A stretch of 64,000 bases of DNA, taken from Candidatus Latescibacterota bacterium (lineage in GTDB: Bacteria; Latescibacterota; UBA2968; UBA8231). The DNA is taken from NCBI GenBank assembly GCA_965215195.1, contig CBDCDC010000002.1, positions 928,001 through 992,000 of the forward strand. The letters run 5' to 3'. Made by a program: the position numbers and the translations under genes. Under the pieces are notes generated by a model that was not told the origin of the DNA, did no database searches, and saw only the letters and a program-made list of their open reading frames with translations. Of the stretch, positions 1-64,000 are shown piece by piece; position 1 is the stretch's first letter, and every line of letters starts with the position of its first letter.

Positions 1-669
1 GTTGCCGACGAGGAACTCAACGTGCGGCACAATAGCGCGATTGATCTGGCGGGCGCGCTCCCTGTCCGGCTCAACCTTGGAGCGGTAGTTGAGGTCAAAG
101 GAGCGGCCCGCGCCGTGCTCGCCGGCCTTCTGCATGGCCTCTAGCGCCAGCGCGGCCGTCTTCTCCGCGAGTAAGGTGTAAATCCCGCCGGTGCTAAACC
201 ACCGCGTACCCAACGCGCCGAAGAGGTGATCCCAGTCCACGTCGCCCGGCCCTATCTCGCGCACCGGGGTATGGGCGCGATAGTATTCGGTCACCGAAGG
301 CAACAGGCCCTTGCCGGCCCAAGTGAAGTTGATTCCGTTGTGCAAAGTCCCCTTGGCGTCGGTGCTGAATTGGCCCTTGCCACCGTTGTCAAACCAGATG
401 ATGTGCCCGGTGTCCAGCCCGGCTTCGCGCAGTTGGTTTTCGATGTTGCGGCCGACCCCGTCGTCCACGAGGGCCGTGATGACAGCGGCGCGCAAGCCGA
501 AGCAATAGCTCAAGCCCTCGACGACATTGGTCTCGCCGCCCCCGTGCCATATCCGGGCGGTGCGCGCCCGAGCCGTGGGCACTTGGCCGGGATCGAGGCG
601 CATGAGCACTTCGCCCAAGGCGATGGCGTCGTAGTGGGTTTGGTCTGCTGATTTGAGTTGGATGGTCAT
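1..669 (-). CDS. PfkB-family sugar kinase (2-keto-3-deoxygluconate kinase-like); 3' end runs off the window
   Basis: Manual translation from ATG at 669 (AAGGAG RBS upstream): MTIQLKSADQTHYDAIALGEVLMRLDP..HGGGETNV..SFDLNYRSK. The GE-x-LMR, GG-x-E-x-NV and FDLNYR motifs are typical of KdgK-like PfkB kinases. Absent from the ORF track because it is truncated. Confidence 0.8.
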   Translation of the reverse strand, partial: MTIQLKSADQTHYDAIALGEVLMRLDPGQVPTARARTARIWHGGGETNVVEGLSYCFGLRAAVITALVDDGVGRNIENQLREAGLDTGHIIWFDNGGKGQFSTDAKGTLHNGINFTWAGKGLLPSVTEYYRAHTPVREIGPGDVDWDHLFGALGTRWFSTGGIYTLLAEKTAALALEAMQKAGEHGAGRSFDLNYRSKVEPDRERARQINRAIVPHVEFLVGN

Positions 670-699
670 GTTGCTTGCTTTCTCCTTGTGTTGTTGAAG

Positions 700-1290
700 T
701 TATCGCAGGTTGCCCAACGCACAGAGCCGTTCGACAAAATAACGGGCACTAGGGCAATTGGCGTGTCGGGCGGCTCGTCTGACATCAAACCCGTGCTGGC
801 GAATGAACTTTCTCGAAAAACGAACTTTTGTTCCCGGCCCACTACCCCTTTTGCGGCCGAGTTCCTTCAGCCGATCCCAAGGCATTCCAGCCAACGTTTC
901 CGGGGCAGCCTCATAGAAAGTGTCGTCGCCCAACCAGCGGCGCATCGCCTCCGTATCGGCGAGGAACCAAGATTCCATCGCCTTCCTTGCAATTGCGATC
1001 AAATCAATGCCTTGGGAACCAATGATTTTCTTGCGCTTTTGCACACACGGAGCACAGGTCTCGGGATCGAGGTCAGCCAGTACAACCACCTTGTTTGGAT
1101 TGGCCCTCGTCCTGAGATTCTTGATGAAAGCTCCGATATTACGGCTGCACATATTACCGCCCCCAGCGGCATCAACCACTAGGTCAATCACTTCCAAGTT
1201 GCAATCCTCGCGTAGCCATTTCCGCAACAATTCGCTTTCGACTAGCCGCTTTTCTGAAGCCCCTTCCACCACGAACCTCACAGTCACCAT
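700..1290 (-). CDS. TOPRIM-like (DUF4276-like) putative nuclease, partner of the upstream ABC ATPase
   Basis: MVTVRFVVEGASE..VVVLADLD..AMESWFLAD has the EG, DxD and ESW motifs. Its ATG overlaps the ATPase stop (ATGGTGA). Confidence 0.7.
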   Translation of the reverse strand: MVTVRFVVEGASEKRLVESELLRKWLREDCNLEVIDLVVDAAGGGNMCSRNIGAFIKNLRTRANPNKVVVLADLDPETCAPCVQKRKKIIGSQGIDLIAIARKAMESWFLADTEAMRRWLGDDTFYEAAPETLAGMPWDRLKELGRKRGSGPGTKVRFSRKFIRQHGFDVRRAARHANCPSARYFVERLCALGNLR

Positions 1291-2396
1291 GGCAATCCCC
1301 CAGCTAAAAGGTTCGAAAGCCACGCTTCGTCGAGACCCAACGGAGCAAGGTCCTCTTGGGAGATGTTCCCGGCATCGGCTGGCTTCATTATAGTGCGGCC
1401 TTCAACCTTATCTACGAGAATGAATTCGCCGAGATTAAGTGCCCGAACAACGGACTCGCTATGCGTGGTCAACCAGATGGGACTTTCAGGCGCAGCCTGC
1501 TGCCGCATCAAATCTATCAGTTCGTAGATGGCCTTGGGATGCAGCCCTCTTTCCGGCTCCTCAATCAATGTCATTCCGCAACCTGAAGGCGCGTCGAGTG
1601 CGGCGACCAGTAAACAGAGCGCGTACATCGTCCCGTCTGAAACTAGATGGGCTGGGAACGGTTTCTCAATCCCTTCCTCCTTGAATCGCAGAGCAGTTCT
1701 GCCGTCTAGCCTCTGCTGTTCAGTCTGGATCTTCTCGATCCCTGGGACAATCATTTCCATCCAGTCCTGAATTTCTTCGCGTATCGCTTCATCGCCCTCT
1801 AAACGATGCAAGACACTCGCCAGATTGTTTCCCTTGCTTCTTAATTGCGTTGAATCAAAGTCAGATTTATCCGGCTCCTTTGCGCCCGTAGGATCAATCC
1901 TATACACATGCAAATTTCTCAGGAGTTTAGTAAGCGGATGATTTCGATGCTCAAGCGATAGATTCGAATAGATGCGGTCCTCGCTTACAACGGGCCGTTC
2001 TTCGGCGTAGATCGCTCCCTTGCCCCCAGTTTGCTCCTCATTGAGCTCCAAGCATTCTCTGATGCCGGGTTCGCTGTCGAGGTGGTCAATGCTCAACGAA
2101 TAGCAGATTTCCCGTTGTTCCAAAAGATCGCATTCGATCTCAAAGCTAAACTTCTTGGAATCTGCTCCCGCGCGTTTTTTTGAATAGATATTTGCAAAAC
2201 CCCCGTGCTCGCGCAGCGCGATTTCAAGCCCGCCACGCACAAAGAGGCCGACAAAATCCAGCGCATCAAAGAAATTGCTCTTGCCCGAGCCATTCGCTCC
2301 CGCGAATACCGAAAAAGGAGCAAGTCCCTTTACTTCCAAAGAGTCAATGCTCTTGAAGTTTTCGATCTTCAATCTGCGAATGGTTTTCTCGCTCAT
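1284..2396 (-). CDS. AAA_21/ABC-type ATPase (COG4637-like)
   Basis: Walker A GANGSGKSN, signature VSDGT, Walker B/D-loop IEEPERGLHP, H-loop TTHS. The probable start MSEKTIRRLKIENFKSI at 2396 overlaps the upstream stop (ATGA). Confidence 0.85.
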   Translation of the reverse strand: MSEKTIRRLKIENFKSIDSLEVKGLAPFSVFAGANGSGKSNFFDALDFVGLFVRGGLEIALREHGGFANIYSKKRAGADSKKFSFEIECDLLEQREICYSLSIDHLDSEPGIRECLELNEEQTGGKGAIYAEERPVVSEDRIYSNLSLEHRNHPLTKLLRNLHVYRIDPTGAKEPDKSDFDSTQLRSKGNNLASVLHRLEGDEAIREEIQDWMEMIVPGIEKIQTEQQRLDGRTALRFKEEGIEKPFPAHLVSDGTMYALCLLVAALDAPSGCGMTLIEEPERGLHPKAIYELIDLMRQQAAPESPIWLTTHSESVVRALNLGEFILVDKVEGRTIMKPADAGNISQEDLAPLGLDEAWLSNLLAGGLPW

Positions 2397-3274
2397 GGCT
2401 GCACCCGCACTCGGCTCTCTTTTACGAGGGACTTCTCCAGCGCCTCCAGCACCGCCACCGGCCCCAGCATGGTCTGCGCGGTCTCGTCGGTTTTGCCCGT
2501 GCGGAACATGGCGCAAAAATCGCGAATGCCGCTCAGATACGGGCTCTCGTCAAATGAGATCGGCGCGTCAATGCGGCCCTTTGCGCCGATGGCACTCAAG
2601 TGGAAGCCTAAGGCCGCGCCCCCCACCAAATTCAGGGTGGCTACGCAGCCGTCGCGGTACGTGAGAGTAGCCGTGTGGTTGGCACCTGCCCCGCGATGGA
2701 CCTCGGCCCAGCATATATCCGGGCCGAGCAGGCGCAGCACCATATCCACTTGGTGAATGCCATAAAAAAAGACCCCGCCCCACTTCGCCTTGATGTCGCA
2801 GGGGCCAGTGGAGACCAACGCCTGAATGGGGCCGAGCTGGCCCATCTTTTGGGCAAAGGCCCGGTAAGCAGCCTGTTTGGGCAGCGTGGAAAAGGAGCAG
2901 ACCGGCACACCTAACTCCTCAGCCCGCGCCAAAAAGCACTTCCCCTCGGCCAAGCGGTAGCAAAACGGCTTGTCGATAAAAAGCGGGATCTTGGCCTCCA
3001 GCAGCGGCCGGGCCGCCGGCAGGTGCTCCTTGCCGTGGCGGTGATCCACTACCGCTGCATCGACTTGGCCGATCAACGCTTCGGGTGCTCGGACCATGTG
3101 CGGGATTTGACCGGCCGCGGCCGCGGCTTGCGCGTATTGGGCAGTCTCGCCCCACACATGGGTCACCCGCACTCCCTGCACCCTTTTTTCGACGTTGAGT
3201 ACCTTGGCGATGGCTGCTGTGTGGCTGTTTTCCGCCCCGACGATGCCGATGGTCAGCACCTTATGCCTCCCCAA
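2393..3274 (-). CDS. Gfo/Idh/MocA-family oxidoreductase (probable start GTG at 3259)
   Basis: IGIVGAENSH Rossmann motif, FIDKP, YGIH. Confidence 0.85.
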   Translation of the reverse strand: MGRHKVLTIGIVGAENSHTAAIAKVLNVEKRVQGVRVTHVWGETAQYAQAAAAAGQIPHMVRAPEALIGQVDAAVVDHRHGKEHLPAARPLLEAKIPLFIDKPFCYRLAEGKCFLARAEELGVPVCSFSTLPKQAAYRAFAQKMGQLGPIQALVSTGPCDIKAKWGGVFFYGIHQVDMVLRLLGPDICWAEVHRGAGANHTATLTYRDGCVATLNLVGGAALGFHLSAIGAKGRIDAPISFDESPYLSGIRDFCAMFRTGKTDETAQTMLGPVAVLEALEKSLVKESRVRVQP

Positions 3275-4085
3275 ACGGCCACAGCTTCAACACCGTCTTG
3301 CCCAGCACCCACTCCAGATCCTCCGGCGCGATGAACTTCATCTCGTCGCGCACCACCGTCAGGGGTTGGGCGTATTCGGCCCTCGACAGACACACTGGCC
3401 AATCCGTGCCCCACATGATGCGCTGCGGCCCAAAGGTCTGATACACTTCCTCGACCATCTCGTGCGTATCGGCCCAAGGGTAGCCCTGCTTGGACAGCGA
3501 CCATGTGTGGCTGATCTTGACGTACACGCGGGGGTAACGGGCCATATCCATTAGCAATTGCCGCTCCTGCGGGTTGTCGGGATGGGCACTGGCCATGTGG
3601 TCGATGCAGCAATCCACCTCCGGGTAGCGGTCGAGAATCCGCGCCAAATCCGGCAGCCGGCTCGTCCCGGTCAAGATCAACATCGGGATCCCCAAATCCT
3701 GAGCGCGCCCGAAAATCGGGTCCATCCCCGGCCCCTTAAACCAATCGCCGCTCGCATCCCGCGACGGCGAGAGCCGCATCCCGTGCAGGCCGTGCTCTTC
3801 CGTCCACATGGACATGTGATCGGCCGCGGCCGGGTCTTGGGGATTGATGCGCCCCACGGCCATGAAGCGGTCAGGATATTGCTCGATGACGTGGGCGACA
3901 TAGCTATTGTCCCAGCGGTAGTGAATCACCTGCACCAGCACGGTCTTTTCCACCCCGTTGGCGTCCATCAGCGCCAGTAGGTCTTCGGCCGTGTGGTCTT
4001 CGGCGGGCGGATTGGGGTTTTCCGCTGGCCAGGGAAAGGCCGGATCGTTGATCCATACGTGTACATGAGGGTCGATGATGCGCAT
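3261..4085 (-). CDS. Amidohydrolase_2 family protein (sugar lactonase-like)
   Basis: IIDPHVHVW metal motif, IDHMA, WGTDWP; start at MRIIDPH. Confidence 0.85.
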   Translation of the reverse strand: MRIIDPHVHVWINDPAFPWPAENPNPPAEDHTAEDLLALMDANGVEKTVLVQVIHYRWDNSYVAHVIEQYPDRFMAVGRINPQDPAAADHMSMWTEEHGLHGMRLSPSRDASGDWFKGPGMDPIFGRAQDLGIPMLILTGTSRLPDLARILDRYPEVDCCIDHMASAHPDNPQERQLLMDMARYPRVYVKISHTWSLSKQGYPWADTHEMVEEVYQTFGPQRIMWGTDWPVCLSRAEYAQPLTVVRDEMKFIAPEDLEWVLGKTVLKLWPFGEA

Positions 4086-4229
4086 GAAGGGTTCCTTTCT
4101 GCGAAATGGTTGGCGATAAAATGCTAAAAAGGGCCGGGGGCGTCCAGCACGGCACTGCTTGCGAGTCCGCGTCCAGCCGCCTAGATTGACCGGCACCTTT
4201 CTTCACCTGCGGCCCACAGGAGACCTGTC

Positions 4230-5798
4230 TTGTTCGACTTGATCATTTGCAACGGCACCATCATCAACGGCACCCGCGCCAACCGCTATCCCGCGGATGT
4301 CGGCCTGCGCGGCGACCGCATCGCGGCCATCGGCGACCTCGGCAACAGCGAATCCCAGCACAGCATTGACGCCCAAGGCAAAATCGTCGCCCCGGGCTTT
4401 GTCGACGTTCACAACCACTCCGACGGCTGGCTCTTGCAGCAGCCCAACTTCCTCCCCAAGACCCTCCAAGGCTTTACCACCGAAGTCCTCATGGCCGACG
4501 GCATTTCCTACGCCCCGCTCGACGCGCCCACCCGCGCCCACTGGCTCTACTACATGCGCGCCCTCAACGGCCTGATGCAAAGCCACTACTCAGGCTGGGA
4601 GAGCCTCGCCGATTACATGCAGGTACTCGACAGCCGCACCGCGCAAAACACCATCACCCACCTCCCCTACGCCCACCTGCGGGCCATGGCCTGCGGCTGG
4701 GATCGCCGCGTCCCCGACGACGTGCAAATGGAAGAGATTCTCGCCGGGGTCGAGCGCGGCATGGCCGAAGGCGCGGTCGGCCTTTCGACCGGCCTCGACT
4801 ACATTGCCGAATGCTTTGCCACCACCGACGAACTCGTCGAAGCCTGCACCGCCATGGCGGCCCAACAGGGCCTTTATGCCACCCATGTGCGCTACAAAAA
4901 GGGCACCCTCGCCGGGGTGCAGGAGGCCGTCGAAATCGGCCGGCGTGCCGGCGTCCCGGTTCACATTTCCCACTTCAAGGGCACCTCGCCCGAGCAGATC
5001 GACGAGCTGCTGTCGTACGTGGATCAAGTCGCCGTTCACGAGGTCGATTTCAGTTTTGACGTCTATCCCTACCTGCCCGGCTCGACCATGCTCAACTTCA
5101 TGTTGCCCTATGAGGTGTGGGAGGACGGTCCGTTGGGTGCCTTGCCCAAACTCAACGATCCCGCGCTGCGCCGCCGCTTCGCCCGCGTCCTCGACCGCTA
5201 CCCCAACCCCCTCGACCGGATGACCATTGCTTGGCTGCCCGGGCGGGACAACGCCGGCTTTATCGGCCGCACCTTAGACGAATACGTGCAACAGGCCGGC
5301 GCATCCCCGGCCGACGCGCTCTGCGACCTGTTGATCGAGGAAAACTTGGCGGTCCTCCTCGTCTTCCACCACGGCGACGACGCCTTGGTGCATCCCTTCC
5401 TGTCGCACGACAAATACATGATGGGCAGCGATGGGATTTACTTCCCCGACGGCGCGGTTCACCCGCGTTTATACGGATCGGCCGCGCGCCTGTTGGGCCC
5501 TTGCGTACGCGACCACCAGCTCTTCTCGCTCGAAGACGCGGTGTACAAGCTGAGCGCTCACCCGGCATCGCGGTTTGGCCTGACGCAACGGGGGCAAATC
5601 GCCGAGGGCTTCTACGCGGACTTGGTCGTCTTTGACGCGGCGACTGTTGCGGATCGCGCTACGTACGCCGACCCCCATCAGTATTCGGTCGGGGTCGAGC
5701 ACGTCCTCGTCAACGGGGTTCCCATCGTCCGCAATGGAGGCGCGGTCGAGGGCTTGGGGCCGCGCTGGCCGGGCCGCTATCTCAAGTTCAGGGCCTGA
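4230..5798 (+). CDS. N-acyl-D-amino-acid deacylase (D-aminoacylase family)
   Basis: PGFVDVHNHSD, GLSTGLDY, HISHFK, GSDG..HPRLYG, ADLVVFD. Confidence 0.85.
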   Translation: MFDLIICNGTIINGTRANRYPADVGLRGDRIAAIGDLGNSESQHSIDAQGKIVAPGFVDVHNHSDGWLLQQPNFLPKTLQGFTTEVLMADGISYAPLDAPTRAHWLYYMRALNGLMQSHYSGWESLADYMQVLDSRTAQNTITHLPYAHLRAMACGWDRRVPDDVQMEEILAGVERGMAEGAVGLSTGLDYIAECFATTDELVEACTAMAAQQGLYATHVRYKKGTLAGVQEAVEIGRRAGVPVHISHFKGTSPEQIDELLSYVDQVAVHEVDFSFDVYPYLPGSTMLNFMLPYEVWEDGPLGALPKLNDPALRRRFARVLDRYPNPLDRMTIAWLPGRDNAGFIGRTLDEYVQQAGASPADALCDLLIEENLAVLLVFHHGDDALVHPFLSHDKYMMGSDGIYFPDGAVHPRLYGSAARLLGPCVRDHQLFSLEDAVYKLSAHPASRFGLTQRGQIAEGFYADLVVFDAATVADRATYADPHQYSVGVEHVLVNGVPIVRNGGAVEGLGPRWPGRYLKFRA

Positions 5799-6152
5799 TT
5801 AGTACTTGCTCATCGGCCCGCCGTTCCAACACTCGGCCGTCTCGCCCTTGGAGTTGAGGAGCGTGGCCGAGTGCTTGCCCAGCGCGACCCATACCGTCTT
5901 ACCAACGTAGAGCCAGCACCAAGAACAATGCTCTTTGGGGTCGAGCAACCAGACGCTCCCGTCCGGCAACCGCACCAACAGGTGCCCTTCGGCAAAGCGG
6001 CGCATCAGGTGCGCCTCCACATAGCCACCCTCAGCCAAAAGCTGCGCGGCTTTGGGCGAAGGTTGCGGGGTGGCGATCAGCGCACATCCTCCGATTAACA
6101 CGGCGCAGACGACCGCTCCACGAATCTTATGTATTGTGGCGAGCGCTGACAT
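5799..6152 (-). CDS. Hypothetical exported/lipoprotein
   Basis: Hydrophobic N-terminus with LIGGC lipobox-like motif; internal CxxC. Confidence 0.5.
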   Translation of the reverse strand: MSALATIHKIRGAVVCAVLIGGCALIATPQPSPKAAQLLAEGGYVEAHLMRRFAEGHLLVRLPDGSVWLLDPKEHCSWCWLYVGKTVWVALGKHSATLLNSKGETAECWNGGPMSKY

Positions 6153-6207
6153 TTTCTTCTCTTGCTTTGGCTTGACGCTGTTTTATTCGCTTCGTTAGGT
6201 ATTTAGA

Positions 6208-8286
6208 ATGAATAGACAACAAGCGGAGAGGCTTCTACAGATAGCTGTAGGCAACCCTGATGCGCGGTTCAGGGCTGGGCAGTGGGAGGCTATTGATGCC
6301 GTGTCGAATTGGAGAGCCAAGCTGCTCCTAGTGCAACGGACGGGTTGGGGTAAGAGTGCCGTGTACTTCGTCGCCACGAGAATCTTCCGCAACGCAGGTC
6401 GCGGCCCAACCATCATCGTATCGCCGCTGCTAGCCCTGATGCGAAATCAGGTTGAGGCGGCGCAGCGACTCGGGATACGCGCTGCATCGATCGACTCGTC
6501 CAATCGCGCTGACTGGGACGACATCATCACGGACGTGCTTAACGATCAGATCGACGCCTTGCTGATAACGCCCGAACGGCTCGCCAACGAAGACTTTCGC
6601 CAGAGCGTACTGATGAAAATTGCAGATCGTATCGGTCTGCTCGTTGTGGACGAGGCACATTGCATCTCCGACTGGGGCCATGACTTCCGGCCCGACTACC
6701 GGCGCTTGACCAACGTGCTGAGAATGCTTCCGCGCAACATGCCGGTCCTCGGCACGACCGCAACTGCCAATGACCGGGTGATTGGCGATATTAAGACGCA
6801 GCTAGCTGATTTCCAAATCCAGCGTGGTCCCCTCTCGCGTCACTCGCTTTCGCTCCAAACCATAAGGCTTGACAGTCAAGCCTCGCGCTTGGCTTGGCTT
6901 GCCCAATCAATTCCGCAGATCCCTAGCAGTGGCATAGTGTACGTACTGACCAAACGCGACGCCGAACAGGTTGCCGCTTGGCTGTCTCGGCAGGGCATTT
7001 CAGCTCGGTCCTACCACGCAGCCGTCTACCACAATAAACGCCGGCGGCTGGAAAACATGCTGCTGAACAACAAGATCAAGGTCTTGGTCGCCACCACAGC
7101 CTTAGGTATGGGATACGACAAGCCGGACCTCAGCTTCGTCATCCACTATCAGGCTCCTAGTTCCGTCGTCGCCTACTATCAGCAGGTGGGCAGAGCCGGC
7201 CGGGCCATCCCTAGTGCCGTTGGGATCCTGCTCGCGGGAAAGGAAGACGAGCAGATTCACGAGTACTTCCGGCGGACGGCCTTTCCACCAGAACATGCGG
7301 TTGCGGCGGTACTCGATGCATTGGAAGAATCTGACGGTAAGTCCATCAATGAACTACAGAACCAGCTAAACATGCGCCAGAGCCAGATTGAGCAGGTCCT
7401 GAAGGTCCTCAGCGTCGAAGTCCCTTCACCTTTCATAAAGGTCGGTTCAAAATGGCACCGCACCGCGGCCGAATTCGAGTTGGACAGGGAGCGCATTCAT
7501 CGACTTTCTGGCCAGAGAGAACGCGAGTGGCAAGAGTTTCAGGAGTACGTCGATACCGACGACTGCTTCATGGAATACCTCGGACGCATGCTGGACGATC
7601 CCGCAGGCGAGAGATGCGGCAAGTGCGCGAACTGCATGGAAAAGCCCGTGATCGCAACCACAGTTGAGCACCCACTGGAGGTAGAAGCGGTCCGCTTTCT
7701 GCGCCGATCGGAACTGCCGTTCGAGCCGAGAGCGAGAATTTCCAAAGGGACACTGCCGACTTACGGGTTCCCAAATGACCGCTTAGTACCGGAGCTGCAG
7801 GCGTCGGAGGGGCGAATTCTGTCGCAGTGGGGAGATGCTGGCTGGGGTGCGGTCGTCGCCGAAGACAAGGAATCTGGGCACTTCCGAGACGAGCTCGTCC
7901 GCGCAGTGGCTGAAATGATCCGAGAGCGATGGCAGCCAGACCCGCCTGCAAAATGGGTTACTTGCGTTCCATCGCTTCGGTGCCCGGCCTTGGTTCCTGA
8001 TTTTGCACGACGCTTGGCATCTACGCTCCAGCTTCCATTCTGCGATGTGATCCAGAAAGTACGAGACTGCCCGCCGCAGAAACAGCAGGAGAACACCTTC
8101 CATCAGTGCCGAAATCTCGACGGCGCATTCAAAGTCGTCGACAGCGTTTCGGCTTCGCCCGTCCTACTCATCGACGATGTAATCGATTCACGCTGGACGA
8201 TGACTGTTCTGGCCGCCCTCCTACAGCACTCTGGAAGCGGCTTGGTTTATCCCGTAGGGCTGGCATCAGCGAGCTCAGGAGGTTGA
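6208..8286 (+). CDS. RecQ-family helicase with C-terminal ComF-like phosphoribosyltransferase domain
   Basis: RTGWGKS, VVDEAHCISDWGHDFRPDY, TATA, ALGMGYDKPD, YYQQVGRAGR and Zn motif CGKCANC. The C-terminus has QKQQEN..RNLDGAF..VLLIDDVIDS, a PRTase PRPP-loop. No HRDC domain recognised. Confidence 0.85.
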   Translation: MNRQQAERLLQIAVGNPDARFRAGQWEAIDAVSNWRAKLLLVQRTGWGKSAVYFVATRIFRNAGRGPTIIVSPLLALMRNQVEAAQRLGIRAASIDSSNRADWDDIITDVLNDQIDALLITPERLANEDFRQSVLMKIADRIGLLVVDEAHCISDWGHDFRPDYRRLTNVLRMLPRNMPVLGTTATANDRVIGDIKTQLADFQIQRGPLSRHSLSLQTIRLDSQASRLAWLAQSIPQIPSSGIVYVLTKRDAEQVAAWLSRQGISARSYHAAVYHNKRRRLENMLLNNKIKVLVATTALGMGYDKPDLSFVIHYQAPSSVVAYYQQVGRAGRAIPSAVGILLAGKEDEQIHEYFRRTAFPPEHAVAAVLDALEESDGKSINELQNQLNMRQSQIEQVLKVLSVEVPSPFIKVGSKWHRTAAEFELDRERIHRLSGQREREWQEFQEYVDTDDCFMEYLGRMLDDPAGERCGKCANCMEKPVIATTVEHPLEVEAVRFLRRSELPFEPRARISKGTLPTYGFPNDRLVPELQASEGRILSQWGDAGWGAVVAEDKESGHFRDELVRAVAEMIRERWQPDPPAKWVTCVPSLRCPALVPDFARRLASTLQLPFCDVIQKVRDCPPQKQQENTFHQCRNLDGAFKVVDSVSASPVLLIDDVIDSRWTMTVLAALLQHSGSGLVYPVGLASASSGG

Positions 8287-8287
8287 A

Positions 8288-9949
8288 ATGGCTACATCTG
8301 GCAACAGCGATGCGGTGCTGCTCCTGACGGCGCACCTTTCCGGCTCTGATGACAATGGAGCGAAACCTTTAACGACGAAAGAATGGTGGACATTTGATAA
8401 TTGGCTCAAGGAGCGGAATGTAACCCTAGAATACCTCTTAGAGAATGTGGATGAAGTCTTGGGAGGCAGGTCCGACCCTAGGGGAACTATGGAGAGGATT
8501 AAAAGGCTTTTAGACCGCGGAAGTGCCTTGGGGCTTGCTAAGGATAGGTGGAAGCAAGCGGGCTTATGGTGGTTGACGAGGGCCGACGAGGATTATCCGG
8601 CTCGCCTGAAGAAGCGCCTCGGCCAAGCATCCCCTGCGGTGCTGTACGGCTGTGGTCGCCAAACGCTGCTGCGCTCTAAAGGAATCGCGGTCGTCGGCTC
8701 TCGCGCAGCCTCGGATCGCGATCTTTCTTGGACTCGATTGTTCGGCGAAGCTGTGGCTGATGCCGGTTACTCCGTCGTATCGGGCGGAGCGCGGGGGGTT
8801 GATCAAGCCGCAATGTTCGGGGCACTGGACAAGGGAGGCACTGTTATCGGCATTCTTGCGGACAGCCTGTTGCGCGCGTCGTCAAGCAAGATGTACCGCT
8901 CCCATCTGCGGTCTCAGGAGCTGGTGCTGATCTCGCCGTTCCATCCCGAAGCAGCTTTCACCGTCGGCAGGGCCATGCAAAGGAACAAGTACATCTACTG
9001 CCTGTCCGACAAAGCGTTAGTTGTTCATTCCGGTATAAAGGGTGGTACTTGGGAAGGTGCCATTGAGAACATGAAGAGACAATGGGTGGTCCCTATCTGG
9101 GTTCGCCAAGATAGCGATAATTCTCCTGGCAATGCGGCCCTCTCAAGCGTCCAGCAGACACAAGGTCCTCCGCAGGAAGTAATCCGGCAGATTATAGAAG
9201 GCGACTCCTTACACACTGAAGTAGAGACCGCTTCTTCTGGTGCAGGAAACGTCTCGGAACAACCCGAGTACACCAAGCCGCAGGAGCAAAGTTCTGACCT
9301 ATACGAGCACTTCATTCAGTCGCTCCGCGAACGACTTGCCAACGGGGCTAGCAAAAAATCGCAGTTGGAAAGCCACTATGGCCTAGTGAAGAAGCAGTTC
9401 GACGCTTGGATGAAGAGAGCTGTCGAGGAAAAAGCCGTCACCAAGGACTCGAAGCCGGGGGTCCTTTATAGTTTGAACCAACAGTTTGATCGTATTAGCC
9501 CGCAGGAGCCATCTGGCAACGCTGACCTATACGAGCACTTCATTCAGTCGCTCCGCGAACGACTTGCCAACGGGGCCATCAAAGAATCACAGTTGAAGAA
9601 ACACTATGGCCTAGTGAAGTCGCAGTTCGACGCTTGGATGAAGAAGGCTATTGAGGAAAAAGCCGTCACCAAGGACTCGAAGCCGGGGGTCCTTTATAGT
9701 TTGAACCAACAGACCGAGCACGCCAGTTCGCAGGAGCAAAGTTCTGACCTATACGAGCACTTCATTCAGTCGCTCCGCGAACGACTTGCTAACGAGTTTC
9801 TTAAAAAATCAGAACTGGAAAGCCACTATGGCCTTGTGAAGTCGCAGTTCGACGCTTGGATAAAGAGGGCTATTGAGGAAAAAGTGATCATTAAGAAGAA
9901 GTCGAATCCAGCAGTGCTTAGTTTGAACCAACAGACCGAATTGATTTAG
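8288..9949 (+). CDS. DprA/SMF (SLOG-fold) protein with three tandem C-terminal winged-helix-like repeats
   Basis: YPARL..P.VLYGCG, IAVVGSR, VVSGGARGVD, QRNKYIY, GGTWEGA; three DLYEHFIQSLRERLAN units. 1-nt gap after the RecQ stop. Confidence 0.85.
   Translation: MATSGNSDAVLLLTAHLSGSDDNGAKPLTTKEWWTFDNWLKERNVTLEYLLENVDEVLGGRSDPRGTMERIKRLLDRGSALGLAKDRWKQAGLWWLTRADEDYPARLKKRLGQASPAVLYGCGRQTLLRSKGIAVVGSRAASDRDLSWTRLFGEAVADAGYSVVSGGARGVDQAAMFGALDKGGTVIGILADSLLRASSSKMYRSHLRSQELVLISPFHPEAAFTVGRAMQRNKYIYCLSDKALVVHSGIKGGTWEGAIENMKRQWVVPIWVRQDSDNSPGNAALSSVQQTQGPPQEVIRQIIEGDSLHTEVETASSGAGNVSEQPEYTKPQEQSSDLYEHFIQSLRERLANGASKKSQLESHYGLVKKQFDAWMKRAVEEKAVTKDSKPGVLYSLNQQFDRISPQEPSGNADLYEHFIQSLRERLANGAIKESQLKKHYGLVKSQFDAWMKKAIEEKAVTKDSKPGVLYSLNQQTEHASSQEQSSDLYEHFIQSLRERLANEFLKKSELESHYGLVKSQFDAWIKRAIEEKVIIKKKSNPAVLSLNQQTELI
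9296..9935 (+). repeat. Three intragenic tandem repeats (periods 228 and 222 bp)
   Basis: GACCTATACGAGCACTTCATTCAGTCGCTCCGCGAACGACTTGC starts at 9296, 9524 and 9746. Confidence 0.95.
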
Positions 9950-10042
9950 AAGGCAAATATCGTCGGGTGTGCGGTACACCGCTGCGGTGCGTTGGTGGGG
10001 TCACGTTCCCGCCCGCAGCCAGTTGTAGCGATCATTGGGCGC
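9948..10042 (-). pseudogene. Internally deleted remnant of a Uma2 endonuclease gene
   Basis: AGAAGGCAAATATCGTCGGG..GCGGTACACC..TGCGTTGGT..GCCCGCAGCCAGT..TCATTGGGCG is colinear with 27629-27764 of the intact Uma2 gene, with deletions. Confidence 0.85.
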
Positions 10043-10110
10043 AGCTTGACGCTATTTGTAATCTCGTCAACCTTTAGTAAGCTAAAGATAACCACGCCCG
10101 AGATAATAGT

Positions 10111-12702
10111 ATGACCCAAGCAGATGCACACACCGACTACGAGCGATTGTTGCTGGTCTATCTCCACGACCCGGTCGACAAGGCTCTCGACATCCGCGGA
10201 CACGAGGCCCGCGCCACCCGCTACGCTTCGCACGCCCGCGGCTGGGACGCGACCCGCCGAGAAATCAAGCATTCAGCTCAGCTAGCAGACCAACTCGCCG
10301 CCATCGCCGAGCGCATCCCCATGCCGACCGCAGGACCCAAGGGAGCGCGCGCCGTCGGCCCGGAAGACGGGCGGATCGAAGTGCGGCATCCGGTCAGCGC
10401 ACAAACAGACATGCTGGAGGGGCTGGCCCTCGACGAGAACCGCGTGGCAGAGGTGATTGACCGCATCGTCGCCGGTCTGCCCGACGACCCGCGGACGCGC
10501 TTTCTCGCGCTCTGGCGGCTGCTGCCCGAACGGCTTGCCCCACAGATCGCTCGGCTGCCGGCCGACACCCGCGTACCCGACCACACGCTGATTCAACACG
10601 CAGACATCACAAGCGGCATCTGGGCCAGTACAGAGACACGCGGCCATGCGTACCTATCGCTCTCGCTCGGCCCGGTGCAGACGTTTATCGAAGCGGCCCG
10701 CAGCGTGCGCGATTTGTGGTCGGGCAGCGCCATTCTGTCGTGGCTGACGTTCCAAGGCATCGGCCCGGTGCTCAACGCACTCGGGCCGACTGCGCTCGTC
10801 TATCCAGCCCTGCGCGGCAATCCGCTGATGGACCTGTGGCTGCGCGAGCAGGACGGGCTAGAGGACCGAGTACCAGTACCGTCGAAAACATTGCGCCGGG
10901 CCCCGTCCATCCCCAACCGCTTTGTCGCTCTCGTACCCTATGGGCCGGACGGTTCCCATGCCAAAGCCATGGCGCAAGCCTGTGCCAAAGCGGTCCGTGC
11001 GGCTTGGCAATGCCTTGCAGACGAGGTGCATCGCTCCCTCGATGGGAAATTCTCGGCAATCAACCCTGATTGGGCACGGCACTGGCAAGAGCAAGTGAAT
11101 GGCTTCTTCGACGTCAAAACCTCCATTCTACACGAGCGAGACCTGCGCGATGAACAGCTAGCCCGTCTGATCGGCGGCAAGGACTCATTCGACGAAGTGT
11201 GGTGTGAGGCCGCCAAGGTGCGTAGACTGGCCGACGCGATTCCACGCAACGAGCGTCCGGGCTACGACCAGCATTCAGCCGGCCGCTGGCAAGCCCAACT
11301 CGAAGCATCGGCGCGGCTGATGGAAGCCCAGCGTTCTATCCGCCACGTGCCGACTATTGAGGTCGAGACACCCACTCCGCCCAAGTGCAGCCTGCTCGGC
11401 TCCTACGAGCAGATGGGGCCGGCCGCTCTCAGTGATTCCCGAGACTTCTGGGACGAGGCTGCCAAGGCAGTCTCGGTAGCCGGCGTCCGCCTGCGAAAAC
11501 GCGAGCGTTTTTCCGCGGTCGCCTTGTGCAAGCGGTTTGCCGCACCGGCGTTCTTCGTCCGCCAATTAAAGCTCAATCAGCGTGCCTTGCGCTTCCCGGA
11601 TACGGCGACAGTAGCAGCGGCCGCATGGCTGGCCGCGGAGGGAATCAACCCGGACGATATCCGGTGTGAACACAACGACTGGAACGGCCGCTGGCTTCAC
11701 CAAAAACACCAAAACGATGTGGAGGATGGCGACCAACCTCCGCCGGAGGGAGTTTGGCAGAAAATCAAGGCCGCACGTAAGGAGAATCCACCGCCCGCTT
11801 ACTACGCGATTCTGGCGATGGACGCGGACGACATGGGCCAGTGGCTCAAGGGCGATCATGCGCCCAAGGTGCGCGAGGTCCTGCACCCGAAAATGGTCCG
11901 TTACTACGAGCAGCTTGGCGACGAGGCCACGGCCGGCCTTGAGGCCCGGCGGCCCGTTGGCCCGGCCCTGCACGCCTCAATCAGCGAAGCTCTCAACAAT
12001 TTCGCCAGCCACATCGCCCCCGGCATTGTAGAGAACGACAAGGGCACGATGATCTACTCAGGCGGCGACGATGTCTTGGCCCTGCTGCCGGCGCGCCGGG
12101 CGGTCGCTTGTGCGGCAGAGTTGTGCCGCGCCTTCCGCGGCGAGGACAAAGGCCCGCCCGGCTATATAGAGCGAGACGGGCACCAACTGCTGACCATGGG
12201 CGCGAAGGCCACCCTATCGGCCGGCATTGCCTTTGTACACTACAAGGAGGATTTGCGCTTGGCACTCCAAGCGGCCCGCGACGCGGAAAAAACCGCTAAG
12301 AAAAACGGCAAGAATCAGCTTGCACTTTGCTTTATGCGCCGTTCCGGCGAGCACTCCAAGGCTGGTCTGTCGTGGGAACATGGGCCGTGGTTCCAAAAGA
12401 TGATTGCCATCTTCGCCGATGGGGCCACCGCCCGCTGGACCTATCGCCTGCGCCAAGAACTGCCGACCTTGCAGGGCAGCAACATTTCCGCCGGAGCTGT
12501 TGCTGCCGAGATACGACGGCTCGTGGATCGGACCAAAGACGACAAGGCCTCCGGTTCAACTGGTCCTACAGGCGAAGACGCGGAGCGCTGGTGGCAGGCT
12601 TTTTCTCAAGCAGGGCGACAACGTGGAGATCTTCTCAAGGACTTCACCCTACTGTGCCAAGGGGCGTCGTTCGTAGCGCGAGGTCGCGATGAAGGACGGT
12701 AA
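10111..12702 (+). CDS. cas10: Type III-B Cas10/Cmr2
   Basis: YLHDP N-terminus, PADTRVPDH, LGPVQTFIEAARSVRDLWSGS, Palm motifs YYAILAMDADDMG and YSGGDDV. Confidence 0.95.
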   Translation: MTQADAHTDYERLLLVYLHDPVDKALDIRGHEARATRYASHARGWDATRREIKHSAQLADQLAAIAERIPMPTAGPKGARAVGPEDGRIEVRHPVSAQTDMLEGLALDENRVAEVIDRIVAGLPDDPRTRFLALWRLLPERLAPQIARLPADTRVPDHTLIQHADITSGIWASTETRGHAYLSLSLGPVQTFIEAARSVRDLWSGSAILSWLTFQGIGPVLNALGPTALVYPALRGNPLMDLWLREQDGLEDRVPVPSKTLRRAPSIPNRFVALVPYGPDGSHAKAMAQACAKAVRAAWQCLADEVHRSLDGKFSAINPDWARHWQEQVNGFFDVKTSILHERDLRDEQLARLIGGKDSFDEVWCEAAKVRRLADAIPRNERPGYDQHSAGRWQAQLEASARLMEAQRSIRHVPTIEVETPTPPKCSLLGSYEQMGPAALSDSRDFWDEAAKAVSVAGVRLRKRERFSAVALCKRFAAPAFFVRQLKLNQRALRFPDTATVAAAAWLAAEGINPDDIRCEHNDWNGRWLHQKHQNDVEDGDQPPPEGVWQKIKAARKENPPPAYYAILAMDADDMGQWLKGDHAPKVREVLHPKMVRYYEQLGDEATAGLEARRPVGPALHASISEALNNFASHIAPGIVENDKGTMIYSGGDDVLALLPARRAVACAAELCRAFRGEDKGPPGYIERDGHQLLTMGAKATLSAGIAFVHYKEDLRLALQAARDAEKTAKKNGKNQLALCFMRRSGEHSKAGLSWEHGPWFQKMIAIFADGATARWTYRLRQELPTLQGSNISAGAVAAEIRRLVDRTKDDKASGSTGPTGEDAERWWQAFSQAGRQRGDLLKDFTLLCQGASFVARGRDEGR

Positions 12703-13765
12703 TACCCTACTCCAGCTATCGCTTGAGCCGGTTGACGGCCTCTTCTTCCGCGATGCGCGGCCATTTGAGCAGGCCAGCCGGGCACAGTCCGGCCTGCCCA
12801 TGCCGCAGACCCTCGCCGGTGCCGTGCGTAGCCTGCTGCTGGAGCGGCACGGGGTGGATTTCGTCCGGCTGGGAGAACGGATGCAAACCGGCGCTTCCTT
12901 TGCCGAAGCTCTGACCGAGCTTGGCCCGGAGGTTGCAGCCGTGGCCTCGGTGCAGGTACGCGGCCCTTGGTTCACCTTGAATGGCGAGGTACTGATGCCG
13001 ACGCCGGCCACCCTCAAACGAAAAAAGAAAACCGCAAAGCTCGTGCGGCTTGACCCGCTCAAAGTGCCGCTGCCGGGTTGGCGGCCCGAAGTGCCGGGGA
13101 TGCTGCCGTTGTGGCGGCGCGGCCGGGAAACCGCAGAGCCCGCCGATGATTTCCTCAAACTGTCCGGTTTGCATCGCTTCCTCAACGGCGGTACGCCAAA
13201 ACCGGACGAATTGGTGCCGACAAACGACTTGTACGATTTCGACGACCGCACCGGCATTGGCATCGATCCGAGCCGCAACGCCGCGGCCGAAGGTTTCATT
13301 TATGGCATCAGGATGCTGGTCCTGAAATCTGAGGCTGGCTTGTACGCTGAACTGAGCGGTCCTGAGGCCGCGCTAGTGCCGATCGCGGCCGAACCCGGGC
13401 TGATGCGTTTGGGCGGCGAAGGCCGGCACGTCGCGGTCCGCACGGTTGAGCGGCCGGTCAACTGGCCGCAGATACCGCCCGCAGCGGACAAAGGCCGGCT
13501 GGTGCTGCTGGCCACGCCGGCTTGGTTCAATGGCTGGAAGCCGCCGGCCCTCGATCCGGTAGCAGCGGCCGTTGGTAACGGGCAGCCGGTTTCCGGCTGG
13601 GACTTAGCCAAAGGCGCTCCCAAGCCCAACCGCTTCATGGTCCCGGCCGGGTCCGTCTATTTTTTGCCACCAAACGCCCAAGTCCCAGACAAATTAGTCG
13701 CTGACGACGAAGACGCGAGCGTCGGGTGGGGTAGCTTTCTGGAGGGAAACTGGAACTATGTCTGA
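12689..13765 (+). CDS. cmr3: Cmr3 (Cas5 group)
   Basis: LEPVDGLFFRDARPF, P.PQTLAGA, RTGIGID, RLGGEGR, VSGWDLA, VPAGSVY, GWG. Confidence 0.95.
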   Translation: MKDGNTLLQLSLEPVDGLFFRDARPFEQASRAQSGLPMPQTLAGAVRSLLLERHGVDFVRLGERMQTGASFAEALTELGPEVAAVASVQVRGPWFTLNGEVLMPTPATLKRKKKTAKLVRLDPLKVPLPGWRPEVPGMLPLWRRGRETAEPADDFLKLSGLHRFLNGGTPKPDELVPTNDLYDFDDRTGIGIDPSRNAAAEGFIYGIRMLVLKSEAGLYAELSGPEAALVPIAAEPGLMRLGGEGRHVAVRTVERPVNWPQIPPAADKGRLVLLATPAWFNGWKPPALDPVAAAVGNGQPVSGWDLAKGAPKPNRFMVPAGSVYFLPPNAQVPDKLVADDEDASVGWGSFLEGNWNYV

Positions 13766-14651
13766 CAAAACCTTGCTGTTCATTCACGCCCTGACCGGAC
13801 TCCATCCCGGCAGCGGCACGGCCTTGGGCGCGGTCGATTTGCCGGTGCAACGCGAGCGTCATACCGACTGGCCGCTGATACCCGGCTCGTCGCTCAAGGG
13901 CGTCATGCGGGCCGAATACGCGCAGGACAACCGGAAGGATGAAGACGTTCTGGCTGCGTTCGGGCCAGAGACTGAGGCTGCGTCTGACCACGCCGGCGCG
14001 GTCGCCTTTTCGGACGCGCGCATCCTCGCCTTCCCGGTGCGCTCGCTGACCGGCGTGTTCGCTTGGGTGACCTGCCGTGACGTACTGGCCCGGCTTTCGC
14101 GTGATCTCGGGCTCGTTGGCGGCGATAGCTTCCCGGCTGTTCCCACAGTCGCTAAAGACAAAGCCGCTTGCGTCGCGGACAGTCGGCTGCTGGCGCACGG
14201 CGAACAACTCATGCTGGAAGAGTTCGAATTCTCACGCGACGGCGACGCACAGGAAATTGCCAACTGGATCGCTGAGCGGGCCGTGGCAGACGCGGCCACG
14301 AAAATTCGGCTGCGCTCGCATCTGGCCGTTCTGCACGATGACGATTTTACCCACTTCGTCCGCAACGCCACCGAGGTCGTAGCTCGGGTCGGGCTCGACG
14401 AACAGAAGACCGTGCGCAAGGGTGCCCTCTTCTACGAGGAATACCTGCCACCGGAGACCCTCTTCTACTCGCTGGTGCTGTGCAGCAAAAGCCGCCGCAA
14501 GGCACGCGACAAAAGCGCTGCGGAGATTCTCACGTGGCTGCGCGAAAAAGCACCTGAGACGCTCCAAATCGGCGGCGGCGAGACGGTCGGCAAGGGCTTC
14601 TGCGCGGTGCGCTTTGACGACGCGGCCAAGGAGGAAAACAATGAGCGATAG
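13758..14651 (+). CDS. cmr4: Cmr4 (Cas7-group backbone RNase)
   Basis: LHPGSG..VDLPVQRERHT..IPGSSLKG with the catalytic Asp present, LFYEEYLP, QIGGGETVGKG. Confidence 0.95.
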   Translation: MSDKTLLFIHALTGLHPGSGTALGAVDLPVQRERHTDWPLIPGSSLKGVMRAEYAQDNRKDEDVLAAFGPETEAASDHAGAVAFSDARILAFPVRSLTGVFAWVTCRDVLARLSRDLGLVGGDSFPAVPTVAKDKAACVADSRLLAHGEQLMLEEFEFSRDGDAQEIANWIAERAVADAATKIRLRSHLAVLHDDDFTHFVRNATEVVARVGLDEQKTVRKGALFYEEYLPPETLFYSLVLCSKSRRKARDKSAAEILTWLREKAPETLQIGGGETVGKGFCAVRFDDAAKEENNER

Positions 14652-15069
14652 CCGGCCCACCCTCGACCAACGTCGGGCCCAACACGCTTGGAAGACTGTA
14701 GAGCAAGCCAAAGCCTCACTCAACGCGAAAAAAGACAAGGAGGATTTTGCCCGCGAAGCCAAGCGGCTGCCGGTGCGCATCAAGACCGCCGGCTTGGGGC
14801 AGGCACTCGCTTTTCTCCTCGCAAAGGCCAAGCAGGACAAAAACAAAGGAGAAGACGCCCGTGGCCGACTGCTGGTTGCGCTAGGCGACTGGCTCCTAAA
14901 AGAGCGCGAATTGGCGACCCGTCCTAACGCCGCCGCCGACCGCGTACTAATCCAAACCCTCATCAACGGCGACGCCAACCTGCTGCGCCGCGCCACTGAA
15001 GAGGCGCTCCTGTACCTGCAATGGCTGACCCGGTTCAGCGAGGCCGAACTCGGAACGGGAGAGGAGTAA
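14641..15069 (+). CDS. cmr5: Cmr5 (Cas11 small subunit)
   Basis: MSDSRPTLDQRRAQHAW..LPVRIKTAGLGQALAFL..ATEEAL..WLTRFSEA; GGAGG RBS before ATG at 14641. Confidence 0.92.
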   Translation: MSDSRPTLDQRRAQHAWKTVEQAKASLNAKKDKEDFAREAKRLPVRIKTAGLGQALAFLLAKAKQDKNKGEDARGRLLVALGDWLLKERELATRPNAAADRVLIQTLINGDANLLRRATEEALLYLQWLTRFSEAELGTGEE

Positions 15070-15072
15070 GCG

Positions 15073-17457
15073 ATGGCTCGCAGCCCTAGCCGTTCCCAAC
15101 GCCGGGACCGGACGCATACTATGCCAGCCTCCAACGCCGACCAACTCCCCAACGGGCCAATCCTTCCCCGCTCTACGTGTAACCTCGTAGATAAGGTCGT
15201 GCTCAATCACCGCCATGCCGGCCTGCAACTCGACAAGCTGTCGTCAGCCGGGGAGATGGAAAAGCAAAAACTTGCGCTGGTCGATGTCGCGCACACCTGC
15301 GGCGACGCGAAGTTGCTGGAGATGCTGATCAACCGCCGCTGCGCTGCACTGAACGCTCTCCGTGCTGAACGTCTCCTGATGACCACCCGCGGCTCGCTGA
15401 CCCTGCACCTGTCGCGGTCGGGCGCGCTGGAAAACGCCGGCATCGCCCTGCATCCGGTGTACGGCTTCGTCTATTTACCCGGCAGCGGCATCAAGGGCTT
15501 GGTCCGCTCTTGGGCTGAGACAGTGTGGGCTCCGGCGCAGTCTGACAAAAAGGAGGCGTGGCGGACGATTGAAAAAGCCTTCGGCTGGAGTCCTCAGTCG
15601 GAAAACCACAAGTTCCCGCAGCCGAAAAAGGGATTGCCGGGTTGGCGTCCCAGCGAAATAGAAGCACCGAAAGGGGCCGCGAGCGGACGGCTGGTGTTCC
15701 ACGACGCTTGGCCGCTTAGCTGGCCCAGACTAATAGTCGATGTCGTCAACAATCATCACCCCGACTATTACGACGGCAAAGACGATCCCGGCGACTGGGA
15801 GGACCCGAGGCCCGTGTATTTCCTCGCCATCGGCGCAGGCAACCAGTTCGACTTTGCCATCTCCGACCGCAAGCCCGACGACGGCCTGCTCAGCTTGGCA
15901 AGAGGCTGGCTAACAGACGCGCTGACCTCCGAGGGGGCCGGTGCCAAGACTGCGGCTGGCTACGGACGCTTTGAGCCGGTCGAGATGCTCTCGCCCGATT
16001 TCGCCAAGGCCGGCTTTGCCAGCGCGAGTTTTGACTTGAAACTGGTCACCCCCGCCTTTCTCGCCGGAGCCTCCCAACAGAAAGACGACTGCGACCTGCG
16101 TCCGGCCACCCTGCGCGGCCTGTTGCGCTGGTGGTGGCGCACCATGCACGCGGCCCACCTCGACCGGGCTTCGCTCAAGCGGCTGGAAACCGCGGTCTGG
16201 GGCGACGCGGAATCGGGCAGTCCGGTTCGCATTGCTGTGAATTTGGTGGAAGGTGGAGAGCCACGGCAGCACCCGGACAAGCAAGATCGACAGTTCCAGC
16301 AAGAACACGGTCTGCGGCGGCCCCAATCCAGTCAAAGAACAATCCAAGGATTGTTCTACGCTTCCTACGGCATGGCAGAAAAGGACCGTCGTTGGTTTCG
16401 CCCTGCTGGGTCGCTCTGGCGCGTCACCTTGACGGCCCGACGCGGTTATTTCGACAAAAATAAAAAAGCCCCTGCCATCCCCCTCTCGCCGGACCTGCTC
16501 ATAGAACAAGCCAACGCAGCCCTGTGGCTACTGACGCGGTTTGGCGGGGCCGGCTCGCGGTCGCGCAAGGGCTTCGGTTCTTTTGACGATATTGAGGTGC
16601 AGGGCATCGGCTCAATGGAAGATTGCATCAAGGCCGCAACGCGGTTCCGGGACGCCTGCGGCCTTGGAGGGAGGCGGGGACATCCGGTTGACGCGCCGGC
16701 CCTAGAGGATGTGCTGACGATGGACGATGTGGCGACACGTTGGGAGGATCCTTGGTATGCGCTTGACCGGACCGGCATGGCACTGCAACTGTTCGCCAAG
16801 AGTCTTGATTCCGAGAAGCGTATTGCGCTCGGCCTGCCGCGCCGTGTAGGTAGGGGCCGCAATGCACAGTCTCTCAGAGCTGGACAGATTGATCGTCACG
16901 CCTCCCCAGCACTTTGGAGCCTCGCAAAAAGCCGAAACGGAACCCTGCTGGTTCGCCTCATCGCATTCCCGGCCGCACGGCTGCCTGAGAAAGCCGCTAG
17001 CAGGACAATTCTGCAAAACCTTATCGACTTTGCACGTCAGCAATTGGAACAGCAGGCCGGGCAGTCCCCGCGCCCAAGCGGGCGAGGAGGTCGCGGACCG
17101 TCGGGCACCGGACGCCCGGACAGGCGAAGAAGTAACAGGTCGGCACCCTCGCGTCCCCCGCAGGGAAGCCCCAAGGCCGACCTCCCCAAAGCGCATGATC
17201 GCGTCAAGGCCGAACTTTTGGAGGAGAAGACGAAGAAAGGCGGATGGAAGGCCAAGCACATAGATAGCGGTTTATCAGGCCCGATACAAGACGCTGGGAA
17301 CGTCCCCGCCGACGCCAAGCCGGGCCAGCCCGTCGAACTGACGGTCGCCTCGGTTGGCTCGAAAGAGATGCAATTCAAATGGGCCGAACCCCGGCCGCCT
17401 AAGAAAACATCCGGCCGGCATAGCAAGCAGGAGCCTCGCAGAGGAAGCCGCCGATGA
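15073..17457 (+). CDS. cmr6: Cmr6-Cmr1 fusion with C-terminal low-complexity linker and OB/S1-like tail
   Basis: Cmr6 part: LHPVYGFVYLPGSGIKG..GAGAKTAAGYGRF. Cmr1 part: LVTPAFLAGA..LRPATLRGLLRWWWR..FGGAGSRSRKGFGS. Single 794-aa frame. Confidence 0.9.
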   Translation: MARSPSRSQRRDRTHTMPASNADQLPNGPILPRSTCNLVDKVVLNHRHAGLQLDKLSSAGEMEKQKLALVDVAHTCGDAKLLEMLINRRCAALNALRAERLLMTTRGSLTLHLSRSGALENAGIALHPVYGFVYLPGSGIKGLVRSWAETVWAPAQSDKKEAWRTIEKAFGWSPQSENHKFPQPKKGLPGWRPSEIEAPKGAASGRLVFHDAWPLSWPRLIVDVVNNHHPDYYDGKDDPGDWEDPRPVYFLAIGAGNQFDFAISDRKPDDGLLSLARGWLTDALTSEGAGAKTAAGYGRFEPVEMLSPDFAKAGFASASFDLKLVTPAFLAGASQQKDDCDLRPATLRGLLRWWWRTMHAAHLDRASLKRLETAVWGDAESGSPVRIAVNLVEGGEPRQHPDKQDRQFQQEHGLRRPQSSQRTIQGLFYASYGMAEKDRRWFRPAGSLWRVTLTARRGYFDKNKKAPAIPLSPDLLIEQANAALWLLTRFGGAGSRSRKGFGSFDDIEVQGIGSMEDCIKAATRFRDACGLGGRRGHPVDAPALEDVLTMDDVATRWEDPWYALDRTGMALQLFAKSLDSEKRIALGLPRRVGRGRNAQSLRAGQIDRHASPALWSLAKSRNGTLLVRLIAFPAARLPEKAASRTILQNLIDFARQQLEQQAGQSPRPSGRGGRGPSGTGRPDRRRSNRSAPSRPPQGSPKADLPKAHDRVKAELLEEKTKKGGWKAKHIDSGLSGPIQDAGNVPADAKPGQPVELTVASVGSKEMQFKWAEPRPPKKTSGRHSKQEPRRGSRR

Positions 17458-17503
17458 CCGATTCGCAAATCGCCCCTATTACCTCGCAGAGGCGAACGCA
17501 ACT

Positions 17504-18265
17504 ATGAGGATTTCGCACACATTCGCCGATAAACAAAAAAGCATCTGCAACGATCCAGCCGGCGAGAAACACCCATCCGCTGCGGCCATCCCGACGCCCC
17601 CATTGGAAAACGGCGATCGGCTCACGCGGGAGGAGTTTGAGCGACGCTATAAGGCCATGCCAGACGTAACGAAGGCGGAACTGATCAATGGAGTGGTATA
17701 TATGAGCTCACCTGTTCGCTTTCGCGCTCATGGCAGACCGCACGTATTGCTGCTCACTTGGCTGGGGACATATAGTGCGTTCACGCGAGGGGTCCTTTGT
17801 GCGGATAACACCACAGTTCGCCTCGGGGCAGAGAGCGAGCCGCAGCCAGATGCCTTGCTGCGCCTAGAGCCAGAGGCGGGTGGAAATTCGCGGATTAGCG
17901 CCGACGATTATGTAGAAGGCGCACCAGAGTTGTTAGCCGAAATCGCGGCCAGTAGTGCCTCGTACGATATGCACGATAAAATGGATACCTATCGCCGCAG
18001 CGGCGTGCAGGAGTATCTTGTCTGGCGCGTGTACGACGAGCAACTCGACTGGTTTGCTCTCCGCGACGGTGAGTATATCCGTCTGACGCCTGATGAGTCT
18101 GGCGTGATTTCCAGTCAGGTGTTTCCGGGGCTGCGGTTGTCCTTGTCCGCATTATTGGCGGCTAATGCGGCTCAGGTCGTGGCCGAATTGCAGAAAGGAC
18201 TAGGGACGGCCGAGCACGCCGCGTTTGTCGCCCGACTAGGAGATGCCCACGACCCGTACCAATAG
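17504..18265 (+). CDS. Uma2-family PD-(D/E)xK endonuclease-like protein
   Basis: PPLENGDRLTREEFERRY..AELINGVV..EPQPDA..GAPEL.AEIA..DK..Y..GVQEY; start uncertain. Confidence 0.9.
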   Translation: MRISHTFADKQKSICNDPAGEKHPSAAAIPTPPLENGDRLTREEFERRYKAMPDVTKAELINGVVYMSSPVRFRAHGRPHVLLLTWLGTYSAFTRGVLCADNTTVRLGAESEPQPDALLRLEPEAGGNSRISADDYVEGAPELLAEIAASSASYDMHDKMDTYRRSGVQEYLVWRVYDEQLDWFALRDGEYIRLTPDESGVISSQVFPGLRLSLSALLAANAAQVVAELQKGLGTAEHAAFVARLGDAHDPYQ

Positions 18266-18321
18266 CAGCAAAGTCGGCACCAACGACATTGAAAATCCAC
18301 TTAAACACCGGGAGATATCCT

Positions 18322-19452
18322 ATGCCTAGACACACCCTTCTCTGCACTGTTGGGACGAGCTTGTTCTATCCCAATTTGTCTGGTCTCACTCACGAACCGC
18401 AGGATGACCCCATCCGTGCTGCCTTGGCTAGCGCTTATAACGAACAGAAATGGTCGAAGGTGGCGACTCAGCTATATTTAAATGTCGAACCAACGGAACG
18501 GCTCTGTGGGGCGGAGATCAATTCGGTGACTGATCTCGTCGAGCATGAACCCGTCGAGAAAGGTGCCCTTCACCTGCTATATTCCGATACGGAGGATGGA
18601 AAAGCTATCGCTGCCGTTCTGGAGCACTACTTTAGCCTTGACTGGCAGCAGGTACACACCCATCGCGTGGAGGACTTAAGTGATGAATACCCGAGAGCAT
18701 TTCGGACTCGAGGCTTGCGCAACTTGGCGAAACTCTTCGGTGAACGAGTGCGTGAAGCAGGGGCCGATTTTTGTGCCATAAACGCCACCGGTGGCTATAA
18801 AGCCCAAATCGCCATTGCCGTGCTCATGGGTCAAGCACTCAACATTCCAGTGTATTACAAGCATGAACGCTTTGATGCTATTATCCCCTTTCCCCCTATG
18901 CCGGTGGCCCTCGATTTTGAGCTATGGGAACGGGCCAGCGGCATGTTTATGGTGCTCGGTAAGCCCAACGCGTGTGAGCCGTATGAGAATTTTAGCGAGG
19001 ATTGGGATGAGCGCTTTGAACCGCTGGTCATCCGGGTACGGATTGACGACGAGGATTATCTGGAACTCTCGGCAACCGGCCAGATTTTTCACGACACCTT
19101 CCGATCCCGTTTTCAGCAGCATCAGAGCACTAGGCTTCCGCGTGCCGCACGCGAGGACGAGAAGAGGCCGCCCGCTCTGGGAGCTCACGGCTACAACGAG
19201 GCACGAGACAACATTGAGCGCCATTTGCAAAGAATCACCGATGAACGGCCTTATGTCCGCTCCTGCCATTCGACATACTGGAATCCAGATTTGCCTGAAA
19301 GCAATCGGTTTCGGATGGCAAAAGGGGAAGTCCAAGGCATATACTCGAACGGGACTTGGTGCGTGAAATTTACAGTACGCACGACAGCGGAGGATGAGGA
19401 CCAATTACGGATCGTCGTAGCCGATCTCAATGAGTGGCTAGAGACCGCCTAA
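18322..19452 (+). CDS. APE2256-family CARF effector (CARF-wHTH plus C-terminal RelE/DUF2103-like domain; Cami1-like)
   Basis: LLCTVGTSL, GAEINS, YSDTEDG, INATGGYKA and VYYKHE are CARF motifs; LSATGQI wing; about 110-aa C-terminal alpha/beta domain; GGAG RBS before ATG at 18322. Confidence 0.8.
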   Translation: MPRHTLLCTVGTSLFYPNLSGLTHEPQDDPIRAALASAYNEQKWSKVATQLYLNVEPTERLCGAEINSVTDLVEHEPVEKGALHLLYSDTEDGKAIAAVLEHYFSLDWQQVHTHRVEDLSDEYPRAFRTRGLRNLAKLFGERVREAGADFCAINATGGYKAQIAIAVLMGQALNIPVYYKHERFDAIIPFPPMPVALDFELWERASGMFMVLGKPNACEPYENFSEDWDERFEPLVIRVRIDDEDYLELSATGQIFHDTFRSRFQQHQSTRLPRAAREDEKRPPALGAHGYNEARDNIERHLQRITDERPYVRSCHSTYWNPDLPESNRFRMAKGEVQGIYSNGTWCVKFTVRTTAEDEDQLRIVVADLNEWLETA

Positions 19453-19474
19453 AAGACGCGCCCGGAGCACCCCC

Positions 19475-20512
19475 ATGCTCACCCTCTACGTCACCGAACC
19501 CTCGGCTGTCGTCCGCCGCACGGCCGGCTCCATCACCGTCACGCTCGATGAAGACCCCGACGGCACGGGTCCCCTGCCCGAACGACGGCGACGCTTGCTT
19601 GAAGTTGAGCCGCATCGCTTGGAGCTGATTGCATTGGTGGGCCGCGCCCACATCACCTTAGACGCGACGCGGCTCTGCTTAGAGCAAGGCATTGCAGTCG
19701 CTTGGTTTCGCAGGAACGGCGACTTTGTGGGCCGCCTCGTCCCCGAACTGTCGCGCACGGCCGATCTGCGCTTGGCGCAGTTTCGCCTCGCGGACGACGA
19801 GCACCAAGCACTGCCGCTGGCCCAAACCTTTGTCGCAGCTAAACTCCACAATGCAGCCGGGGTACTCGCGGCCCTGCGCTCCAACCGCCGCAATGAGCCG
19901 ACCCTCGGCCGCGCCATAACCAAACTCAAAGCCATGGCCGCGACCGTAGCCCAAGCACCCACGCGCGAGGCTCTGCTGGGCTTTGAAGGCGATGCGGCCC
20001 GCCGCTACTTTGCGGGCTTCAAGCTCGGGTTCACCAGCGACATTCGCTTTGTTAGCCGCGCCCGCCGGCCGCCGCCGGACCCGGCCAATGCCCTGCTCTC
20101 GTTTGGCTATGTGCTGTTGGCCAATGCCTTGGCCAGCCTTTTGGAGGCCCGTGGTTTTGACCCGTATCTCGGGTTTATGCACACGGTCCGGTCCGGTCGG
20201 CCCAGCTTGGCCCTCGACTTGCTCGAAGAACTGCGGCACCCGGTAGTCGATCGCTTTGTCTTGCGCGTTTGCAATTTGCGCCAACTGCGGCCGGCGCATT
20301 TTGAGGCCGATTCTGCGCGAGGGGGTGTGCGTCTTACACGCGATGGGATGCACATCTTTTTTCGCGCTTGGGAAGCGTTTATGGATGCTCCCCTGCCCGG
20401 AATCGCCGAGAACATCGCACCAGAAAATTTGATTCGCCGTCAAGCCGATCGCTTAGCCGCTCACGTGCGCCAACGCGATCCCTATAAACCCTTGCTTTTG
20501 CGTCGCTTATAA
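19475..20512 (+). CDS. cas1: Cas1 (no RT or Cas4 fusion)
   Basis: LLGFEGDAARRYF, RRPPPDPANALLSFGY, GFDPYLGFMH, LALDLLEELR. Confidence 0.95.
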   Translation: MLTLYVTEPSAVVRRTAGSITVTLDEDPDGTGPLPERRRRLLEVEPHRLELIALVGRAHITLDATRLCLEQGIAVAWFRRNGDFVGRLVPELSRTADLRLAQFRLADDEHQALPLAQTFVAAKLHNAAGVLAALRSNRRNEPTLGRAITKLKAMAATVAQAPTREALLGFEGDAARRYFAGFKLGFTSDIRFVSRARRPPPDPANALLSFGYVLLANALASLLEARGFDPYLGFMHTVRSGRPSLALDLLEELRHPVVDRFVLRVCNLRQLRPAHFEADSARGGVRLTRDGMHIFFRAWEAFMDAPLPGIAENIAPENLIRRQADRLAAHVRQRDPYKPLLLRRL

Positions 20513-20525
20513 AGGAGGACGGCCT

Positions 20526-20813
20526 ATGTCTCACTATGTCGTATGCTACGATGTGGTCGATAACAAACGCCGCTACAAGGTGGCCGCTTGTTTGGATGCT
20601 TATGGCGATCGCGTACAGAACAGCGTGTTTGAACTGCCCATGGATAGCACACTTTTGGACAAGTGCATCGCCGAGGTCGCTGGTCTGATCGACGCGGCCA
20701 AAGACAATGTAGCCATCTATCGCCTCTGCTCGGCCTGTGCGACCGAGCGTTTCTATTTGGGCGTGGGGGAAAAGGCCGAACGCATCGGCGATGAGCAGGT
20801 CTTCATCGCGTGA
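20526..20813 (+). CDS. cas2: Cas2
   Basis: YVVCYDV..RR.KVA..L..YG.RVQNSVFE..D.V.IY.LC; AAGGAGG RBS. Confidence 0.95.
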   Translation: MSHYVVCYDVVDNKRRYKVAACLDAYGDRVQNSVFELPMDSTLLDKCIAEVAGLIDAAKDNVAIYRLCSACATERFYLGVGEKAERIGDEQVFIA

Positions 20814-21009
20814 GCGTCTGTCGTAACCACCGATGCCGCCGCAGAAGCCCCTTGGTTACGAATTTGACTAACCTTTTGAAAACCTTATATTTACGTCCAA
20901 GAGCCGAACTGGTAGCCGCGATATTGGGCGGCATGTGCAAGCCTCAGTCGTTAGGTTACGAAAAGCGTTCAGGTAACTGCTTGTCAGACAAGCAGAAATC
21001 TAGGACGCC
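20814..21009 (+). promoter_or_regulatory. CRISPR leader with direct and inverted motifs and IHF-like sites
   Basis: Relatively AT-rich spacer between cas2 and the first repeat. TCGTAACCA/TGGTTACGA inverted pair; GGTTACGAA at 20854 and 20954; palindrome CTGCTTGTC-A-GACAAGCAG at 20977-20995. Confidence 0.85.
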
Positions 21010-24000
21010 ATGTGAAGTTCTGCCCCGCTTATCAGGGGATTGAAACCTTTCTCTTGGTTGGGGCGCGGCGGCAGGCGCAGCTGGGATGTGAAGTTCTGCC
21101 CCGCTTATCAGGGGATTGAAACTAGAGAACACCCAGCTCATCTTCGGGGCGCCCCCCTTCCATGTGAAGTTCTGCCCCGCTTATCAGGGGATTGAAACCA
21201 TTGACATCGCCATTCATGCGATCAAGCGCGTGGCGGCGGTCCATGTGAAGTTCTGCCCCGCTTATCAGGGGATTGAAACCCCTCGTGGAAGCCCTCGCCC
21301 CGGTGCGCCAGCAAGACGCGCTGGATGTGAAGTTCTGCCCCGCTTATCAGGGGATTGAAACCGTCCCCCGCGCTGCCGATGAGGGGCCAGACATGGGCGG
21401 TGGATGTGAAGTTCTGCCCCGCTTATCAGGGGATTGAAACTCCTGATCTTGGCAGAACAGGGCGTCGTCCCCCGTCATATGTGAAGTTCTGCCCCGCTTA
21501 TCAGGGGATTGAAACACTACCCCACCCTCGGCTTCGACGACATCGTGGGCTTATGTGAAGTTCTGCCCCGCTTATCAGGGGATTGAAACGGGTGTCGGGG
21601 GGAGCCGCGCCCGCTACCGGGCGGACCTGTATGTGAAGTTCTGCCCCGCTTATCAGGGGATTGAAACGATGGCTTCTATGAGGGAGTTGATACCACCCCC
21701 AACTATGTGAAGTTCTGCCCCGCTTATCAGGGGATTGAAACTAACTCGAGAGATTGACAGTTAGATTCTAACAATTAAAATGTGAAGTTCTGCCCCGCTT
21801 ATCAGGGGATTGAAACTCGGTCGCTGTTCTCTGGTGTATCCGCGCCTCCGGTCAAAATGTGAAGTTCTGCCCCGCTTATCAGGGGATTGAAACCCGGTGA
21901 ACCCACTGCTCTAGATGGGTCACCCGCGTCGAAATAATGTGAAGTTCTGCCCCGCTTATCAGGGGATTGAAACCCTCGCTATCCGCACTATTGCGGATTT
22001 TGTCGTGTAGTTATGTGAAGTTCTGCCCCGCTTATCAGGGGATTGAAACCCGATTGACCTCGCGAAACTGGGTAGGGATCATCACTCCATCATGTGAAGT
22101 TCTGCCCCGCTTATCAGGGGATTGAAACTCTTCTCCATTGAGAAGTTCGTTTGCTACATGGGCCATATGTGAAGTTCTGCCCCGCTTATCAGGGGATTGA
22201 AACGAGCAGAGCCGCGCTCTCCGCCGCTTCGGCGATACTGAAAAAATGTGAAGTTCTGCCCCGCTTATCAGGGGATTGAAACACGTGGTGCCTGTGCGAC
22301 GCCTGCGCCTTGGAGGCGTGGCATGTGAAGTTCTGCCCCGCTTATCAGGGGATTGAAACAAAGCGTCCGCCGCCGCCCACGCATCGAGGCCCCGGCAGCA
22401 AATGTGAAGTTCTGCCCCGCTTATCAGGGGATTGAAACCTGACCTCATTGGGGGGCACCCTCTATATGAGCGACGCGATGTGAAGTTCTGCCCCGCTTAT
22501 CAGTGCGGCAGCGCCGGATGCACGCAGTACACGGCCCCTAAGTGAGCGACGCGATGTGAAGTTCTGCCCCGCTTATCAGGGGATTGAAACCGGGTACCAG
22601 CCTGACCCATGCTCAGACGGCCCATGAGCAAGATGTGAAGTTCTGCCCCGCTTATCAGGGGATTGAAACGGCCTTGGGGCCGACGGGGGGCGGCTTTACA
22701 CGTTCAGCGATGTGAAGTTCTGCCCCGCTTATCAGGGGATTGAAACCTCGGCCTCAGTTGCCAGCGACGCACCGTTATACGCAGCCATGTGAAGTTCTGC
22801 CCCGCTTATCAGGGGATTGAAACTGGAGCACCGCGCCCTCCCAGATGTACCGCCGCCCCATGTGAAGTTCTGCCCCGCTTATCAGGGGATTGAAACGAGC
22901 AGAGCCGCGCTCTCCGCCGCTTCGGCGATACTGAAAAAATGTGAAGTTCTGCCCCGCTTATCAGGGGATTGAAACACGTGGTGCCTGTGCGACGCCTGCG
23001 CCTTGGAGGCGTGGCATGTGAAGTTCTGCCCCGCTTATCAGGGGATTGAAACGACAACTATAATACGTACCATGGGATTTCTCCTTTTTATATGTGAAGT
23101 TCTGCCCCGCTTATCAGGGGATTGAAACATGCCCGTGGCGTAGGTGAGGCCCAGCTCCTGCGTGTCGTCATGTGAAGTTCTGCCCCGCTTATCAGGGGAT
23201 TGAAACGTGGGGTCCTCCCCTGTCGTCAGCACAGCCGTCGGAAGGATGTGAAGTTCTGCCCCGCTTATCAGGGGATTGAAACGTAGCCAGCCGCCACCGT
23301 GTAAACTTCGGTGGAGGCGACCTTATGTGAAGTTCTGCCCCGCTTATCAGGGGATTGAAACTCCACGTACGACGCTATCTCGTCGCGGAAGGCCTCGATC
23401 CCATGTGAAGTTCTGCCCCGCTTATCAGGGGATTGAAACTTTGGTAGTGCCATAGTGTTTCCGTATTGCGAGTTTCACATGTGAAGTTCTGCCCCGCTTA
23501 TCAGGGGATTGAAACATGGTTCTCTCACTCTCTTGAAACAATTCTTCTGTTTTTTCCATGTGAAGTTCTGCCCCGCTTATCAGGGGATTGAAACGTAGCC
23601 AATTCGCGTTGCGTTGCGTAACTCGGCGCCCTCGCTATGTGAAGTTCTGCCCCGCTTATCAGGGGATTGAAACCAAGGCCACTCAAGGTTGCAACGCGGG
23701 CCTGCGGGTCCATGTGAAGTTCTGCCCCGCTTATCAGGGGATTGAAACGATGATTCCGAACGGACCCTGATCGATCGTCAAGCCGATATGTGAAGTTCTG
23801 CCCCGCTTATCAGGGGATTGAAACCGCCGCCTAGCGCAGCACCTGGCGGCATTGTCCCCGGCGATGTGAAGTTCTGCCCCGCTTATCAGGGGATTGAAAC
23901 GACGGCCTGAGCGTCTAGTCGGGCTTGCTTTTCTTTCTCATGTGAAGTTCTGCCCCGCTTATCAGGGGATTGAAACGGCCCTTGGCGAGGTAATACATCC

Positions 24001-26510
24001 CCGTGCATACAGCCCCATGTGAAGTTCTGCCCCGCTTATCAGGGGATTGAAACTTGGGGGACCTGGGCTTCATACGGCTGGGGCGCGGCCGTATGTGAAG
24101 TTCTGCCCCGCTTATCAGGGGATTGAAACATCCGCTTCATGGTATTCTCCATGTTTCGGGTCATCCCCCCATGTGAAGTTCTGCCCCGCTTATCAGGGGA
24201 TTGAAACCTATCAACGTGTGCGCCAGATCAGTCCCCCTCGTCGAAGAGCCATGTGAAGTTCTGCCCCGCTTATCAGGGGATTGAAACGCGATGACTCGGA
24301 TGGGGGGCACTCGCGGGTACGCGACTATGTGAAGTTCTGCCCCGCTTATCAGGGGATTGAAACCCAGCCGGCCACGCAGCAGGGCGTGTTACACAGGAGG
24401 GATGTGAAGTTCTGCCCCGCTTATCAGGGGATTGAAACCTGCGACGCCGGGCGAGTCCAGATCCGCGGCCAGCAGGCATGTGAAGTTCTGCCCCGCTTAT
24501 CAGGGGATTGAAACGACACCATCCCCTTTGGAGGAGGCCGAGTGCCTTTTCATGTGAAGTTCTGCCCCGCTTATCAGGGGATTGAAACCCCCACAGGGGC
24601 AGCCCTTGGCAGACGCCGGCGAGGATACGATGTGAAGTTCTGCCCCGCTTATCAGGGGATTGAAACCCCCACAGGTCGCGGGGCGTGGTGTGCTCCTCGT
24701 CGAGATGTGAAGTTCTGCCCCGCTTATCAGGGGATTGAAACCCTTTAATCAGCTTTCGCTGACCCCTCAGGAATCACCCCCCATGTGAAGTTCTGCCCCG
24801 CTTATCAGGGGATTGAAACATTTGCTTGGCCATGCTTAGCGAACATTCCAGCTGGATAACCAATGTGAAGTTCTGCCCCGCTTATCAGGGGATTGAAACT
24901 CCTGCTTCTTAAATTTGCCACCACTCTCAGTGATGGCGTTATGTGAAGTTCTGCCCCGCTTATCAGGGGATTGAAACTCTACTGGTGCTATCAACTCCTG
25001 CACACCGACACGAACCTTGATGTGAAGTTCTGCCCCGCTTATCAGGGGATTGAAACCGGGCCTTTTGTGTAGTACAGAATCGTGTCGTGTCCCATGTGAA
25101 GTTCTGCCCCGCTTATCAGGGGATTGAAACACCGTGCGGCTTGCTCCTCGGTCAAGGCGATGTCGAAGTATATGTGAAGTTCTGCCCCGCTTATCAGGGG
25201 ATTGAAACGTAGACGACAAGGCCACGCGGGAGGATTTGTCGGCGGCGGGATGTGAAGTTCTGCCCCGCTTATCAGGGGATTGAAACGCGCGGCCGGCGGC
25301 TCTGTGCAGCGGCCTTTTTCCTTGATGTGAAGTTCTGCCCCGCTTATCAGGGGATTGAAACCCGCAGCCCCCGGCCGAGACGGCTGCGGGGGGCCTCGGC
25401 GAGATGTGAAGTTCTGCCCCGCTTATCAGGGGATTGAAACGGAACGCCATGAAGTACATTATCGAGGAGTTCTCACCGTCGGATGTGAAGTTCTGCCCCG
25501 CTTATCAGGGGATTGAAACCTCTACTTCGGCCTCCTCTTCGTTCTCATCGAGGAGAAGATGTGAAGTTCTGCCCCGCTTATCAGGGGATTGAAACTGAAT
25601 GGGCGAGAGGGACCGGCAGCCGTTGAAGCCGACATGTGAAGTTCTGCCCCGCTTATCAGGGGATTGAAACTGACCCGACGCTGCCCCCGTCTCCTAGTGG
25701 GCTGACCCTATGTGAAGTTCTGCCCCGCTTATCAGGGGATTGAAACGCGGCCATGAGCTGTTTGTCCGCCTCTTTTTCCGCCGAATGTGAAGTTCTGCCC
25801 CGCTTATCAGGGGATTGAAACCAAGGCCTGCTGGCCCCGTAGAGCCACGACCGGGAGAGGCACATGTGAAGTTCTGCCCCGCTTATCAGGGGATTGAAAC
25901 CGTAGACCTCGGGCTGGACGCTGGGCACCCAGAAGTCGAGATGTGAAGTTCTGCCCCGCTTATCAGGGGATTGAAACCCGCCGCCAACGCCAACCCCTTC
26001 ACGGAGTCGGTCGGGGCATGTGAAGTTCTGCCCCGCTTATCAGGGGATTGAAACTGGCGTCGCTCGTCGCGCGGGCAATTGCCGTTGTCTTGGCATGTGA
26101 AGTTCTGCCCCGCTTATCAGGGGATTGAAACTCGCTTTGCGCCATTTCAGTGTAGGCCAACCAAGCATACCCATGTGAAGTTCTGCCCCGCTTATCAGGG
26201 GATTGAAACCGCAAGGACTCCATATTTCCCTCCTTGTTTTATGGCGTATGTGAAGTTCTGCCCCGCTTATCAGGGGATTGAAACCTCGCCGCCGGTCAGC
26301 CCCAGCGCATCCAGGTCCAGATGTGAAGTTCTGCCCCGCTTATCAGGGGATTGAAATTGAACTGATCGCCGTCGAGCTCGTACGGCTTCTCCATGTATGT
26401 GAAGTTCTGCCCCGCTTATCAGGGGATTGAAACCGCTTAGCCCGGTCCTCGGCGGATAGGCCCAGCTCATCGGATGTGAAGTTCTGTCCTGCTTATCAGG
26501 GGATTGACGA
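21010..26510 (+). CRISPR. CRISPR array, 37-bp repeat ATGTGAAGTTCTGCCCCGCTTATCAGGGGATTGAAAC, about 72 repeats / 71 spacers (36-45 nt)
   Basis: Hand count. The 3' ATTGAAAC handle, the leader at left and a degenerate terminal repeat at 26474-26510 give + orientation. One truncated repeat at 22478-22503. Confidence 0.99.
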
Positions 26511-26564
26511 CCCTGCCAGTACATTTGTTGTTTGTCGCCTATAAATAGATCGGCACAAGCCGCT

Positions 26565-27380
26565 ATGCACTGGCACAAACACCTCGAAGTGCTGCTTTCT
26601 CGCGTTCAGATACAGGCGTGGCAACTTCTGCTCGACACGCCCGAGGTGCGGGCGACCGCGCCCATGTTGCGCGGCGTCTGGGGACGCGCACTGCGACATT
26701 TGGATGAGGAAGTTTATCAGCAGGTTTTTGCAGGCAAAGCATTGGGACATCGCCGCATCCCCCGCTACATCCTGCGACCTGCCCCCCCCGACCCGGCGAT
26801 TGCACCGGCTATCGAGTGGATCCTGCTCGGGGTGGATGAGGAACTGGAGGAAGTGCTGTGGCGGGCATGGGATGTGGCCAGCGGCATGGGGCTGGGGCCG
26901 GAGCGCGTACCGTTTCGCATCCGCGAGCGGCGGCCCCTCAGCGCGGGCCAATCCGACTGGCCCCTGACCGGCGATCCAGCCACAACGCCGTGCAGCCTAC
27001 AGTTTGGTACGCCGCTGCGCCTACTCCGCCGCGGCACCCTCCTTGCGGCACCCGACTTAGCGGCCATCGCCACAGCCGCTATGCGCCGCTATGCTGGCCT
27101 AGCCGGTATAACCGGCGGAGAATCCTACCGCGACTTGATGCGAGCCGTCAAGCAGCAAGCCGCCGCAACGCCGGCCGCCCCTTGGCGCGGTGGTCGGCTC
27201 GATTTTTTGCGCTGGTCCAGCACCCAACAGCGCGAGCTAAACCTGCGCGGCGTAGTCGGCGCGTTGGACTTGCCCGCTGGTCCCGGCCCGCTCTGGCCCC
27301 TGTTGGCCGCATCCTGTTGGACCCACATTGGCAAAGGCGCGGTATTTGGCTTAGGCCAATTGTGCATCGAAAAATCCTGA
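26565..27380 (+). CDS. cas6: Cas6 crRNA-processing endoribonuclease
   Basis: MLRGVWGRAL, F.TPLRL, RWSSTQQR, and C-terminal glycine-rich loop HIGKGAVFGLG; adjacent to the array. Confidence 0.85.
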   Translation: MHWHKHLEVLLSRVQIQAWQLLLDTPEVRATAPMLRGVWGRALRHLDEEVYQQVFAGKALGHRRIPRYILRPAPPDPAIAPAIEWILLGVDEELEEVLWRAWDVASGMGLGPERVPFRIRERRPLSAGQSDWPLTGDPATTPCSLQFGTPLRLLRRGTLLAAPDLAAIATAAMRRYAGLAGITGGESYRDLMRAVKQQAAATPAAPWRGGRLDFLRWSSTQQRELNLRGVVGALDLPAGPGPLWPLLAASCWTHIGKGAVFGLGQLCIEKS

Positions 27381-27555
27381 GCTATACCACCTCCCGCTCC
27401 CTTCTCCGCGTATGCGCTGCGCTCCGTTGCCCCTTCCGCTCGGACAATTGCATGGTTCGGCTCCGCTTCAGAGCATTAAAAAGGGCGGCCATCTCAATGT
27501 GCTAAGATGACCACCCTCGCGTCGTACAGCGCCCAATCCTGAGCTACCCGGGCCG

Positions 27556-28107
27556 TTAGAACAGGTCTGCAAGCGGCATTTTCCACTTAGGCACCACAGC
27601 ACCGCCATCGAGCACATCGCCTGCGGTGAGAAGGCAAATATCGTCGGGGGCGCGGTACACCATTGCAGTGCGTTGGTCGGGGTCGATCACAACGACCATC
27701 TGCGTACCGGCCCGCAGCCAGTCGGACACTTTTTCTCGTAGCTCGCGGTCGCGGTCATTGGGCGAAACGACTTCAACGGCGAGGTCGGGGGCACCAGGGA
27801 AAAAACCTCGTTCTTCTGCGATAGCCTCAGCGCGTTCCCGCGACACAAAGCTGACGTCGGGCGCCCGGACCGTATCGGGTGCGGTGTCAAGGATGAAGCC
27901 GGTCTCGGCTGCATAGGTTTCGCCCAAGCCATTGGTTGCAACAAATGCTTCGAGATGGCTACCGATTTTTGCGGCAATGCGTCCGTGTCGTCTGCCGGCG
28001 GGTGACATCTGGCGCAATTCTCCTTGTACGAGTTCGTAGCAATAGCCATTGTGCGGCATCACCAGCAGCTCGTCGGCGGTCATCTGGGCAATCGTTTGTG
28101 ACGCCAT
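27556..28107 (-). CDS. Uma2-family endonuclease
   Basis: MTADELL..YELVQGEL..MSPAG..HG..ETGFIL..PDTVRAPDVSFV..APDLAVEVVSPND..K..WL.AG. Confidence 0.9.
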   Translation of the reverse strand: MASQTIAQMTADELLVMPHNGYCYELVQGELRQMSPAGRRHGRIAAKIGSHLEAFVATNGLGETYAAETGFILDTAPDTVRAPDVSFVSRERAEAIAEERGFFPGAPDLAVEVVSPNDRDRELREKVSDWLRAGTQMVVVIDPDQRTAMVYRAPDDICLLTAGDVLDGGAVVPKWKMPLADLF

Positions 28108-28206
28108 AATAGAACCTTTGCTATTGGGATTGGATCTGATACTAGCTGAACGCCCAACCCAAGTCAACTTTTTCCTCTAAGTACGCGACAGTAGGGCCTT
28201 AACCTC

Positions 28207-28233
28207 GGATCGAGGGCATCTTGCCCTCGATCC
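28207..28233. repeat. Perfect 12-bp stem hairpin (terminator/REP-like) downstream of the CoA-transferase
   Basis: GGATCGAGGGCA-TCT-TGCCCTCGATCC; no clear U-tract. Confidence 0.55.
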
Positions 28234-28315
28234 CGGACTCATCGCCCATCAACGACAAGTTATTGGTGTCGTGTGCTTAGCTTTTTCCTTAGGTCGCAGC
28301 GGAACGCCCCGCCCC

Positions 28316-29503
28316 TCATATTACGCCCTCGTCCCGCAACGCCCGCATATCCTCCTCGCGCAACCCCAACATCTCCCCCAAGACCTCCTCGGTGTGCTGC
28401 CCCAACAAGGGGGCTGGCCCGCGCAGCTCGACCGGCGTGGTGGAAAATCGCAGCGGCGAGTTAGCCACGGTCTGACGCCCCGCGACTGGGTGCTCCAGCT
28501 CGACGATCATCTCCCGCGCCGCCACCTGCTCGTCGCCAAAGACCTGCCTCACATCGCACAACGGCCCGCTCGGTACGCCGGCCGCAGCTAGTATGGCGCA
28601 CCATGCTGCAACGCTTTTCTCGGCCAGCACCCCCTCTAACATCGGCTCCAAGGCCGCGTGGTTTTCGGTGCGGAGCGCGTTGTTGGCAAAGCGCGGATCG
28701 TCAGCCAACGCGCCGAGGCCCAAGGCCGCGCAGAGCTGACGCCAGAGCCGGTCGTTGCCGGCGGCAATGACGATGTACCCGTCGCGGGCGGCAAAGAACT
28801 GGAAAGGGGTAATGGCCGGATGCCGCGACCCAAGCGGCCTAGGCACTTCGCCGGATACGGCATAGCGGGCGAGGGCGTTTTCCAGCAAGGCCACCTGACA
28901 GTCGAGCATGGAAATATCGACTTGCTGCCCCGCGCCCGTGCGCCGCGCCCGCGCTAAGGCCGCGAGGATGCCAATGGCCCCAAACAGAGCGGCACTCAAG
29001 TCGGCAATGGACGAGCCGACCCGCACCGGCGGACCGTGGGGCTGCCCGGTGATGCTGGCTAGCCCCCCCATCGCCTGAATGAGTACGTCGTATGCCGGCC
29101 GCTGTGCGTACGGGCCGGTCTGGCCAAAACCCGAAATCGACGCGTACACCAAGCGCGGATACAGCGTGTGCAAGGCCGCGTACCCCAACCCAAAGCGGTC
29201 CATGCTGCCGGGGCGAAAATTCTCAAGCAACACGTCGCACTCGCCGGCCAAACGCCGCGCCAAGTCTTGGCCCCGCGCCTGTCGCAAGTCGATCGTGGCG
29301 CTTTTCTTGCCGCGATTGACGCTGGCAAAGTACGCGCTCTCGCCGTTTTGGAACGGTCCAAACCCCCGCGCTTCGTCGCCCGTGCCCGGCAGCTCAACCT
29401 TGATCACTTCCGCGCCTAAATCGGCCAACACCATGGACGCGTACGGCCCGGCCAAAACCCGCGTCAAGTCGAGCACCCGCACGCCGGCCAGCAAGTGTTC
29501 CAT
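28316..29503 (-). CDS. CaiB/BaiF family III CoA-transferase
   Basis: LAGVRVLDLTRVLAGPY..LADLGAEVIKVE..NRGKKS..ENFRPG..YD..QAMGG..APLLGQHT. Confidence 0.93.
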   Translation of the reverse strand: MEHLLAGVRVLDLTRVLAGPYASMVLADLGAEVIKVELPGTGDEARGFGPFQNGESAYFASVNRGKKSATIDLRQARGQDLARRLAGECDVLLENFRPGSMDRFGLGYAALHTLYPRLVYASISGFGQTGPYAQRPAYDVLIQAMGGLASITGQPHGPPVRVGSSIADLSAALFGAIGILAALARARRTGAGQQVDISMLDCQVALLENALARYAVSGEVPRPLGSRHPAITPFQFFAARDGYIVIAAGNDRLWRQLCAALGLGALADDPRFANNALRTENHAALEPMLEGVLAEKSVAAWCAILAAAGVPSGPLCDVRQVFGDEQVAAREMIVELEHPVAGRQTVANSPLRFSTTPVELRGPAPLLGQHTEEVLGEMLGLREEDMRALRDEGVI

Positions 29504-29504
29504 C

Positions 29505-31217
29505 TCAACCTCCTTGGGGCGCGGCGAGCAAACCGGCCCCTTCGCCGGGCACGGCCACCGCTAGCGCCGGCTCATGGCCCAACTCGGCTCGCAATACATC
29601 GGCAAATGCGCCGCAGCGTTCCCCATCGACAAATGCACGGTGGACCAGCCCGCCGATATTGCCGCCCCAGCCAGCACCCAACCGCTGCACCGCCCCGGCC
29701 GTTGGTCCCTCAGCAGTGAGAAATTGATTGACCACCCGCACGATCCTATTGTAGGCCGGCGTCATCCGGCCGTAGCCCCCCGGCAAAAAGCGCAGTTGCG
29801 CGCGCGCTTCCCCGCGCTCGGCTCGCTCTACAAGCTGCGCCAAGACCTCGTCGGAAACCTCCCGATCCCAGTCGCCCTCGTGCGAGATGCGGATCAATTC
29901 CAAGGCCGTGGCCATATCGCCTACATTGAGGCAGGCGAGCATCCCGGCCACCCGGTCCTGCTCGGCTAACCCATACACACAGCGCCGGCGAATAAACAAG
30001 GGCGTGTCCTCGGTTAGGTGCTGAAATTTACCGGCGATCTCCCGCTGGTACATTTTCTCAAAGTGCGCTCCGACCCCGGCCGCCTGTGCTTGGGCCGCAA
30101 CCTGCGCCAAACTGGTCTTTTTGGGCATATAGCCCAAGACCCGGTACAGCCTCACAAGCGATAGCCCCAGCGGCCTTGGAACAATATCCCGGAGATAGCG
30201 GACGCGCTCGCGCACGGCGCGGCTTTTGCCCATTAGCCCCAGCAAAATAAATTCGCGGGCGATAAACGCCCCGAGCGGATAGGCAATGACCGTCTCTTCC
30301 TTGACGGCCTCGTCGTACGTGCGAGCAACGCCGCTGTCGAGCACGATGGCCGCGTACTCCTCGGGCAACGCGGCCTCGCCCTGCACCCGGGCCGGAAAGA
30401 CGCCGACGCCGACTAGCTTGCCCGCCCGGCCCAAAATCATCCCTCCGTGGTCGGCGGTGCCGCCGCGGGTGCCGCGCATCCACTCGGAAGTGCCCAGCCC
30501 ATCAACTAGGTCCGCTTGGGGCATATCGCGGTGCGGCACCAGCCCGTGAACCGCCAGCGCCGCCAGCGCCGTCGCCACGACCAGCGCCGAGGACGAGCTC
30601 ATGCCCCCGCTGGGCGAGACATTGCTCCACACCAGCCCGTCGAAGCCGCCCAAGGCCACGCGACCGCGGAAATAACTCTCCAAGTAAATGAGCTGCCCGG
30701 CGACCAGCACCGACCAATCGCCAGTCAAGGCCCGGCCCGTGCGCACTAGCCGCTGGCGGCAGACCCGACCGGCGTAGTCCATCAGGGCCTGCCGCTCGGC
30801 CACGCGGGCCTTCGGCAGGATTGCCTCCAAGTCGAGCTCAATCGGCGCGAAGCGATCGACCGGCGCGCCCGGACTGCGCAAGAAGCTGGCCAGCCGCACC
30901 CGCCGGCGCCCGGCCATCGCCCGCGCCACCACCAACGTATCCGCGCCGCGCACGGCCATCCGCACCGAGGGCATGCCTCCGTAGTCAATGTGCATACCCA
31001 TGACGTTCATCTGCCCAGGGCAGCGGGCCACGACCAAGCGGCCCTCACTGCCGTAGCGAGCGGCAAAGTGCCGCAGGGCCTCCAAGTAGTTGGCCCGCCA
31101 AGCCGCCACCTGCTCCGACCCGTAGAGCCGCCCGAACTCGCAGTCGAAGCCGCCCTGCTCAATCGCGGCCTGCCACTGGATTAGACTAGCTGTATAGGGA
31201 TTGTTAGAGCGCACCAT
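29505..31217 (-). CDS. GHMP-superfamily kinase (divergent galactokinase-like)
   Basis: RCPGQMNVMGMHIDYGG, PSGGMSSSSA ATP motif, RLGAGWGG. Confidence 0.75.
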   Translation of the reverse strand: MVRSNNPYTASLIQWQAAIEQGGFDCEFGRLYGSEQVAAWRANYLEALRHFAARYGSEGRLVVARCPGQMNVMGMHIDYGGMPSVRMAVRGADTLVVARAMAGRRRVRLASFLRSPGAPVDRFAPIELDLEAILPKARVAERQALMDYAGRVCRQRLVRTGRALTGDWSVLVAGQLIYLESYFRGRVALGGFDGLVWSNVSPSGGMSSSSALVVATALAALAVHGLVPHRDMPQADLVDGLGTSEWMRGTRGGTADHGGMILGRAGKLVGVGVFPARVQGEAALPEEYAAIVLDSGVARTYDEAVKEETVIAYPLGAFIAREFILLGLMGKSRAVRERVRYLRDIVPRPLGLSLVRLYRVLGYMPKKTSLAQVAAQAQAAGVGAHFEKMYQREIAGKFQHLTEDTPLFIRRRCVYGLAEQDRVAGMLACLNVGDMATALELIRISHEGDWDREVSDEVLAQLVERAERGEARAQLRFLPGGYGRMTPAYNRIVRVVNQFLTAEGPTAGAVQRLGAGWGGNIGGLVHRAFVDGERCGAFADVLRAELGHEPALAVAVPGEGAGLLAAPQGG

Positions 31218-33456
31218 CCACGCTCAGGGAAATGCGACGCAAGGGGCGTAAGGTGCGCTCGATCGTCGCATGGTAATACTGCAGCGCGTTGTCCATCCGC
31301 AGATTGAGCCGCAAAGGACCTAGCTGTTGGCTCAATTGCACGTCGAGCAAGTAAATGGGCACATAGTCGCGCCCGCACTCGGCAAAGAGGCCGGATACTC
31401 GTTCAAAACGGCTGAGATATTGGAAGTTTACCCGTCCGCTGGTGGGACCGCGCTCCCCCCAGAGGCCCAGATTGAGGACGTGGCGCGCCCGGTAGGGAAG
31501 CGGCGCTTGGTCCCCGTAGTCGCCGTGGCAATAAGGCGGCAGCACTTGGTGCGCATCGAGAAACTCTACCCCATCGACCAAGGTATAAGCCGCCCTAGCC
31601 CCCAAGCCCAGCGGCAGGGCGGCTTGGACCTCGCTCTCAAACCCGGCGACCCGCGCCCGCGCCAAGTTCAGGAAGCGCGCCACAGGCACAGATCCTCCGG
31701 CTTGGGGGTCTGGGCGGGCCTCAATCAGGCCGCGGTACTCGTTCCAAAACAGAGCCATATCCAAGGCCAACCACTTTGCCAACTCCTGTTTGACCCCTAC
31801 CTCGCCAGACCAAGCCCGCTCGGGATTCAAGGCCGGGTTGGGGCAGACTCGGAGCCCAGAGGCCTCGGCTTGGGAAAAGACCTCAAACACCGAAGGGACG
31901 CGAAAGCCCCGGCCGAGCGAAGCCCGCAGCGCGGTCGCCGCGGACCGCCGAAAGGAAAAGCCGACCTGAGGGCTAAATTCCCCGGTGCTTTTACTCCTGA
32001 CCGGCGGTGCCCCGCACGGCCCGTCCGTCAGCTCAGAGGCGGCCGAAAGCCGACTCCAGTCGTAGCGCAACCCGGTCGTCCACTCGGCCCGCGGACTGAT
32101 TTCATACACGCCTTGGGCGTAGCCAGAGACGGTCATCAGGGAGCGCACCCCGAGGAAATCGCCGGGCGAGCGCACTAAATCGGCCACTGAGGCCAGCCCC
32201 AGCGTCCAGTTCCAACCGCGCAACCCGGTGTAGTCGAACTGACCTTCGCCCGAAATTTTGTGCCCAATTGAAGCCAAGCCGCCAGCCGCCGCGTTGTTGA
32301 CAAAATCCGTGCGGTAATACCCCAGCTTGAGCCGGTAGCCCAAGTCGCTGTGTGCCAAGTGGTAGTACTCAGAGTTGAGGTGCAGCTTCCACGAGGTGGT
32401 ATGGGCTGGGGCGTCGGCTGCGGACACGGCCAGCGGCTGGCTGCGGTCGCGCCACTGGACGAAGACCCCGCGATCGTCCAGCGCCCAGTTGCCCATCACG
32501 CGCCAATAGCTCGTCGGCGAGAAGCGATGCACCGCTTTGGCGTAGAGGTGATAGCGGCGGCTATCGCCGTTTTGGTGATAGCCAGTGCCCCGATTGTGCC
32601 CCCCGCTCAGGGCCAAGCCGGTCCGGCCCCAGGCTCGGTTGTGGCTTACGTCTAATCCGACAAAGTGCATCGGGGACTCGCTCCAGCGCCACTGGCTATA
32701 CGCCGGCTGGCTATACAGCCCGCTGAGCAACCGAAAGCGGGTGCCCGGCGCACGCGCTGGATCGCGGGTCAGCACGTTGATTACCCCGCCCAAAGCCCCG
32801 GTGCCGTACAGGGCCGAGCCAGCCCCTTTGACCACCTCCACGCGCTCGACTTGCTGCAAGGGCACGGCATCCCACTTGATGTCGCCCAGATCGGACGACA
32901 GCAGCGGGAACCCATCCACCAGCATCAGCAGCCGACTGCCCGTGCCGCGACTGTAGCCGCTCGATCCGCGGACGACGGGCTGGTTCCCTACTTGGCTGAT
33001 GCCCGAGACATAGCGCAGAGGACCGGTCAGGGAGAAGGCGTTGTGATCGGCGATGCGCTCGGCATCGGCTACGGAGATGCTAATGGGGGCTTGGGCAAAG
33101 GTCTGGGAGCGGCGGGCAGCAGAGACGACTAGTTCGGGAACTTCGACGGCCGTAGGTTCGAGAGCGACGACGTGCTCCTCCTCCCCGGGTGCAACGCCGT
33201 GCAGGGTGTGCGAGCGATAGCCAATATGCGAACACAGCAGATCGTAGCGGCCGGGGGGCAAGCCCTCGATCCGGCAGTAGCCCTGTTCGTTGGCGTATCC
33301 CCCGAATTCCGTCCCCAACACCGCCAACGTCGCCCTCGGTAGCGGGGTTTGGTCGCTGGCGTCGCGGACGCGGACGACGATGTCAGCGGCCGAGCTCGGC
33401 CAACAGTTCAGCAGGCAAAGCGCGCTCGCACAAAGCAGTGCTAGGCTCGGTCTCAT
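31204..33456 (-). CDS. TonB-dependent receptor with N-terminal carboxypeptidase-regulatory-like domain
   Basis: Signal peptide, ELVVSAARR TonB box, VERVEVVKGAGSALYGTGALGGVINV plug motif, LNPE. Confidence 0.9.
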   Translation of the reverse strand: MRPSLALLCASALCLLNCWPSSAADIVVRVRDASDQTPLPRATLAVLGTEFGGYANEQGYCRIEGLPPGRYDLLCSHIGYRSHTLHGVAPGEEEHVVALEPTAVEVPELVVSAARRSQTFAQAPISISVADAERIADHNAFSLTGPLRYVSGISQVGNQPVVRGSSGYSRGTGSRLLMLVDGFPLLSSDLGDIKWDAVPLQQVERVEVVKGAGSALYGTGALGGVINVLTRDPARAPGTRFRLLSGLYSQPAYSQWRWSESPMHFVGLDVSHNRAWGRTGLALSGGHNRGTGYHQNGDSRRYHLYAKAVHRFSPTSYWRVMGNWALDDRGVFVQWRDRSQPLAVSAADAPAHTTSWKLHLNSEYYHLAHSDLGYRLKLGYYRTDFVNNAAAGGLASIGHKISGEGQFDYTGLRGWNWTLGLASVADLVRSPGDFLGVRSLMTVSGYAQGVYEISPRAEWTTGLRYDWSRLSAASELTDGPCGAPPVRSKSTGEFSPQVGFSFRRSAATALRASLGRGFRVPSVFEVFSQAEASGLRVCPNPALNPERAWSGEVGVKQELAKWLALDMALFWNEYRGLIEARPDPQAGGSVPVARFLNLARARVAGFESEVQAALPLGLGARAAYTLVDGVEFLDAHQVLPPYCHGDYGDQAPLPYRARHVLNLGLWGERGPTSGRVNFQYLSRFERVSGLFAECGRDYVPIYLLDVQLSQQLGPLRLNLRMDNALQYYHATIERTLRPLRRISLSVDGAL

Positions 33457-33895
33457 GGTCCAACACAGCGAAGTTGATCTCAATGTCGATATCGGTAGTG
33501 ACTTCTCCGGGCCCGACTTCCACCGGCGAGGGGCGGTCGGCCCCAGGTAGGTGATAGCAGCCCCAAAGCGAGGTAAGGTTCCAGAACTGGTCCTCCTCGC
33601 GCCAAGCCACGATAATCCACTGATATACGTCTTCCCCGTCTAAGGGAACGAAGTAGTTATAGAACTCGGCCCCGAGCGCGACCTCGGTATCCCAGCCGTT
33701 GATCCTAAGAAAATCGGCAACCGAAGCCGGGGCCTCGCGATAGACGGCCACGGCCACCTGCCCCACATTTGCGGGCCACTCGCCGACAAAGTGCAGCCGA
33801 CCGGCGATCCCGGCCTGCCCGCTGGCCTCGACCTCGAGACCGCGGTCGCAGCCCCAGCACAAGGCTAGGGCCGTGCTCAAACGCCAAAACGGCAC
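33383..33895 (-). CDS. Hypothetical lipoprotein
   Basis: LALCWGC lipobox-like motif; operonic with the receptor. Confidence 0.65.
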   Translation of the reverse strand: MPFWRLSTALALCWGCDRGLEVEASGQAGIAGRLHFVGEWPANVGQVAVAVYREAPASVADFLRINGWDTEVALGAEFYNYFVPLDGEDVYQWIIVAWREEDQFWNLTSLWGCYHLPGADRPSPVEVGPGEVTTDIDIEINFAVLDHETEPSTALCERALPAELLAELGR

Positions 33896-33901
33896 GGCCT
33901 A

Positions 33902-34423
33902 CTATCCAGCCGCCTCGGCCGCCGCAGCCGCCGCTTCGGCCGCGGCCGAGACTTCGGCCACGTCAAATTCTGCGCCGTCAATGGTTATCGTCCCGGTAGC
34001 AGACAAATCAGTGCCCTCAATCGCGAGCGCCATATCGAGCATTAGTTCGGCGTCCTGCGCGCCAGAAAGGAAAACCGTCCCGGTCAGCGGAATGGGCGTC
34101 TGGTCCAAGCCGACGGTCAAGGTGCCGTTGATTATCAACGCACCATCGGGCGAGAAGTCCTGCAACGTCCATTCAGGGCCGGCGATTTCCACCGAGCCGC
34201 CGCCCTCCCCTTCCACCGACGTCTGATCGACCAGCACGGCGAAGAACACAGTCGTAAAACTGGTGACCAGCGTACCGTATAAGGCTACGATTTCAGGCGT
34301 TATCTCGGCCAACGGTTCCGGCTCGGGCTCCACCGGCGTGGATTCGTCGTCGTCGCCACAAGCGGCCAGCACCAGAGCGCTGCACAGGAATAGGGTCGTG
34401 GTTTTATCCAGCCATTTGCGCAT
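33902..34423 (-). CDS. Hypothetical acidic lipoprotein
   Basis: AGGAG RBS; MRKWLD..LVLAACGDDD lipobox. Confidence 0.75.
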   Translation of the reverse strand: MRKWLDKTTTLFLCSALVLAACGDDDESTPVEPEPEPLAEITPEIVALYGTLVTSFTTVFFAVLVDQTSVEGEGGGSVEIAGPEWTLQDFSPDGALIINGTLTVGLDQTPIPLTGTVFLSGAQDAELMLDMALAIEGTDLSATGTITIDGAEFDVAEVSAAAEAAAAAAEAAG

Positions 34424-34493
34424 GATTGTATCTCCTAAAGGGATTAAGTGCGCCAAGCCGTGCCCGACGCACAGATTAAATAGGTTGCCCCGC

Positions 34494-35600
34494 TCAAGAG
34501 GCAATTTCGCGCCCCTGAACGTAGCGCACCAAAGCCTTTTCGTCCAGCGCACAACCCAAGCCCGGCTGCATGGGCGTGGGCACGTACCCATCGACAAACC
34601 GGATCGGCTCAACGATCAGGTCGTCCTCGCGGGTCCAGCTCCCCACAAAATCCGAGGCCATCGTGCAGTTGGGCGCGGCCGCGGCCGCGTGGATATACGC
34701 GGTATCGACAATGCCCAAGTCGTTGCCCGAGCCGTGCCAGCAGCGCAGACCCGCAGCCGCTGCTATGGCCGCATTCTTCTGAAAGCCCACGAGACTGCCG
34801 CCCAAGTTTAGGCAATCAACGACCTCGGCCTTGATGGCGCGGATGATGTCTGGGCCGCGCCCCAAGTGCATGGCCACCGGCAGGTCAATCGCCTCGTGGA
34901 TCTGGACGTAACCTTGCAAATCGGATTTGGGGATGGGATCCTCAAAAACCTCGACATTGCCCACCGCCGCAAGCTGCTGCGCCAGCTCAATGGTCTGCTC
35001 GGCCGTGTGGAAGCGCTCGTTGGGATCGACCGTAACCTTGAAATCCACTCCGCCCACCGCGCGCATGGCCTCCAGCCTTTCGACCATCGGCTCCTCGATC
35101 TTGCACTTGATCTTGACGCCTGTGAACCCGTGCTCAAGCGCCCGCTCGACCGCCCGCTTGCCGTCTTCCGGCGTCTGGTGCCCCATCCAGTAGTCGGCGC
35201 GCACCCGGTCGCGCACCGCACCGCCCAGCAACGCGTGTACCGGCACTTGGCGAGCCTTGCCCACCAAGTCAAAAACAGCCATCTCAAAGGCGTCATACGC
35301 CGGCCCGGCCCCCACCGTCGGCAATGCCTCGGTGCCGTCGTGGCGGGCGGCGAAAATATCCTGCAAGGTCAGTTGCTCGGGGTCTTTGCCCAGCAGCCGA
35401 GCCGCCCCTTCGCGGGCTTGTTCTATCGGCACACCGCGCCCGGTCTCGCCCAAGCCCACCAGCTCAGTATCCGTATTCAGGCGCACGATGTGCTTGGGCA
35501 CTTGGTCCCACCCAGTTTCGGCGACGCATTCCGGGCTGTGTACCCGCCCGGGGATCGTCGGCACCACTACGGTCCAAATATCGACAGACGTTATTTTCAT
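34494..35600 (-). CDS. Mandelate racemase/muconate-lactonizing enzyme family protein
   Basis: GLGET, EMAVFDLVGK..PVH.LLGG, KIK, VDPN, EDP. Confidence 0.88.
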   Translation of the reverse strand: MKITSVDIWTVVVPTIPGRVHSPECVAETGWDQVPKHIVRLNTDTELVGLGETGRGVPIEQAREGAARLLGKDPEQLTLQDIFAARHDGTEALPTVGAGPAYDAFEMAVFDLVGKARQVPVHALLGGAVRDRVRADYWMGHQTPEDGKRAVERALEHGFTGVKIKCKIEEPMVERLEAMRAVGGVDFKVTVDPNERFHTAEQTIELAQQLAAVGNVEVFEDPIPKSDLQGYVQIHEAIDLPVAMHLGRGPDIIRAIKAEVVDCLNLGGSLVGFQKNAAIAAAAGLRCWHGSGNDLGIVDTAYIHAAAAAPNCTMASDFVGSWTREDDLIVEPIRFVDGYVPTPMQPGLGCALDEKALVRYVQGREIAS

Positions 35601-35678
35601 ACTATGCCCCCTTGTGAATGCCGTTGGCCTATTTCAGGTAATGGGCTACGCACCCGAAAGCACCAATGCTCGCCATTT

Positions 35679-36743
35679 TTACGGTATAAAACTCGTCTTT
35701 TCATCGACGGTCAGCGCAAACTCCGCCAACAGCCGTGCGGCGTGGTCCAAGTCGGCCAAGGACGCGATCTCGACCGGCGTGTGCATGTAGCGCTGCGGTA
35801 CGCTGACCAAGCCAGTGGCCACCCCGGCCCGACTGAGCTGGATGGCGTTGGCGTCCGTGCCCGTGCCGCCTGGGTCGGCTTGGATCTGATGGGGAATTTT
35901 CTTCTTTTTCGCCACCTGCACCAGCCGCTCATGCACGACCGGGTTGGCGTTGGCCCCGCGCAAAATGACCGGGCCGCCGCCCAGCTTGCACTCTCCGACT
36001 TGGCGCTTGTCGATATCTGGATGGTCCGTTGCCCAAGTGACATCCACGGCAATGCCCACCAGCGGATCGACTCCGTACGCACTGGTCTTGGCACCGCGCA
36101 ACCCCACTTCCTCCTGTGCCGTAGCCACCGCATACACGGCCGCGTGGCACTTGCGCTTGGCGCGGCTCACTCGCCGCAGCGCCTCGGCCACCACCCAAGC
36201 ACCGGCCTTGTTGTCAATCCCCCGCGACACCACCAGCCCATTGCGCAGCTCCTCGAAGTTGGCGTCGTAGGTCACCGGGTCGCCGATGGCCACCAGTTGC
36301 CGGGCCTCGTCCGCGTCGGCTGCGCCGATGTCAATCCACAAGTCGTGTTTGTTCGGTACTTTGATCCGGTCCGCTTCCTTCATCAAGTGAATGGGCTTTT
36401 TGCCCAACACGCCCAAGACCGGCCCTTGCGCCGCGTGGATGCGCACCTTGCGGCCCGGCACGATCTGCAAGTCAAAGCCGCCGATGGTGTCAAAGTAGAG
36501 ATAGCCCTTGTCGTCGATGTAAACGATCTGGAAACCCAGTTCGTCGGCGTGCCCGGCGAACATGATCTTGGGGCGACCGGCCTCGTGGTAGCAGCCGATG
36601 GTATTGCCGTGGACATCAACTTCGACGCGGTCAGCGTACTTTTCTACCGCGGCCTTCCACACCGCCCGCACCGGTCCTTCATAACCCGAAGGGCCAGGGG
36701 CCTTGAGTAGATCGACGAGAAACCGCTTGGATGCTGGACGCAT
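35679..36743 (-). CDS. M42-family aminopeptidase
   Basis: PSGYE, AGHADELG, IDNKAG, QEEVG, AVDV, RYMHTPVE. Confidence 0.93.
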   Translation of the reverse strand: MRPASKRFLVDLLKAPGPSGYEGPVRAVWKAAVEKYADRVEVDVHGNTIGCYHEAGRPKIMFAGHADELGFQIVYIDDKGYLYFDTIGGFDLQIVPGRKVRIHAAQGPVLGVLGKKPIHLMKEADRIKVPNKHDLWIDIGAADADEARQLVAIGDPVTYDANFEELRNGLVVSRGIDNKAGAWVVAEALRRVSRAKRKCHAAVYAVATAQEEVGLRGAKTSAYGVDPLVGIAVDVTWATDHPDIDKRQVGECKLGGGPVILRGANANPVVHERLVQVAKKKKIPHQIQADPGGTGTDANAIQLSRAGVATGLVSVPQRYMHTPVEIASLADLDHAARLLAEFALTVDEKTSFIP

Positions 36744-36752
36744 AGAGTCTCC

Positions 36753-38201
36753 TTATGGTTTAGCAGGTTTAAGCACAGTCCCCACCGCGCAGATGACCGA
36801 GTTGACAATGAGGCCGACGACCCCGGCGTGAAAGCCCCATACCATCGGTTTTTCCCCCAAGGTCAACCCCAGTGCCACCGCCAGCCCGCAGACCATGCCG
36901 ATCAGGGCCGTGCCCGCGGTGAGCCGCTTCCAGTACAGCCCCATAAAGAAACAGGGCACAACTTGAATGAGGATCTCGAACTTCAATTCTAGGAGGCGGA
37001 CCAAGGTGATGTCCACGCCAATCGCCACCCAGATTAAGGCGATGACGATCACCCACGTACTGATTTTGCCCACTTTTGTCAGCTCGGCCTCTTTGGCTTG
37101 GGGCCGGAAATAGGGCTGGTACACGTCCTTGGTGAACATCGACGAAATCGACAAGAGTGCCGAGTCGGCCGTCGACATCAGCGCGGCCAGCGCAGCGGCG
37201 AAGACCGCCACCACCAGCCAGTAGGCCAGCGCGGAATCGCCCATCACCATCGCGCAGAGCCGCGCCAGCACTTGGTCGCTGTCTTCTCGGCTCAGTTCGG
37301 GCAAGGCCACAGCGGCCGTCAGGCCGCAGATCAAGGCTACCAATGTAGTAGTAAGCGGCATGAAAGCCATCAGGATCAGCGAGCGTTTGAGCACCGCCAC
37401 CGAGCGGCTGGCGTAGAGCCGCTGAATGGCCTGCGGATAAATGGCCGCCCCGCACCCCAAGAGCAGGGCGTAGCTGATCCACTTGTTCGCGCCCTCCAAG
37501 CTGGGCGCTTGGACCTTGGGCGGATCCATTTCGCTGAGTTGGGCAACCACCTGCCCCAAGCCTCCCCACTTTGAGGGAATGAGGAAGACCAAGATGCCAA
37601 ATCCCAGCAGCAGGATCCCCCCCTGCATGACATCGGTCCACGCCACCGAGCGCATCCCTCCGAGGGTCTCGTACACGACCATGATCACCGCCAAGCCGAT
37701 GATGCCGTACGCGGCCGGGACGGCCCCATGGGTGATCCCCTCTACGGCCGCGCCCATGGCCGTGAGCTGGGCCAGCGCGTAATTGCACAATGCGTAGATC
37801 ATCAAGACCGTACTCAGCAGGGTCAGTACCGGCGAGGAGAAGCGATAGGAGATGTAGTCGCCCGGGGTGATGAACCCCTCGCGGCGCGCCAGGGCCACGA
37901 GGCGCGGGGCAAAGAGCAGATAGCCGACGATGACCGAAAACATAAAGAGCACCGACGCCGTCCACTCAAAGCCGATGCGGTAGGTCTTGCCCGTGTAGCC
38001 AAAGAGCGTGTTGCCGCTGTATTGGGTAGCGTACAGCGTCAGGAAAAGCACGGCCAAGCCCATTGAGCGGCCCGCCAAATAAAAGTCGGCCATGCTGTTG
38101 GAACGCCGCTTCTGCCGCGCGATCCACCCCACGCCGATCATGGACAGCAGATACAACCCCACGGCCAGCAGCGCACCCGGGCCAAAGACCAATTCGTCCA
38201 T
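36753..38201 (-). CDS. Sodium:solute symporter (PanF/PutP-like)
   Basis: DFYLAGRS, ATQYSG, GGMRSVAWTD..QG, AALMSTADS; multiple TM segments. Confidence 0.9.
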   Translation of the reverse strand: MDELVFGPGALLAVGLYLLSMIGVGWIARQKRRSNSMADFYLAGRSMGLAVLFLTLYATQYSGNTLFGYTGKTYRIGFEWTASVLFMFSVIVGYLLFAPRLVALARREGFITPGDYISYRFSSPVLTLLSTVLMIYALCNYALAQLTAMGAAVEGITHGAVPAAYGIIGLAVIMVVYETLGGMRSVAWTDVMQGGILLLGFGILVFLIPSKWGGLGQVVAQLSEMDPPKVQAPSLEGANKWISYALLLGCGAAIYPQAIQRLYASRSVAVLKRSLILMAFMPLTTTLVALICGLTAAVALPELSREDSDQVLARLCAMVMGDSALAYWLVVAVFAAALAALMSTADSALLSISSMFTKDVYQPYFRPQAKEAELTKVGKISTWVIVIALIWVAIGVDITLVRLLELKFEILIQVVPCFFMGLYWKRLTAGTALIGMVCGLAVALGLTLGEKPMVWGFHAGVVGLIVNSVICAVGTVLKPAKP

Positions 38202-38441
38202 CTAGCCCGCCTCCTCGTCTTCGGTCCAGTAGCGGTGGATCACCCACCCCGTCCAAACAGCCAACAGCAACACCGCCCCCAGCGATACCGCCACCCACAG
38301 CGGAAAGCCCAACACCAGCGGCCCCCGATACCCCTCGGGCCAATACCAAGGGACGGCCAGCGCGTAGAGCAGCAAATAGACGATCCAGATGTAGCCGACC
38401 TTGCGCGGCTCAGACGCGAGTTGTTCTTGCGAGTCATTCAT
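38202..38441 (-). CDS. Small 2-TM accessory protein of the SSS transporter (DUF3311/DUF997-like)
   Basis: VPWYWP..LVLGFPLW; abuts the symporter start. Confidence 0.75.
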   Translation of the reverse strand: MNDSQEQLASEPRKVGYIWIVYLLLYALAVPWYWPEGYRGPLVLGFPLWVAVSLGAVLLLAVWTGWVIHRYWTEDEEAG

Positions 38442-38629
38442 AAAGGGCAAATCAAAGCGCAGACACCGGAATTGACAAGGCCGCCGGCACCGATCCAATC
38501 GGAGTCCAAGCACACCGACAGCACACTCAAAGTGGTCGAGAGGCCCTCGGATGGAGCGTTTTGCGAGGGCGAGACGCCCTCGGTCCTCGATTGTTTTCTG
38601 CACACAAGGGACGATACCCAGAATGTTCA

Positions 38630-38692
38630 GGTAATCCTGATGGATTTGATGCGAGACCGATACGGCCCTTGGATGCTGCTGACTCTTGGCAA
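38630..38692 (-). pseudogene. Possible collapsed DUF4160/DUF2442 remnant
   Basis: GGAGG RBS then TTG: MPRVSSIQGPYR (like DUF4160 N-termini) followed by SRIKSIRIT and a stop (like DUF2442 N-termini). Very short, so a weak call. Confidence 0.3.
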
Positions 38693-38714
38693 TGTAACCT
38701 CCAGCCTGAGGCAC

Positions 38715-39263
38715 TCAAAACAGGTCGCCGATATGCAGCCTGAAGCCTTGCAGTGTCGGCGAAGTCAATGTCGCCCTCTCCCCGTAGATACCCACGACCT
38801 CGAAGTCGCGCTCGCCGAACAGCAGGACCGTTATGCTTTTTTCGCCAGCTTCCACTATCCAGTACTCGTTCACGCCGTGTCTGGCATACAGCGCACGCTT
38901 GAACGTCTTGTCGCGTTCCGCTGTTGAGGGAGACAGGATTTCGACGACCAAGTCCGGCGCACCCTGAATGTTCGCCGAGGTGATGATGTGGCCGCGTTCA
39001 TTGGAGACGAAGATCAGATCGGGCTGTACCACGTCGAGGTCCGACAGCACCACGTCGAAGGGCGCGGAATAAACCTTCCCCAAGCGATTCTCCGCCACAA
39101 ATTGAAACAGTTTCGATCCTAGTAGGATGGAAACGCTCTGATGACGTTCTCCGGGTGAGGGGGTCATAATCAACTCTCCATCCAGAAGCTCGTAGCGCTT
39201 GTCTTCCGGCGCATTCAGATAGTCTTCGTAGGTAAACTTGACTATGGGATTGGGGATGGTCAT
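38715..39263 (-). CDS. Uma2-family endonuclease
   Basis: KFTYEDY..RYELLDGEL..HQ..VVQPDL..GAPDLVVEILSPST..K..YA..GV.EYW. Confidence 0.92.
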   Translation of the reverse strand: MTIPNPIVKFTYEDYLNAPEDKRYELLDGELIMTPSPGERHQSVSILLGSKLFQFVAENRLGKVYSAPFDVVLSDLDVVQPDLIFVSNERGHIITSANIQGAPDLVVEILSPSTAERDKTFKRALYARHGVNEYWIVEAGEKSITVLLFGERDFEVVGIYGERATLTSPTLQGFRLHIGDLF

Positions 39264-39319
39264 GGTTGCCGTCCTCTCTAGTGATGCGTTGCTTGCGGGA
39301 CGCAGACTTGAGCCGAGTG

Positions 39320-39745
39320 GTCTGGTTCCTTCGGCGTTGCCGTAAGGCCGAGTTGGATGGCTGGCTCGAAATAATCGAGGATCTCCCGCCACGCACTGCC
39401 CCGGTGGCACTCGTCAATGACCACCAAGTCGAAAAATTCTCGGCTGAACTGCCGGTAAATGTTCTTCTCCGCCTCGCTGCCGCTGACGGCTTGGTAGAGC
39501 GCAATGTAAATCTCGTAACTCGGGTCCATATCGCGGTTGCGGCCCTTGGTCATCACCGAACCAAGTCGCAGTCTGGTCCACGAGGAACAGCACCCGCTTA
39601 ACTTTCTCGGCTTTCCACAGCCGCCATATAATCTGAAAGACAGAGAACGTCTTGCCGGTGCCGGTGGCCATGACCAGCAGCACCCGGCGCTGTCCCCGCG
39701 CAATGGCTTCGACCGCCCGCTGAACGGCAACGCGCTGATAAGTGT
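39320..39745 (-). pseudogene. hsdR: Type I restriction R subunit (EcoAI-like) helicase fragment, frameshifted and deleted
   Basis: [31 protein letters not shown] in one frame; [32 protein letters not shown] in another. Confidence 0.85.
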
Positions 39746-39757
39746 CCACGACATAAT

Positions 39758-39988
39758 TTATCGCTCGCGCTCACGGCGTATATCACTCACAATATCCCCC
39801 CAAGATCTATCGGCCAGCCGCTGTCGCCATTCCTCGACTTTGTGTACTTGGCTTCCCTGAGTGAGTTGCACTTCGCGCTCCAAGATCAGTTTGATCTGCG
39901 TCTGTAAGCTGCGCCCATTCGCCTTGGTCATTTCCTGCAAGCGTCGATAAACGTGCTCATCGACATCGCGTATAGTAAGAGCTTTCAT
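39758..39988 (-). CDS. FitA-like ribbon-helix-helix antitoxin (toxin lost)
   Basis: LTIRDVDE..L...K.NGRSL...I..IL..IRRERER. Confidence 0.8.
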
Positions 39989-39989
39989 A

Positions 39990-40034
39990 TGATGACGTTT
40001 TCAAAAAAACAACATCAAAATGTCATCAAGTCAA
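39990..40034 (-). promoter_or_regulatory. Probable autoregulatory operator/promoter of the RHH antitoxin
   Basis: Inverted repeat TGATGACGTTTT (39990-40001) / AAAATGTCATCA (40017-40028), 11 of 12 matching, next to a minus-strand TTGACT. Confidence 0.55.
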
Positions 40035-40267
40035 TGAATAGATAGCCGCCGATCTTCGGCTCCGCGGCGGTGCGCATGTTGCCGAACAAAACGTACACCG
40101 GACTTGACCAAGCTAGCCGCCGGGGGTCAGCGACCGGACAGTAAGCGGCCCTGTTTTGCATGTGGGCCGAGACGAGACAGCAGCGGCGTACGTTGTGACC
40201 CTGCACCGCTTGCCTACCGTGTGGTGCAGAGTCATCTTAAAGAAAAACAACCCTGTGAGGTAAAAAA

Positions 40268-40498
40268 ATGGACAAGCATCAAATCTATCACTCTGATCCC
40301 GAGATCATAGGGGGAACTCCCGTGTTCACGGGCACTCGGGTTCCTGTAGATAGCCTTATCATTCACCTGAAGGCCGGTGATTCTCTCGAGCAATTCCTCG
40401 ATGGCTTCCCAAGCGTAAGCCGCCAGCAAGCCGAGGCATTTCTCGAACTAGCTCTGGCCGAGGTCTTGGAGAGCACACCGCAAGAGCCTTTACCCTGA
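40268..40498 (+). CDS. DUF433 antitoxin-like protein
   Basis: DPEIIGGTPVFTGTRVPV..G.SLEQFLDGFP.VSRQQ. Confidence 0.9.
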   Translation: MDKHQIYHSDPEIIGGTPVFTGTRVPVDSLIIHLKAGDSLEQFLDGFPSVSRQQAEAFLELALAEVLESTPQEPLP

Positions 40499-40502
40499 CC
40501 TA

Positions 40503-40829
40503 ATGCGCGTCTTACTTGACGAGCAACTCAATTGGCGTCTAGCCCGCGTGTTCAGTGAAGCACACGAAGTTTGTTCCGTCCGTGGGATGGGATGGACCGG
40601 CATGCGCAACGGAGACCTGCTAGATGCAGCAGAGCAAGAGTTCGATGCGCTGGTAACGATGGACCAGAACATGGAACACCAACAGCATTTACCCCAGTAC
40701 AATCTTGCTGTGATCTTGTTGGTATCAAGGAGCAATCGTTTGGAGGATACCGAGAAGTTTGTGCCTGCGATTGAAGACGTACTGGCCACAGGAGTGGATC
40801 GAGGACGGATATACCAACTAACGGGCTAA
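40503..40829 (+). CDS. DUF5615/PIN-like toxin (VapC45-like)
   Basis: MRVLLDEQL..H.V.SV..MGW.G..NGDLL..A...FD.LVT.D.N..QQ. Confidence 0.85.
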   Translation: MRVLLDEQLNWRLARVFSEAHEVCSVRGMGWTGMRNGDLLDAAEQEFDALVTMDQNMEHQQHLPQYNLAVILLVSRSNRLEDTEKFVPAIEDVLATGVDRGRIYQLTG

Positions 40830-42971
40830 CACGTACACCGGACTCGACCAAGCCATCTGCCCGTCGCACTGAATGGCCTTGACGAAATAAGCGGCCCATC
40901 CTTTCCCCGGCGGCTGATCCACAGTCTCCAGCGTCATTTCCAGCGCTTCCACCCGTTCGGGATAGCGCTGCACCACCAACTGCATGTCCAAGCCACCGTA
41001 GTCGAAGCGCCGCGGCTCGCGGCCCAGCCCCGGCAGATCAACCTCGGTCGTCCCGGCCGCCGACTCGAACACCAAGCGGCCCACCCGCCCATCGTCCAGC
41101 ACCAGCTCAATGCCGTCGCAATCCCCGGTGGTCTGCGATTGAAAAGCCACGGCCTGCAATTCCGTCGCAGTGATGCCGTCGGCCGCGGAGTCAAAGCCGA
41201 CCGTCGTCGCCTCCACAATGGTCGCTTCGGTGGTGCGAATAACCCCGGACCAATCCACCCGCCGCCCGCGCCCGCGCATGCGCGAGCCAGACCACAGCAG
41301 GCGCAACCTGTTGGAATGCACCAAATCCCGGCCGAATTCAGGCGGCTGCACCTCGGCGAGCAAGGCCCGGCCGCGGTACACTTGCAGGGCCTCCAGCGGG
41401 GCCGCCCCCACCACCCGGGCGCGAATATCCACCGAGTCCACCTCTGTTACCACCGCCCCCATGGGTGCGCCGGCTATCTGGACCTCTAGCAGTAGGCGCG
41501 CCCCGGTCGTGCCGTAGCAGCGCCGGCTACACAGGGCCTCCCACACGCCCGCACGCGACAACTTGCCGGCCAGCACACAGGTCAATCCACCGGCAATACC
41601 AAACTCGCCAGCCCCCGGCCCTTCGGCCCCGGGCCGCCCCTTGTGGCCATCGCTGTTGCACATGACCCCGACTATGTGGCCGCAGTCCAGCGCGTCGAAC
41701 AGCATCCACTCGAACACGCCCCAGCACGAGACGATCTCCACCAGATTGTGCGCCTCGGGATCGAAGTACGCCTTGACATCGGCCCAGCGCCCGCCCACAT
41801 GCGAACCGATAATCACTTGATCGCGTGGCACCAAGCGGGCGAGCCGGGCAAAGAACACATCGGCCGGATGCGCTGGCGACACCGCGTCTTCGGGCACGTG
41901 CGGGATCTGCCAGTGGCTGTTGCGCACAATGGGCCGCCCCTCGGCACAGTAAAAGACGTTGCGATCCCCTCCGGCCGGGGAATTGGCCGACCACTCATAG
42001 CCGGGAAAGACGACAAACTCGCCGTCCCGGTGAAAAGCCCGCACCGTCTCGTTGAGCCGCTGCCAGTCTTGGTCGTCCACCTGAAAATCGTTGCCCTGAT
42101 GCGAGGCGAAATCCACCCTCGCCCAGTCGCGCGCAAAAGTGAAGTACTCAGCTTCCGTGCCCACGCCGACCGTAGCGTCAGACTGGGCGTGCAAATCTCC
42201 CCAGTAGCGATTCCACTGAGGCGTTGCCGCGAAGACTGCGACTGGATTGCTGTAACAGCGCAAGCCGCCCGCCGCGGCCGTCAGCCGTCCACTACCCGGA
42301 GCGCAAAAGGCCACCCTGCCCCCCTCGACCACGACTTCCCCTTCCCCTTCCCAACCCAATTCGACCGGCCCGGCCACGGCCGTCGGATTGCCCCATATAT
42401 CCTGCCCTTTGACAAAAACCTCAACCGCCGCCCCCACCACCGCTTGGCTCGGCGCTATGCACACTAATTCCGCGGCCTCGCCAGCGACAATGGAAAACTT
42501 GGGCGAATCCGCCACGGCCCGCGCCACCGCAGCATTAGTCGGATCCACGAAAACGCGCAATTCGTGGGCCGACTCAACAAAGGTCTGCGCCCGGATTCCC
42601 GGCGAGCCACCGCTGCGGTCGCCGAGGACTACGGTCACCGTATCGCCGGACGCGAGGGAGCCGTCGTACACATCGATCACCACGCACCAGCGCATCCACG
42701 GCCGCTCGTGTCCCTTGGGGGCAAAGCGCGGTGCCAGCTTGGCCGCTCCATTGGTCTGCACCGTGCAATAGGCCGGCGCGGCCGGATCGCTGAACTGGGC
42801 CGGCTGCATGTCGCAGGCAAAGCGCTGGGCGATCTTAATGGTGCCGCGCTCGTCAATGCCGTAGCTGCCCACGGTCAAGGTCAAGGTCCATTGCTGGTAG
42901 CTGCCGGCCACCACCGGCACACAAGGCTCCAAAGTCACCGTCCCCAGTCGTTCCCGCCATTGTTGCTTCAT
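40818..42971 (-). CDS. DUF3604-like PHP-fold metallohydrolase
   Basis: YWGDLHAQS, PGYEWS..GGDRNV, NSDGHKGRPG, RRCYGTTG, AWSSPVYV. Confidence 0.8.
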   Translation of the reverse strand: MKQQWRERLGTVTLEPCVPVVAGSYQQWTLTLTVGSYGIDERGTIKIAQRFACDMQPAQFSDPAAPAYCTVQTNGAAKLAPRFAPKGHERPWMRWCVVIDVYDGSLASGDTVTVVLGDRSGGSPGIRAQTFVESAHELRVFVDPTNAAVARAVADSPKFSIVAGEAAELVCIAPSQAVVGAAVEVFVKGQDIWGNPTAVAGPVELGWEGEGEVVVEGGRVAFCAPGSGRLTAAAGGLRCYSNPVAVFAATPQWNRYWGDLHAQSDATVGVGTEAEYFTFARDWARVDFASHQGNDFQVDDQDWQRLNETVRAFHRDGEFVVFPGYEWSANSPAGGDRNVFYCAEGRPIVRNSHWQIPHVPEDAVSPAHPADVFFARLARLVPRDQVIIGSHVGGRWADVKAYFDPEAHNLVEIVSCWGVFEWMLFDALDCGHIVGVMCNSDGHKGRPGAEGPGAGEFGIAGGLTCVLAGKLSRAGVWEALCSRRCYGTTGARLLLEVQIAGAPMGAVVTEVDSVDIRARVVGAAPLEALQVYRGRALLAEVQPPEFGRDLVHSNRLRLLWSGSRMRGRGRRVDWSGVIRTTEATIVEATTVGFDSAADGITATELQAVAFQSQTTGDCDGIELVLDDGRVGRLVFESAAGTTEVDLPGLGREPRRFDYGGLDMQLVVQRYPERVEALEMTLETVDQPPGKGWAAYFVKAIQCDGQMAWSSPVYVLAR

Positions 42972-43061
42972 CTTCTAACTCCTGTGCGCCTTTGCTGGCC
43001 GCCTGCTTTTCTCCACCATGTCTTTTTTAGCTAACTTAACCGGCATTATAATGGCAACTCT

Positions 43062-44036
43062 TTGAGAAAGAATAAAATCGTGAAGGTCGTACTGACATTT
43101 GATATGGGGGCAGCCTACGTCGAAGAATTGCGGACGGCGTTTCCCGAGCTGGACTTTTGCCCGGCGTACAGCGAAGCGGAACAAATGCGGACCGCGGCCG
43201 ATGCCGAGGTTGTGTTTGGCTTGATGACGCGGCCGGTGTTTTTGGCGGCAAAAAAACTCAAGTGGTTTCACTTTGTCGGCATCGGCTTTGACCCAGTCGT
43301 GCGCGAAATCCCGGAATTTCGCACGGGTGCCGTGGTGATGACCAATGCGCGGGAGACGCACGTGGTGCCCATGGCCGACCACGTCTTCGCCGCAATACTC
43401 GCACACGCCCACCGGATCCCCGAACTGCTCGAAGATCAGCGCAACCACCGTTGGAATACCGCGCGCTACGTGCAGCGCATCATCGAATTGGCCGGAACCA
43501 AGATGGGGGTGCTGGCCATGGGGGATATCGGGCGGGCCGTAGCCAAGCGAGCCGCCGCTTTTGAAATTGAGGTCTATGCGGTGGATATCTTGCCGATGGC
43601 GCCGCCGCCCGGGGTGTGCGCGGTGTGGCCGGTCGAGCGGTTGGACGAGATGCTGGAGAGGGTGGATTGGCTGGTGGTGACGGCCCCGCGGACCGCGGCG
43701 ACGACCGGGATGCTCAATCGCCAACGACTCGCTTTGCTCAAAGAAGGAGCGTTTGTAGTGGTCGTCTCGCGCGGGGGGATCGTCGATGAGGCGGCTTTGG
43801 CCGCGGGCTTGCACGCCGGCCGGATCGGCGGGGCCGCGCTTGACGCGACCGCGGTGGAGCCGCTGCCGCCCGACAGCCCGCTGTGGGACGCGCCCAATGT
43901 GCTGATCTCCCCGCACACCTCGGCCGAGTCCGTGCAATTAATCGAGCGCCGCAAGGCCATCTTCGCGGAAAACCTGCGCCGCTATCTGGCGGGCGCAGCC
44001 CTATTGAACGTGTGCGATCTAGAGAAAGGGTACTAA
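43062..44036 (+). CDS. D-2-hydroxyacid dehydrogenase
   Basis: VLAMGDIG, VSRGGIVDE, AALDAT.VEPLP.DSPLW..NVLISPH. Confidence 0.9.
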   Translation: MRKNKIVKVVLTFDMGAAYVEELRTAFPELDFCPAYSEAEQMRTAADAEVVFGLMTRPVFLAAKKLKWFHFVGIGFDPVVREIPEFRTGAVVMTNARETHVVPMADHVFAAILAHAHRIPELLEDQRNHRWNTARYVQRIIELAGTKMGVLAMGDIGRAVAKRAAAFEIEVYAVDILPMAPPPGVCAVWPVERLDEMLERVDWLVVTAPRTAATTGMLNRQRLALLKEGAFVVVVSRGGIVDEAALAAGLHAGRIGGAALDATAVEPLPPDSPLWDAPNVLISPHTSAESVQLIERRKAIFAENLRRYLAGAALLNVCDLEKGY

Positions 44037-44530
44037 GTAATCGCACTGACATCTAAAGAAGTCAGCTTTACCCTCACACCCTTCCACCGCTGCAAGCCTT
44101 GCCGCTGAAAGTCGCCGAGCTTGAGTGCAAGCGTACAGCGACCATCAAGCAGGCGAATACTGACGGTCTCACTTTCCACGTCCAGTGCGAAGATACGGGC
44201 GTCGTAGTCAATGCTGCTAGGCTGGAAGCGACTATGCCGAGTTTTCGGATTTGCCAGTTGAGGTGCCACCCGCCCAATCGCCCGGACAGCAAGGTTGGCA
44301 GAAAGACCAAACTGGGCCCGGATAACCCGGTAGCAGCCTTTATGCAGGTCATACTGCCGGTGCTTCTTGTGCTGGTTGCCCCAATCGGCAACAAAGTTGC
44401 AAGCATTGGCAAAGGCCGTAAACGTGGCCTCAATACGAGGCGCCATCTGCGGCGGAACCACGAGCCTACAAGAGAGGGTACGTATTGTTTCCATACCTTA
44501 AAATAGAGTGATTTGCCTTTCAGTAGGCAA
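44033..44530 (-). mobile_element. tnpB: Truncated IS200/IS605-type TnpB (N-terminal part only, no RuvC) with upstream hairpin
   Basis: METIRTLSCRL..F.NACN..LH..CY..IR.QFGLSANL.VRAI.RVA..F.P.SIDYDARIF..VSI.LL.GR..L..GDFQ. Hairpin TTGCCT..AGGCAA at about 44513-44530. Confidence 0.75.
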
Positions 44531-44646
44531 GGCCCCGTATTTGAATCGACTCAGGGACCGACAAACGCCTGGTGCGTTGCCAGCCCAGCGCCGATTCAAT
44601 CCTTATCCCTCTGACATTTGAAAAGTCAGTATCACGGGAGGTTTTT

Positions 44647-45900
44647 ATGACGGCCAAACCCCACCTGCCTCCGTCCCCCATTGACGAGGGCAAAGTCACC
44701 GTAACGGCGATCGAGTCCGTACAGCCACTCGACCTGTTCCCCGATTTGCTGCTGGTGCGCATCCACACCGACGCCGGACTCATCGGCCACGGCGAAACCT
44801 ATTACTGCGCCGAGGCCGTGCAGGCCATGCTGCACGACTGGATGGCGCGCCGCCTGCTCGGCGAAGACGCGCTGGCCATTGAGTCGCACTGGCGCTTCCT
44901 CTACGAGCGGGCCGCGAATTTCGGCGTCCGCGGCACCGAGCTCCGCGCCTTGTCCGCGCTGGACGTGGCGCTGTGGGACATTCTCGGCCAAGTCTGCAAC
45001 CAGCCGATCTATCGCCTGCTCGGCGGGCCGGTGCGCGACAAAATTCTCGTGTACAATAGCTGCGGCAACCCCCAGTACGGGCCGAGCACTACCGGGCGCA
45101 AAGGCTGGCCGGGCATGGGGGCCATTGGCGAGCCGGGGCCGCTGGGCGATTCGTGGAAGCTGTTCCACGAGCCAGTGGCGCTGGCCGAAGAGCTAGTCGC
45201 GCTGGGCTATAGCGGGCTGAAGGTCTGGCCCTTTGACCAAGCGGCCATCCAGTACGGCCCGGCGCGCCTTCCGCACCGCGCAATTGAGGAAGGCGTACAG
45301 CCCTTGCGCGCGATCCGCGACAAGGTCGGCATGGACCTCGACATCTTCGTCGATGGCCACGCGCATTTCCAGCTACCGGCCGCCCTGCGCATTGCCGAGG
45401 CCCTGCGCGAGGTGCAGCCGTTGTGGCTGGAGGACGTAATCAAGATGGACAACCTCGACACCGTAGCCGACTTCCGCCGCCAGAGCCGGATGCCGATTTC
45501 CGTGAGTGAGATGCTGTTGAGCCGGGCCGATTACAACTTTGTGCTGATGCACCAAGCCGCCGACTACGCGATGATCGACCCGACTTGGGTGGGCGGGATT
45601 TCCGAGACCGCACGGATCGCCCATCTGGCGCAGACCTATAATGTGCCGGTCAGCATGCACGACTGCACCGGCCCGCTGACGCTTTTTGCCGGCTTGCACG
45701 TGGGAGCGGCCGTGGCCAACTGCTGCTATCAGGAGACCGTGCGGGCGCAGATCCAGACGGTGTATAGAGAACTGATCGACGCGGAAGTGGAGATTAGCGG
45801 AGGGTATGTGCGTCTGCCCCGAGGTAGCGGCTTGGGGGTCAGGCTAAATCCCGATTTGTTCAAGCCGGAACGACCGGGCTATCGGATTTCGAGACGTTGA
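44647..45900 (+). CDS. Mandelate racemase-family acid-sugar dehydratase
   Basis: GHGET, SALDVALWDILG..PIY.LLGG, KVW, DGH, WLED, SE, HDC. Confidence 0.88.
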   Translation: MTAKPHLPPSPIDEGKVTVTAIESVQPLDLFPDLLLVRIHTDAGLIGHGETYYCAEAVQAMLHDWMARRLLGEDALAIESHWRFLYERAANFGVRGTELRALSALDVALWDILGQVCNQPIYRLLGGPVRDKILVYNSCGNPQYGPSTTGRKGWPGMGAIGEPGPLGDSWKLFHEPVALAEELVALGYSGLKVWPFDQAAIQYGPARLPHRAIEEGVQPLRAIRDKVGMDLDIFVDGHAHFQLPAALRIAEALREVQPLWLEDVIKMDNLDTVADFRRQSRMPISVSEMLLSRADYNFVLMHQAADYAMIDPTWVGGISETARIAHLAQTYNVPVSMHDCTGPLTLFAGLHVGAAVANCCYQETVRAQIQTVYRELIDAEVEISGGYVRLPRGSGLGVRLNPDLFKPERPGYRISRR

Positions 45901-45909
45901 TTGTTTACA

Positions 45910-46552
45910 GATTGGTCAGTGAGGAAGTAGAGGGATGTGCGAGTGTGCGGATTTCGCGCACAAACAACGTCGTAGCGCTGCAACTTCTCGTGCAGGACCC
46001 GGCGCAATAGAACCCGCACTGCTGCGACGTCGCCGTGGCCTTCTACGATGGCGATCAATTTCACAGATCCAATCCGAACAGATTCAATTGTTTAATGCTG
46101 GCTACCGCATGGACGCCCGGCACGACCGTTGCGAGGTATTCCTCCACGCGACGCTTCACCGCTGGGGCGCGGTCCTTCAGCGCGGCGAGAACGCTGGCCA
46201 TGTTCGAGCCATCGCGGTTGAGTAATTCGCCCGGGTCGGGCGGCTGCGGCTCGCGGATGCGTTCGGGATTCAGGTTGTAGAAACCCATCGAAATGAGGGC
46301 GTCGTACAGGGGGCGGAACGCCTCTAGACCAGAGACATTGACCAGAAAGAGGCGGTCCTTGGGAATGGCAGGGACGGGTTGAATAGTGCTGCGCTCGAGT
46401 GCGCCGTCCTTTATTCTATAATAGGCTTTGCCCGCGCCATCGGTTCCTGAGCAAAAAATTGCGCATTCCTCTTCGGCGACTAGATAAGCCCCCCGTTTCG
46501 CACCAATTCTGAAGGCGTAGTGGCCGAAGCGGCCTTTAGGCTCCCAAAACAA
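45910..46552 (-). pseudogene. Decayed ABC ATPase + DUF4276 pair
   Basis: ATPase interior (LISMGFYNLNPERIREPQ..LNRDGSNMASVL) lacking Walker A and B, joined to a C-terminal QLNLF, then MKLIAIVEGHGDVAAVRVLLRR truncated. Confidence 0.75.
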
Positions 46553-46719
46553 GGTCTCGGCTTGCGAGCGATGAGCGGCCTTGGCTTGCGGGATACCCTA
46601 GTCGCGCCAGCTCGGTAATCTGGCTATTGTTTGTTGCGGCTCGGACATTGCCGTTGTAAAAGCTAAAGGCGTCTCTAGTATTGTCAGCCGACAGCGAGGA
46701 GGCGACGGAGAAGATTCCA

Positions 46720-47436
46720 ATGGAAAAGGTCAGATATTCCGATTTGTTGCCGTGGGAATTTCGCCAACGGCTAGCCGCTAGGCCGGTGGCGTATCTACCG
46801 CTGGGCACGCTCGAGTGGCACGGCGAGCATTTGCCCTTGGGCAGCGACGCGATCCAAAGCGAAGGGCTGATGATCGAATGTGCCAAGCGCTTTGGCGGGA
46901 TCGTCATGCCGCCAATTCATCTCGGGCCGGATCGGGCGTGGGATCGCGGCAGCGGCGAAGTGTTCCACGGCATGGACTACGCCGACAGCACCCAGCCACA
47001 CCGGCCACTAGACGGCAGTTGCTACTGGGTGTCGGACGGATTTTTCGGAATGCTAGTCGATGCGATTTTAGCGCAGATTAAGCGCACGGGTTTCAAGCTG
47101 GTGTTCGCCGACGGACACGGGCCGAGCCGCAGAGCTTGGCGCGAAGCCATGGCCGAGCGGGAGCAGCGCTTCGGCCTCAAGCTGGCGGGAGTTACGGACG
47201 AAGTAGCGCGGGAATGGCAGAGCCAGATGGACCACGCCGCACGCAACGAGACGTCGCTGGTGATGCACTATCGGGAGGATTGGGTGGACCTCGGGCAGTT
47301 GCCTACAGATCGGAGCGTGTGGCCGCAAGGGGTCGGCGGCGAGGATCCGCGCGACGCCAGTGCCGCACACGGGCGGGAGTGCATGGAGCGGTCCGTGGCG
47401 ATCGTCGGGCGACTGATTGCAGCGAGCGGGGTTTGA
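46720..47436 (+). CDS. Creatininase-family amidohydrolase
   Basis: LPLGTLEWHGEHLPLGSD, DGHG, DHAA..ETS. Confidence 0.88.
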   Translation: MEKVRYSDLLPWEFRQRLAARPVAYLPLGTLEWHGEHLPLGSDAIQSEGLMIECAKRFGGIVMPPIHLGPDRAWDRGSGEVFHGMDYADSTQPHRPLDGSCYWVSDGFFGMLVDAILAQIKRTGFKLVFADGHGPSRRAWREAMAEREQRFGLKLAGVTDEVAREWQSQMDHAARNETSLVMHYREDWVDLGQLPTDRSVWPQGVGGEDPRDASAAHGRECMERSVAIVGRLIAASGV

Positions 47437-47483
47437 CTACTATAACAGACTGCTTATCACCGCCAACTGCGAAAGGACAGCGC

Positions 47484-48623
47484 ATGAAAATCACCCAAGT
47501 AGAGACCATTCGCTTCAAAACCACCACCAATACCGTGCGCGACTCCGACGGCCACGGCCACCCCGGGCCCGAGCGCGAAACCACCCAGACCTTACTGCAA
47601 ATAAGCACCGATGAAGGCGTCTCCGGCTACTGGTTTGGCGCCAATGCCCAAGCCATAGACAGCCTCGTCAAACCAGCCATAATCGGCGAAGATCCCTTGT
47701 ACCGCGAAAAAATCTGGCGCGACCTCAACCACCGCCAGCGGCTCAATCTGGGCACGCTGTCCGACCAAGTGCTCATGGCCGTTGACCTCGCCTTGTGGGA
47801 TCTGGCCGGACGCGCCCTCAATCAACCCGTGTACAAACTGTTGGGCGGCTTGCGCGACAAAGTGCCGGCCTACGCCTCCACCATGTGCGGCGACGATCTC
47901 AAAGGCGGCTTAGCCACTCCCCAAGACTACGCCAACTACGCCGAGTGGTGCATGGAGCGCGGATATCCCGCCTTCAAATTGCACACTTGGCAACCGCCCT
48001 ACGCCGGTGCTCCCGACCCCAAGCGCGACATTGAAGCCTGCGCGGCCGTGCGCACAGCGGTCGGTCCCGACGTGCCTTGTATGCTCGACCCCTACCACTA
48101 CTACGACCGCGAGGCCGCTCTCTTCCTAGCCAAGGAACTGGAAAAGCTCGACTATTACTGGATGGAAGAACCCATGGATGAACACAGCATGTCGTCCTAC
48201 ATCTGGCTGTGCGAGCAGACCGGCTTGCCGATTTGCGGCCCGGAGACCTGCGAGGGCAAAATGTACGTGCGCGCCGAGTGGATTAAAGCCGGTGCCTGCG
48301 ACATCAGCCGCTGCGGCGTGGGCGACGTGGGCGGGCTCACCCCCTTGATGAAAACTGTGCATCTGTGCGAGTCGTTTGGTATGCGCTGCGAAGTCCACGG
48401 CGGCGGCCCGGGCAACCTGCATGCCCTGTGCGCCATGCACAACGGCGAATTCTACGAACGCGGCCTGTTGCACCCCTTCATCGACTTCGACCAGCCCGCC
48501 CCGTGGCTGCACGAGCACGGCGAACCCATGGACGAGCAGGGTTTTGTCCACGTGCCCCAACGGCCTGGATTGGGAATGAATATCAATTGGGATTACATCA
48601 AGAAGAATAAGATCGCCCACTAG
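47484..48623 (+). CDS. Mandelate racemase/enolase-superfamily protein
   Basis: VDLALWDLAG..PVYKLLGG, PAYAST, FKLH, MLD, WMEEP, GPE; start MKITQVE. Confidence 0.88.
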   Translation: MKITQVETIRFKTTTNTVRDSDGHGHPGPERETTQTLLQISTDEGVSGYWFGANAQAIDSLVKPAIIGEDPLYREKIWRDLNHRQRLNLGTLSDQVLMAVDLALWDLAGRALNQPVYKLLGGLRDKVPAYASTMCGDDLKGGLATPQDYANYAEWCMERGYPAFKLHTWQPPYAGAPDPKRDIEACAAVRTAVGPDVPCMLDPYHYYDREAALFLAKELEKLDYYWMEEPMDEHSMSSYIWLCEQTGLPICGPETCEGKMYVRAEWIKAGACDISRCGVGDVGGLTPLMKTVHLCESFGMRCEVHGGGPGNLHALCAMHNGEFYERGLLHPFIDFDQPAPWLHEHGEPMDEQGFVHVPQRPGLGMNINWDYIKKNKIAH

Positions 48624-48703
48624 CCAGCAGTAGCCGGCCATCCGGTAGCCGCGCTCTCAGGCCGCAACGCCCATCAAGAGTGCGGCAAGATAATCCACGC
48701 AAC

Positions 48704-50026
48704 TCACTCGGCCGCAGCTAGCTGTAGAACTTGCAACGCACTGGTAGTCAGGACCCGGTCCGCGTCGTCGCGCAGAAAGCGCCCTTGGTGGGACGCCCTC
48801 GCATCGAGGACCTCGTACCCTCCGTAGGGCACCTCCTCACTCGTCGGCACGTAGCCGATGGCACCGTTGGCGTATCCCACGGGTAGGGTCAAGGAGAAGG
48901 GCGATGCCTCGGCAATGGCCAGCCCGGTCTCGACGAAGATCTCCCCCGGCAGGCCGATGAGGGCCACGTCGTCCAAGGCCACGACTTGCAGTTCTATGGG
49001 CAGGCCCGTGGCTACCGAGCCGCTCTGGTGCGCCGCGAGCCGCTCCTTGGCGGCAAAGTAGTGGCGGCAGACCTGCCAGTTCCGCTGGTGCTCGCCCTTG
49101 AGTTTGCGAAAGGCCGGTTCCCAGTGCGCCAGTGCGCGCTCGCACTCCTGCAGCGACGGCATGGGCTCGAGAGGCAGCTCAAAGGCGCGCTGGGCACAGC
49201 GCAGCCGGCCGCCCCGTCTCAGGTCGGCGCGGTCCAACACCGTCTGCAACACCGCAGCACCGGCTCTGCTGCCGTGGCGCTTGGCGAGGGCAAAGGTGCC
49301 GCGCGGATGGGGGTTGATGTTGCCGGCACAGCCGTTGACGAACAGGGCGGTCGAGCCCGGCAGTTGGGCCTCGATTAGCTGCATGGCGTAGCCGATCCAG
49401 TCGGCTGTGAACAGGTAGTTGTCGCCTATTAGACAGGTCCCGTGGGCCGCGTGCTGATACACCACCGCCAGCGGACTGCCGTCGTCGCGCTCAAACCACA
49501 CTACATCGACCCAAGGTGCCACCGGTCCGTCGGGGTTGACGCCGATGCGGGTGGTGCCATCGGCCTGTCGCGCCCGGCGATTGACGCCGACCTGCAGCGA
49601 ATGACGGCCCGTGCCCCAGCGCACGGGCCCGGCCGCGGTGGCCGCCTGCAGGGCGGCACCGGCCATGTAGTGGCTCACCGCGTCGATGTAGGCAGTGACC
49701 TGTTCCCCCAGCACCGAGAAGTCAGAGTACATCAGCGGTCCGCCGTGCGTGTGCGAGAAGGCGAGGAATACGTGGGACTCGGGCACCCCGGTCGCCGCAC
49801 GCACCAGCTCGCGCACGCCAGCGACCTGCTCCGCCCGCATGCCGAGCAGGTCGCTGGCAATGATCACAGCTTGGGTCGAGCCGTCGTCGAGGAACAAAGC
49901 GTGGGTGTTGAGGTGGTCGTGTACGCCCTCGGCCCCGTGGTCGCGGGCCCCGTACCCACCCATGGGAAAACCGATCGGTGGCGTGATCCGGGCACCGCCG
50001 GTTCCGGCCAGCAAGTCGCGCATCAT
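48704..50026 (-). CDS. Neutral/alkaline ceramidase-like hydrolase
   Basis: ITPPIG..MGGYG.R..GVHD.L, SHTHGGP, NRR, G..GNINP, LPGEIF, GY.NG..GYVP..GGYE. Confidence 0.78.
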   Translation of the reverse strand: MMRDLLAGTGGARITPPIGFPMGGYGARDHGAEGVHDHLNTHALFLDDGSTQAVIIASDLLGMRAEQVAGVRELVRAATGVPESHVFLAFSHTHGGPLMYSDFSVLGEQVTAYIDAVSHYMAGAALQAATAAGPVRWGTGRHSLQVGVNRRARQADGTTRIGVNPDGPVAPWVDVVWFERDDGSPLAVVYQHAAHGTCLIGDNYLFTADWIGYAMQLIEAQLPGSTALFVNGCAGNINPHPRGTFALAKRHGSRAGAAVLQTVLDRADLRRGGRLRCAQRAFELPLEPMPSLQECERALAHWEPAFRKLKGEHQRNWQVCRHYFAAKERLAAHQSGSVATGLPIELQVVALDDVALIGLPGEIFVETGLAIAEASPFSLTLPVGYANGAIGYVPTSEEVPYGGYEVLDARASHQGRFLRDDADRVLTTSALQVLQLAAAE

Positions 50027-50148
50027 CCGATCCTCCTGTTCTGGTCAATTGCCTGCGTACCCTAATATACGCGGCCCCCACCTTGACAGGCCACCACCCA
50101 AGTCAATTATTGGAGGCCCCATCCGTGCTTTTCCCATAGGAGCTTCCC

Positions 50149-51372
50149 ATGAAAATCGCCCACATCGAGCAAATCCCCATCGCCATGCCCCTAGCCAAGC
50201 GCTACGACAACCACGCCGGCCGCATGCGCATGTACGACATGGATCAACATCTCGTGGTTAAAGTACACGGCGACAATGGGTTAGTCGGCTACGGCGACTA
50301 CGAGGATAACCCCACTCCCGTACCCCAAGCCGAGATTGACGCGCTCATCGGCACCAGCCCTTTCGACTATCTGCTCAACAATTTCCACATGGCCTTGGGC
50401 ATGGCGCTCTACGACCTGATGGGCAAGCACTTGGGCGTGCCCGCGTATAAACTGATGGGGCAAAAAGTGCGCGACGCCGTCCCCTGCGCCGCTTGGACCC
50501 GCCCCTGCCCCCCCGACGTTTTCGCCGCCGAGGTTCAGTGCGCCGTCAATCAAGGCTACCGCGTCTTCAAAATGCACTCAGACGCCCGCTACGACGTCAT
50601 CGAGCAGACCCGAGCGGCCGAAAAGGTCGCCCCGCCCGGCTTCAAATTGCACTGGGATCTCAACCACAACCGCACGCTGGGCACAATCCTGCCCATTGTC
50701 GCCGAACTGGAAAAATCGCCGCTCGTCGGATTTATCGAAGACCCGCTGGTGTGGAGCGATATCGACGGCTGGCGCACCCTGCGCGAGAAGACCAAAATCC
50801 CCCTCGTCATGCACGTTCCCCAATTGGGCGGCATCCAAGAAGTGATCCGCGGGGTCGCCGATATCTACATGATTGGCGGACGCATTGGCGACACCCTGAC
50901 CTCGGGTTTTGCCTACGGCAAGGCCAATGTCCAGTGCCTGATCCAGCAATGCGGCAATACCCTGATGAAGGCCCTCACCCTGCACCAAGCGGCCGTCCTG
51001 CCCACGGCCTCGGCCCATACCATCAACCTAGACGACCAGTTCGAGTCCGACATCGCTAAAAAAATCCCAGTCGTCGAGGGCTTTTCACCTGTGCCCGAAG
51101 GGCCGGGGCTGGGCGTGGAAGTACAAGAAGAAGCCCTAGCCCAAGCCGCCGCTCGCGCCCACCTGCCTAGGTACGACTATATCGGCGTACTGCACTTTGC
51201 CGGCGGCCACAAAGCCTACAGCTTGGGCAGCCCCGCTATCAACCGCCTGACCGGCACCGAAGAGGGCCGCCTTGAGGGCCTCAACTTTGAGTACTGGACC
51301 GACGACGGCTCGGCCGAATACGCCCGCGTCCTCAAGCGCTTGCAGGAGGAAGGGCCGTTTATCGAGGGCTAG
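50149..51372 (+). CDS. Enolase-superfamily protein
   Basis: MALYDLMGK.LGVP.YKL.G, FKMH, D.N, IEDP, PEGPGLGVE. Confidence 0.82.
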   Translation: MKIAHIEQIPIAMPLAKRYDNHAGRMRMYDMDQHLVVKVHGDNGLVGYGDYEDNPTPVPQAEIDALIGTSPFDYLLNNFHMALGMALYDLMGKHLGVPAYKLMGQKVRDAVPCAAWTRPCPPDVFAAEVQCAVNQGYRVFKMHSDARYDVIEQTRAAEKVAPPGFKLHWDLNHNRTLGTILPIVAELEKSPLVGFIEDPLVWSDIDGWRTLREKTKIPLVMHVPQLGGIQEVIRGVADIYMIGGRIGDTLTSGFAYGKANVQCLIQQCGNTLMKALTLHQAAVLPTASAHTINLDDQFESDIAKKIPVVEGFSPVPEGPGLGVEVQEEALAQAAARAHLPRYDYIGVLHFAGGHKAYSLGSPAINRLTGTEEGRLEGLNFEYWTDDGSAEYARVLKRLQEEGPFIEG

Positions 51373-51611
51373 GAATGCACAGCAAAAATGTTCCTGCTCT
51401 TCAGATTGCGGATAACTACACGGGTTATTAGGCGGGGACCTGACATGTCTGGCTATTAAGCGAATTTCGAGACTCGGGCGATCTGCCAGCCACACGACGA
51501 ATGGCAAGAGAACATTCGTCGCTTGACCGAAGAAACGAGGTGAGTGGATCTTGCAGTTCTGTCGAAGCAGTATGACTAACTTCATCCAAGCATCCTCAAC
51601 CGCCCCATCGT

Positions 51612-52271
51612 TCAATACCCGGCGACGCCGGTCTTTTCGCCAATCCAAGCGATCATGGCACGGAATGTTGGACACTGTTCCGCTACCTCTCGCAAGCCTG
51701 CATTTCTGAGAATGGCATCGCTATCCGTGTTTTCACGATAGGACCGCTTGAGGTGTCTCCGAAAGAGTTCCTCAACAATTTTCTTCGGAGGTTTGTCTTG
51801 ATTCTGCTCTTCTGGAGGTTGTTGCCAGCCGCTGGGCTTGATCTTGAGTCGGGACTGAAGTTGACTCGGCGCGGCAAGGAGCAGCATTTCCAAGTCGTGT
51901 TTCAACGCACTGGCATAAAAACGCGCCATGTAGCTGTCAACATCAGTCCGTCTGCCCATCTGCTGCAAGTGCTGTTTCACCAAGCGCGTTTGAACGCCTT
52001 GAAGCTCTTGCAGATTGTCGTGCCTGTACTCCGTATTCGCATAGTCTCGATTTGGATAGAGATCGGGTAATCCAACGACGAGGTCGCGTGCATCGTTTGC
52101 CAGTTTCTCGGTCGCTCGTGAGCCAATTTTTTTAAAGTAGTTGGACTTGTTGTCAAGAGATATTAGTTGAATGCCCCAGCCCTTCTTTCCAAGCTGCTGC
52201 TGCCAGCCGCTCCACAATGCCGACAGTGCCTGAACGTCCGATCTCCCTTCCACAAAAATCCACACCTTCAT
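51612..52271 (-). CDS. DUF4276 TOPRIM-like protein
   Basis: MKVWIFVEGRSD..LPDLY..HDLEMLLLA..PEEQN..PP..Y.E..D..CP.F; ATGA overlap with the ATPase. Confidence 0.78.
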   Translation of the reverse strand: MKVWIFVEGRSDVQALSALWSGWQQQLGKKGWGIQLISLDNKSNYFKKIGSRATEKLANDARDLVVGLPDLYPNRDYANTEYRHDNLQELQGVQTRLVKQHLQQMGRRTDVDSYMARFYASALKHDLEMLLLAAPSQLQSRLKIKPSGWQQPPEEQNQDKPPKKIVEELFRRHLKRSYRENTDSDAILRNAGLREVAEQCPTFRAMIAWIGEKTGVAGY

Positions 52272-53557
52272 GCGCCGGCCTCCAGTTCGCCGGAGCGGTG
52301 CAGGTCGCCCAAGGTCCCGTTTGCAACATCTTTGAGCATTTGCACAAGCGTCTTGCGGTTCACCGGACGGTGCCACGCGACCTTTGCGTCGTCTGCATTC
52401 CGCGCCATCACGGCAACATCGGCTATATCGAAGCAGTTGAGCAGGTCCGGGCTGTGCGTCGTCACCAGCACTTGGGTGCGCTCCGCCGCTGTCTTGATCA
52501 TCTCGGCCACAATCGGCAACAGCCCGGGATGCAGGCCCAATTCTGGTTCGTCGATTGCCACTAGAGGCGGCAGAAGTGGATTTAGCAGCGCCGTCGCCAA
52601 GCACAAGAAGCGCAACATGCCGTCCGACAGCTCCCACATCTCCATAGAGCGAGACATGCCTTGCTCGCGCACCCGGACGAGCACTTGCGGTGGCGTTCCA
52701 TAGGTGGTATCGCAGTGAATTTCCTCGAAGGTGGGATACGCCACGCGCAGAAAGTCGCGCAACTCCTCTGCTGCTGACCGGAAATCATAGCGGGTCAGGA
52801 TTTCGTGCAGCACAGTCCCCAAGTTGTCGCCGTTGGATGATAATGTCGTATCCGGCCTGATATCGGCGGCCTTGGTGCGGAGCGTGGAAGACCGCGTCAC
52901 ATCGAAACCCGGATAGCACATTATATTCGCCAATAGAACGCGTACCCAAGAAGGAACGGGAAACTCATTGAAGAAGCGGATTTGCGAAAGCAGCAACGCG
53001 ACCTCTTGTTGTGCGCCTACCCGTCCGCTTCCCGCAGGGGCTGCGGCTGAATCGGCATCGCGGACGACAGCGGGCGAAGGTTGCGCCTCATCAAACGGTA
53101 TTAAGTGACCCTGTTCTACATCGAAGATGTGTCGCTGATACGAGGTTGCCTCCAGAAATTTGAGAGGTTCCATGTATCCCGGTGCTGGCTCTTGATTTCT
53201 GAGAACCTCGTATTGCGGGTGCATCCGGCCCTGTGCATCGGCTTGCAAAACGACCTCGTACACAAGGGCCTTTCCCGCCGCCAATGGAAAATCATCCCAT
53301 GTAGGAGGCTTGCGAAAGGTGACGCTCCAAGCCAACTGCCCATTCCCGTTCCCTGCCGTCAGCAGGGACGCTGGCCCATGATGCCAACCCATCGCAGTAT
53401 TTAGCGGAAACTCGCAACACTCGGCAATCAGTTGCAGACAATCGATCAGCGTACTCTTGCCGACGGCATTGGCACCGATCACCATGGTCAGCGGCTTGAA
53501 GTCGGCCTCAAACCCGTCGAGAAGGCGGTAGCCTCGGATCTCAATTTGCGTAATCAT
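52268..53557 (-). CDS. AAA_21/ABC-type ATPase
   Basis: GANAVGKS, LSDGMLR, IDEPELGLHP, TTHSPDLL, LGDL..SG. Confidence 0.88.
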   Translation of the reverse strand: MITQIEIRGYRLLDGFEADFKPLTMVIGANAVGKSTLIDCLQLIAECCEFPLNTAMGWHHGPASLLTAGNGNGQLAWSVTFRKPPTWDDFPLAAGKALVYEVVLQADAQGRMHPQYEVLRNQEPAPGYMEPLKFLEATSYQRHIFDVEQGHLIPFDEAQPSPAVVRDADSAAAPAGSGRVGAQQEVALLLSQIRFFNEFPVPSWVRVLLANIMCYPGFDVTRSSTLRTKAADIRPDTTLSSNGDNLGTVLHEILTRYDFRSAAEELRDFLRVAYPTFEEIHCDTTYGTPPQVLVRVREQGMSRSMEMWELSDGMLRFLCLATALLNPLLPPLVAIDEPELGLHPGLLPIVAEMIKTAAERTQVLVTTHSPDLLNCFDIADVAVMARNADDAKVAWHRPVNRKTLVQMLKDVANGTLGDLHRSGELEAGA

Positions 53558-53730
53558 GCAACATTACCTTTCGCTCCAATTATCCACAGTATATCAATTA
53601 ATTGTCCGAATCATATTAAAAAAATTGACATAGACGCTATGCGCTGAAACGCAGTAGAATCGCCTGACTTTCCCGATATTCGCGTTTAACTCAACAGCTT
53701 TTTACTCGGCGCAGTGTCATGGCGAGATCG

Positions 53731-55197
53731 CTACCCCCCATACCAGTCCCGCAACGCCGGATAAAGCACCCGATAGCGCTCAAAAGCCCGCTGGTAGAAT
53801 GCGACCCGCGCCCGGTCGCAGCGCACCGTCTCGGCCAACTTGACCGTGCGCTGACAGGCGGTGGCAAAATCCGCATAGAGTCCGCTGCCGACGCCCGCCA
53901 ACAAGGCCGCCCCCACGGCCGACAGATCGTCGGTGGCGATCCGCACCACGTCGCGCCCCAAAATATCGGCCTGGATCTGCCGCCACACCGCCGAATGCGA
54001 GCCGCCCTCGCCGATCCGCAACTCGTCGATGGGCAAGCCGATTTCGGCAAAGCAGTCGAGCGAATGCCGCAAGTCAAAGACGACTCCCTCCAGCACGGCC
54101 CGCACCAGATGCCCCTTTGTGTGCCCCAACGACAGCCCGACAAAGCCGCCGCGGGCGCGGGCGTCGGGACGCGGCGTGGCCCTTCCTTCGAGCCAAGGCA
54201 TAAAAAACACCCCCTCGGCACCAGGGGAAACTGCGGCCGCCGCCTCAGTTAGCTCTTCGTAGCTGCCCCCGAATTCCTCCTTGAACCACTTGAGCGAGGC
54301 CCCCCCGGTAAACGAGCAGCCCAACCAAGCGTATTTGCCGGGGATGGGGTGGCACATCGGCCAGAGCTTGTCAAAGGCCCGTGGATCCAGCGCCTCGGCA
54401 AAAGCCGTGGCGTGCGCGGCCGTGCCAATGCCCAAGCCGATAACGCCCGGCTCAATCACCCCGGCCCCGAGGATCATGCAGGGCATGTCCCCGCCGCCAG
54501 CGACAACGGGCGTACCCGCCACCAGTCCGGTCTGCTCGGCCGCGGCTTGAGTTATGGCCCCGACCACGGCCGGCGAATCGGCCAAACGCGGGAACAACTC
54601 AATATCGACTTCCAAGGCCTGCAAAATTTCCCCGCACCACTGGCGCTCGTGCAGATCAAACGCCGCCGTTGTCGAGGCATCCGACACCTCGGCCGCTATC
54701 TGTCCGGTGAGCCGGTAGCGCAGCCAATCCTTGGGCAGCAGCATCCAGCGACTTTGCTGGTAAACATCTGTCGCATGCTCTTTTACCCATAACACCTTTG
54801 CTAGGGTATTAACCGGCCCCAACCGCATCAGCGTCCGTTCGCGCAGCAAGTCGCCCGCCCGCTGCTCGGCCCAATCGCACTCTGCTTGCGAGCGGTGGTC
54901 GAGCCAGATCGGCACCCGCTGTAGGGGCCGCCCGGCGCTGTCGGCAAATACCGCGCCGTTGATTTGCCCGGACAGGCCGACGCAGGCAACCTGTTGTGGG
55001 TCAATGCCATCAAGCACCTGACGCACAGACGCGCACAGCCCGCGCCACCAATCCTCCGGGTCCTGCTCAACCCACTTAGGATGCGGCTTATAGAGCGGAT
55101 ACTCGGCCTGCCCCCTAGCGATGAGATCGCCGGCCTCGTCGAGGACGACGGCCTTGGTGCTTCCCGTGCCCAAGTCAATGCCCAGTACACAGCGCAT
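53731..55197 (-). CDS. xylB: Xylulokinase (FGGY family)
   Basis: LGIDLGT, EQDPEDWW, SGQ, W.D.R, LPKD..RY.LTG, GGGD, GGS.S..W.QI.AD. Confidence 0.8.
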   Translation of the reverse strand: MRCVLGIDLGTGSTKAVVLDEAGDLIARGQAEYPLYKPHPKWVEQDPEDWWRGLCASVRQVLDGIDPQQVACVGLSGQINGAVFADSAGRPLQRVPIWLDHRSQAECDWAEQRAGDLLRERTLMRLGPVNTLAKVLWVKEHATDVYQQSRWMLLPKDWLRYRLTGQIAAEVSDASTTAAFDLHERQWCGEILQALEVDIELFPRLADSPAVVGAITQAAAEQTGLVAGTPVVAGGGDMPCMILGAGVIEPGVIGLGIGTAAHATAFAEALDPRAFDKLWPMCHPIPGKYAWLGCSFTGGASLKWFKEEFGGSYEELTEAAAAVSPGAEGVFFMPWLEGRATPRPDARARGGFVGLSLGHTKGHLVRAVLEGVVFDLRHSLDCFAEIGLPIDELRIGEGGSHSAVWRQIQADILGRDVVRIATDDLSAVGAALLAGVGSGLYADFATACQRTVKLAETVRCDRARVAFYQRAFERYRVLYPALRDWYGG

Positions 55198-55206
55198 CGG
55201 ACCCTC

Positions 55207-56457
55207 CTATCCGAACCTATCCACGTTGCACAAACTCAGATCAAAACCCGGCTCCGCCCCCTGCACCACGCGCGCGGTCACCGCTCCGGTCACCGCCCCC
55301 AGCGAGACCCCCACCATGGCGTGCCCGGCCGCCACCGTGAGATTGTCGTAGGCCCGCACTCGCCCCAAAAAGGGCAAGCCATCCGGCGTACAGGGCCGCA
55401 GGCCCCGCCACACCTCGATTAGCTCCAACGCATCCGGCGTCCACGCCGGTACGTAGCGCGGCACCGCATGGACAATCGCGGCGACCCGCCGGCGGTTGAT
55501 CGACGCATCCATACCCGCCAGTTCGAGCGTACCGGCAAAGCGCAACTTGTCCCCCATCGGGGTGATGCCGACGCGGGCCTCCACCAACATCAGCGGGACC
55601 TCTGGGCACGGACTGGGCTTGTGGTAGGTAATGCTGTAGCCCTTGGCCGGCTGCACTGGCAGGGACAGGCCCAACCCTCGGCCCACGCCCGGCGACCACG
55701 CCCCACTGCACAGCACGACTTCGGCCGCGGCAAAATCCCCGCGCGTCGTCTCGACCACTTGGATGCGACGCCCTTTTTTGCCAAACCCCAACACCTCGGT
55801 TTTCTCGTTTAACTGAACCCCGCGCTCGACGCAGCGCACGGCCAAGGCGCGCACGAGACGCGCCGGGTCCAAGTGGGCGTCCTGCGCGTAAAACGCCCCG
55901 CCCACGCAGTCCAATTCCACGGCCGCGGCGCGCTGCTGCGCCTGTTGGGCATCGACCATCTCCACCGCTAGCCCCACCTCCTGCATGAGCTCGGCCTCTT
56001 CGCGGACATGCTTCAAGCCTTGTTCGGTCTTGCACAGCAAGAGCCGCCCCTCGTGCCCAAAGGCAAAGTCCAATTCAGCGGCCAAGCCCTGATAAAGCCG
56101 AAAACTCTCCAAGTGCATGTCGCGCAACAGGGGCATGGCCTGCCGCACCCGGCGCATGGTGCTGGCCTTGCGGAATTGCCACAGCCAAGCCACAAGGTCG
56201 CGATCCCAGCGCCATTTAATGTAGAAAGGGCTGTCCGGGTCCAACATCCACCGCAAACCTTGGGCAATGACCCCTGGCTCGGCCAGCGGTACGCTGTGGC
56301 TGGGCACAATAAGCCCGGCGTTGCCATAGGAACTCCCCGCGCAGACCTCGTCCTTTTCGACTACAGTGACCTCGCGGCCCTGCTGCAAGAGAAAGTGCGC
56401 CGTGCAGATACCAACGACTCCGCCGCCAATGACCAGCACATCTACCTGTTGCGTCAT
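55207..56457 (-). CDS. D-amino acid dehydrogenase-like FAD oxidoreductase
   Basis: IGGGVVG, SSYGNAG, KGYS, W.GLRPCTPDGLP..G, AGH.M.G. Confidence 0.88.
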   Translation of the reverse strand: MTQQVDVLVIGGGVVGICTAHFLLQQGREVTVVEKDEVCAGSSYGNAGLIVPSHSVPLAEPGVIAQGLRWMLDPDSPFYIKWRWDRDLVAWLWQFRKASTMRRVRQAMPLLRDMHLESFRLYQGLAAELDFAFGHEGRLLLCKTEQGLKHVREEAELMQEVGLAVEMVDAQQAQQRAAAVELDCVGGAFYAQDAHLDPARLVRALAVRCVERGVQLNEKTEVLGFGKKGRRIQVVETTRGDFAAAEVVLCSGAWSPGVGRGLGLSLPVQPAKGYSITYHKPSPCPEVPLMLVEARVGITPMGDKLRFAGTLELAGMDASINRRRVAAIVHAVPRYVPAWTPDALELIEVWRGLRPCTPDGLPFLGRVRAYDNLTVAAGHAMVGVSLGAVTGAVTARVVQGAEPGFDLSLCNVDRFG

Positions 56458-56561
56458 AGCTAAGCCTCGCGTTTGTCCGGCACCTTGACGCCGGTCGGGT
56501 TTCGCTCTACGTATTCAGGGACATTATACGCCTAGAAGCCACCAGCAGAAAGGAACGACCC

Positions 56562-57608
56562 ATGCTAGATCGCGCCGTGCGCGTCGGAATGATCGGCTGC
56601 GGCACCCAAGCCAACGTCCACTTTGCCGGCCTCAAGGCCCTCGGCGCGGACCAAGCAACGGTTGCGGCCGTCTGCGACCTCGACGACGAGCGCCTCGACG
56701 ACGCCTGCCAGCGCTGGCCCGCAGCCCGCGCGGACCACGACTACCGGGCCATGCTCGCGCCCGGCGACCTCGACTTGGTCATCGTCGCCACCATGCCCAA
56801 CACGCACGAAGCCATGTCGTTAGCCAGCCTCGACGCCGGGGCCTGCGTACTGTGCGAAAAGCCCTTTGTGATGAATGTCGCGCAGGCCGCAGCCGTCCTC
56901 GCCAAGGCCGCGGCGACCGGGCTACAAGTCCAGCTCGGCACCAACATGCGCTATATGCCGAGTTCTCGGTACTTGCGCGATCTAGTCCAAGGCGGCACCA
57001 TGGGCGAGCCAGTGTTCGCCAAGGCGTGGGGCTGCCACCACGACCCGCCGGTCTGGGGACCGCACTACCATCTCGCAACCTCCGGCGGCGGGGTCCTCGC
57101 CTCAACCTTGGTCCACACCCTCGACTTGGCAATGTGGGTCGGCGGCTCGCCCAATCCGCTCACCGTCAGCGCGGCCACCCGACGCCTCTTCCCCGGCAAG
57201 CGCGGGCCCAAGATCGACGCGGCCATCCACGCGCACTACGACGCCGAAGACCTCATCAGCGCCTTGGTGCGCTTTGACAACGGCGCATTTTACTCCTTAG
57301 AGGGCAACTGGTGCAGCGAGGGGACCGACTTCCACAGCTTTGAACTGACCACCACCCGAGGCACCATCACCGGCGCACCCTTTGCGGTCAACGTCGATGT
57401 CGAGGGCGAGATCGTCGATCAGACGCCCCAACTCGACGGCGACGACGACTGGTTCCAAAGCGTCCACACCCAAGACGCCGCCCTCATCGCCCAGCTCCGC
57501 GCCGGCCAGCCGTGGGACATGCAGGACGCCCGCCAGCTCCTCAATTTGCAAAAGGTCGTCGATGCCTGTTATGAGTCGGCGCGGACGGGCCGCGAGGTCG
57601 TTCTATAA
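56562..57608 (+). CDS. Gfo/Idh/MocA oxidoreductase
   Basis: IGCG, CEKP, SGGGVL...VH.LD. Confidence 0.88.
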   Translation: MLDRAVRVGMIGCGTQANVHFAGLKALGADQATVAAVCDLDDERLDDACQRWPAARADHDYRAMLAPGDLDLVIVATMPNTHEAMSLASLDAGACVLCEKPFVMNVAQAAAVLAKAAATGLQVQLGTNMRYMPSSRYLRDLVQGGTMGEPVFAKAWGCHHDPPVWGPHYHLATSGGGVLASTLVHTLDLAMWVGGSPNPLTVSAATRRLFPGKRGPKIDAAIHAHYDAEDLISALVRFDNGAFYSLEGNWCSEGTDFHSFELTTTRGTITGAPFAVNVDVEGEIVDQTPQLDGDDDWFQSVHTQDAALIAQLRAGQPWDMQDARQLLNLQKVVDACYESARTGREVVL

Positions 57609-57696
57609 CCTACGCGGCCACAAAAGGTTTTCTCGGCGACCCAACTTATCCCATCTGGCGACCGAAAAGTGCATTAACCTATCTAAAAGGAATCCC

Positions 57697-58545
57697 ATGC
57701 CCCAGCCCAACGCTTGGACGCCCGTCGAGGCCCGCAGCACAGCCGCGCTCCTGCACCACTTGCCCCGCCCGCTCACCGCCTTGGCCGCTGGCGACATCCC
57801 CGCCGTAGTCTTGCGGGGGGCCTATCCGCCCGATCATTGCCGCGGCTTGATGCGCCGCTTTGAGGAGCGCGGCTATTTCGACCCGGCCACCGTGGGCCAA
57901 GCTTCTCAGCTAAGCGGCGGTCCCTATCTCGACTTGGGCACCAGCCTCGGACGGCTCGGGGCCGACCCAGCGGCCTTCTTCGCCCACGCGGCCCGCACCC
58001 ACGAGCTGTTCGCAACGCTCTTCGAGGGGTTTGCAGACCCAGTGGGCGCGATGTACGCGGCCCTCTCCGATCTGGCCGAGGGCAAAGTAGTGCAAACCGC
58101 ACGCGAACCGGACGGGCGGCTCTACGGACCGGCCATCTTCCGCATGTATCACGCGGCCGAAGGCCACAAGCCCCACTACGATTCGGTCGCCAAGCGCTCC
58201 CGCCCCGGCCACGCCTACGCAGTGGCCGACTTTCAGCGCCAATTCGCCGGGGTGCTGTGCTTGCAGACCGGCGATGCAGCAAGCACCGACGAACCCTTTA
58301 TCTACCGCTGCTGGGGCACCCAGCCCCACGTCGAGGACGTGCTGCGTCAAGACCGCTTCCCCGAGTACGCAGCCGCGCACCACATCCCCCGCGTCCAAGT
58401 CCGGTTGACCCCGGGCGATCTCTACTTCTTCTGCACCGAAAACATCCACGAAGTAGAGCGCCTAACGCGCCAGCACCGCCGCGTCGTGTTGGCCTTCTTC
58501 TTCGCCATGTCGGCGGACAAACCAGAGATCTTCGCCTGGTCCTAA
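57697..58545 (+). CDS. Putative 2OG-Fe(II) oxygenase-fold protein
   Basis: HYD (HxD), PGDLYFF..NIHEV, R; start MPQPNAW. Confidence 0.6.
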   Translation: MPQPNAWTPVEARSTAALLHHLPRPLTALAAGDIPAVVLRGAYPPDHCRGLMRRFEERGYFDPATVGQASQLSGGPYLDLGTSLGRLGADPAAFFAHAARTHELFATLFEGFADPVGAMYAALSDLAEGKVVQTAREPDGRLYGPAIFRMYHAAEGHKPHYDSVAKRSRPGHAYAVADFQRQFAGVLCLQTGDAASTDEPFIYRCWGTQPHVEDVLRQDRFPEYAAAHHIPRVQVRLTPGDLYFFCTENIHEVERLTRQHRRVVLAFFFAMSADKPEIFAWS

Positions 58546-59600
58546 GGCCGCATAGCCTCGCCGCGCAGCAGCATGGCGCGGATGTCGTAGCGCCCCGGCC
58601 GCTCTACCGGCAAATCCCCGGCCTCGAGCATCACCTCCAGCGGCGAAGCCAGCGTCCGCAAAGGCAGCGCGGTCACCTCGTGGAGCCGCGCCGACTCGTC
58701 CGTGGCCATGATGATCTCCACGGCCGCCCGGCCGTTTTCCGCTTGGCCGCGATGCTCAGCCCGGCCTTCGATCCACTCCACGATCTCGCGCTGCTGCCCA
58801 ACGCTGGGGTCCGCGCCCTCGCCCGCCCGCTCCTCCCAAGTGCCGGTCTTGCTGTTGAGCAGCCGCACCTTGCGCTCGTCGAGTTCGATGATGCCCTCCG
58901 AGCCGTAGAAAACCCCACCTTGGTAGTTAGGACCGGCCAACTCCTGCAAAAGCTGGCCAATGGCCCCATTGTCGAATTGCACCACGCACAGACTGCGGTC
59001 CTCAATGGGGATGTCGCGCTCAAAGCGCTCGGTCTTGCGCTCGATATTGCCCATCACCCACACGGCCTGTGGATCGCCCATCACGTAGCGCATCATGTCC
59101 AACAGGTGCGAGCAATCGTTGAGCAAGCCCTGTCCGCCGCGCGCATTGACCTGCCGCACCGCGCCGATGGCCCCTGCTGCCACCAGTTCCTTGGCCAAGG
59201 TCCACGCCGGATTGAAGCGGCGTTGGTGGGCAATGGCCAGCTTGACGCGGTTGCGCTGGGCGGCGATGAGCATGGCATCGCAATCGCCCAAGCTCGTCGC
59301 CATGGGCTTTTCGCACAGCACGGCCTTGGGCTTGTGCGCACAGGCGGCAATCGTCATTGGCGCGTGCAACTTGTGCCAAGTGCAAATCGAGACGATGTCG
59401 AGTGCCTCTTCGTCGAGCATCTGGCGGAAGTCCGCGTAGCGTTTGGCGATTCCATGCCGCTCGCCGAATTCCTCCCTCGCCGCAGCCACCGGATCGGCCA
59501 GCGCCACCACCTCAACTTGATCCACTCCGTTCCAGCCTTGTAGGTGGTAGTTGGCGATGCTGCCACAGCCGATAATGCCCACTCGGTATTTTTCTGCCAT
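58542..59600 (-). CDS. Gfo/Idh/MocA oxidoreductase
   Basis: IIGCGSIA, LCEKPM, HQRRF, SHLLD. Confidence 0.88.
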   Translation of the reverse strand: MAEKYRVGIIGCGSIANYHLQGWNGVDQVEVVALADPVAAAREEFGERHGIAKRYADFRQMLDEEALDIVSICTWHKLHAPMTIAACAHKPKAVLCEKPMATSLGDCDAMLIAAQRNRVKLAIAHQRRFNPAWTLAKELVAAGAIGAVRQVNARGGQGLLNDCSHLLDMMRYVMGDPQAVWVMGNIERKTERFERDIPIEDRSLCVVQFDNGAIGQLLQELAGPNYQGGVFYGSEGIIELDERKVRLLNSKTGTWEERAGEGADPSVGQQREIVEWIEGRAEHRGQAENGRAAVEIIMATDESARLHEVTALPLRTLASPLEVMLEAGDLPVERPGRYDIRAMLLRGEAMRP

Positions 59601-59632
59601 GTCGTCTTCCTTTGTTGGTGGTTAGCACCACG

Positions 59633-61504
59633 TTAGTTGATCCACTCGACAATCGCATCCGCACCCAACCGCCCATCCTCAACCACGAGCTGCGTTCCCG
59701 TGCCCACCGCGCCAGCGATGCGCTGCGGGAAATGATCCCCGGCCCCATGCACCAACAGCCGCCCCGGTGCGCACAACGCCAGTGCCGTCCGCACATCGCC
59801 CAACGCGCGAATCCCCGGCACAAAAAGTGCTCCGGTCCACGCCTCGTCGCCTCCTAAATCGCGACCGCCCCAATCCACCACTGTGCGGCCAACGCCATCA
59901 GCCAACGCCCGTGCAAATAGGCACCAGACGCCGGCCGCGCCCTGACCGACGAGGTGGCACTGGCCCACGCGCAGGTGCTGGTCCAGATAGGCCAAACCCG
60001 TGAGAATGTCCTGCACCCGGCAAGCCATCGTGGCCTGATTATAAGTATGGTACAGGGGATCCATCTCGTCGTGCCCTTCCCGCTCGGCACCATTGGTCAG
60101 AAAAGGAGCGACGACCAGCACGGCCCCACCCGCCTGCAACAGCCCCTGCGCCAGCGCGCCCGGCGCACCGTCCGCCCAATGCGCGTCGACAATCAGCGTG
60201 GCCGGCACCTTGCCTTGAGGACCACGCGGCAGAAAAAAGGCCGCTCGCACCCGCTCCCCGCGGCCCACGCGCCCCAAGACCAAGTCCTCGGCCACATAGC
60301 CCTCCTCGCGGCGAAATCCCAAGCTCTCGACCGCTACTTGAGGCGCGGCATCCACCCCGAGCAGGCTCGCCAGCGCCGGGCGCGTCTGCCGCTCCAAGCA
60401 CCCCAACCGCTTCTCACTGCGGGCGATCACGGCCGCGAAGACTCCTTGTGCGTCGAGCGCATGGTCCGGTTTTGCGCGCCCGCTGAACACCAGCAAGTCC
60501 TCGTCCCGCTCCACGGCAAAAGGCTGTTCCGGGACCCTGCCGCACCCGCCGTGCAGGTGGCGCTTAAAAAACGCGTACGCGGCCTCGCGGCTCGGCCGGT
60601 TGTAGTTGTGCGGAGCGTCTAGCTGCACCTCGCTCACCTTGTTTGGCACTCCATAGAGGTCGTAGATCGCGCGCACGGCCGGGAACTCAACTTCTGGCGT
60701 GTTGGCCGTCCAGTCGCCGGTACACGACACCAGCAACAAGGGCCTCGGTGCCATGCAGCTCGCGATTTCCACATTGTTGATGTCCAGTCGCAAGTGGCCC
60801 TGATTCTCGCAGCGACAGCCGCCCTGCATAAAGGCCGAGACCATGTTGACAGGAGCGGCCGCCGCGATCCGCTCGTCGACCGCCATCAGCAAAAAGGTCT
60901 GCGTCCCCCCACCAGACGCGCCCGTGCAGCCCATGCGCTCGGCATCCACATCCGCCAGCGCGGCGAGGAAGTCGATCACCCGAATGCTGTTCCACAGTTG
61001 CAAGCTCAGCGCACCGATTCCCCACAGGGCCTCGCGCCGCCCCCCGACCTCCCGATGCACGAGTTGATCGCTGTCGTTGTACCCGACCATGTCGTACGCA
61101 AAGGCCACCATGCCCTGCCGCGCGAAGTTGATGCAGCGACCAGCAATCGACCCTAACTCGGTGTTTTCGAGACGCCCCCGCCCCCAGTGGCCGTGCGGAC
61201 AGGCAAGCGCCGGAAAAGGCCCCTCCCTTAGCGGCCGGTACAAATTGCCACAGACGAAGAAGCCGGGCAGGCTCTCGAAAAAGACCTTTTCCACTGCATA
61301 GCCCTCCCGCTCAATCCGCCCAAAGACCTGTGCCTTGAGCGGCGTCTTGTCCGGCAGCGGCCACAAGCCCGCGCACACGAGAATGTGCCGGCGGATCGCG
61401 GCCGCCCGCTTTTCCCACGCTTCCAGCGTCCGATAGCGGCGCAAGGCCCAAGGCGTATCGACGTTTTTGGCGGCGTCCAGCCGCGCATCCCTTGCAATTG
61501 TCAT
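59633..61504 (-). CDS. Acetylxylan-esterase-like alpha/beta hydrolase (two domains)
   Basis: VEKVFFES.PG, CPHGH, TGASGGGTQT nucleophile, HNYN; GGAGG RBS before MTIARD. Confidence 0.8.
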   Translation of the reverse strand: MTIARDARLDAAKNVDTPWALRRYRTLEAWEKRAAAIRRHILVCAGLWPLPDKTPLKAQVFGRIEREGYAVEKVFFESLPGFFVCGNLYRPLREGPFPALACPHGHWGRGRLENTELGSIAGRCINFARQGMVAFAYDMVGYNDSDQLVHREVGGRREALWGIGALSLQLWNSIRVIDFLAALADVDAERMGCTGASGGGTQTFLLMAVDERIAAAAPVNMVSAFMQGGCRCENQGHLRLDINNVEIASCMAPRPLLLVSCTGDWTANTPEVEFPAVRAIYDLYGVPNKVSEVQLDAPHNYNRPSREAAYAFFKRHLHGGCGRVPEQPFAVERDEDLLVFSGRAKPDHALDAQGVFAAVIARSEKRLGCLERQTRPALASLLGVDAAPQVAVESLGFRREEGYVAEDLVLGRVGRGERVRAAFFLPRGPQGKVPATLIVDAHWADGAPGALAQGLLQAGGAVLVVAPFLTNGAEREGHDEMDPLYHTYNQATMACRVQDILTGLAYLDQHLRVGQCHLVGQGAAGVWCLFARALADGVGRTVVDWGGRDLGGDEAWTGALFVPGIRALGDVRTALALCAPGRLLVHGAGDHFPQRIAGAVGTGTQLVVEDGRLGADAIVEWIN

Positions 61505-61515
61505 ACCACATCCTC

Positions 61516-62334
61516 CTACGCTGTAACGGCACCCGACATCAAACCGGCCGTCAACCGCTTTCGCACCAGCAGGAACAGCAAGACCGTGGGTACGGTCGCC
61601 ACCACTGCGGTGGCCATCAAATAATTCCACTCCACCACGTTGTTTTTTTCCCAAGCGTAGAGGGCCATGGTAATCGGCTGCATGGTCCGCTTGGAAACGA
61701 GCACTAGCGCAAAGATGAATTCGTTCCACGCGCTGACAAAGGTGAAAATGGCCGTAGTCGTCAGCCCGGGGGCCGTTAGCGGCAGGGCAATCCTGAAGAT
61801 CATCCCCGTCCGCGAGAGCCCGTCGATCATGGCGGCATCCTCCAATTCCTCGGGGATGTTCTTAAAAAACCCTCGCAACATCCAGATGGAAAACGGCAGG
61901 GTAATCGCCGTATTGACCAAGATCAAGGCCGTGTACGTATCCAGTAGGTGCAAGGCTTTCATCATCTCGAACAGGGGGATGAGGACAATCACCGGCGAAA
62001 ACATCTGCACCACTAAGATGCTCAGGCCGAATAGACCGCGTCCGCGAAACTTGATGCGCGCCATGGCATAGGCCGCCGGGGCCGCCACGAGGATGTTGAA
62101 AAACACCGCGGCCAAGGCGATGAACAGACTGTTCAACAGGTGCCGCGCCATGGGAATGCGGACGAAAATATCCACGTAGTTGTGCCATACAAACGCACGC
62201 GGGATCAGCGTCGCCGGCGCTTGAAACACTTCCCCCATAGTCTTTAAGGAGGTGCCGGCGACGACCAACAACGGCAAGAGGGTGAAGGCCGCAACCCCCG
62301 CCATAAGAGCCGTTCGCAACAGGGCGCCGGGCAC
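61516..62334 (-). CDS. Carbohydrate ABC transporter permease (MalG-like)
   Basis: IPEELEDAAMIDG EAA loop, AWNEF; GTG start at 62334. Confidence 0.88.
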   Translation of the reverse strand: MPGALLRTALMAGVAAFTLLPLLVVAGTSLKTMGEVFQAPATLIPRAFVWHNYVDIFVRIPMARHLLNSLFIALAAVFFNILVAAPAAYAMARIKFRGRGLFGLSILVVQMFSPVIVLIPLFEMMKALHLLDTYTALILVNTAITLPFSIWMLRGFFKNIPEELEDAAMIDGLSRTGMIFRIALPLTAPGLTTTAIFTFVSAWNEFIFALVLVSKRTMQPITMALYAWEKNNVVEWNYLMATAVVATVPTVLLFLLVRKRLTAGLMSGAVTA

Positions 62335-62336
62335 GG

Positions 62337-63221
62337 CTACATCTCTTCCCGGTAGAAAAGACGCCACTGGAGGAAGCTGACGGCGACCAGCAGCAAGAAC
62401 GCCAAAAAGGCCATGCTGCTGGCCTGGCCAAAGTTGAAGTAGCCAAAGGCGCGGCGAAAGATCTCGGTGACCACAATTTGGGTCTGATTGGCCGGCCCGC
62501 CCCCGGTGATCACGTAGATAAAGACAAAACTGTTGAAGGACCAGATGAAACTGATCAACAAAACCGCCAGCGCGACGGGACGCAGCAAGGGGACGGTGAT
62601 ATACCAAAACTTCTGCCGTGCCGTAGTCCCGTCTATAATGGCGGCCTCGTACAGATGCAGCGGAATGGACTGCAAGGCCGAGAGGAAGGCAAAGGTGGTA
62701 AACGGCAACGCCGTCCACAGCCGGGCGAACAGGGCACCGCCAAACGCCGTCGAAGCACTCGTCAACCACTGCACGGGATGATCGACGATATGCAGAGACA
62801 GCAGCAACGCGTTGAGGTGTCCGTACTCGCCGTTGTACATCCACTTCCAGGCGATGGCCGCCACCACCAGCGGCGTGGCCCAAGCGAGGATCAGCGAGCT
62901 GCGGATCCATTCGCAGACGATTGTACTGCGGCTCAACAACAGGGCGGCACCCAAGCCCGCTCCCACATTCATCAGGACAGCGAGCACCGTCCACACGGCC
63001 GTGTTTTTGAGCACGAGGAGAAAAACATCGTCCCGGACGAGGCCCGTATAGTTCTGCACCCCCACAAAGACCGTCCCTTTGTAGGAAGTGTGGTAGAGAC
63101 TCGTCTTGAGGATTTCGACCATGGGAAATCCCATGAACAGCAGCAGCCACAGGGCGGCTGGCGCAATGTAAAAATAGGCCAGCCGGCGTTTCTCTCTTTC
63201 CACGATAATTTCCCGCGCCAA
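62337..63221 (-). CDS. Carbohydrate ABC transporter permease (MalF-like)
   Basis: FVGVQNY, LQSIP..LYEAA.IDG, TGGGPAN.T. Confidence 0.88.
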   Translation of the reverse strand: MAREIIVEREKRRLAYFYIAPAALWLLLFMGFPMVEILKTSLYHTSYKGTVFVGVQNYTGLVRDDVFLLVLKNTAVWTVLAVLMNVGAGLGAALLLSRSTIVCEWIRSSLILAWATPLVVAAIAWKWMYNGEYGHLNALLLSLHIVDHPVQWLTSASTAFGGALFARLWTALPFTTFAFLSALQSIPLHLYEAAIIDGTTARQKFWYITVPLLRPVALAVLLISFIWSFNSFVFIYVITGGGPANQTQIVVTEIFRRAFGYFNFGQASSMAFLAFLLLVAVSFLQWRLFYREEM

Positions 63222-63230
63222 AATGCGGCC

Positions 63231-64000
63231 TCAAGGCATGGGTAGGGCCGGGTTTTCCAACTCTTTCAGCAAGCGGTCGGACGCGGTGTTGAGCGCCTCG
63301 GCCGGGGTCGCCGCACCGGCCAAGATTAGCTGGATCGCCTCGCCCCATCCATCCTGAATCTTGGTCCATTCTGGGTGTTTTGGCGTCAAGTGCAGCAACT
63401 CCCTTTGCGCCTGATAATTCTGCATTGGGATCGACTGGTAGTAGGGATCGTCGGCCGCGTCTTTTGTCATGGGTACGCCGCCCACTTCCACGTCGATCAA
63501 CCGGCGATTTTCCAAGCGTTGGATAAAACGCATAAATTCGTAGCCCAAGTCCTTGTGCTGCGAAGTGGCAAACATGCCAAAGACATCGACGATGAGCAGC
63601 ATCTTCCGCTCCTCGCCATGCGGGATCATCAAAGGCTCGCATTCAATGCCCGCATCCCGGCACATCTGGTCCTGCCACGGTCCGCTGAACAACATCCCCA
63701 CCTTGCCCGCGGCCATCTCGGCATAGCATTCGTTGGCATTCAAGCTCAGAATGCCCGGCGGCATGACCCGGTCCGAAAGGTGCATGTCGGTCAGGAACTC
63801 AACGTAGGCAATGGCTTGGGGGCTGTTGATCGCCAGCTTGCCCTCGCGGTCGAAGAAGTGGGCCCCCAAACCCCACATCATTGCGATCGGATCCTGCATC
63901 AGGTGTTTCGGCCGGCCGGCGCCGATACAGAATCCATAGCGCTCGGGCGGCCGGTTGAGCGCATTCGCCAGCGCGCGGACTCCTTCCCAAGTCGTCGGAG
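63231..64000 (-). CDS. Sugar ABC transporter substrate-binding protein (N-terminus outside the window)
   Basis: AINSPQA, AGKVGM..SGPW, S..KD..YEF..F, TPAEAL. Confidence 0.8.
   Translation of the reverse strand, partial: PTTWEGVRALANALNRPPERYGFCIGAGRPKHLMQDPIAMMWGLGAHFFDREGKLAINSPQAIAYVEFLTDMHLSDRVMPPGILSLNANECYAEMAAGKVGMLFSGPWQDQMCRDAGIECEPLMIPHGEERKMLLIVDVFGMFATSQHKDLGYEFMRFIQRLENRRLIDVEVGGVPMTKDAADDPYYQSIPMQNYQAQRELLHLTPKHPEWTKIQDGWGEAIQLILAGAATPAEALNTASDRLLKELENPALPMP

Follow-up and report, generated by a model that had tools for sequence, protein, structure and literature searches.

The window analysed here is a 64,000-nt stretch of a Candidatus Latescibacterota bacterium genome (G000). 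Two open reading frames, with a single nucleotide between the stop codon of psyrT and the ATG of psyrA, lie ahead of a type III-B CRISPR-Cas block (Table 1). On that strand too, cas10/cmr2 begins at 10111, after a gap of 161 bp (9950-10110). The pair has a GC content of 0.556 (0.576 in psyrT, 0.531 in psyrA and 0.496 in the psyrA repeat tail), compared with 0.643 for the upstream amidohydrolase gene and 0.630 for cas10-cmr6. The spacing, shared orientation and lower GC content relative to neighbours at 0.63-0.64 are as an earlier note on this DNA had described them. The Cas block carries a CRISPR array with some 71-72 repeats (about 21010-26450); neither Cas4 nor RT was seen among those of its ORFs covered by a general scan.

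Table 1 Features of the psyrTA locus and its borders (positions in the window)
Feature	Position	Strand	Description
Left junction element GCTTGACGCTGTTTT	6170..6184	+	15 nt, contains TTGACG hexamer; 5′ edge of PsyrTA cassette
psyrT / rqlH, putative toxin gene	6208..8286	+	692 aa; RecQ-like SF2 helicase, four-cysteine zinc module, C-terminal ComF-like PRTase domain
psyrA / rqlI, whole ORF	8288..9949	+	553 aa
psyrA / rqlI core	8288..9259	+	AF2 model: helical N-domain (~9-90), DprA-type Rossmann/SLOG domain (~93-304), then disordered linker
psyrA tail unit 1	9260..9493	+	Predicted winged helix-turn-helix; groups with unit 1 of homologue P0008 in tree
psyrA tail unit 2	9488..9721	+	Predicted winged helix-turn-helix (AF2 and Foldseek)
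psyrA tail unit 3 and stop codon	9710..9949	+	Predicted winged helix-turn-helix
Degenerate remnant, 3′ part of a Uma2-family gene	9950..10043	-	Homologous to 27631-27720 of the intact gene at 27556-28167
Right junction element GCTTGACGCTATTTG	10044..10058	+	5′ edge of Cas block
Type III-B block (context)	10111..27380	+	cas10/cmr2, cmr3, cmr4, cmr5, cmr6-cmr1 fusion, Uma2, Csx1-like (Cas_APE2256), cas1, cas2, array, cas6

Both proteins are full-length matches to the components of PsyrTA, also known as RqlHI. The PADLOC PsyrT profile (PDLC03928) aligned with the 692-aa protein at E = 1.6e-294 (residues 1-690 on profile positions 1-686 of 689). Pfam DEAD and Helicase_C were also matched, the NCBIfam recQ_fam subfamily cut-off was passed (258.6 against 219.8), and the expected motifs are intact: GWGKS (K49), DEAH at 148, QQVGRAGR, four cysteines at 453, 470, 473 and 476, and a PRPP-loop-like LLIDDVIDS at 653-661. 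All are kept across nine aligned homologues with one exception, L042, which has DEVH at the DEAH motif. Pfam Pribosyltran alone scored below its cut-off (17.9 versus 26.3 bits), so the PRTase assignment depends on the full-length PsyrT match; read in that way, the RecQ motifs, zinc site and ComF-like PRTase end proposed earlier are all borne out. This is the architecture of M. smegmatis RqlH, which the abstract of PMC3378886 describes as a 3′-5′ helicase that has a tetracysteine Zn domain, with a ComF-like PRTase as its C-domain. The window PsyrT shares ~59% identity with enterobacterial PsyrT sequences among the compared loci.

The PsyrA profile (PDLC03927) matched the 553-aa protein at E = 1.6e-145 in three stretches, with residues 1-390 on profile positions 1-391 of 398, and Pfam DNA_processg_A covered residues 88-285 (E = 6.9e-39). 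The window thus holds a DprA-like antitoxin candidate with a predicted C-terminal HTH, and a toxin gene directly 5′ of it on one strand. In the passages of PMC4670107 used here, rqlH and rqlI likewise abut in the order toxin then antitoxin, and RqlI is a protein of ~400 aa that combines a region of DprA homology with a C-terminal HTH. In 65 of the 80 species-level loci PsyrT immediately precedes PsyrA; it was partial in three and absent from four, and the remaining eight were ended by a contig edge. Judged by sequence, the pair at 6208-9949 is the known PsyrTA (RqlHI) system and not a new one. The earlier proposal of a candidate defence or conflict module was therefore right in kind, but the system had already been named, as the PADLOC profiles show. 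It differs from described members in its host, an uncultured lineage, and in the length of its antitoxin (553 aa versus ~400 aa for RqlI and 398 PsyrA profile positions), whose extra length comes from carrying the C-terminal HTH unit in three tandem copies.

An analogy with ShosTA had also been drawn, as it is in a passage of the Millman et al. preprint (10.1101/2022.05.11.491447), and both systems do pair a DprA-like antitoxin with a PRTase-domain toxin. ShosA is reported to comprise a SAM-like N-domain and a DprA Rossmann domain and to bind ssDNA (extracts of PMC11961720 and PMC12961424). In those extracts, ShosT carries a pyrophosphatase-like domain at its N-terminus and lacks a helicase, unlike the RecQ-like toxin of the window, and ShosA has no wHTH tail, ending instead in a disordered tail or a single additional helix. 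The ShosA profile matched the window protein at residues 92-258 only (E = 7.8e-25, versus 1.6e-145 for PsyrA) and, with a helicase in the toxin, ShosTA identity was ruled out.

The one unusual trait of the window's PsyrTA is the set of three tandem, predicted DNA-binding units in the antitoxin tail. Tandem Repeats Finder reported a repeat at 9264-9884 (period 228, 2.8 copies, 81% matches), corresponding in the protein to three ~76-aa units at residues 325-402, 401-478 and 475-551, with pairwise identities between units of 75-83% in DNA and 66-77% in protein. The long, repeat-expanded tail reported previously is therefore real, and its reading as winged helix-turn-helix holds as a fold prediction. 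An AF2 model of unit 2 alone (pLDDT 77.5) has the order H-(b)-H-H-hairpin, and a model of the whole protein gives the three units pLDDT ~80-93, with disordered linkers between them. The best Foldseek matches of unit 2 in the PDB were ArsR/SmtB, MarR and PadR-type wHTH proteins or repressors (TM 0.5-0.69), at E values of 0.014-0.09, with none at 0.001; the Pfam wHTH families did not match a tail unit. The winged-helix fold is accordingly a prediction, from models of moderate confidence.

Copy number of the unit among PsyrA homologues is 0, 1, 2, 3 or 5. One unit was present in 64 of the 80 species-level loci and two or three in seven, and the tandem units represent an expansion of the family's single C-terminal HTH, with signs of repeated, lineage-specific expansion. 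Most likely the units bind DNA, for tethering or autoregulation, and would be unneeded for toxin neutralisation. The tail may be under selection of its own, because the HTH of RqlI is reported as dispensable for neutralisation (PMC4670107, in the sections consulted) yet the tandem copy number varies. A relative of the unit also ends a glycohydrolase that partners DarT in the same genome (G000:C2, ~404.6-407.2 kb). That ADP-ribosylglycohydrolase-type protein matched PsyrA profile positions 328-394 at E = 8.4e-5 and the unit HMM at E = 0.003; it has one unit and shares with PsyrA the tail module only, the catalytic domains being unrelated. Among ten sampled unit-bearing proteins, six were DprA-type and two were ADP-ribosylglycohydrolases.

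The surroundings of the pair were compared across the genus. The cassette lies in a hotspot limited by orf117 (5799-6152) and a Uma2/CoA-transferase flank (27478 onward). Three same-genus genomes (G018, G005 and G043) have orf117 joined directly to cas10, with no PsyrTA between, and G018 aligns as the window minus 6207-10043. The order in G007 is orf117, Cas block, orf117 fragment, psyrTA. In six others (G001, G002, G006, where the contig ends after 8.2 kb, G010, G013 and G022) psyrA runs straight into the flank at 27478. In relatives, the stretch from orf117 to psyrT encodes an AAA-ATPase/PD-(D/E)XK protein, an Upf1-like SF1 helicase with matches to Mokosh MkoA profiles (E = 1e-70 to 1e-73), a P450 or a DDE transposase. 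Orphan antitoxins were found in G013 and G021 and remnants in G012. PsyrTA adjoins the type III-B genes since both are separate cargo of one variable defence hotspot.

The edges of the cassette are marked by short elements and a gene remnant. Within the window, the junction element matched with up to two mismatches at two sites only (Table 1), and none of 100 shuffles yielded two; an exact 14-mer of it occurs at only these two sites in the 6.13-Mb genome. Homology between the window and relatives' PsyrTA cassettes begins at 6170, and the element also lies 5′ of psyrT in G001, G002, G007, G010 and G022. The copy at 10044 is the native orf117-cas10 intergenic element of G018 and G043. Between psyrA and this copy, the remnant at 9950-10043 includes a 53-nt match (89%) to G000:C2:955631-955684 (window 27631-27684), and was also compared with G001 and G002; the intact flank gene has a Uma2 Pfam match and lies directly 3′ of psyrA in relatives. 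The element may act as a promoter, though no promoter was called there by a consensus scan. Relatives carry a ghost CRISPR repeat, with a hairpin, beside psyrA. This shows that a CRISPR array is a long-standing component of the hotspot, and that the neighbourhood is therefore not a one-off accident.

Four other readings of the pair were weighed. That psyrT and psyrA are the housekeeping repair and transformation genes, located here by chance, would fit their RecQ-family and DprA-family domains, and the likeness extends to an SF2 motor with a zinc module and a DprA Rossmann fold. However, PsyrT carries a PRTase domain where HRDC would be, and both proteins fall far short of the NCBIfam equivalog cut-offs: 287.3 versus 640.2 bits for recQ (model positions 12-342 of 591) and 96.9 versus 191.15 bits for dprA. 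Better candidates sit elsewhere in the genome: a recQ-like gene scores 541.5 bits over model positions 9-590 of 591 (G000:C2:2859169-2861007), and a dprA (G000:C1:261959-262588) clears the 191.15 cut-off with 249.5 bits. The earlier note had taken a pair that was the genome's only recQ and dprA as evidence against a defence role; the separate copies favour an accessory defence gene, as does the patchy distribution of full-length PsyrA, which 10 of the 24 other same-genus genomes carry, along with 5 of 12 from a second genus. The housekeeping reading is scarcely credible and already contradicted. As an accessory to type III-B, the helicase and the DprA-like ssDNA binder would make or protect prespacers for Cas1-Cas2, or the pair would be co-transcribed or co-regulated with cas10; prespacer supply had been offered earlier as an alternative. 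The accessory reading draws on the shared strand and short gap, on the similar TTGACG-bearing element 5′ of both psyrT and cas10, and on G007, a second genome of the genus with both modules in the hotspot. Consensus scans of the psyrA-cas10 interval found neither promoter nor terminator, so read-through into cas10 is possible. Against this, recurrent linkage was not observed: none of the 80 species-level loci had a match to the window's Cas10, Cmr3-6, Csx, Cas1 or Cas2 (tblastn, E ≤ 1e-4) or a CRISPR-like array over up to 10 kb around PsyrA (the array detector recovered the window's own array), and no Cas matches lay beside PsyrA in 13 relatives' loci. Relatives also carry one module without the other, or the two in another order, as set out above, and cas10 in G018 keeps its own upstream element without PsyrTA. 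Of 30 other genomes of the genus, four have a Cas10 homologue. Across G000-G024, PsyrA is present in 11 genomes, cas10 in four and both in two, against ~1.8 by chance, a comparison in which kin are not independent. Functional coupling of PsyrTA to type III-B is not supported, the pair was rejected as a type III accessory gene, and we consider such a role very unlikely.

It is only slightly less improbable that the PsyrA tail is a fast-evolving array of variable unit number and that, in this hotspot, its units recognise GCTTGACGCTGTTTT before psyrT and cas10, giving autoregulation and cross-regulation of type III-B, with copy number setting how DNA is read and the element serving as a recombination site that shuffles defence cassettes. 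The pair could instead be mainly an addiction module stabilising the hotspot and the adjoining CRISPR-Cas block, rather than a phage sensor. The RqlHI literature does report toxin-antitoxin behaviour, and so fluid a hotspot, with its deletions, orphan antitoxins and remnants, offers a substrate for selection by post-segregational killing. Any stabilising effect is weak at best, because relatives have shed the toxin, or the cassette entirely, with no obvious compensation. A passage of the Millman et al. preprint reports phage defence for another PsyrTA and lists PsyrTA with the systems shown to take part in phage resistance. Addiction as the main role therefore seems to us a slim prospect, although addiction and phage defence are mutually compatible. 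Very probably, the segment 6170-10043 forms a PsyrTA (RqlHI) toxin-antitoxin and anti-phage cassette that is complete in itself, and its adjacency to Cas reflects independent cargo at one variable hotspot.

For such a cassette, the toxicity, neutralisation and phage defence of the window's pair are carried over from homologues. PsyrT would be a RecQ-like 3′-5′ DNA helicase whose four-cysteine zinc module links it to a ComF-like PRTase, the putative toxic part. Russell & Mulvey (2015, PMC4670107), in the portions drawn on here, place the toxicity of the RqlHI toxin-antitoxin pair in the PRTase domain: toxicity of E. coli F11 RqlH requires that domain and its PRPP pocket, and RqlI neutralises RqlH and co-immunoprecipitates with it only when the domain is present. 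By analogy, the DprA-like Rossmann protein PsyrA would bind the PRTase domain and keep PsyrT silent. Phage infection would, by a putative trigger, release this restraint; freed PsyrT would then cause DNA damage, SOS induction and filamentation, halting growth and phage.

As one more PsyrTA, which existing defence-finder profiles would already label, the window's locus adds little alone. For PsyrTA researchers, the copy-number variation of the PsyrA HTH offers a simple handle on tail function. The genus provides a clean natural experiment, in which PsyrTA, a type III-B block and helicase/nuclease cargo are exchanged at one chromosomal site, as cassettes bounded by short shared elements: the TTGACG-containing 15-mer and the ghost CRISPR repeat with its hairpin.

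The proteins encoded by the two genes ahead of cas10 matched the PADLOC models for PsyrT and PsyrA, the former over its full length (E 1.6e-294, residues 1-690 on profile positions 1-686 of 689) and the latter with E 1.6e-145 (residues 1-390 on positions 1-391 of 398), followed by two further matched stretches of the PsyrA profile in the psyrA tail. The ShosA profile was a much weaker second for the psyrA product, with E 7.8e-25 and a match confined to the Rossmann core. Pfam assigned DEAD and Helicase_C to PsyrT, with Pribosyltran sub-threshold, and DNA_processg_A and SLOG cluster 4 to PsyrA. PsyrT lies within the NCBIfam RecQ family subfamily and scored far under the recQ equivalog (287 vs 640 bits, model positions 12-342 only); PsyrA was likewise under the dprA equivalog (96.9 vs 191.15). 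All catalytic motifs of PsyrT are present, including Walker A (K49), DEAH (148) and motif VI, together with four cysteines (453, 470, 473 and 476) and a PRPP-loop-like LLIDDVIDS at 653-661. These motifs are conserved in nine aligned homologues of other phyla, the sole exception being DEVH for DEAH at one extracted locus (L042). Judged by sequence, the pair is the known, already named PsyrTA system. The earlier note's reading of a defence or conflict system was thus correct in kind but not new, given the full-length PADLOC matches.

The arrangement of the locus is as the earlier note described it, with two abutting, co-oriented ORFs ahead of cas10 and a GC content (0.556) below that of the upstream amidohydrolase gene (0.643) and of cas10-cmr6 (0.630). 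After cas10 follow cmr3, cmr4, cmr5, a fused cmr6-cmr1, a Uma2-family gene, a Csx1-like gene (Cas_APE2256), cas1, cas2, an array in which a 37-nt repeat occurs about 71-72 times, and cas6. Coordinates of these and other features, and the arrangements found at the same site (the hotspot) in related genomes, are collected in the table. There, orf117 is the left flank of the hotspot and the junction element is a short sequence discussed below.

Features of the PsyrTA locus, the source genome (G000) and the equivalent hotspot in relatives (G001 onward; L, extracted loci; positions without a prefix are in the window)
Feature or genome	Position	Strand	Description
junction element	6170-6184		15-mer GCTTGACGCTGTTTT
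psyrT ORF	6208-8286	+	692 aa
psyrA ORF	8288-9949	+	553 aa; abuts psyrT
Uma2-family (PF05685) fragment	9950-10043		between psyrA and cas10
junction element, second occurrence	10044-10058		two mismatches
cas10/cmr2	starts 10111	+	TIGR02577, E 1.6e-65; next same-strand gene after psyrA
cmr6-cmr1	15073-17457		apparent fusion; one 794-aa ORF; Cmr6 match at residues 121-301, Cmr1 at 322-505
Uma2-family (PF05685) gene	17354-18265		inside Cas operon, between cmr6-cmr1 and csx1; homologue (82%) elsewhere in the hotspot of G021
duplicated array block	22162-22359 and 22855-23052		about 198 nt of repeats and spacers, 99% identity
array repeat	about 22478-22514		broken 3' end
degenerate CRISPR repeat and hairpin	about 27445-27520		after cas6
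Uma2-family (PF05685) gene	27556-28167		conserved flank gene
degenerate repeat and hairpin, relatives	L025 about 7930-8000 and 11850-11900; L024 about 8250-8300		
recQ-like gene	G000:C2:2859169-2861007		541.5 bits, model positions 9-590 of 591
dprA	G000:C1:261959-262588		249.5 bits, over cut-off
third RecQ-like ATPase	G000:C2:149303-150385		338.6 bits to recQ model (positions 3-336); within a 1751-aa open frame outside the window
DarT-family gene, then ADP-ribosylglycohydrolase	G000:C2:404586-407176 (L037 87-1031, 901-2676)		outside the window; PF14487, E 2.5e-18, then PF03747, E 1.8e-40
G001, G002, G006, G010, G013, G022			homology to window 27478 or 28304 onward begins no more than about 150 bp past the psyrA end; 17.5-kb Cas block absent at hotspot
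G001, G002, G010, G013, G022			orf117-to-psyrT gap is 2-7 kb of other cargo
G009, G012			divergent PsyrTA (49% and 39% identity) at same site
G012	L028 8738-13929		beside the intact divergent pair, window-type psyrT 3' remnant (residues 556-684, 85%) and one tail unit: two generations of PsyrTA at one site
G013, G021			psyrA without psyrT
G013, G021	L029 8651-13021; L030 8706-14261		one-unit psyrA; upstream gene an Upf1-like SF1 helicase (Mokosh MkoA profiles); window homology begins about 30-50 bp ahead of psyrA start
G018	window 1-6206, then 10044-14831		aligns as the window minus 6207-10043
G005, G043			orf117 directly joined to cas10
G007			orf117, cas10...cas6, orf117 fragment, psyrT-psyrA; PsyrTA on far side of block

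Housekeeping roles as RecQ and DprA can be set aside for this pair. The earlier note had asked whether these were the genome's only recQ and dprA; a recQ-like gene and a dprA are present at other loci, and the distribution of PsyrA is patchy. Across the 41 genomes searched, the same genus had full-length PsyrA (counted at E below 1e-120) in 10 of its 24 other genomes, a second genus in 5 of 12, and three further genera in 0 of 4. Since all 41 hold a weaker DprA-type match while PsyrA varies across genera in this way, psyrA behaves as an accessory gene.

The alternative raised by the earlier note, that the pair supplies prespacers for CRISPR adaptation, is not supported by the evidence. We examined 80 loci from other species, taking at most 10 kb per side; some contigs are short. 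PsyrT lay directly upstream of PsyrA in 65 of them. None of the 80 gave a tblastn match (E <= 1e-4) to the Cas10, Cmr3, Cmr4, Cmr5, Cmr6/1, Csx, Cas1 or Cas2 of the window, queries with which very distant Cas families would be missed. A simple k-mer detector, which recovered the window's own array as a control, found no CRISPR-like array in any of them. The modules are also separable within the genus, where Cas10 homologues (70-83% identity) occur in 4 of 30 other genomes. Among G000-G024, PsyrA is present in 11, cas10 in 4 and both in 2, close to a chance expectation of about 1.8 for a set of kin that are not independent. The other cargo between orf117 and psyrT comprises AAA-ATPase_like with PDDEXK_9, an Upf1-like SF1 helicase (MkoA profiles, E 1e-70 to 1e-73) and a P450; the G006 contig covers only the psyrTA-to-flank side. 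Because they occur separately and in different orders in relatives, PsyrTA and the Cas block are best described as independent cassettes of one hotspot. The absence of 9950-27478 from relatives could suggest that the Cas block had inserted at a previously empty site, a direction that we dropped: a ghost CRISPR repeat lies beside psyrA in relatives, and the last tail unit of G001 is truncated and fused to sequence found after cas6 in the window, which makes losses at least as likely as a gain.

Short sequences recur at the cassette borders. The two occurrences of the junction element exceed what shuffling produces (0 of 100 shuffles gave two matches), and its exact 14-mer is found nowhere else in the 6.13-Mb genome. 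With similarity extended to about 45 nt, the element lies ahead of psyrT in G001, G002, G007, G010 and G022; it is found ahead of cas10 in G018 and G043, with a variant in G007, and the G018 copy is the single one between orf117 and cas10. A TTGACG hexamer within it is plausibly spaced from the start codons, making the element a candidate promoter. A consensus scan of 5700-10400 returned no promoter on the + strand and did not flag the element. Terminator-like sites in this interval, fewer than in shuffles, were confined to the psyrA repeats or the opposite strand; folding of 9940-10110 gave z = -1.86, and no hairpin with a U-run after it. At 9950-10043 lies a degraded fragment of a Uma2-family gene, similar to 27631-27720 of the intact flank gene. 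The degenerate CRISPR repeat after cas6 is followed by a GC-rich hairpin (AAAAAGGGCGGCCATCTC...GAGATGGCCGCC). Relatives have this combination too, in G001 and G002 behind psyrA, and in G002, G010 and G022 immediately ahead of the psyrT element. The shared short elements are probably recombination points of the cassettes, and the degenerate repeats at cassette borders show the hotspot to have contained a CRISPR array for a long time.

As regards co-transcription, no RNA dataset was listed as containing window 8000-12000, whose sequence is present in four DNA runs. We compared contigs from these four DNA runs, all from one study, with window 5500-12500 in 30 bins. All 30 bins were covered in all four runs, and no listed contig spans the whole interval. 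Loose contig ends at 10023/10028 carry sequence matching the Uma2 paralogue seen in G001; we attribute these to graph branching where a gene fragment is repeated, not to an alternative junction. Contigs also break off at 6702, 7574 and 8308, positions within psyrT and psyrA or at their edge, which probably reflects co-occurring strains with other hotspot arrangements.

The repeat-expanded, triplicated DprA tail proposed in the earlier note was recovered at the protein level. Tandem Repeats Finder reported a repeat at 9264-9884 (period 228, 2.8 copies, 81% matches), which corresponds to three units at residues 325-402, 401-478 and 475-551 with 66-77% mutual identity. An AlphaFold2 model of a single unit, built from 20 aligned units (pLDDT 77.5), comprises a helix, short strand, two helices and a beta-hairpin. 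The full-length model (pLDDT 75.2) has an N-terminal helical domain (about 9-90) and a Rossmann core (about 93-304); a disordered linker (308-335) then leads to three separate units with block means of about 80-93, joined by linkers with pLDDT below 50. Foldseek against the PDB ranked winged-helix regulators at the top (SmtB, CzrA, ArsR, SqrR, HlyU, MarR, LmrR and others; probability 0.9-1.0, TM 0.5-0.69, E 0.014-0.09), with no unit match at E <= 0.001. Pfam gave the unit no named family, only sub-threshold, unrelated names (RIP, Filament), and the best PDB sequence match was a homeodomain fusion (E 0.0012), the rest being weak HTH matches. The modelled fold is thus likely a winged helix-turn-helix. 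The counterpart of the unit in RqlI is its single C-terminal HTH; PsyrA here carries three.

Copy number varies among homologues. In the best 120 of 3273 PsyrA homologue hits, a unit HMM found one unit in 61, two in 3, three in 37, five in 3 and none in 16, a ranking biased to multi-unit proteins because the query itself has three. With a broader unit HMM, the 80 species-representative loci had one unit in 64, two in 5, three in 2 and none in 9. Same-site orthologues in the genus have three (G000, G001, G002, G006 and G010) or one (G013, G021 and G022). In a tree of 53 units (82 columns), in which many forks are unresolved, window units 1 and 2 pair with units 1 and 2 of the homologue P0008 with good support, and unit 3 lies beside P0008 unit 3, outside any well-supported set, so triplication in this lineage is not a very recent event. 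Units of other proteins group by protein, and the homologue P0007 has two identical units among its five. This pattern points to repeated lineage-specific expansion or homogenisation.

The unit is not confined to PsyrA. A profile search of 1.84 billion representatives found it in 444 proteins at E <= 0.001; ten sampled proteins comprised six of DprA type, two ADP-ribosylglycohydrolases, one with an SMC/AAA_23-like N-terminus and one without a Pfam match. In the source genome, the C-terminal ~70 aa of the ADP-ribosylglycohydrolase at L037 resemble the PsyrA tail unit, and the stretch of the PsyrA profile that matches this tail also matches ORFs of about 585-590 aa in G002, G007, G018 and G021. 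As the L037 glycohydrolase also ends in it, the tail module is shared by two different proteins, each the putative antitoxin of a toxin directed at DNA.

The surveyed portions of published work on homologues suggest how the pair might operate. PsyrTA and RqlHI are the same system, which is listed among two-gene systems involved in phage resistance, and a psyrA deletion was not transformable, possibly through toxicity (preprint 10.1101/2022.05.11.491447). RqlH of M. smegmatis, a 3'-5' helicase of 691 aa, has a RecQ-like ATPase, a tetracysteine zinc domain and a ComF-like PRTase C-domain that replaces HRDC (PMC3378886). E. coli F11 RqlH by itself causes SOS induction and filamentation, for which the PRTase domain and PRPP pocket are required, and mutants with an inactive helicase show greater genotoxicity; the rqlH gene always precedes rqlI (PMC4670107). 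RqlI (400 aa; a DprA homology region, a MoCo-binding region and a C-terminal HTH) neutralises RqlH, co-immunoprecipitates with it only when the PRTase domain is present, and can lose its last 80 residues, including the HTH, without loss of neutralisation (PMC4670107).

By analogy, PsyrA bound to the PRTase domain would keep PsyrT inactive until infection releases or overwhelms this restraint, and PRTase-dependent genotoxicity would then arrest the cell. The helicase moiety may serve as a DNA sensor or brake, since helicase-dead RqlH is more genotoxic. From the RqlI truncation data and the predicted fold, the three wHTH units are most likely unneeded for neutralisation, and most likely confer DNA binding that serves tethering or autoregulation. 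The defence interpretation of the pair is right, and the system is one already known and named. The parts of the PsyrTA and RqlHI literature surveyed make no mention of tandem expansion of the antitoxin HTH tail, which represents a modest architectural twist on a known system.

Follow-up and report, generated by a model that had tools for sequence, protein, structure and literature searches.

The type III-B locus and its array

The window, a stretch of 64,000 nucleotides of DNA from a Candidatus Latescibacterota bacterium whose genome is assembled in two contigs, carries a type III-B CRISPR locus with the features listed in Table 1. Plain coordinates are window positions throughout, and donor coordinates refer to G000:C2. 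Matches to NCBIfam and Pfam models identified cas10/cmr2, cmr3, cmr4, cmr5, cmr6 and cmr1, and the encoded Cas10 keeps both the HD pair, at residues 19-20, and the GGDD motif, at residue 651. The cas1 gene of the window belongs to one of three cas1-cas2 sets in the genome. Together with its cas2, it adjoins the leader, which places this cognate pair about 200 nt from the first repeat of the array. The array is oriented with the leader on the left and a degenerate terminal repeat on the right.

Spacers 16-17 of the array recur as spacers 24-25, a duplication of whole units that brought in no new sequence. The head of the repeat was also searched for in the entire genome, and 72 of 72 matches fell inside this one array, which discards an exchange with a second array carrying this repeat as the source of the unit described below.

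Table 1. Features of the type III-B locus and of the compound unit in its array (window positions)
Feature	Position	Strand	Remarks
Type III-B effector genes, overall	10111..17457	+	NCBIfam and Pfam matches over cut-off
cas10/cmr2	10111-12702	+	
cmr3	12689-13765	+	
cmr4	13758-14651	+	
cmr5	14422-15069	+	
cmr6-cmr1 fusion-like ORF	15073-17457	+	
cas1	19475..20512	+	TIGR00287, 239 bits (cut-off 71.7)
cas2	20526..20813	+	TIGR01573, 55.9 bits (cut-off 24.5)
Leader	20814..21009	+	From cas2 stop to first repeat; partly conserved in the related array of L019
CRISPR array	21010..26511	+	71 full 37-nt repeats and one 26-nt truncated copy
Leader-side spacer	22439..22477	+	39 nt; final 11 nt within the duplicated target
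Target-site duplication, copy 1	22467..22503	+	11 nt of spacer and repeat bases 1-26
Truncated repeat	22478..22503	+	Bases 1-26 only; bases 27-37 missing
Insert	22504..22542	+	39 nt copied from the resident SDR gene; antisense relative to the coding strand of that gene
Target-site duplication, copy 2	22543..22579	+	First T also in the donor flank
Intact repeat closing the compound unit	22554..22590	+	
Cas6-like gene, 3' of the array	26532..27380	+	PF10040 CRISPR_Cas6, E 3.2e-11

A repeat-length duplication around a spacer-length insert

The original prediction had pointed to an exact 37-nt duplication within this array, and the sequences 22467-22503 and 22543-22579 are indeed identical letter for letter. 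Since the bases flanking the two copies differ at both ends (A/G before and T/G after), the duplication is exactly 37 nt long, which is the length of the repeat. The resulting compound unit consists, in this order, of a spacer, a 26-nt stump of the repeat, the insert, an 11-nt spacer tail and an intact repeat. Under uniform base frequencies, a match of 11 nt between the tails of two neighbouring spacers has a probability of about 2e-5 for the array as a whole. The stump lacks the last eight bases of the repeat, which provide the 5' handle, as had been claimed, whereas the 3' arm of the stem, which had been taken to be absent as a whole, has lost three of its four G and keeps one. The remaining 70 repeat copies are regular, with 68 identical to the consensus, a penultimate copy that differs at the last base and the degenerate terminal one.

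The normal spacers (n = 70) range from 36 to 45 nt, and 39 nt is the commonest length (15/70), with 40 nt found in 10/70. The insert, predicted to be spacer-sized at 39 nt, thus has the modal spacer length. Its exact extent is ambiguous, however, because the match to the donor described below covers 40 nt when the T at 22543 is included, and by virtue of this one shared T the sequence is equally compatible with two readings, in which either 39 nt were inserted and 37 nt duplicated or 40 nt were inserted and 36 nt duplicated, the latter being one base short of the repeat. The junctions are without microhomology, the left one sharing 0 nt and the right one 1 nt. The description of the unit as a 50-nt spacer behind a 26-nt repeat was rejected, since the donor match spans only 39-40 nt and excludes the next 11 nt.

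The insert derives from a gene of the same genome

The source of the insert was found in the genome itself, as an exact match of 39/39 nt (40 with the ambiguous T) to the minus strand of G000:C2:353742-353780. The identity stops at the borders of the insert, one shared T apart, and the chance expectation for such a donor match is about 4e-17. The donor site, located about 600 kb from the array and on the opposite strand, lies in a gene for a short-chain dehydrogenase (SDR; adh_short, E 1e-47). Among 30 congeners, 24 have an orthologue of it with 86-92% identity and four others have one with 68-71%. This conservation across the genus indicates that the donor is native DNA. The viral or plasmid source for which the original prediction had proposed to look did not emerge, as the 39-mer had no match among phages and only two weak partial matches among plasmids, both of which represent a conserved ketoreductase-like stretch. 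With no phage match and a donor gene conserved in the genus, we discarded the idea that the insert is of foreign origin. The donor site is coding and has no match in Rfam, which led us to reject an RNA gene there as well.

Both junctions are present in independent short-read assemblies

Both junctions, from stump to insert and from insert through tail to repeat, were recovered without differences in short-read contigs of four runs, three from one study (X1-X3) and one from another (X5), and no indels or joints were listed. The depth of the junction contigs in X1-X3 was 993, 494 and 585, as compared with 935-964, 475-503 and 480-500 for the neighbouring spacers. In X1, the 40-nt piece 22504-22543 had a depth of 1295 against about 590, and this approximate doubling is as expected for a segment with one copy in the array and another in the donor gene. 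The contigs reach at most 26-37 and 30 letters beside the junctions, and never 31 on both sides, since the assembly graph is interrupted at the 37-nt duplicate. Where the original prediction had called for raw or long reads, the evidence thus consists of short assembly contigs that hold both junctions. Spacer 22591-22632 has zero cover in all four runs, as have 22283-22462 and 22598-22709 in X5, and such holes prove nothing. In X5, one contig has the order insert tail, duplicate, insert head, which may reflect a tandem second copy.

Probable out-of-register integration at an internal repeat

The footprint represents a single case. A duplication of repeat length, an insert of spacer length, a donor with sharp borders in the same genome and a cas1-cas2 pair upstream together bear out the proposal of an off-register integration that kept the 37-nt span, and we conclude that the compound unit very probably arose when Cas1-Cas2 carried out a full-site integration at an internal repeat with its register shifted by 11 nt. 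The unit does not have the form expected of acquisition in register, since the upstream repeat is represented by bases 1-26 only and the insert is followed by 11 nt of an older spacer. Nor does it have that of a unit duplication independent of adaptation, as the insert introduces new sequence from a distant gene. The event was also correctly predicted to be leader-distal, as the leader lies on the left and the 11 duplicated nt come from the leader-side spacer, which must thus predate it.

In the mechanism that we propose, Cas1-Cas2, most likely the set encoded just upstream of the array, would have integrated a piece of the resident SDR gene, 39 nt (or 40 nt) long, at an internal repeat. Both strand-transfer sites would have been shifted by 11 nt towards the leader, so that one fell between 22466 and 22467 within the spacer, and the other after base 26 of the repeat. 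With the sites one repeat length apart, gap repair would then have duplicated 11 nt of spacer and 26 nt of repeat, instead of a whole repeat.

The identity of the integrase is one point at which this account could be modified, since the genome contains three cas1 genes, and another of its enzymes, the Cas1-Cas2 with a primase-polymerase beside array A1, might have acted in trans and docked imprecisely on a non-cognate repeat. The repeats of A1 and of the array at 21010..26511 (A2) are both 37 nt long, have the last 13 bases in common and are alike at 26/37 positions by our own count, and a CRISPR-associated primase-polymerase gene adjoins the cas1 of A1. Furthermore, the A1 adaptation module seems prone to self sampling, with perfect self matches for 3/31 spacers, and spacers of 39-40 nt occur in A1 too (6/31). 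These lengths are, however, more typical of A2 (25/70), and the cognate cas1-cas2 is only 200 nt away from the first repeat, so that we regard action in trans as unlikely. Template switching or break repair, by which 39 nt of the SDR gene would have been copied with re-entry 37 nt upstream and no integrase, appears more improbable still. Arrays do rearrange without Cas1, as the recurrence of spacers 16-17 illustrates, and unit duplications independent of Cas1 are documented in the sections of PMC8860593 that deal with them. Nevertheless, a donor some 600 kb off on the opposite strand, with microhomology of zero on the left and one base on the right, is hard to reconcile with such a process, which would also leave the repeat-length duplication and the modal length of the insert as two coincidences that it does not predict.

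Self-targeting spacers often accompany damaged neighbouring repeats, an association that would fit an internal integration in register that was remodelled later, with 11 nt of the repeat end lost and the 11-nt spacer tail gained. This would demand two exact and complementary 11-nt changes with zero net change in length, in which the sequence gained was the tail of the upstream spacer, whereas one out-of-register integration accounts for everything; we therefore judge it highly improbable. An assembly error at the junctions is the least credible of these explanations. CRISPR arrays are hard to assemble, and the spacer next to the closing repeat was left uncovered in all four runs, but two studies, with four runs between them, yielded both junctions without differences, in three runs at the depth of a single copy, and the doubled depth of the insert in X1 and the assembly of the genome in two contigs also speak against it.

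The insert is probably silent and antisense to its donor

The misplaced insert is probably silent, as judged from its position behind a repeat that lacks the cleavage site and the 5' handle. Cas6 would be unable to cut the stump, so that the primary crRNA would begin at the old spacer and carry the insert in its 3' part, from which type III maturation would be expected to trim it off. The predicted outcome is an old spacer that is still usable and an insert that is silent.

Orientation sets the insert apart from the other self-matching spacers of the genome. All four of those in normal units, three in A1 and one in the array at 21010..26511, are in the sense orientation (4/4), and should therefore be harmless to an RNA-guided type III system, while the sole antisense self match is the misplaced insert. 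Since its sequence is complementary to that of the SDR mRNA, a copy of the insert in register would probably have caused type III autoimmunity. The product would then be a disabled copy of a spacer otherwise aimed at the cell's own mRNA, and the misplaced copy may have survived through being disabled. In a type III-A experiment, the portion of PMC8860593 concerned reports that spacers are acquired from host DNA in either orientation and that those complementary to transcripts are lost, a counter-selection with which the 4/4 sense spacers in normal units agree; escape by means of a mis-registered, unprocessable unit does not appear in that portion. The unit described here also suggests one way in which arrays tolerate self-derived spacers.

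Relation to known off-target integration

Off-target or mis-measured integration is known mostly from over-expression, from mutated repeats and from test-tube reactions. Nivala, Shipman and Church reportedly described, in 2018, non-canonical integration by Cas1-Cas2 that created 'neo-CRISPR' units in the type I-E system of E. coli; these events are said to have occurred under over-expression of cas1-cas2 and outside arrays. A passage in a paper that cites this work refers to circumstantial evidence for such off-target integration in two other species. The compound unit resembles the E. coli neo-CRISPR units in its spacer-sized insert, in its fresh duplication of about repeat length and in a site other than the proper leader-repeat junction, but differs in that the event is natural and took place within an array of a type III-B system, with a 26-nt overlap with a real repeat and with its donor identified in the same genome.

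The closest parallels for the displaced sites come from mutated repeats of the II-A system of S. thermophilus (PMC6895254) and of the I-B system of H. hispanica (PMC4872114), for which the relevant passages describe a ruler-dependent misplacement of the second site. There too, integration takes place away from the ends of the repeat, and the duplication includes some spacer sequence. In those passages, the first site stays at the leader-repeat junction and only the second moves, as engineered mutations had displaced a ruler element inside the repeat, whereas here the repeat is wild-type, and both sites moved jointly by 11 nt without a change in span. If the second site were anchored on a motif inside the repeat, a duplication of 48 nt would be expected, unlike the 37 nt found here. 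As the two cuts moved together and remained one repeat length apart, we tentatively consider it possible, though somewhat doubtful, that the second site is set by a fixed reach of Cas1-Cas2 from the first and not by a repeat-internal motif, and that out-of-register integration provides a persistence route for otherwise lethal self spacers in type III arrays. If so, fossils of this kind should be enriched for antisense self spacers, public arrays could be mined for fidelity and preferred offsets without culture, and the unit would be a natural read-out of how the integrase of an uncultured organism measures.

Insertion at an internal repeat also has a precedent in the ectopic acquisition of type II-A systems (PMC8047081), with leader mutants of S. 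pyogenes and CRISPR1 and CRISPR3 of S. thermophilus as reported cases. There, as here, the new spacer enters an internal and not a leader-proximal repeat; those events, as we understand them, give normal repeat-spacer units, whereas the register is broken here. For a type III-A Cas1-Cas2, that of Thermotoga profunda, passages of PMC13769266 report promiscuous integration in vitro into plasmids without a host factor. Both cases concern a type III-associated integrase of limited intrinsic fidelity with off-target products, while those passages include no natural fossil and no fixed 11-nt offset. Should our reading be true, full-site insertion at an internal repeat is within the capacity of a type III-associated integrase, and the repeat-length span survived the loss of register. 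The wild array keeps the full record of one such error, with target, insert and donor in one genome.

With regard to what directed the event to its site, for which the original prediction had suggested docking about one helical turn upstream, the pseudo-repeat and the repeat are alike at 8/37 positions, counted by eye, and thus display no mimicry that would explain the 11-nt shift. The spacer tail agrees with the end of the leader at 5/6 of the last bases, the best value among the 70 spacers. This hint of leader mimicry is a weak lead, obtained post hoc; the agreement fails over 10 bases, and the leader bases concerned are not conserved in the L019 array.

Search for further cases

The duplication of a spacer tail and a repeat head around a spacer-length insert provides a searchable signature for integrase fidelity in uncultured organisms. 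We found no natural in-array, out-of-register fossil in the literature by title or abstract. The genome has two further arrays, with 32 and 43 repeats, and neither contains a second out-of-register unit. The original prediction had suggested a search of related arrays for repeat-length offset duplications, which came out negative both for the 14 repeats of the congener L019 and for six related loci (L021-L026) with about 90 repeats in all, with one repeat head at the cut end of L023 left out. A metagenome scan for the spacer tail joined to the repeat head, as in a strain with the empty site, gave 0 matches, and a similar repeat occurs in only 2 of 75 other genomes of the family (one genome per species), both from other species. 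In L021-L026, three repeat heads stand without a full repeat, namely two copies with a one-base insertion and the one at the cut end of L023.

The type III-B locus and its array

The window carries a type III-B CRISPR–Cas locus, whose Cas10 retains both the HD and GGDD motifs. The array contains 71 full 37-nt repeats and one 26-nt stump, and its normal spacers are 36–45 nt long, with a mode of 39 nt (15 of 70). Since the terminal repeat is degenerate and the penultimate one deviates at its last base, the leader end lies on the left. An ORF for a putative Uma2-family restriction endonuclease (17354-18265, E 3.7e-31) sits within the cas operon, between the cmr and CARF-type genes.

Features of the CRISPR–Cas locus and spacers matching the host chromosome (A1, array of the locus L017 in the same genome)
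Feature	Coordinates	Position or target	Orientation
cas10/cmr2, cmr3, cmr4, cmr5, cmr6-cmr1 ORF	10111-17457		
CARF-type gene		between cmr genes and cas1	
cas1	19475-20512		
cas2	20526-20813		
Leader (196 nt)		after cas2, before array	
CRISPR array	21010-26511		
Cas6-like gene	26532-27380	downstream of array	
Self spacer of the window's array	24439-24477	S4-domain gene (37/39 match)	sense
Self spacers of A1 (3/31)		16S rRNA 5' region; transketolase gene; secreted-protein gene	sense

A repeat-length duplication out of register

The 37-mers at 22467-22503 and 22543-22579 are identical, differ in their flanking letters at both ends, and are separated by 39 nt (22504-22542). Each consists of the final 11 nt of spacer 22439-22477 followed by repeat bases 1–26, so that the exact 37-nt duplication offset by 11 nt, as originally observed, was confirmed. 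Because one T is common to the donor and the second duplicate, the lengths of the insert and the duplication can be read as either 39/37 or 40/36 nt. With bases 27–37, the repeat stump in the first copy has lost all but one of the four 3' stem-arm G, together with the last eight bases, which in Cas6-processed repeats become the crRNA 5' handle. The probability that neighbouring spacers anywhere in the array share an 11-nt tail is about 2e-5, and the duplication cannot have arisen by chance. Since the 11 nt of spacer in the duplication come from the leader-side spacer, this spacer must have existed already when the repeat was used as an internal target, in support of the earlier claim on this point. 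Separately, spacers 16 and 17 (42 and 40 nt; 22204-22322) are repeated without change as spacers 24 and 25 (22897-23015), with the out-of-register unit between them; this recurrence is an ordinary repeat-mediated unit duplication, distinct from the out-of-register event.

We then aligned assembly contigs, rather than reads, from four public sequencing runs to 22283-22709; the genome assembly itself, which comprises two contigs, may derive from three of these runs. In X2 and X3, two runs of one study, a 95-nt piece matched 22478-22572 with zero differences, at depths of 993 and 494 versus 935–964 and 475–503 for the neighbouring spacers. X1, from the same study, gave two pieces (22474-22533 and 22514-22572), also with zero differences, at a depth of about 586 versus 480–500 for the neighbours. 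It also gave a 40-nt piece (22504-22543) at 1295, about twofold, which is consistent with the presence of the segment in both the array and a donor gene. Across the 40 letters, the long contigs that cover the donor in X2 and X3 have one unspecified differing letter. No indels or joints were listed in the contigs aligned to 22283-22709. Since the 37-nt duplicate breaks the assembly graph, the junction flanks in the pieces are short, and none extends 31 letters on each side of a junction (maximum 26–37 and 30). X5, from a separate study, yielded a 96-nt piece at depth 13.8 in the order insert tail, 37-nt duplicate, insert head, which may be a loop walk of the assembly graph or a genuine second 76-nt unit in tandem. 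Both junctions are thus present in contigs of four runs from two studies, in three of the runs at a depth like that of the adjacent spacers. The spacers beside the 22467-22542 unit had no cover in X5. Spacer 22591-22632, directly after the compound unit, had zero cover in all four runs while its neighbours were covered; such holes prove nothing.

The insert matches a chromosomal gene

A second occurrence of the 39-mer, with zero mismatches, lies elsewhere in the genome, on the opposite strand at G000:C2:353742-353780. When the two sites were aligned, identity ran from the exact left edge of the insert to one T past its right edge, a base that also opens the second duplicate. A reading of the unit as a 50-nt spacer was excluded, as the 11 nt following the insert are not donor sequence. 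The donor site lies within a short-chain dehydrogenase (SDR) gene (adh_short, E 1e-47). Of 30 congeners, 24 carry an orthologue of this gene at 86–92% identity and four more one at 68–71%. The genes upstream of it are ordinary metabolic ones, and the site matched no RNA family in Rfam. As for the foreign source for which a search had been proposed, the 39-mer had no match in phage records and only two weak partial matches in plasmid records, both to a conserved enzyme motif. Judged by its sequence, the insert is self DNA, and the finding of its donor in the same genome strengthens the original prediction of an integrase product.

Origin of the unit

A repeat-length duplication, a spacer-length insert copied from elsewhere and adjoining cas1–cas2 genes together make up the footprint of full-site Cas1–Cas2 integration, and such an integration, 11 nt out of register at an internal repeat, very probably generated the unit. 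Both strand-transfer sites would have been displaced 11 nt leaderward, leaving register alone as the departure from the normal footprint. Replication template switching, in contrast, fits badly: microhomology is absent from the left junction and amounts to one base at the right one, and the model predicts neither the repeat-length duplication nor the spacer-length insert. An integration in register that was later remodelled likewise fits badly, as it requires two matching 11-nt events. Recombination with a second array of the same repeat was rejected, since the genome has no such array. The genome does hold three cas1 genes and three arrays, whose repeats are all 37 nt long with common 3' ends. 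A non-cognate integrase could have mis-docked here; we regard this variant of the integrase reading as rather unlikely.

In the ruler model, as tested in a type II-A study (PMC6895254), where it is also cited for types I-E and I-B, the second site is set by a motif inside the repeat. With the first site 11 nt upstream, such a motif would lead to a 48-nt duplication, whereas the span between the sites of the event is 37 (or 36) nt. The unchanged span is consistent with a fixed reach of the complex between its two active sites. No sequence mimicry accounting for the shift was found, the pseudo-repeat agreeing with the repeat at only 8 of 37 positions, counted by eye. At 11 nt, the shift comes near a single helical turn, and docking one turn upstream, as originally proposed, is conceivable. 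The tails of the leader (20995-21009) and of the event's spacer (22463-22477) agree at five of the last six bases (-6 to -2), the best match among the 70 spacers. As a weak, post hoc lead, this leader-like tail might have attracted the integrase to the internal repeat; the resembling bases are not conserved in the related leader of the congener locus L019. The likeness was noticed when leader contigs aligned wrongly at the event's spacer.

Predicted silence of the insert and other self spacers

On the array's top strand the insert reads antisense to the SDR gene, and a crRNA made from it would therefore pair with the SDR mRNA. With transcripts as the type III target and the Cas10 motifs retained, an in-register copy of the insert should be autoimmune if the SDR gene is expressed. 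In the out-of-register unit, no cleavable repeat would precede the insert, and the piece of primary transcript would begin at the handle from the repeat upstream and take in the old spacer, then the stump, then the insert, ending at the next repeat. Type III crRNA maturation trims 3' ends, which would retain the old spacer alone; the insert is thus probably silent as a crRNA. The stump and the insert head (22478-22518) are predicted to form a new hairpin of -13.2 kcal/mol, versus -8.0 for the normal repeat hairpin, possibly by chance.

Four other spacers match the chromosome, the three in A1 perfectly. Each of the four is sense-oriented (chance 1 in 16) and cannot pair with the RNA. In type III-A, according to one report (PMC8860593), host-derived spacers are acquired both ways round and the functional ones are then lost; by analogy, our four sense spacers agree with such counter-selection. 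The sole antisense self spacer in the genome's arrays is the disabled out-of-register insert. A1 (G000:C2:198003-200355) belongs to a second type III-B locus, where a CRISPR-associated primase-polymerase (NF040561, E 1e-107; L017:11588-13471) adjoins cas1, the cmr6 ORF (L017:10318-11400) has a C-terminal cold-shock domain (E 9e-28), and a group II intron-type reverse transcriptase gene (L017:17431-19230) follows the array.

A single event

Off-target integration with repeat-length duplication was reportedly seen by Nivala et al. (2018) for the E. coli I-E system under over-expression. Of related reports, one describes the duplication of part of a spacer in S. thermophilus arrays with engineered repeat mutations (PMC6895254), another ectopic internal spacer acquisitions in type II-A (PMC8047081), and a third a type III-A integrase that is promiscuous in vitro without HU (PMC13769266). 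Among the titles and abstracts searched, no natural in-array out-of-register fossil with an identified donor was found. The two further arrays of this genome, of 32 and 43 repeats, are regular and show no second such unit, and the same holds for the congener array at L019 (14 repeats). In six related loci from four records, the roughly 90 repeats departed from the pattern solely by one-base variants at the array ends, apart from one candidate at a cut locus end. The out-of-register unit is a single event. In one of these loci, L025 from another organism, two solitary repeat copies lie past the array end (~2600-3400), about 300–400 nt apart, and the DNA between them resembles small genes.
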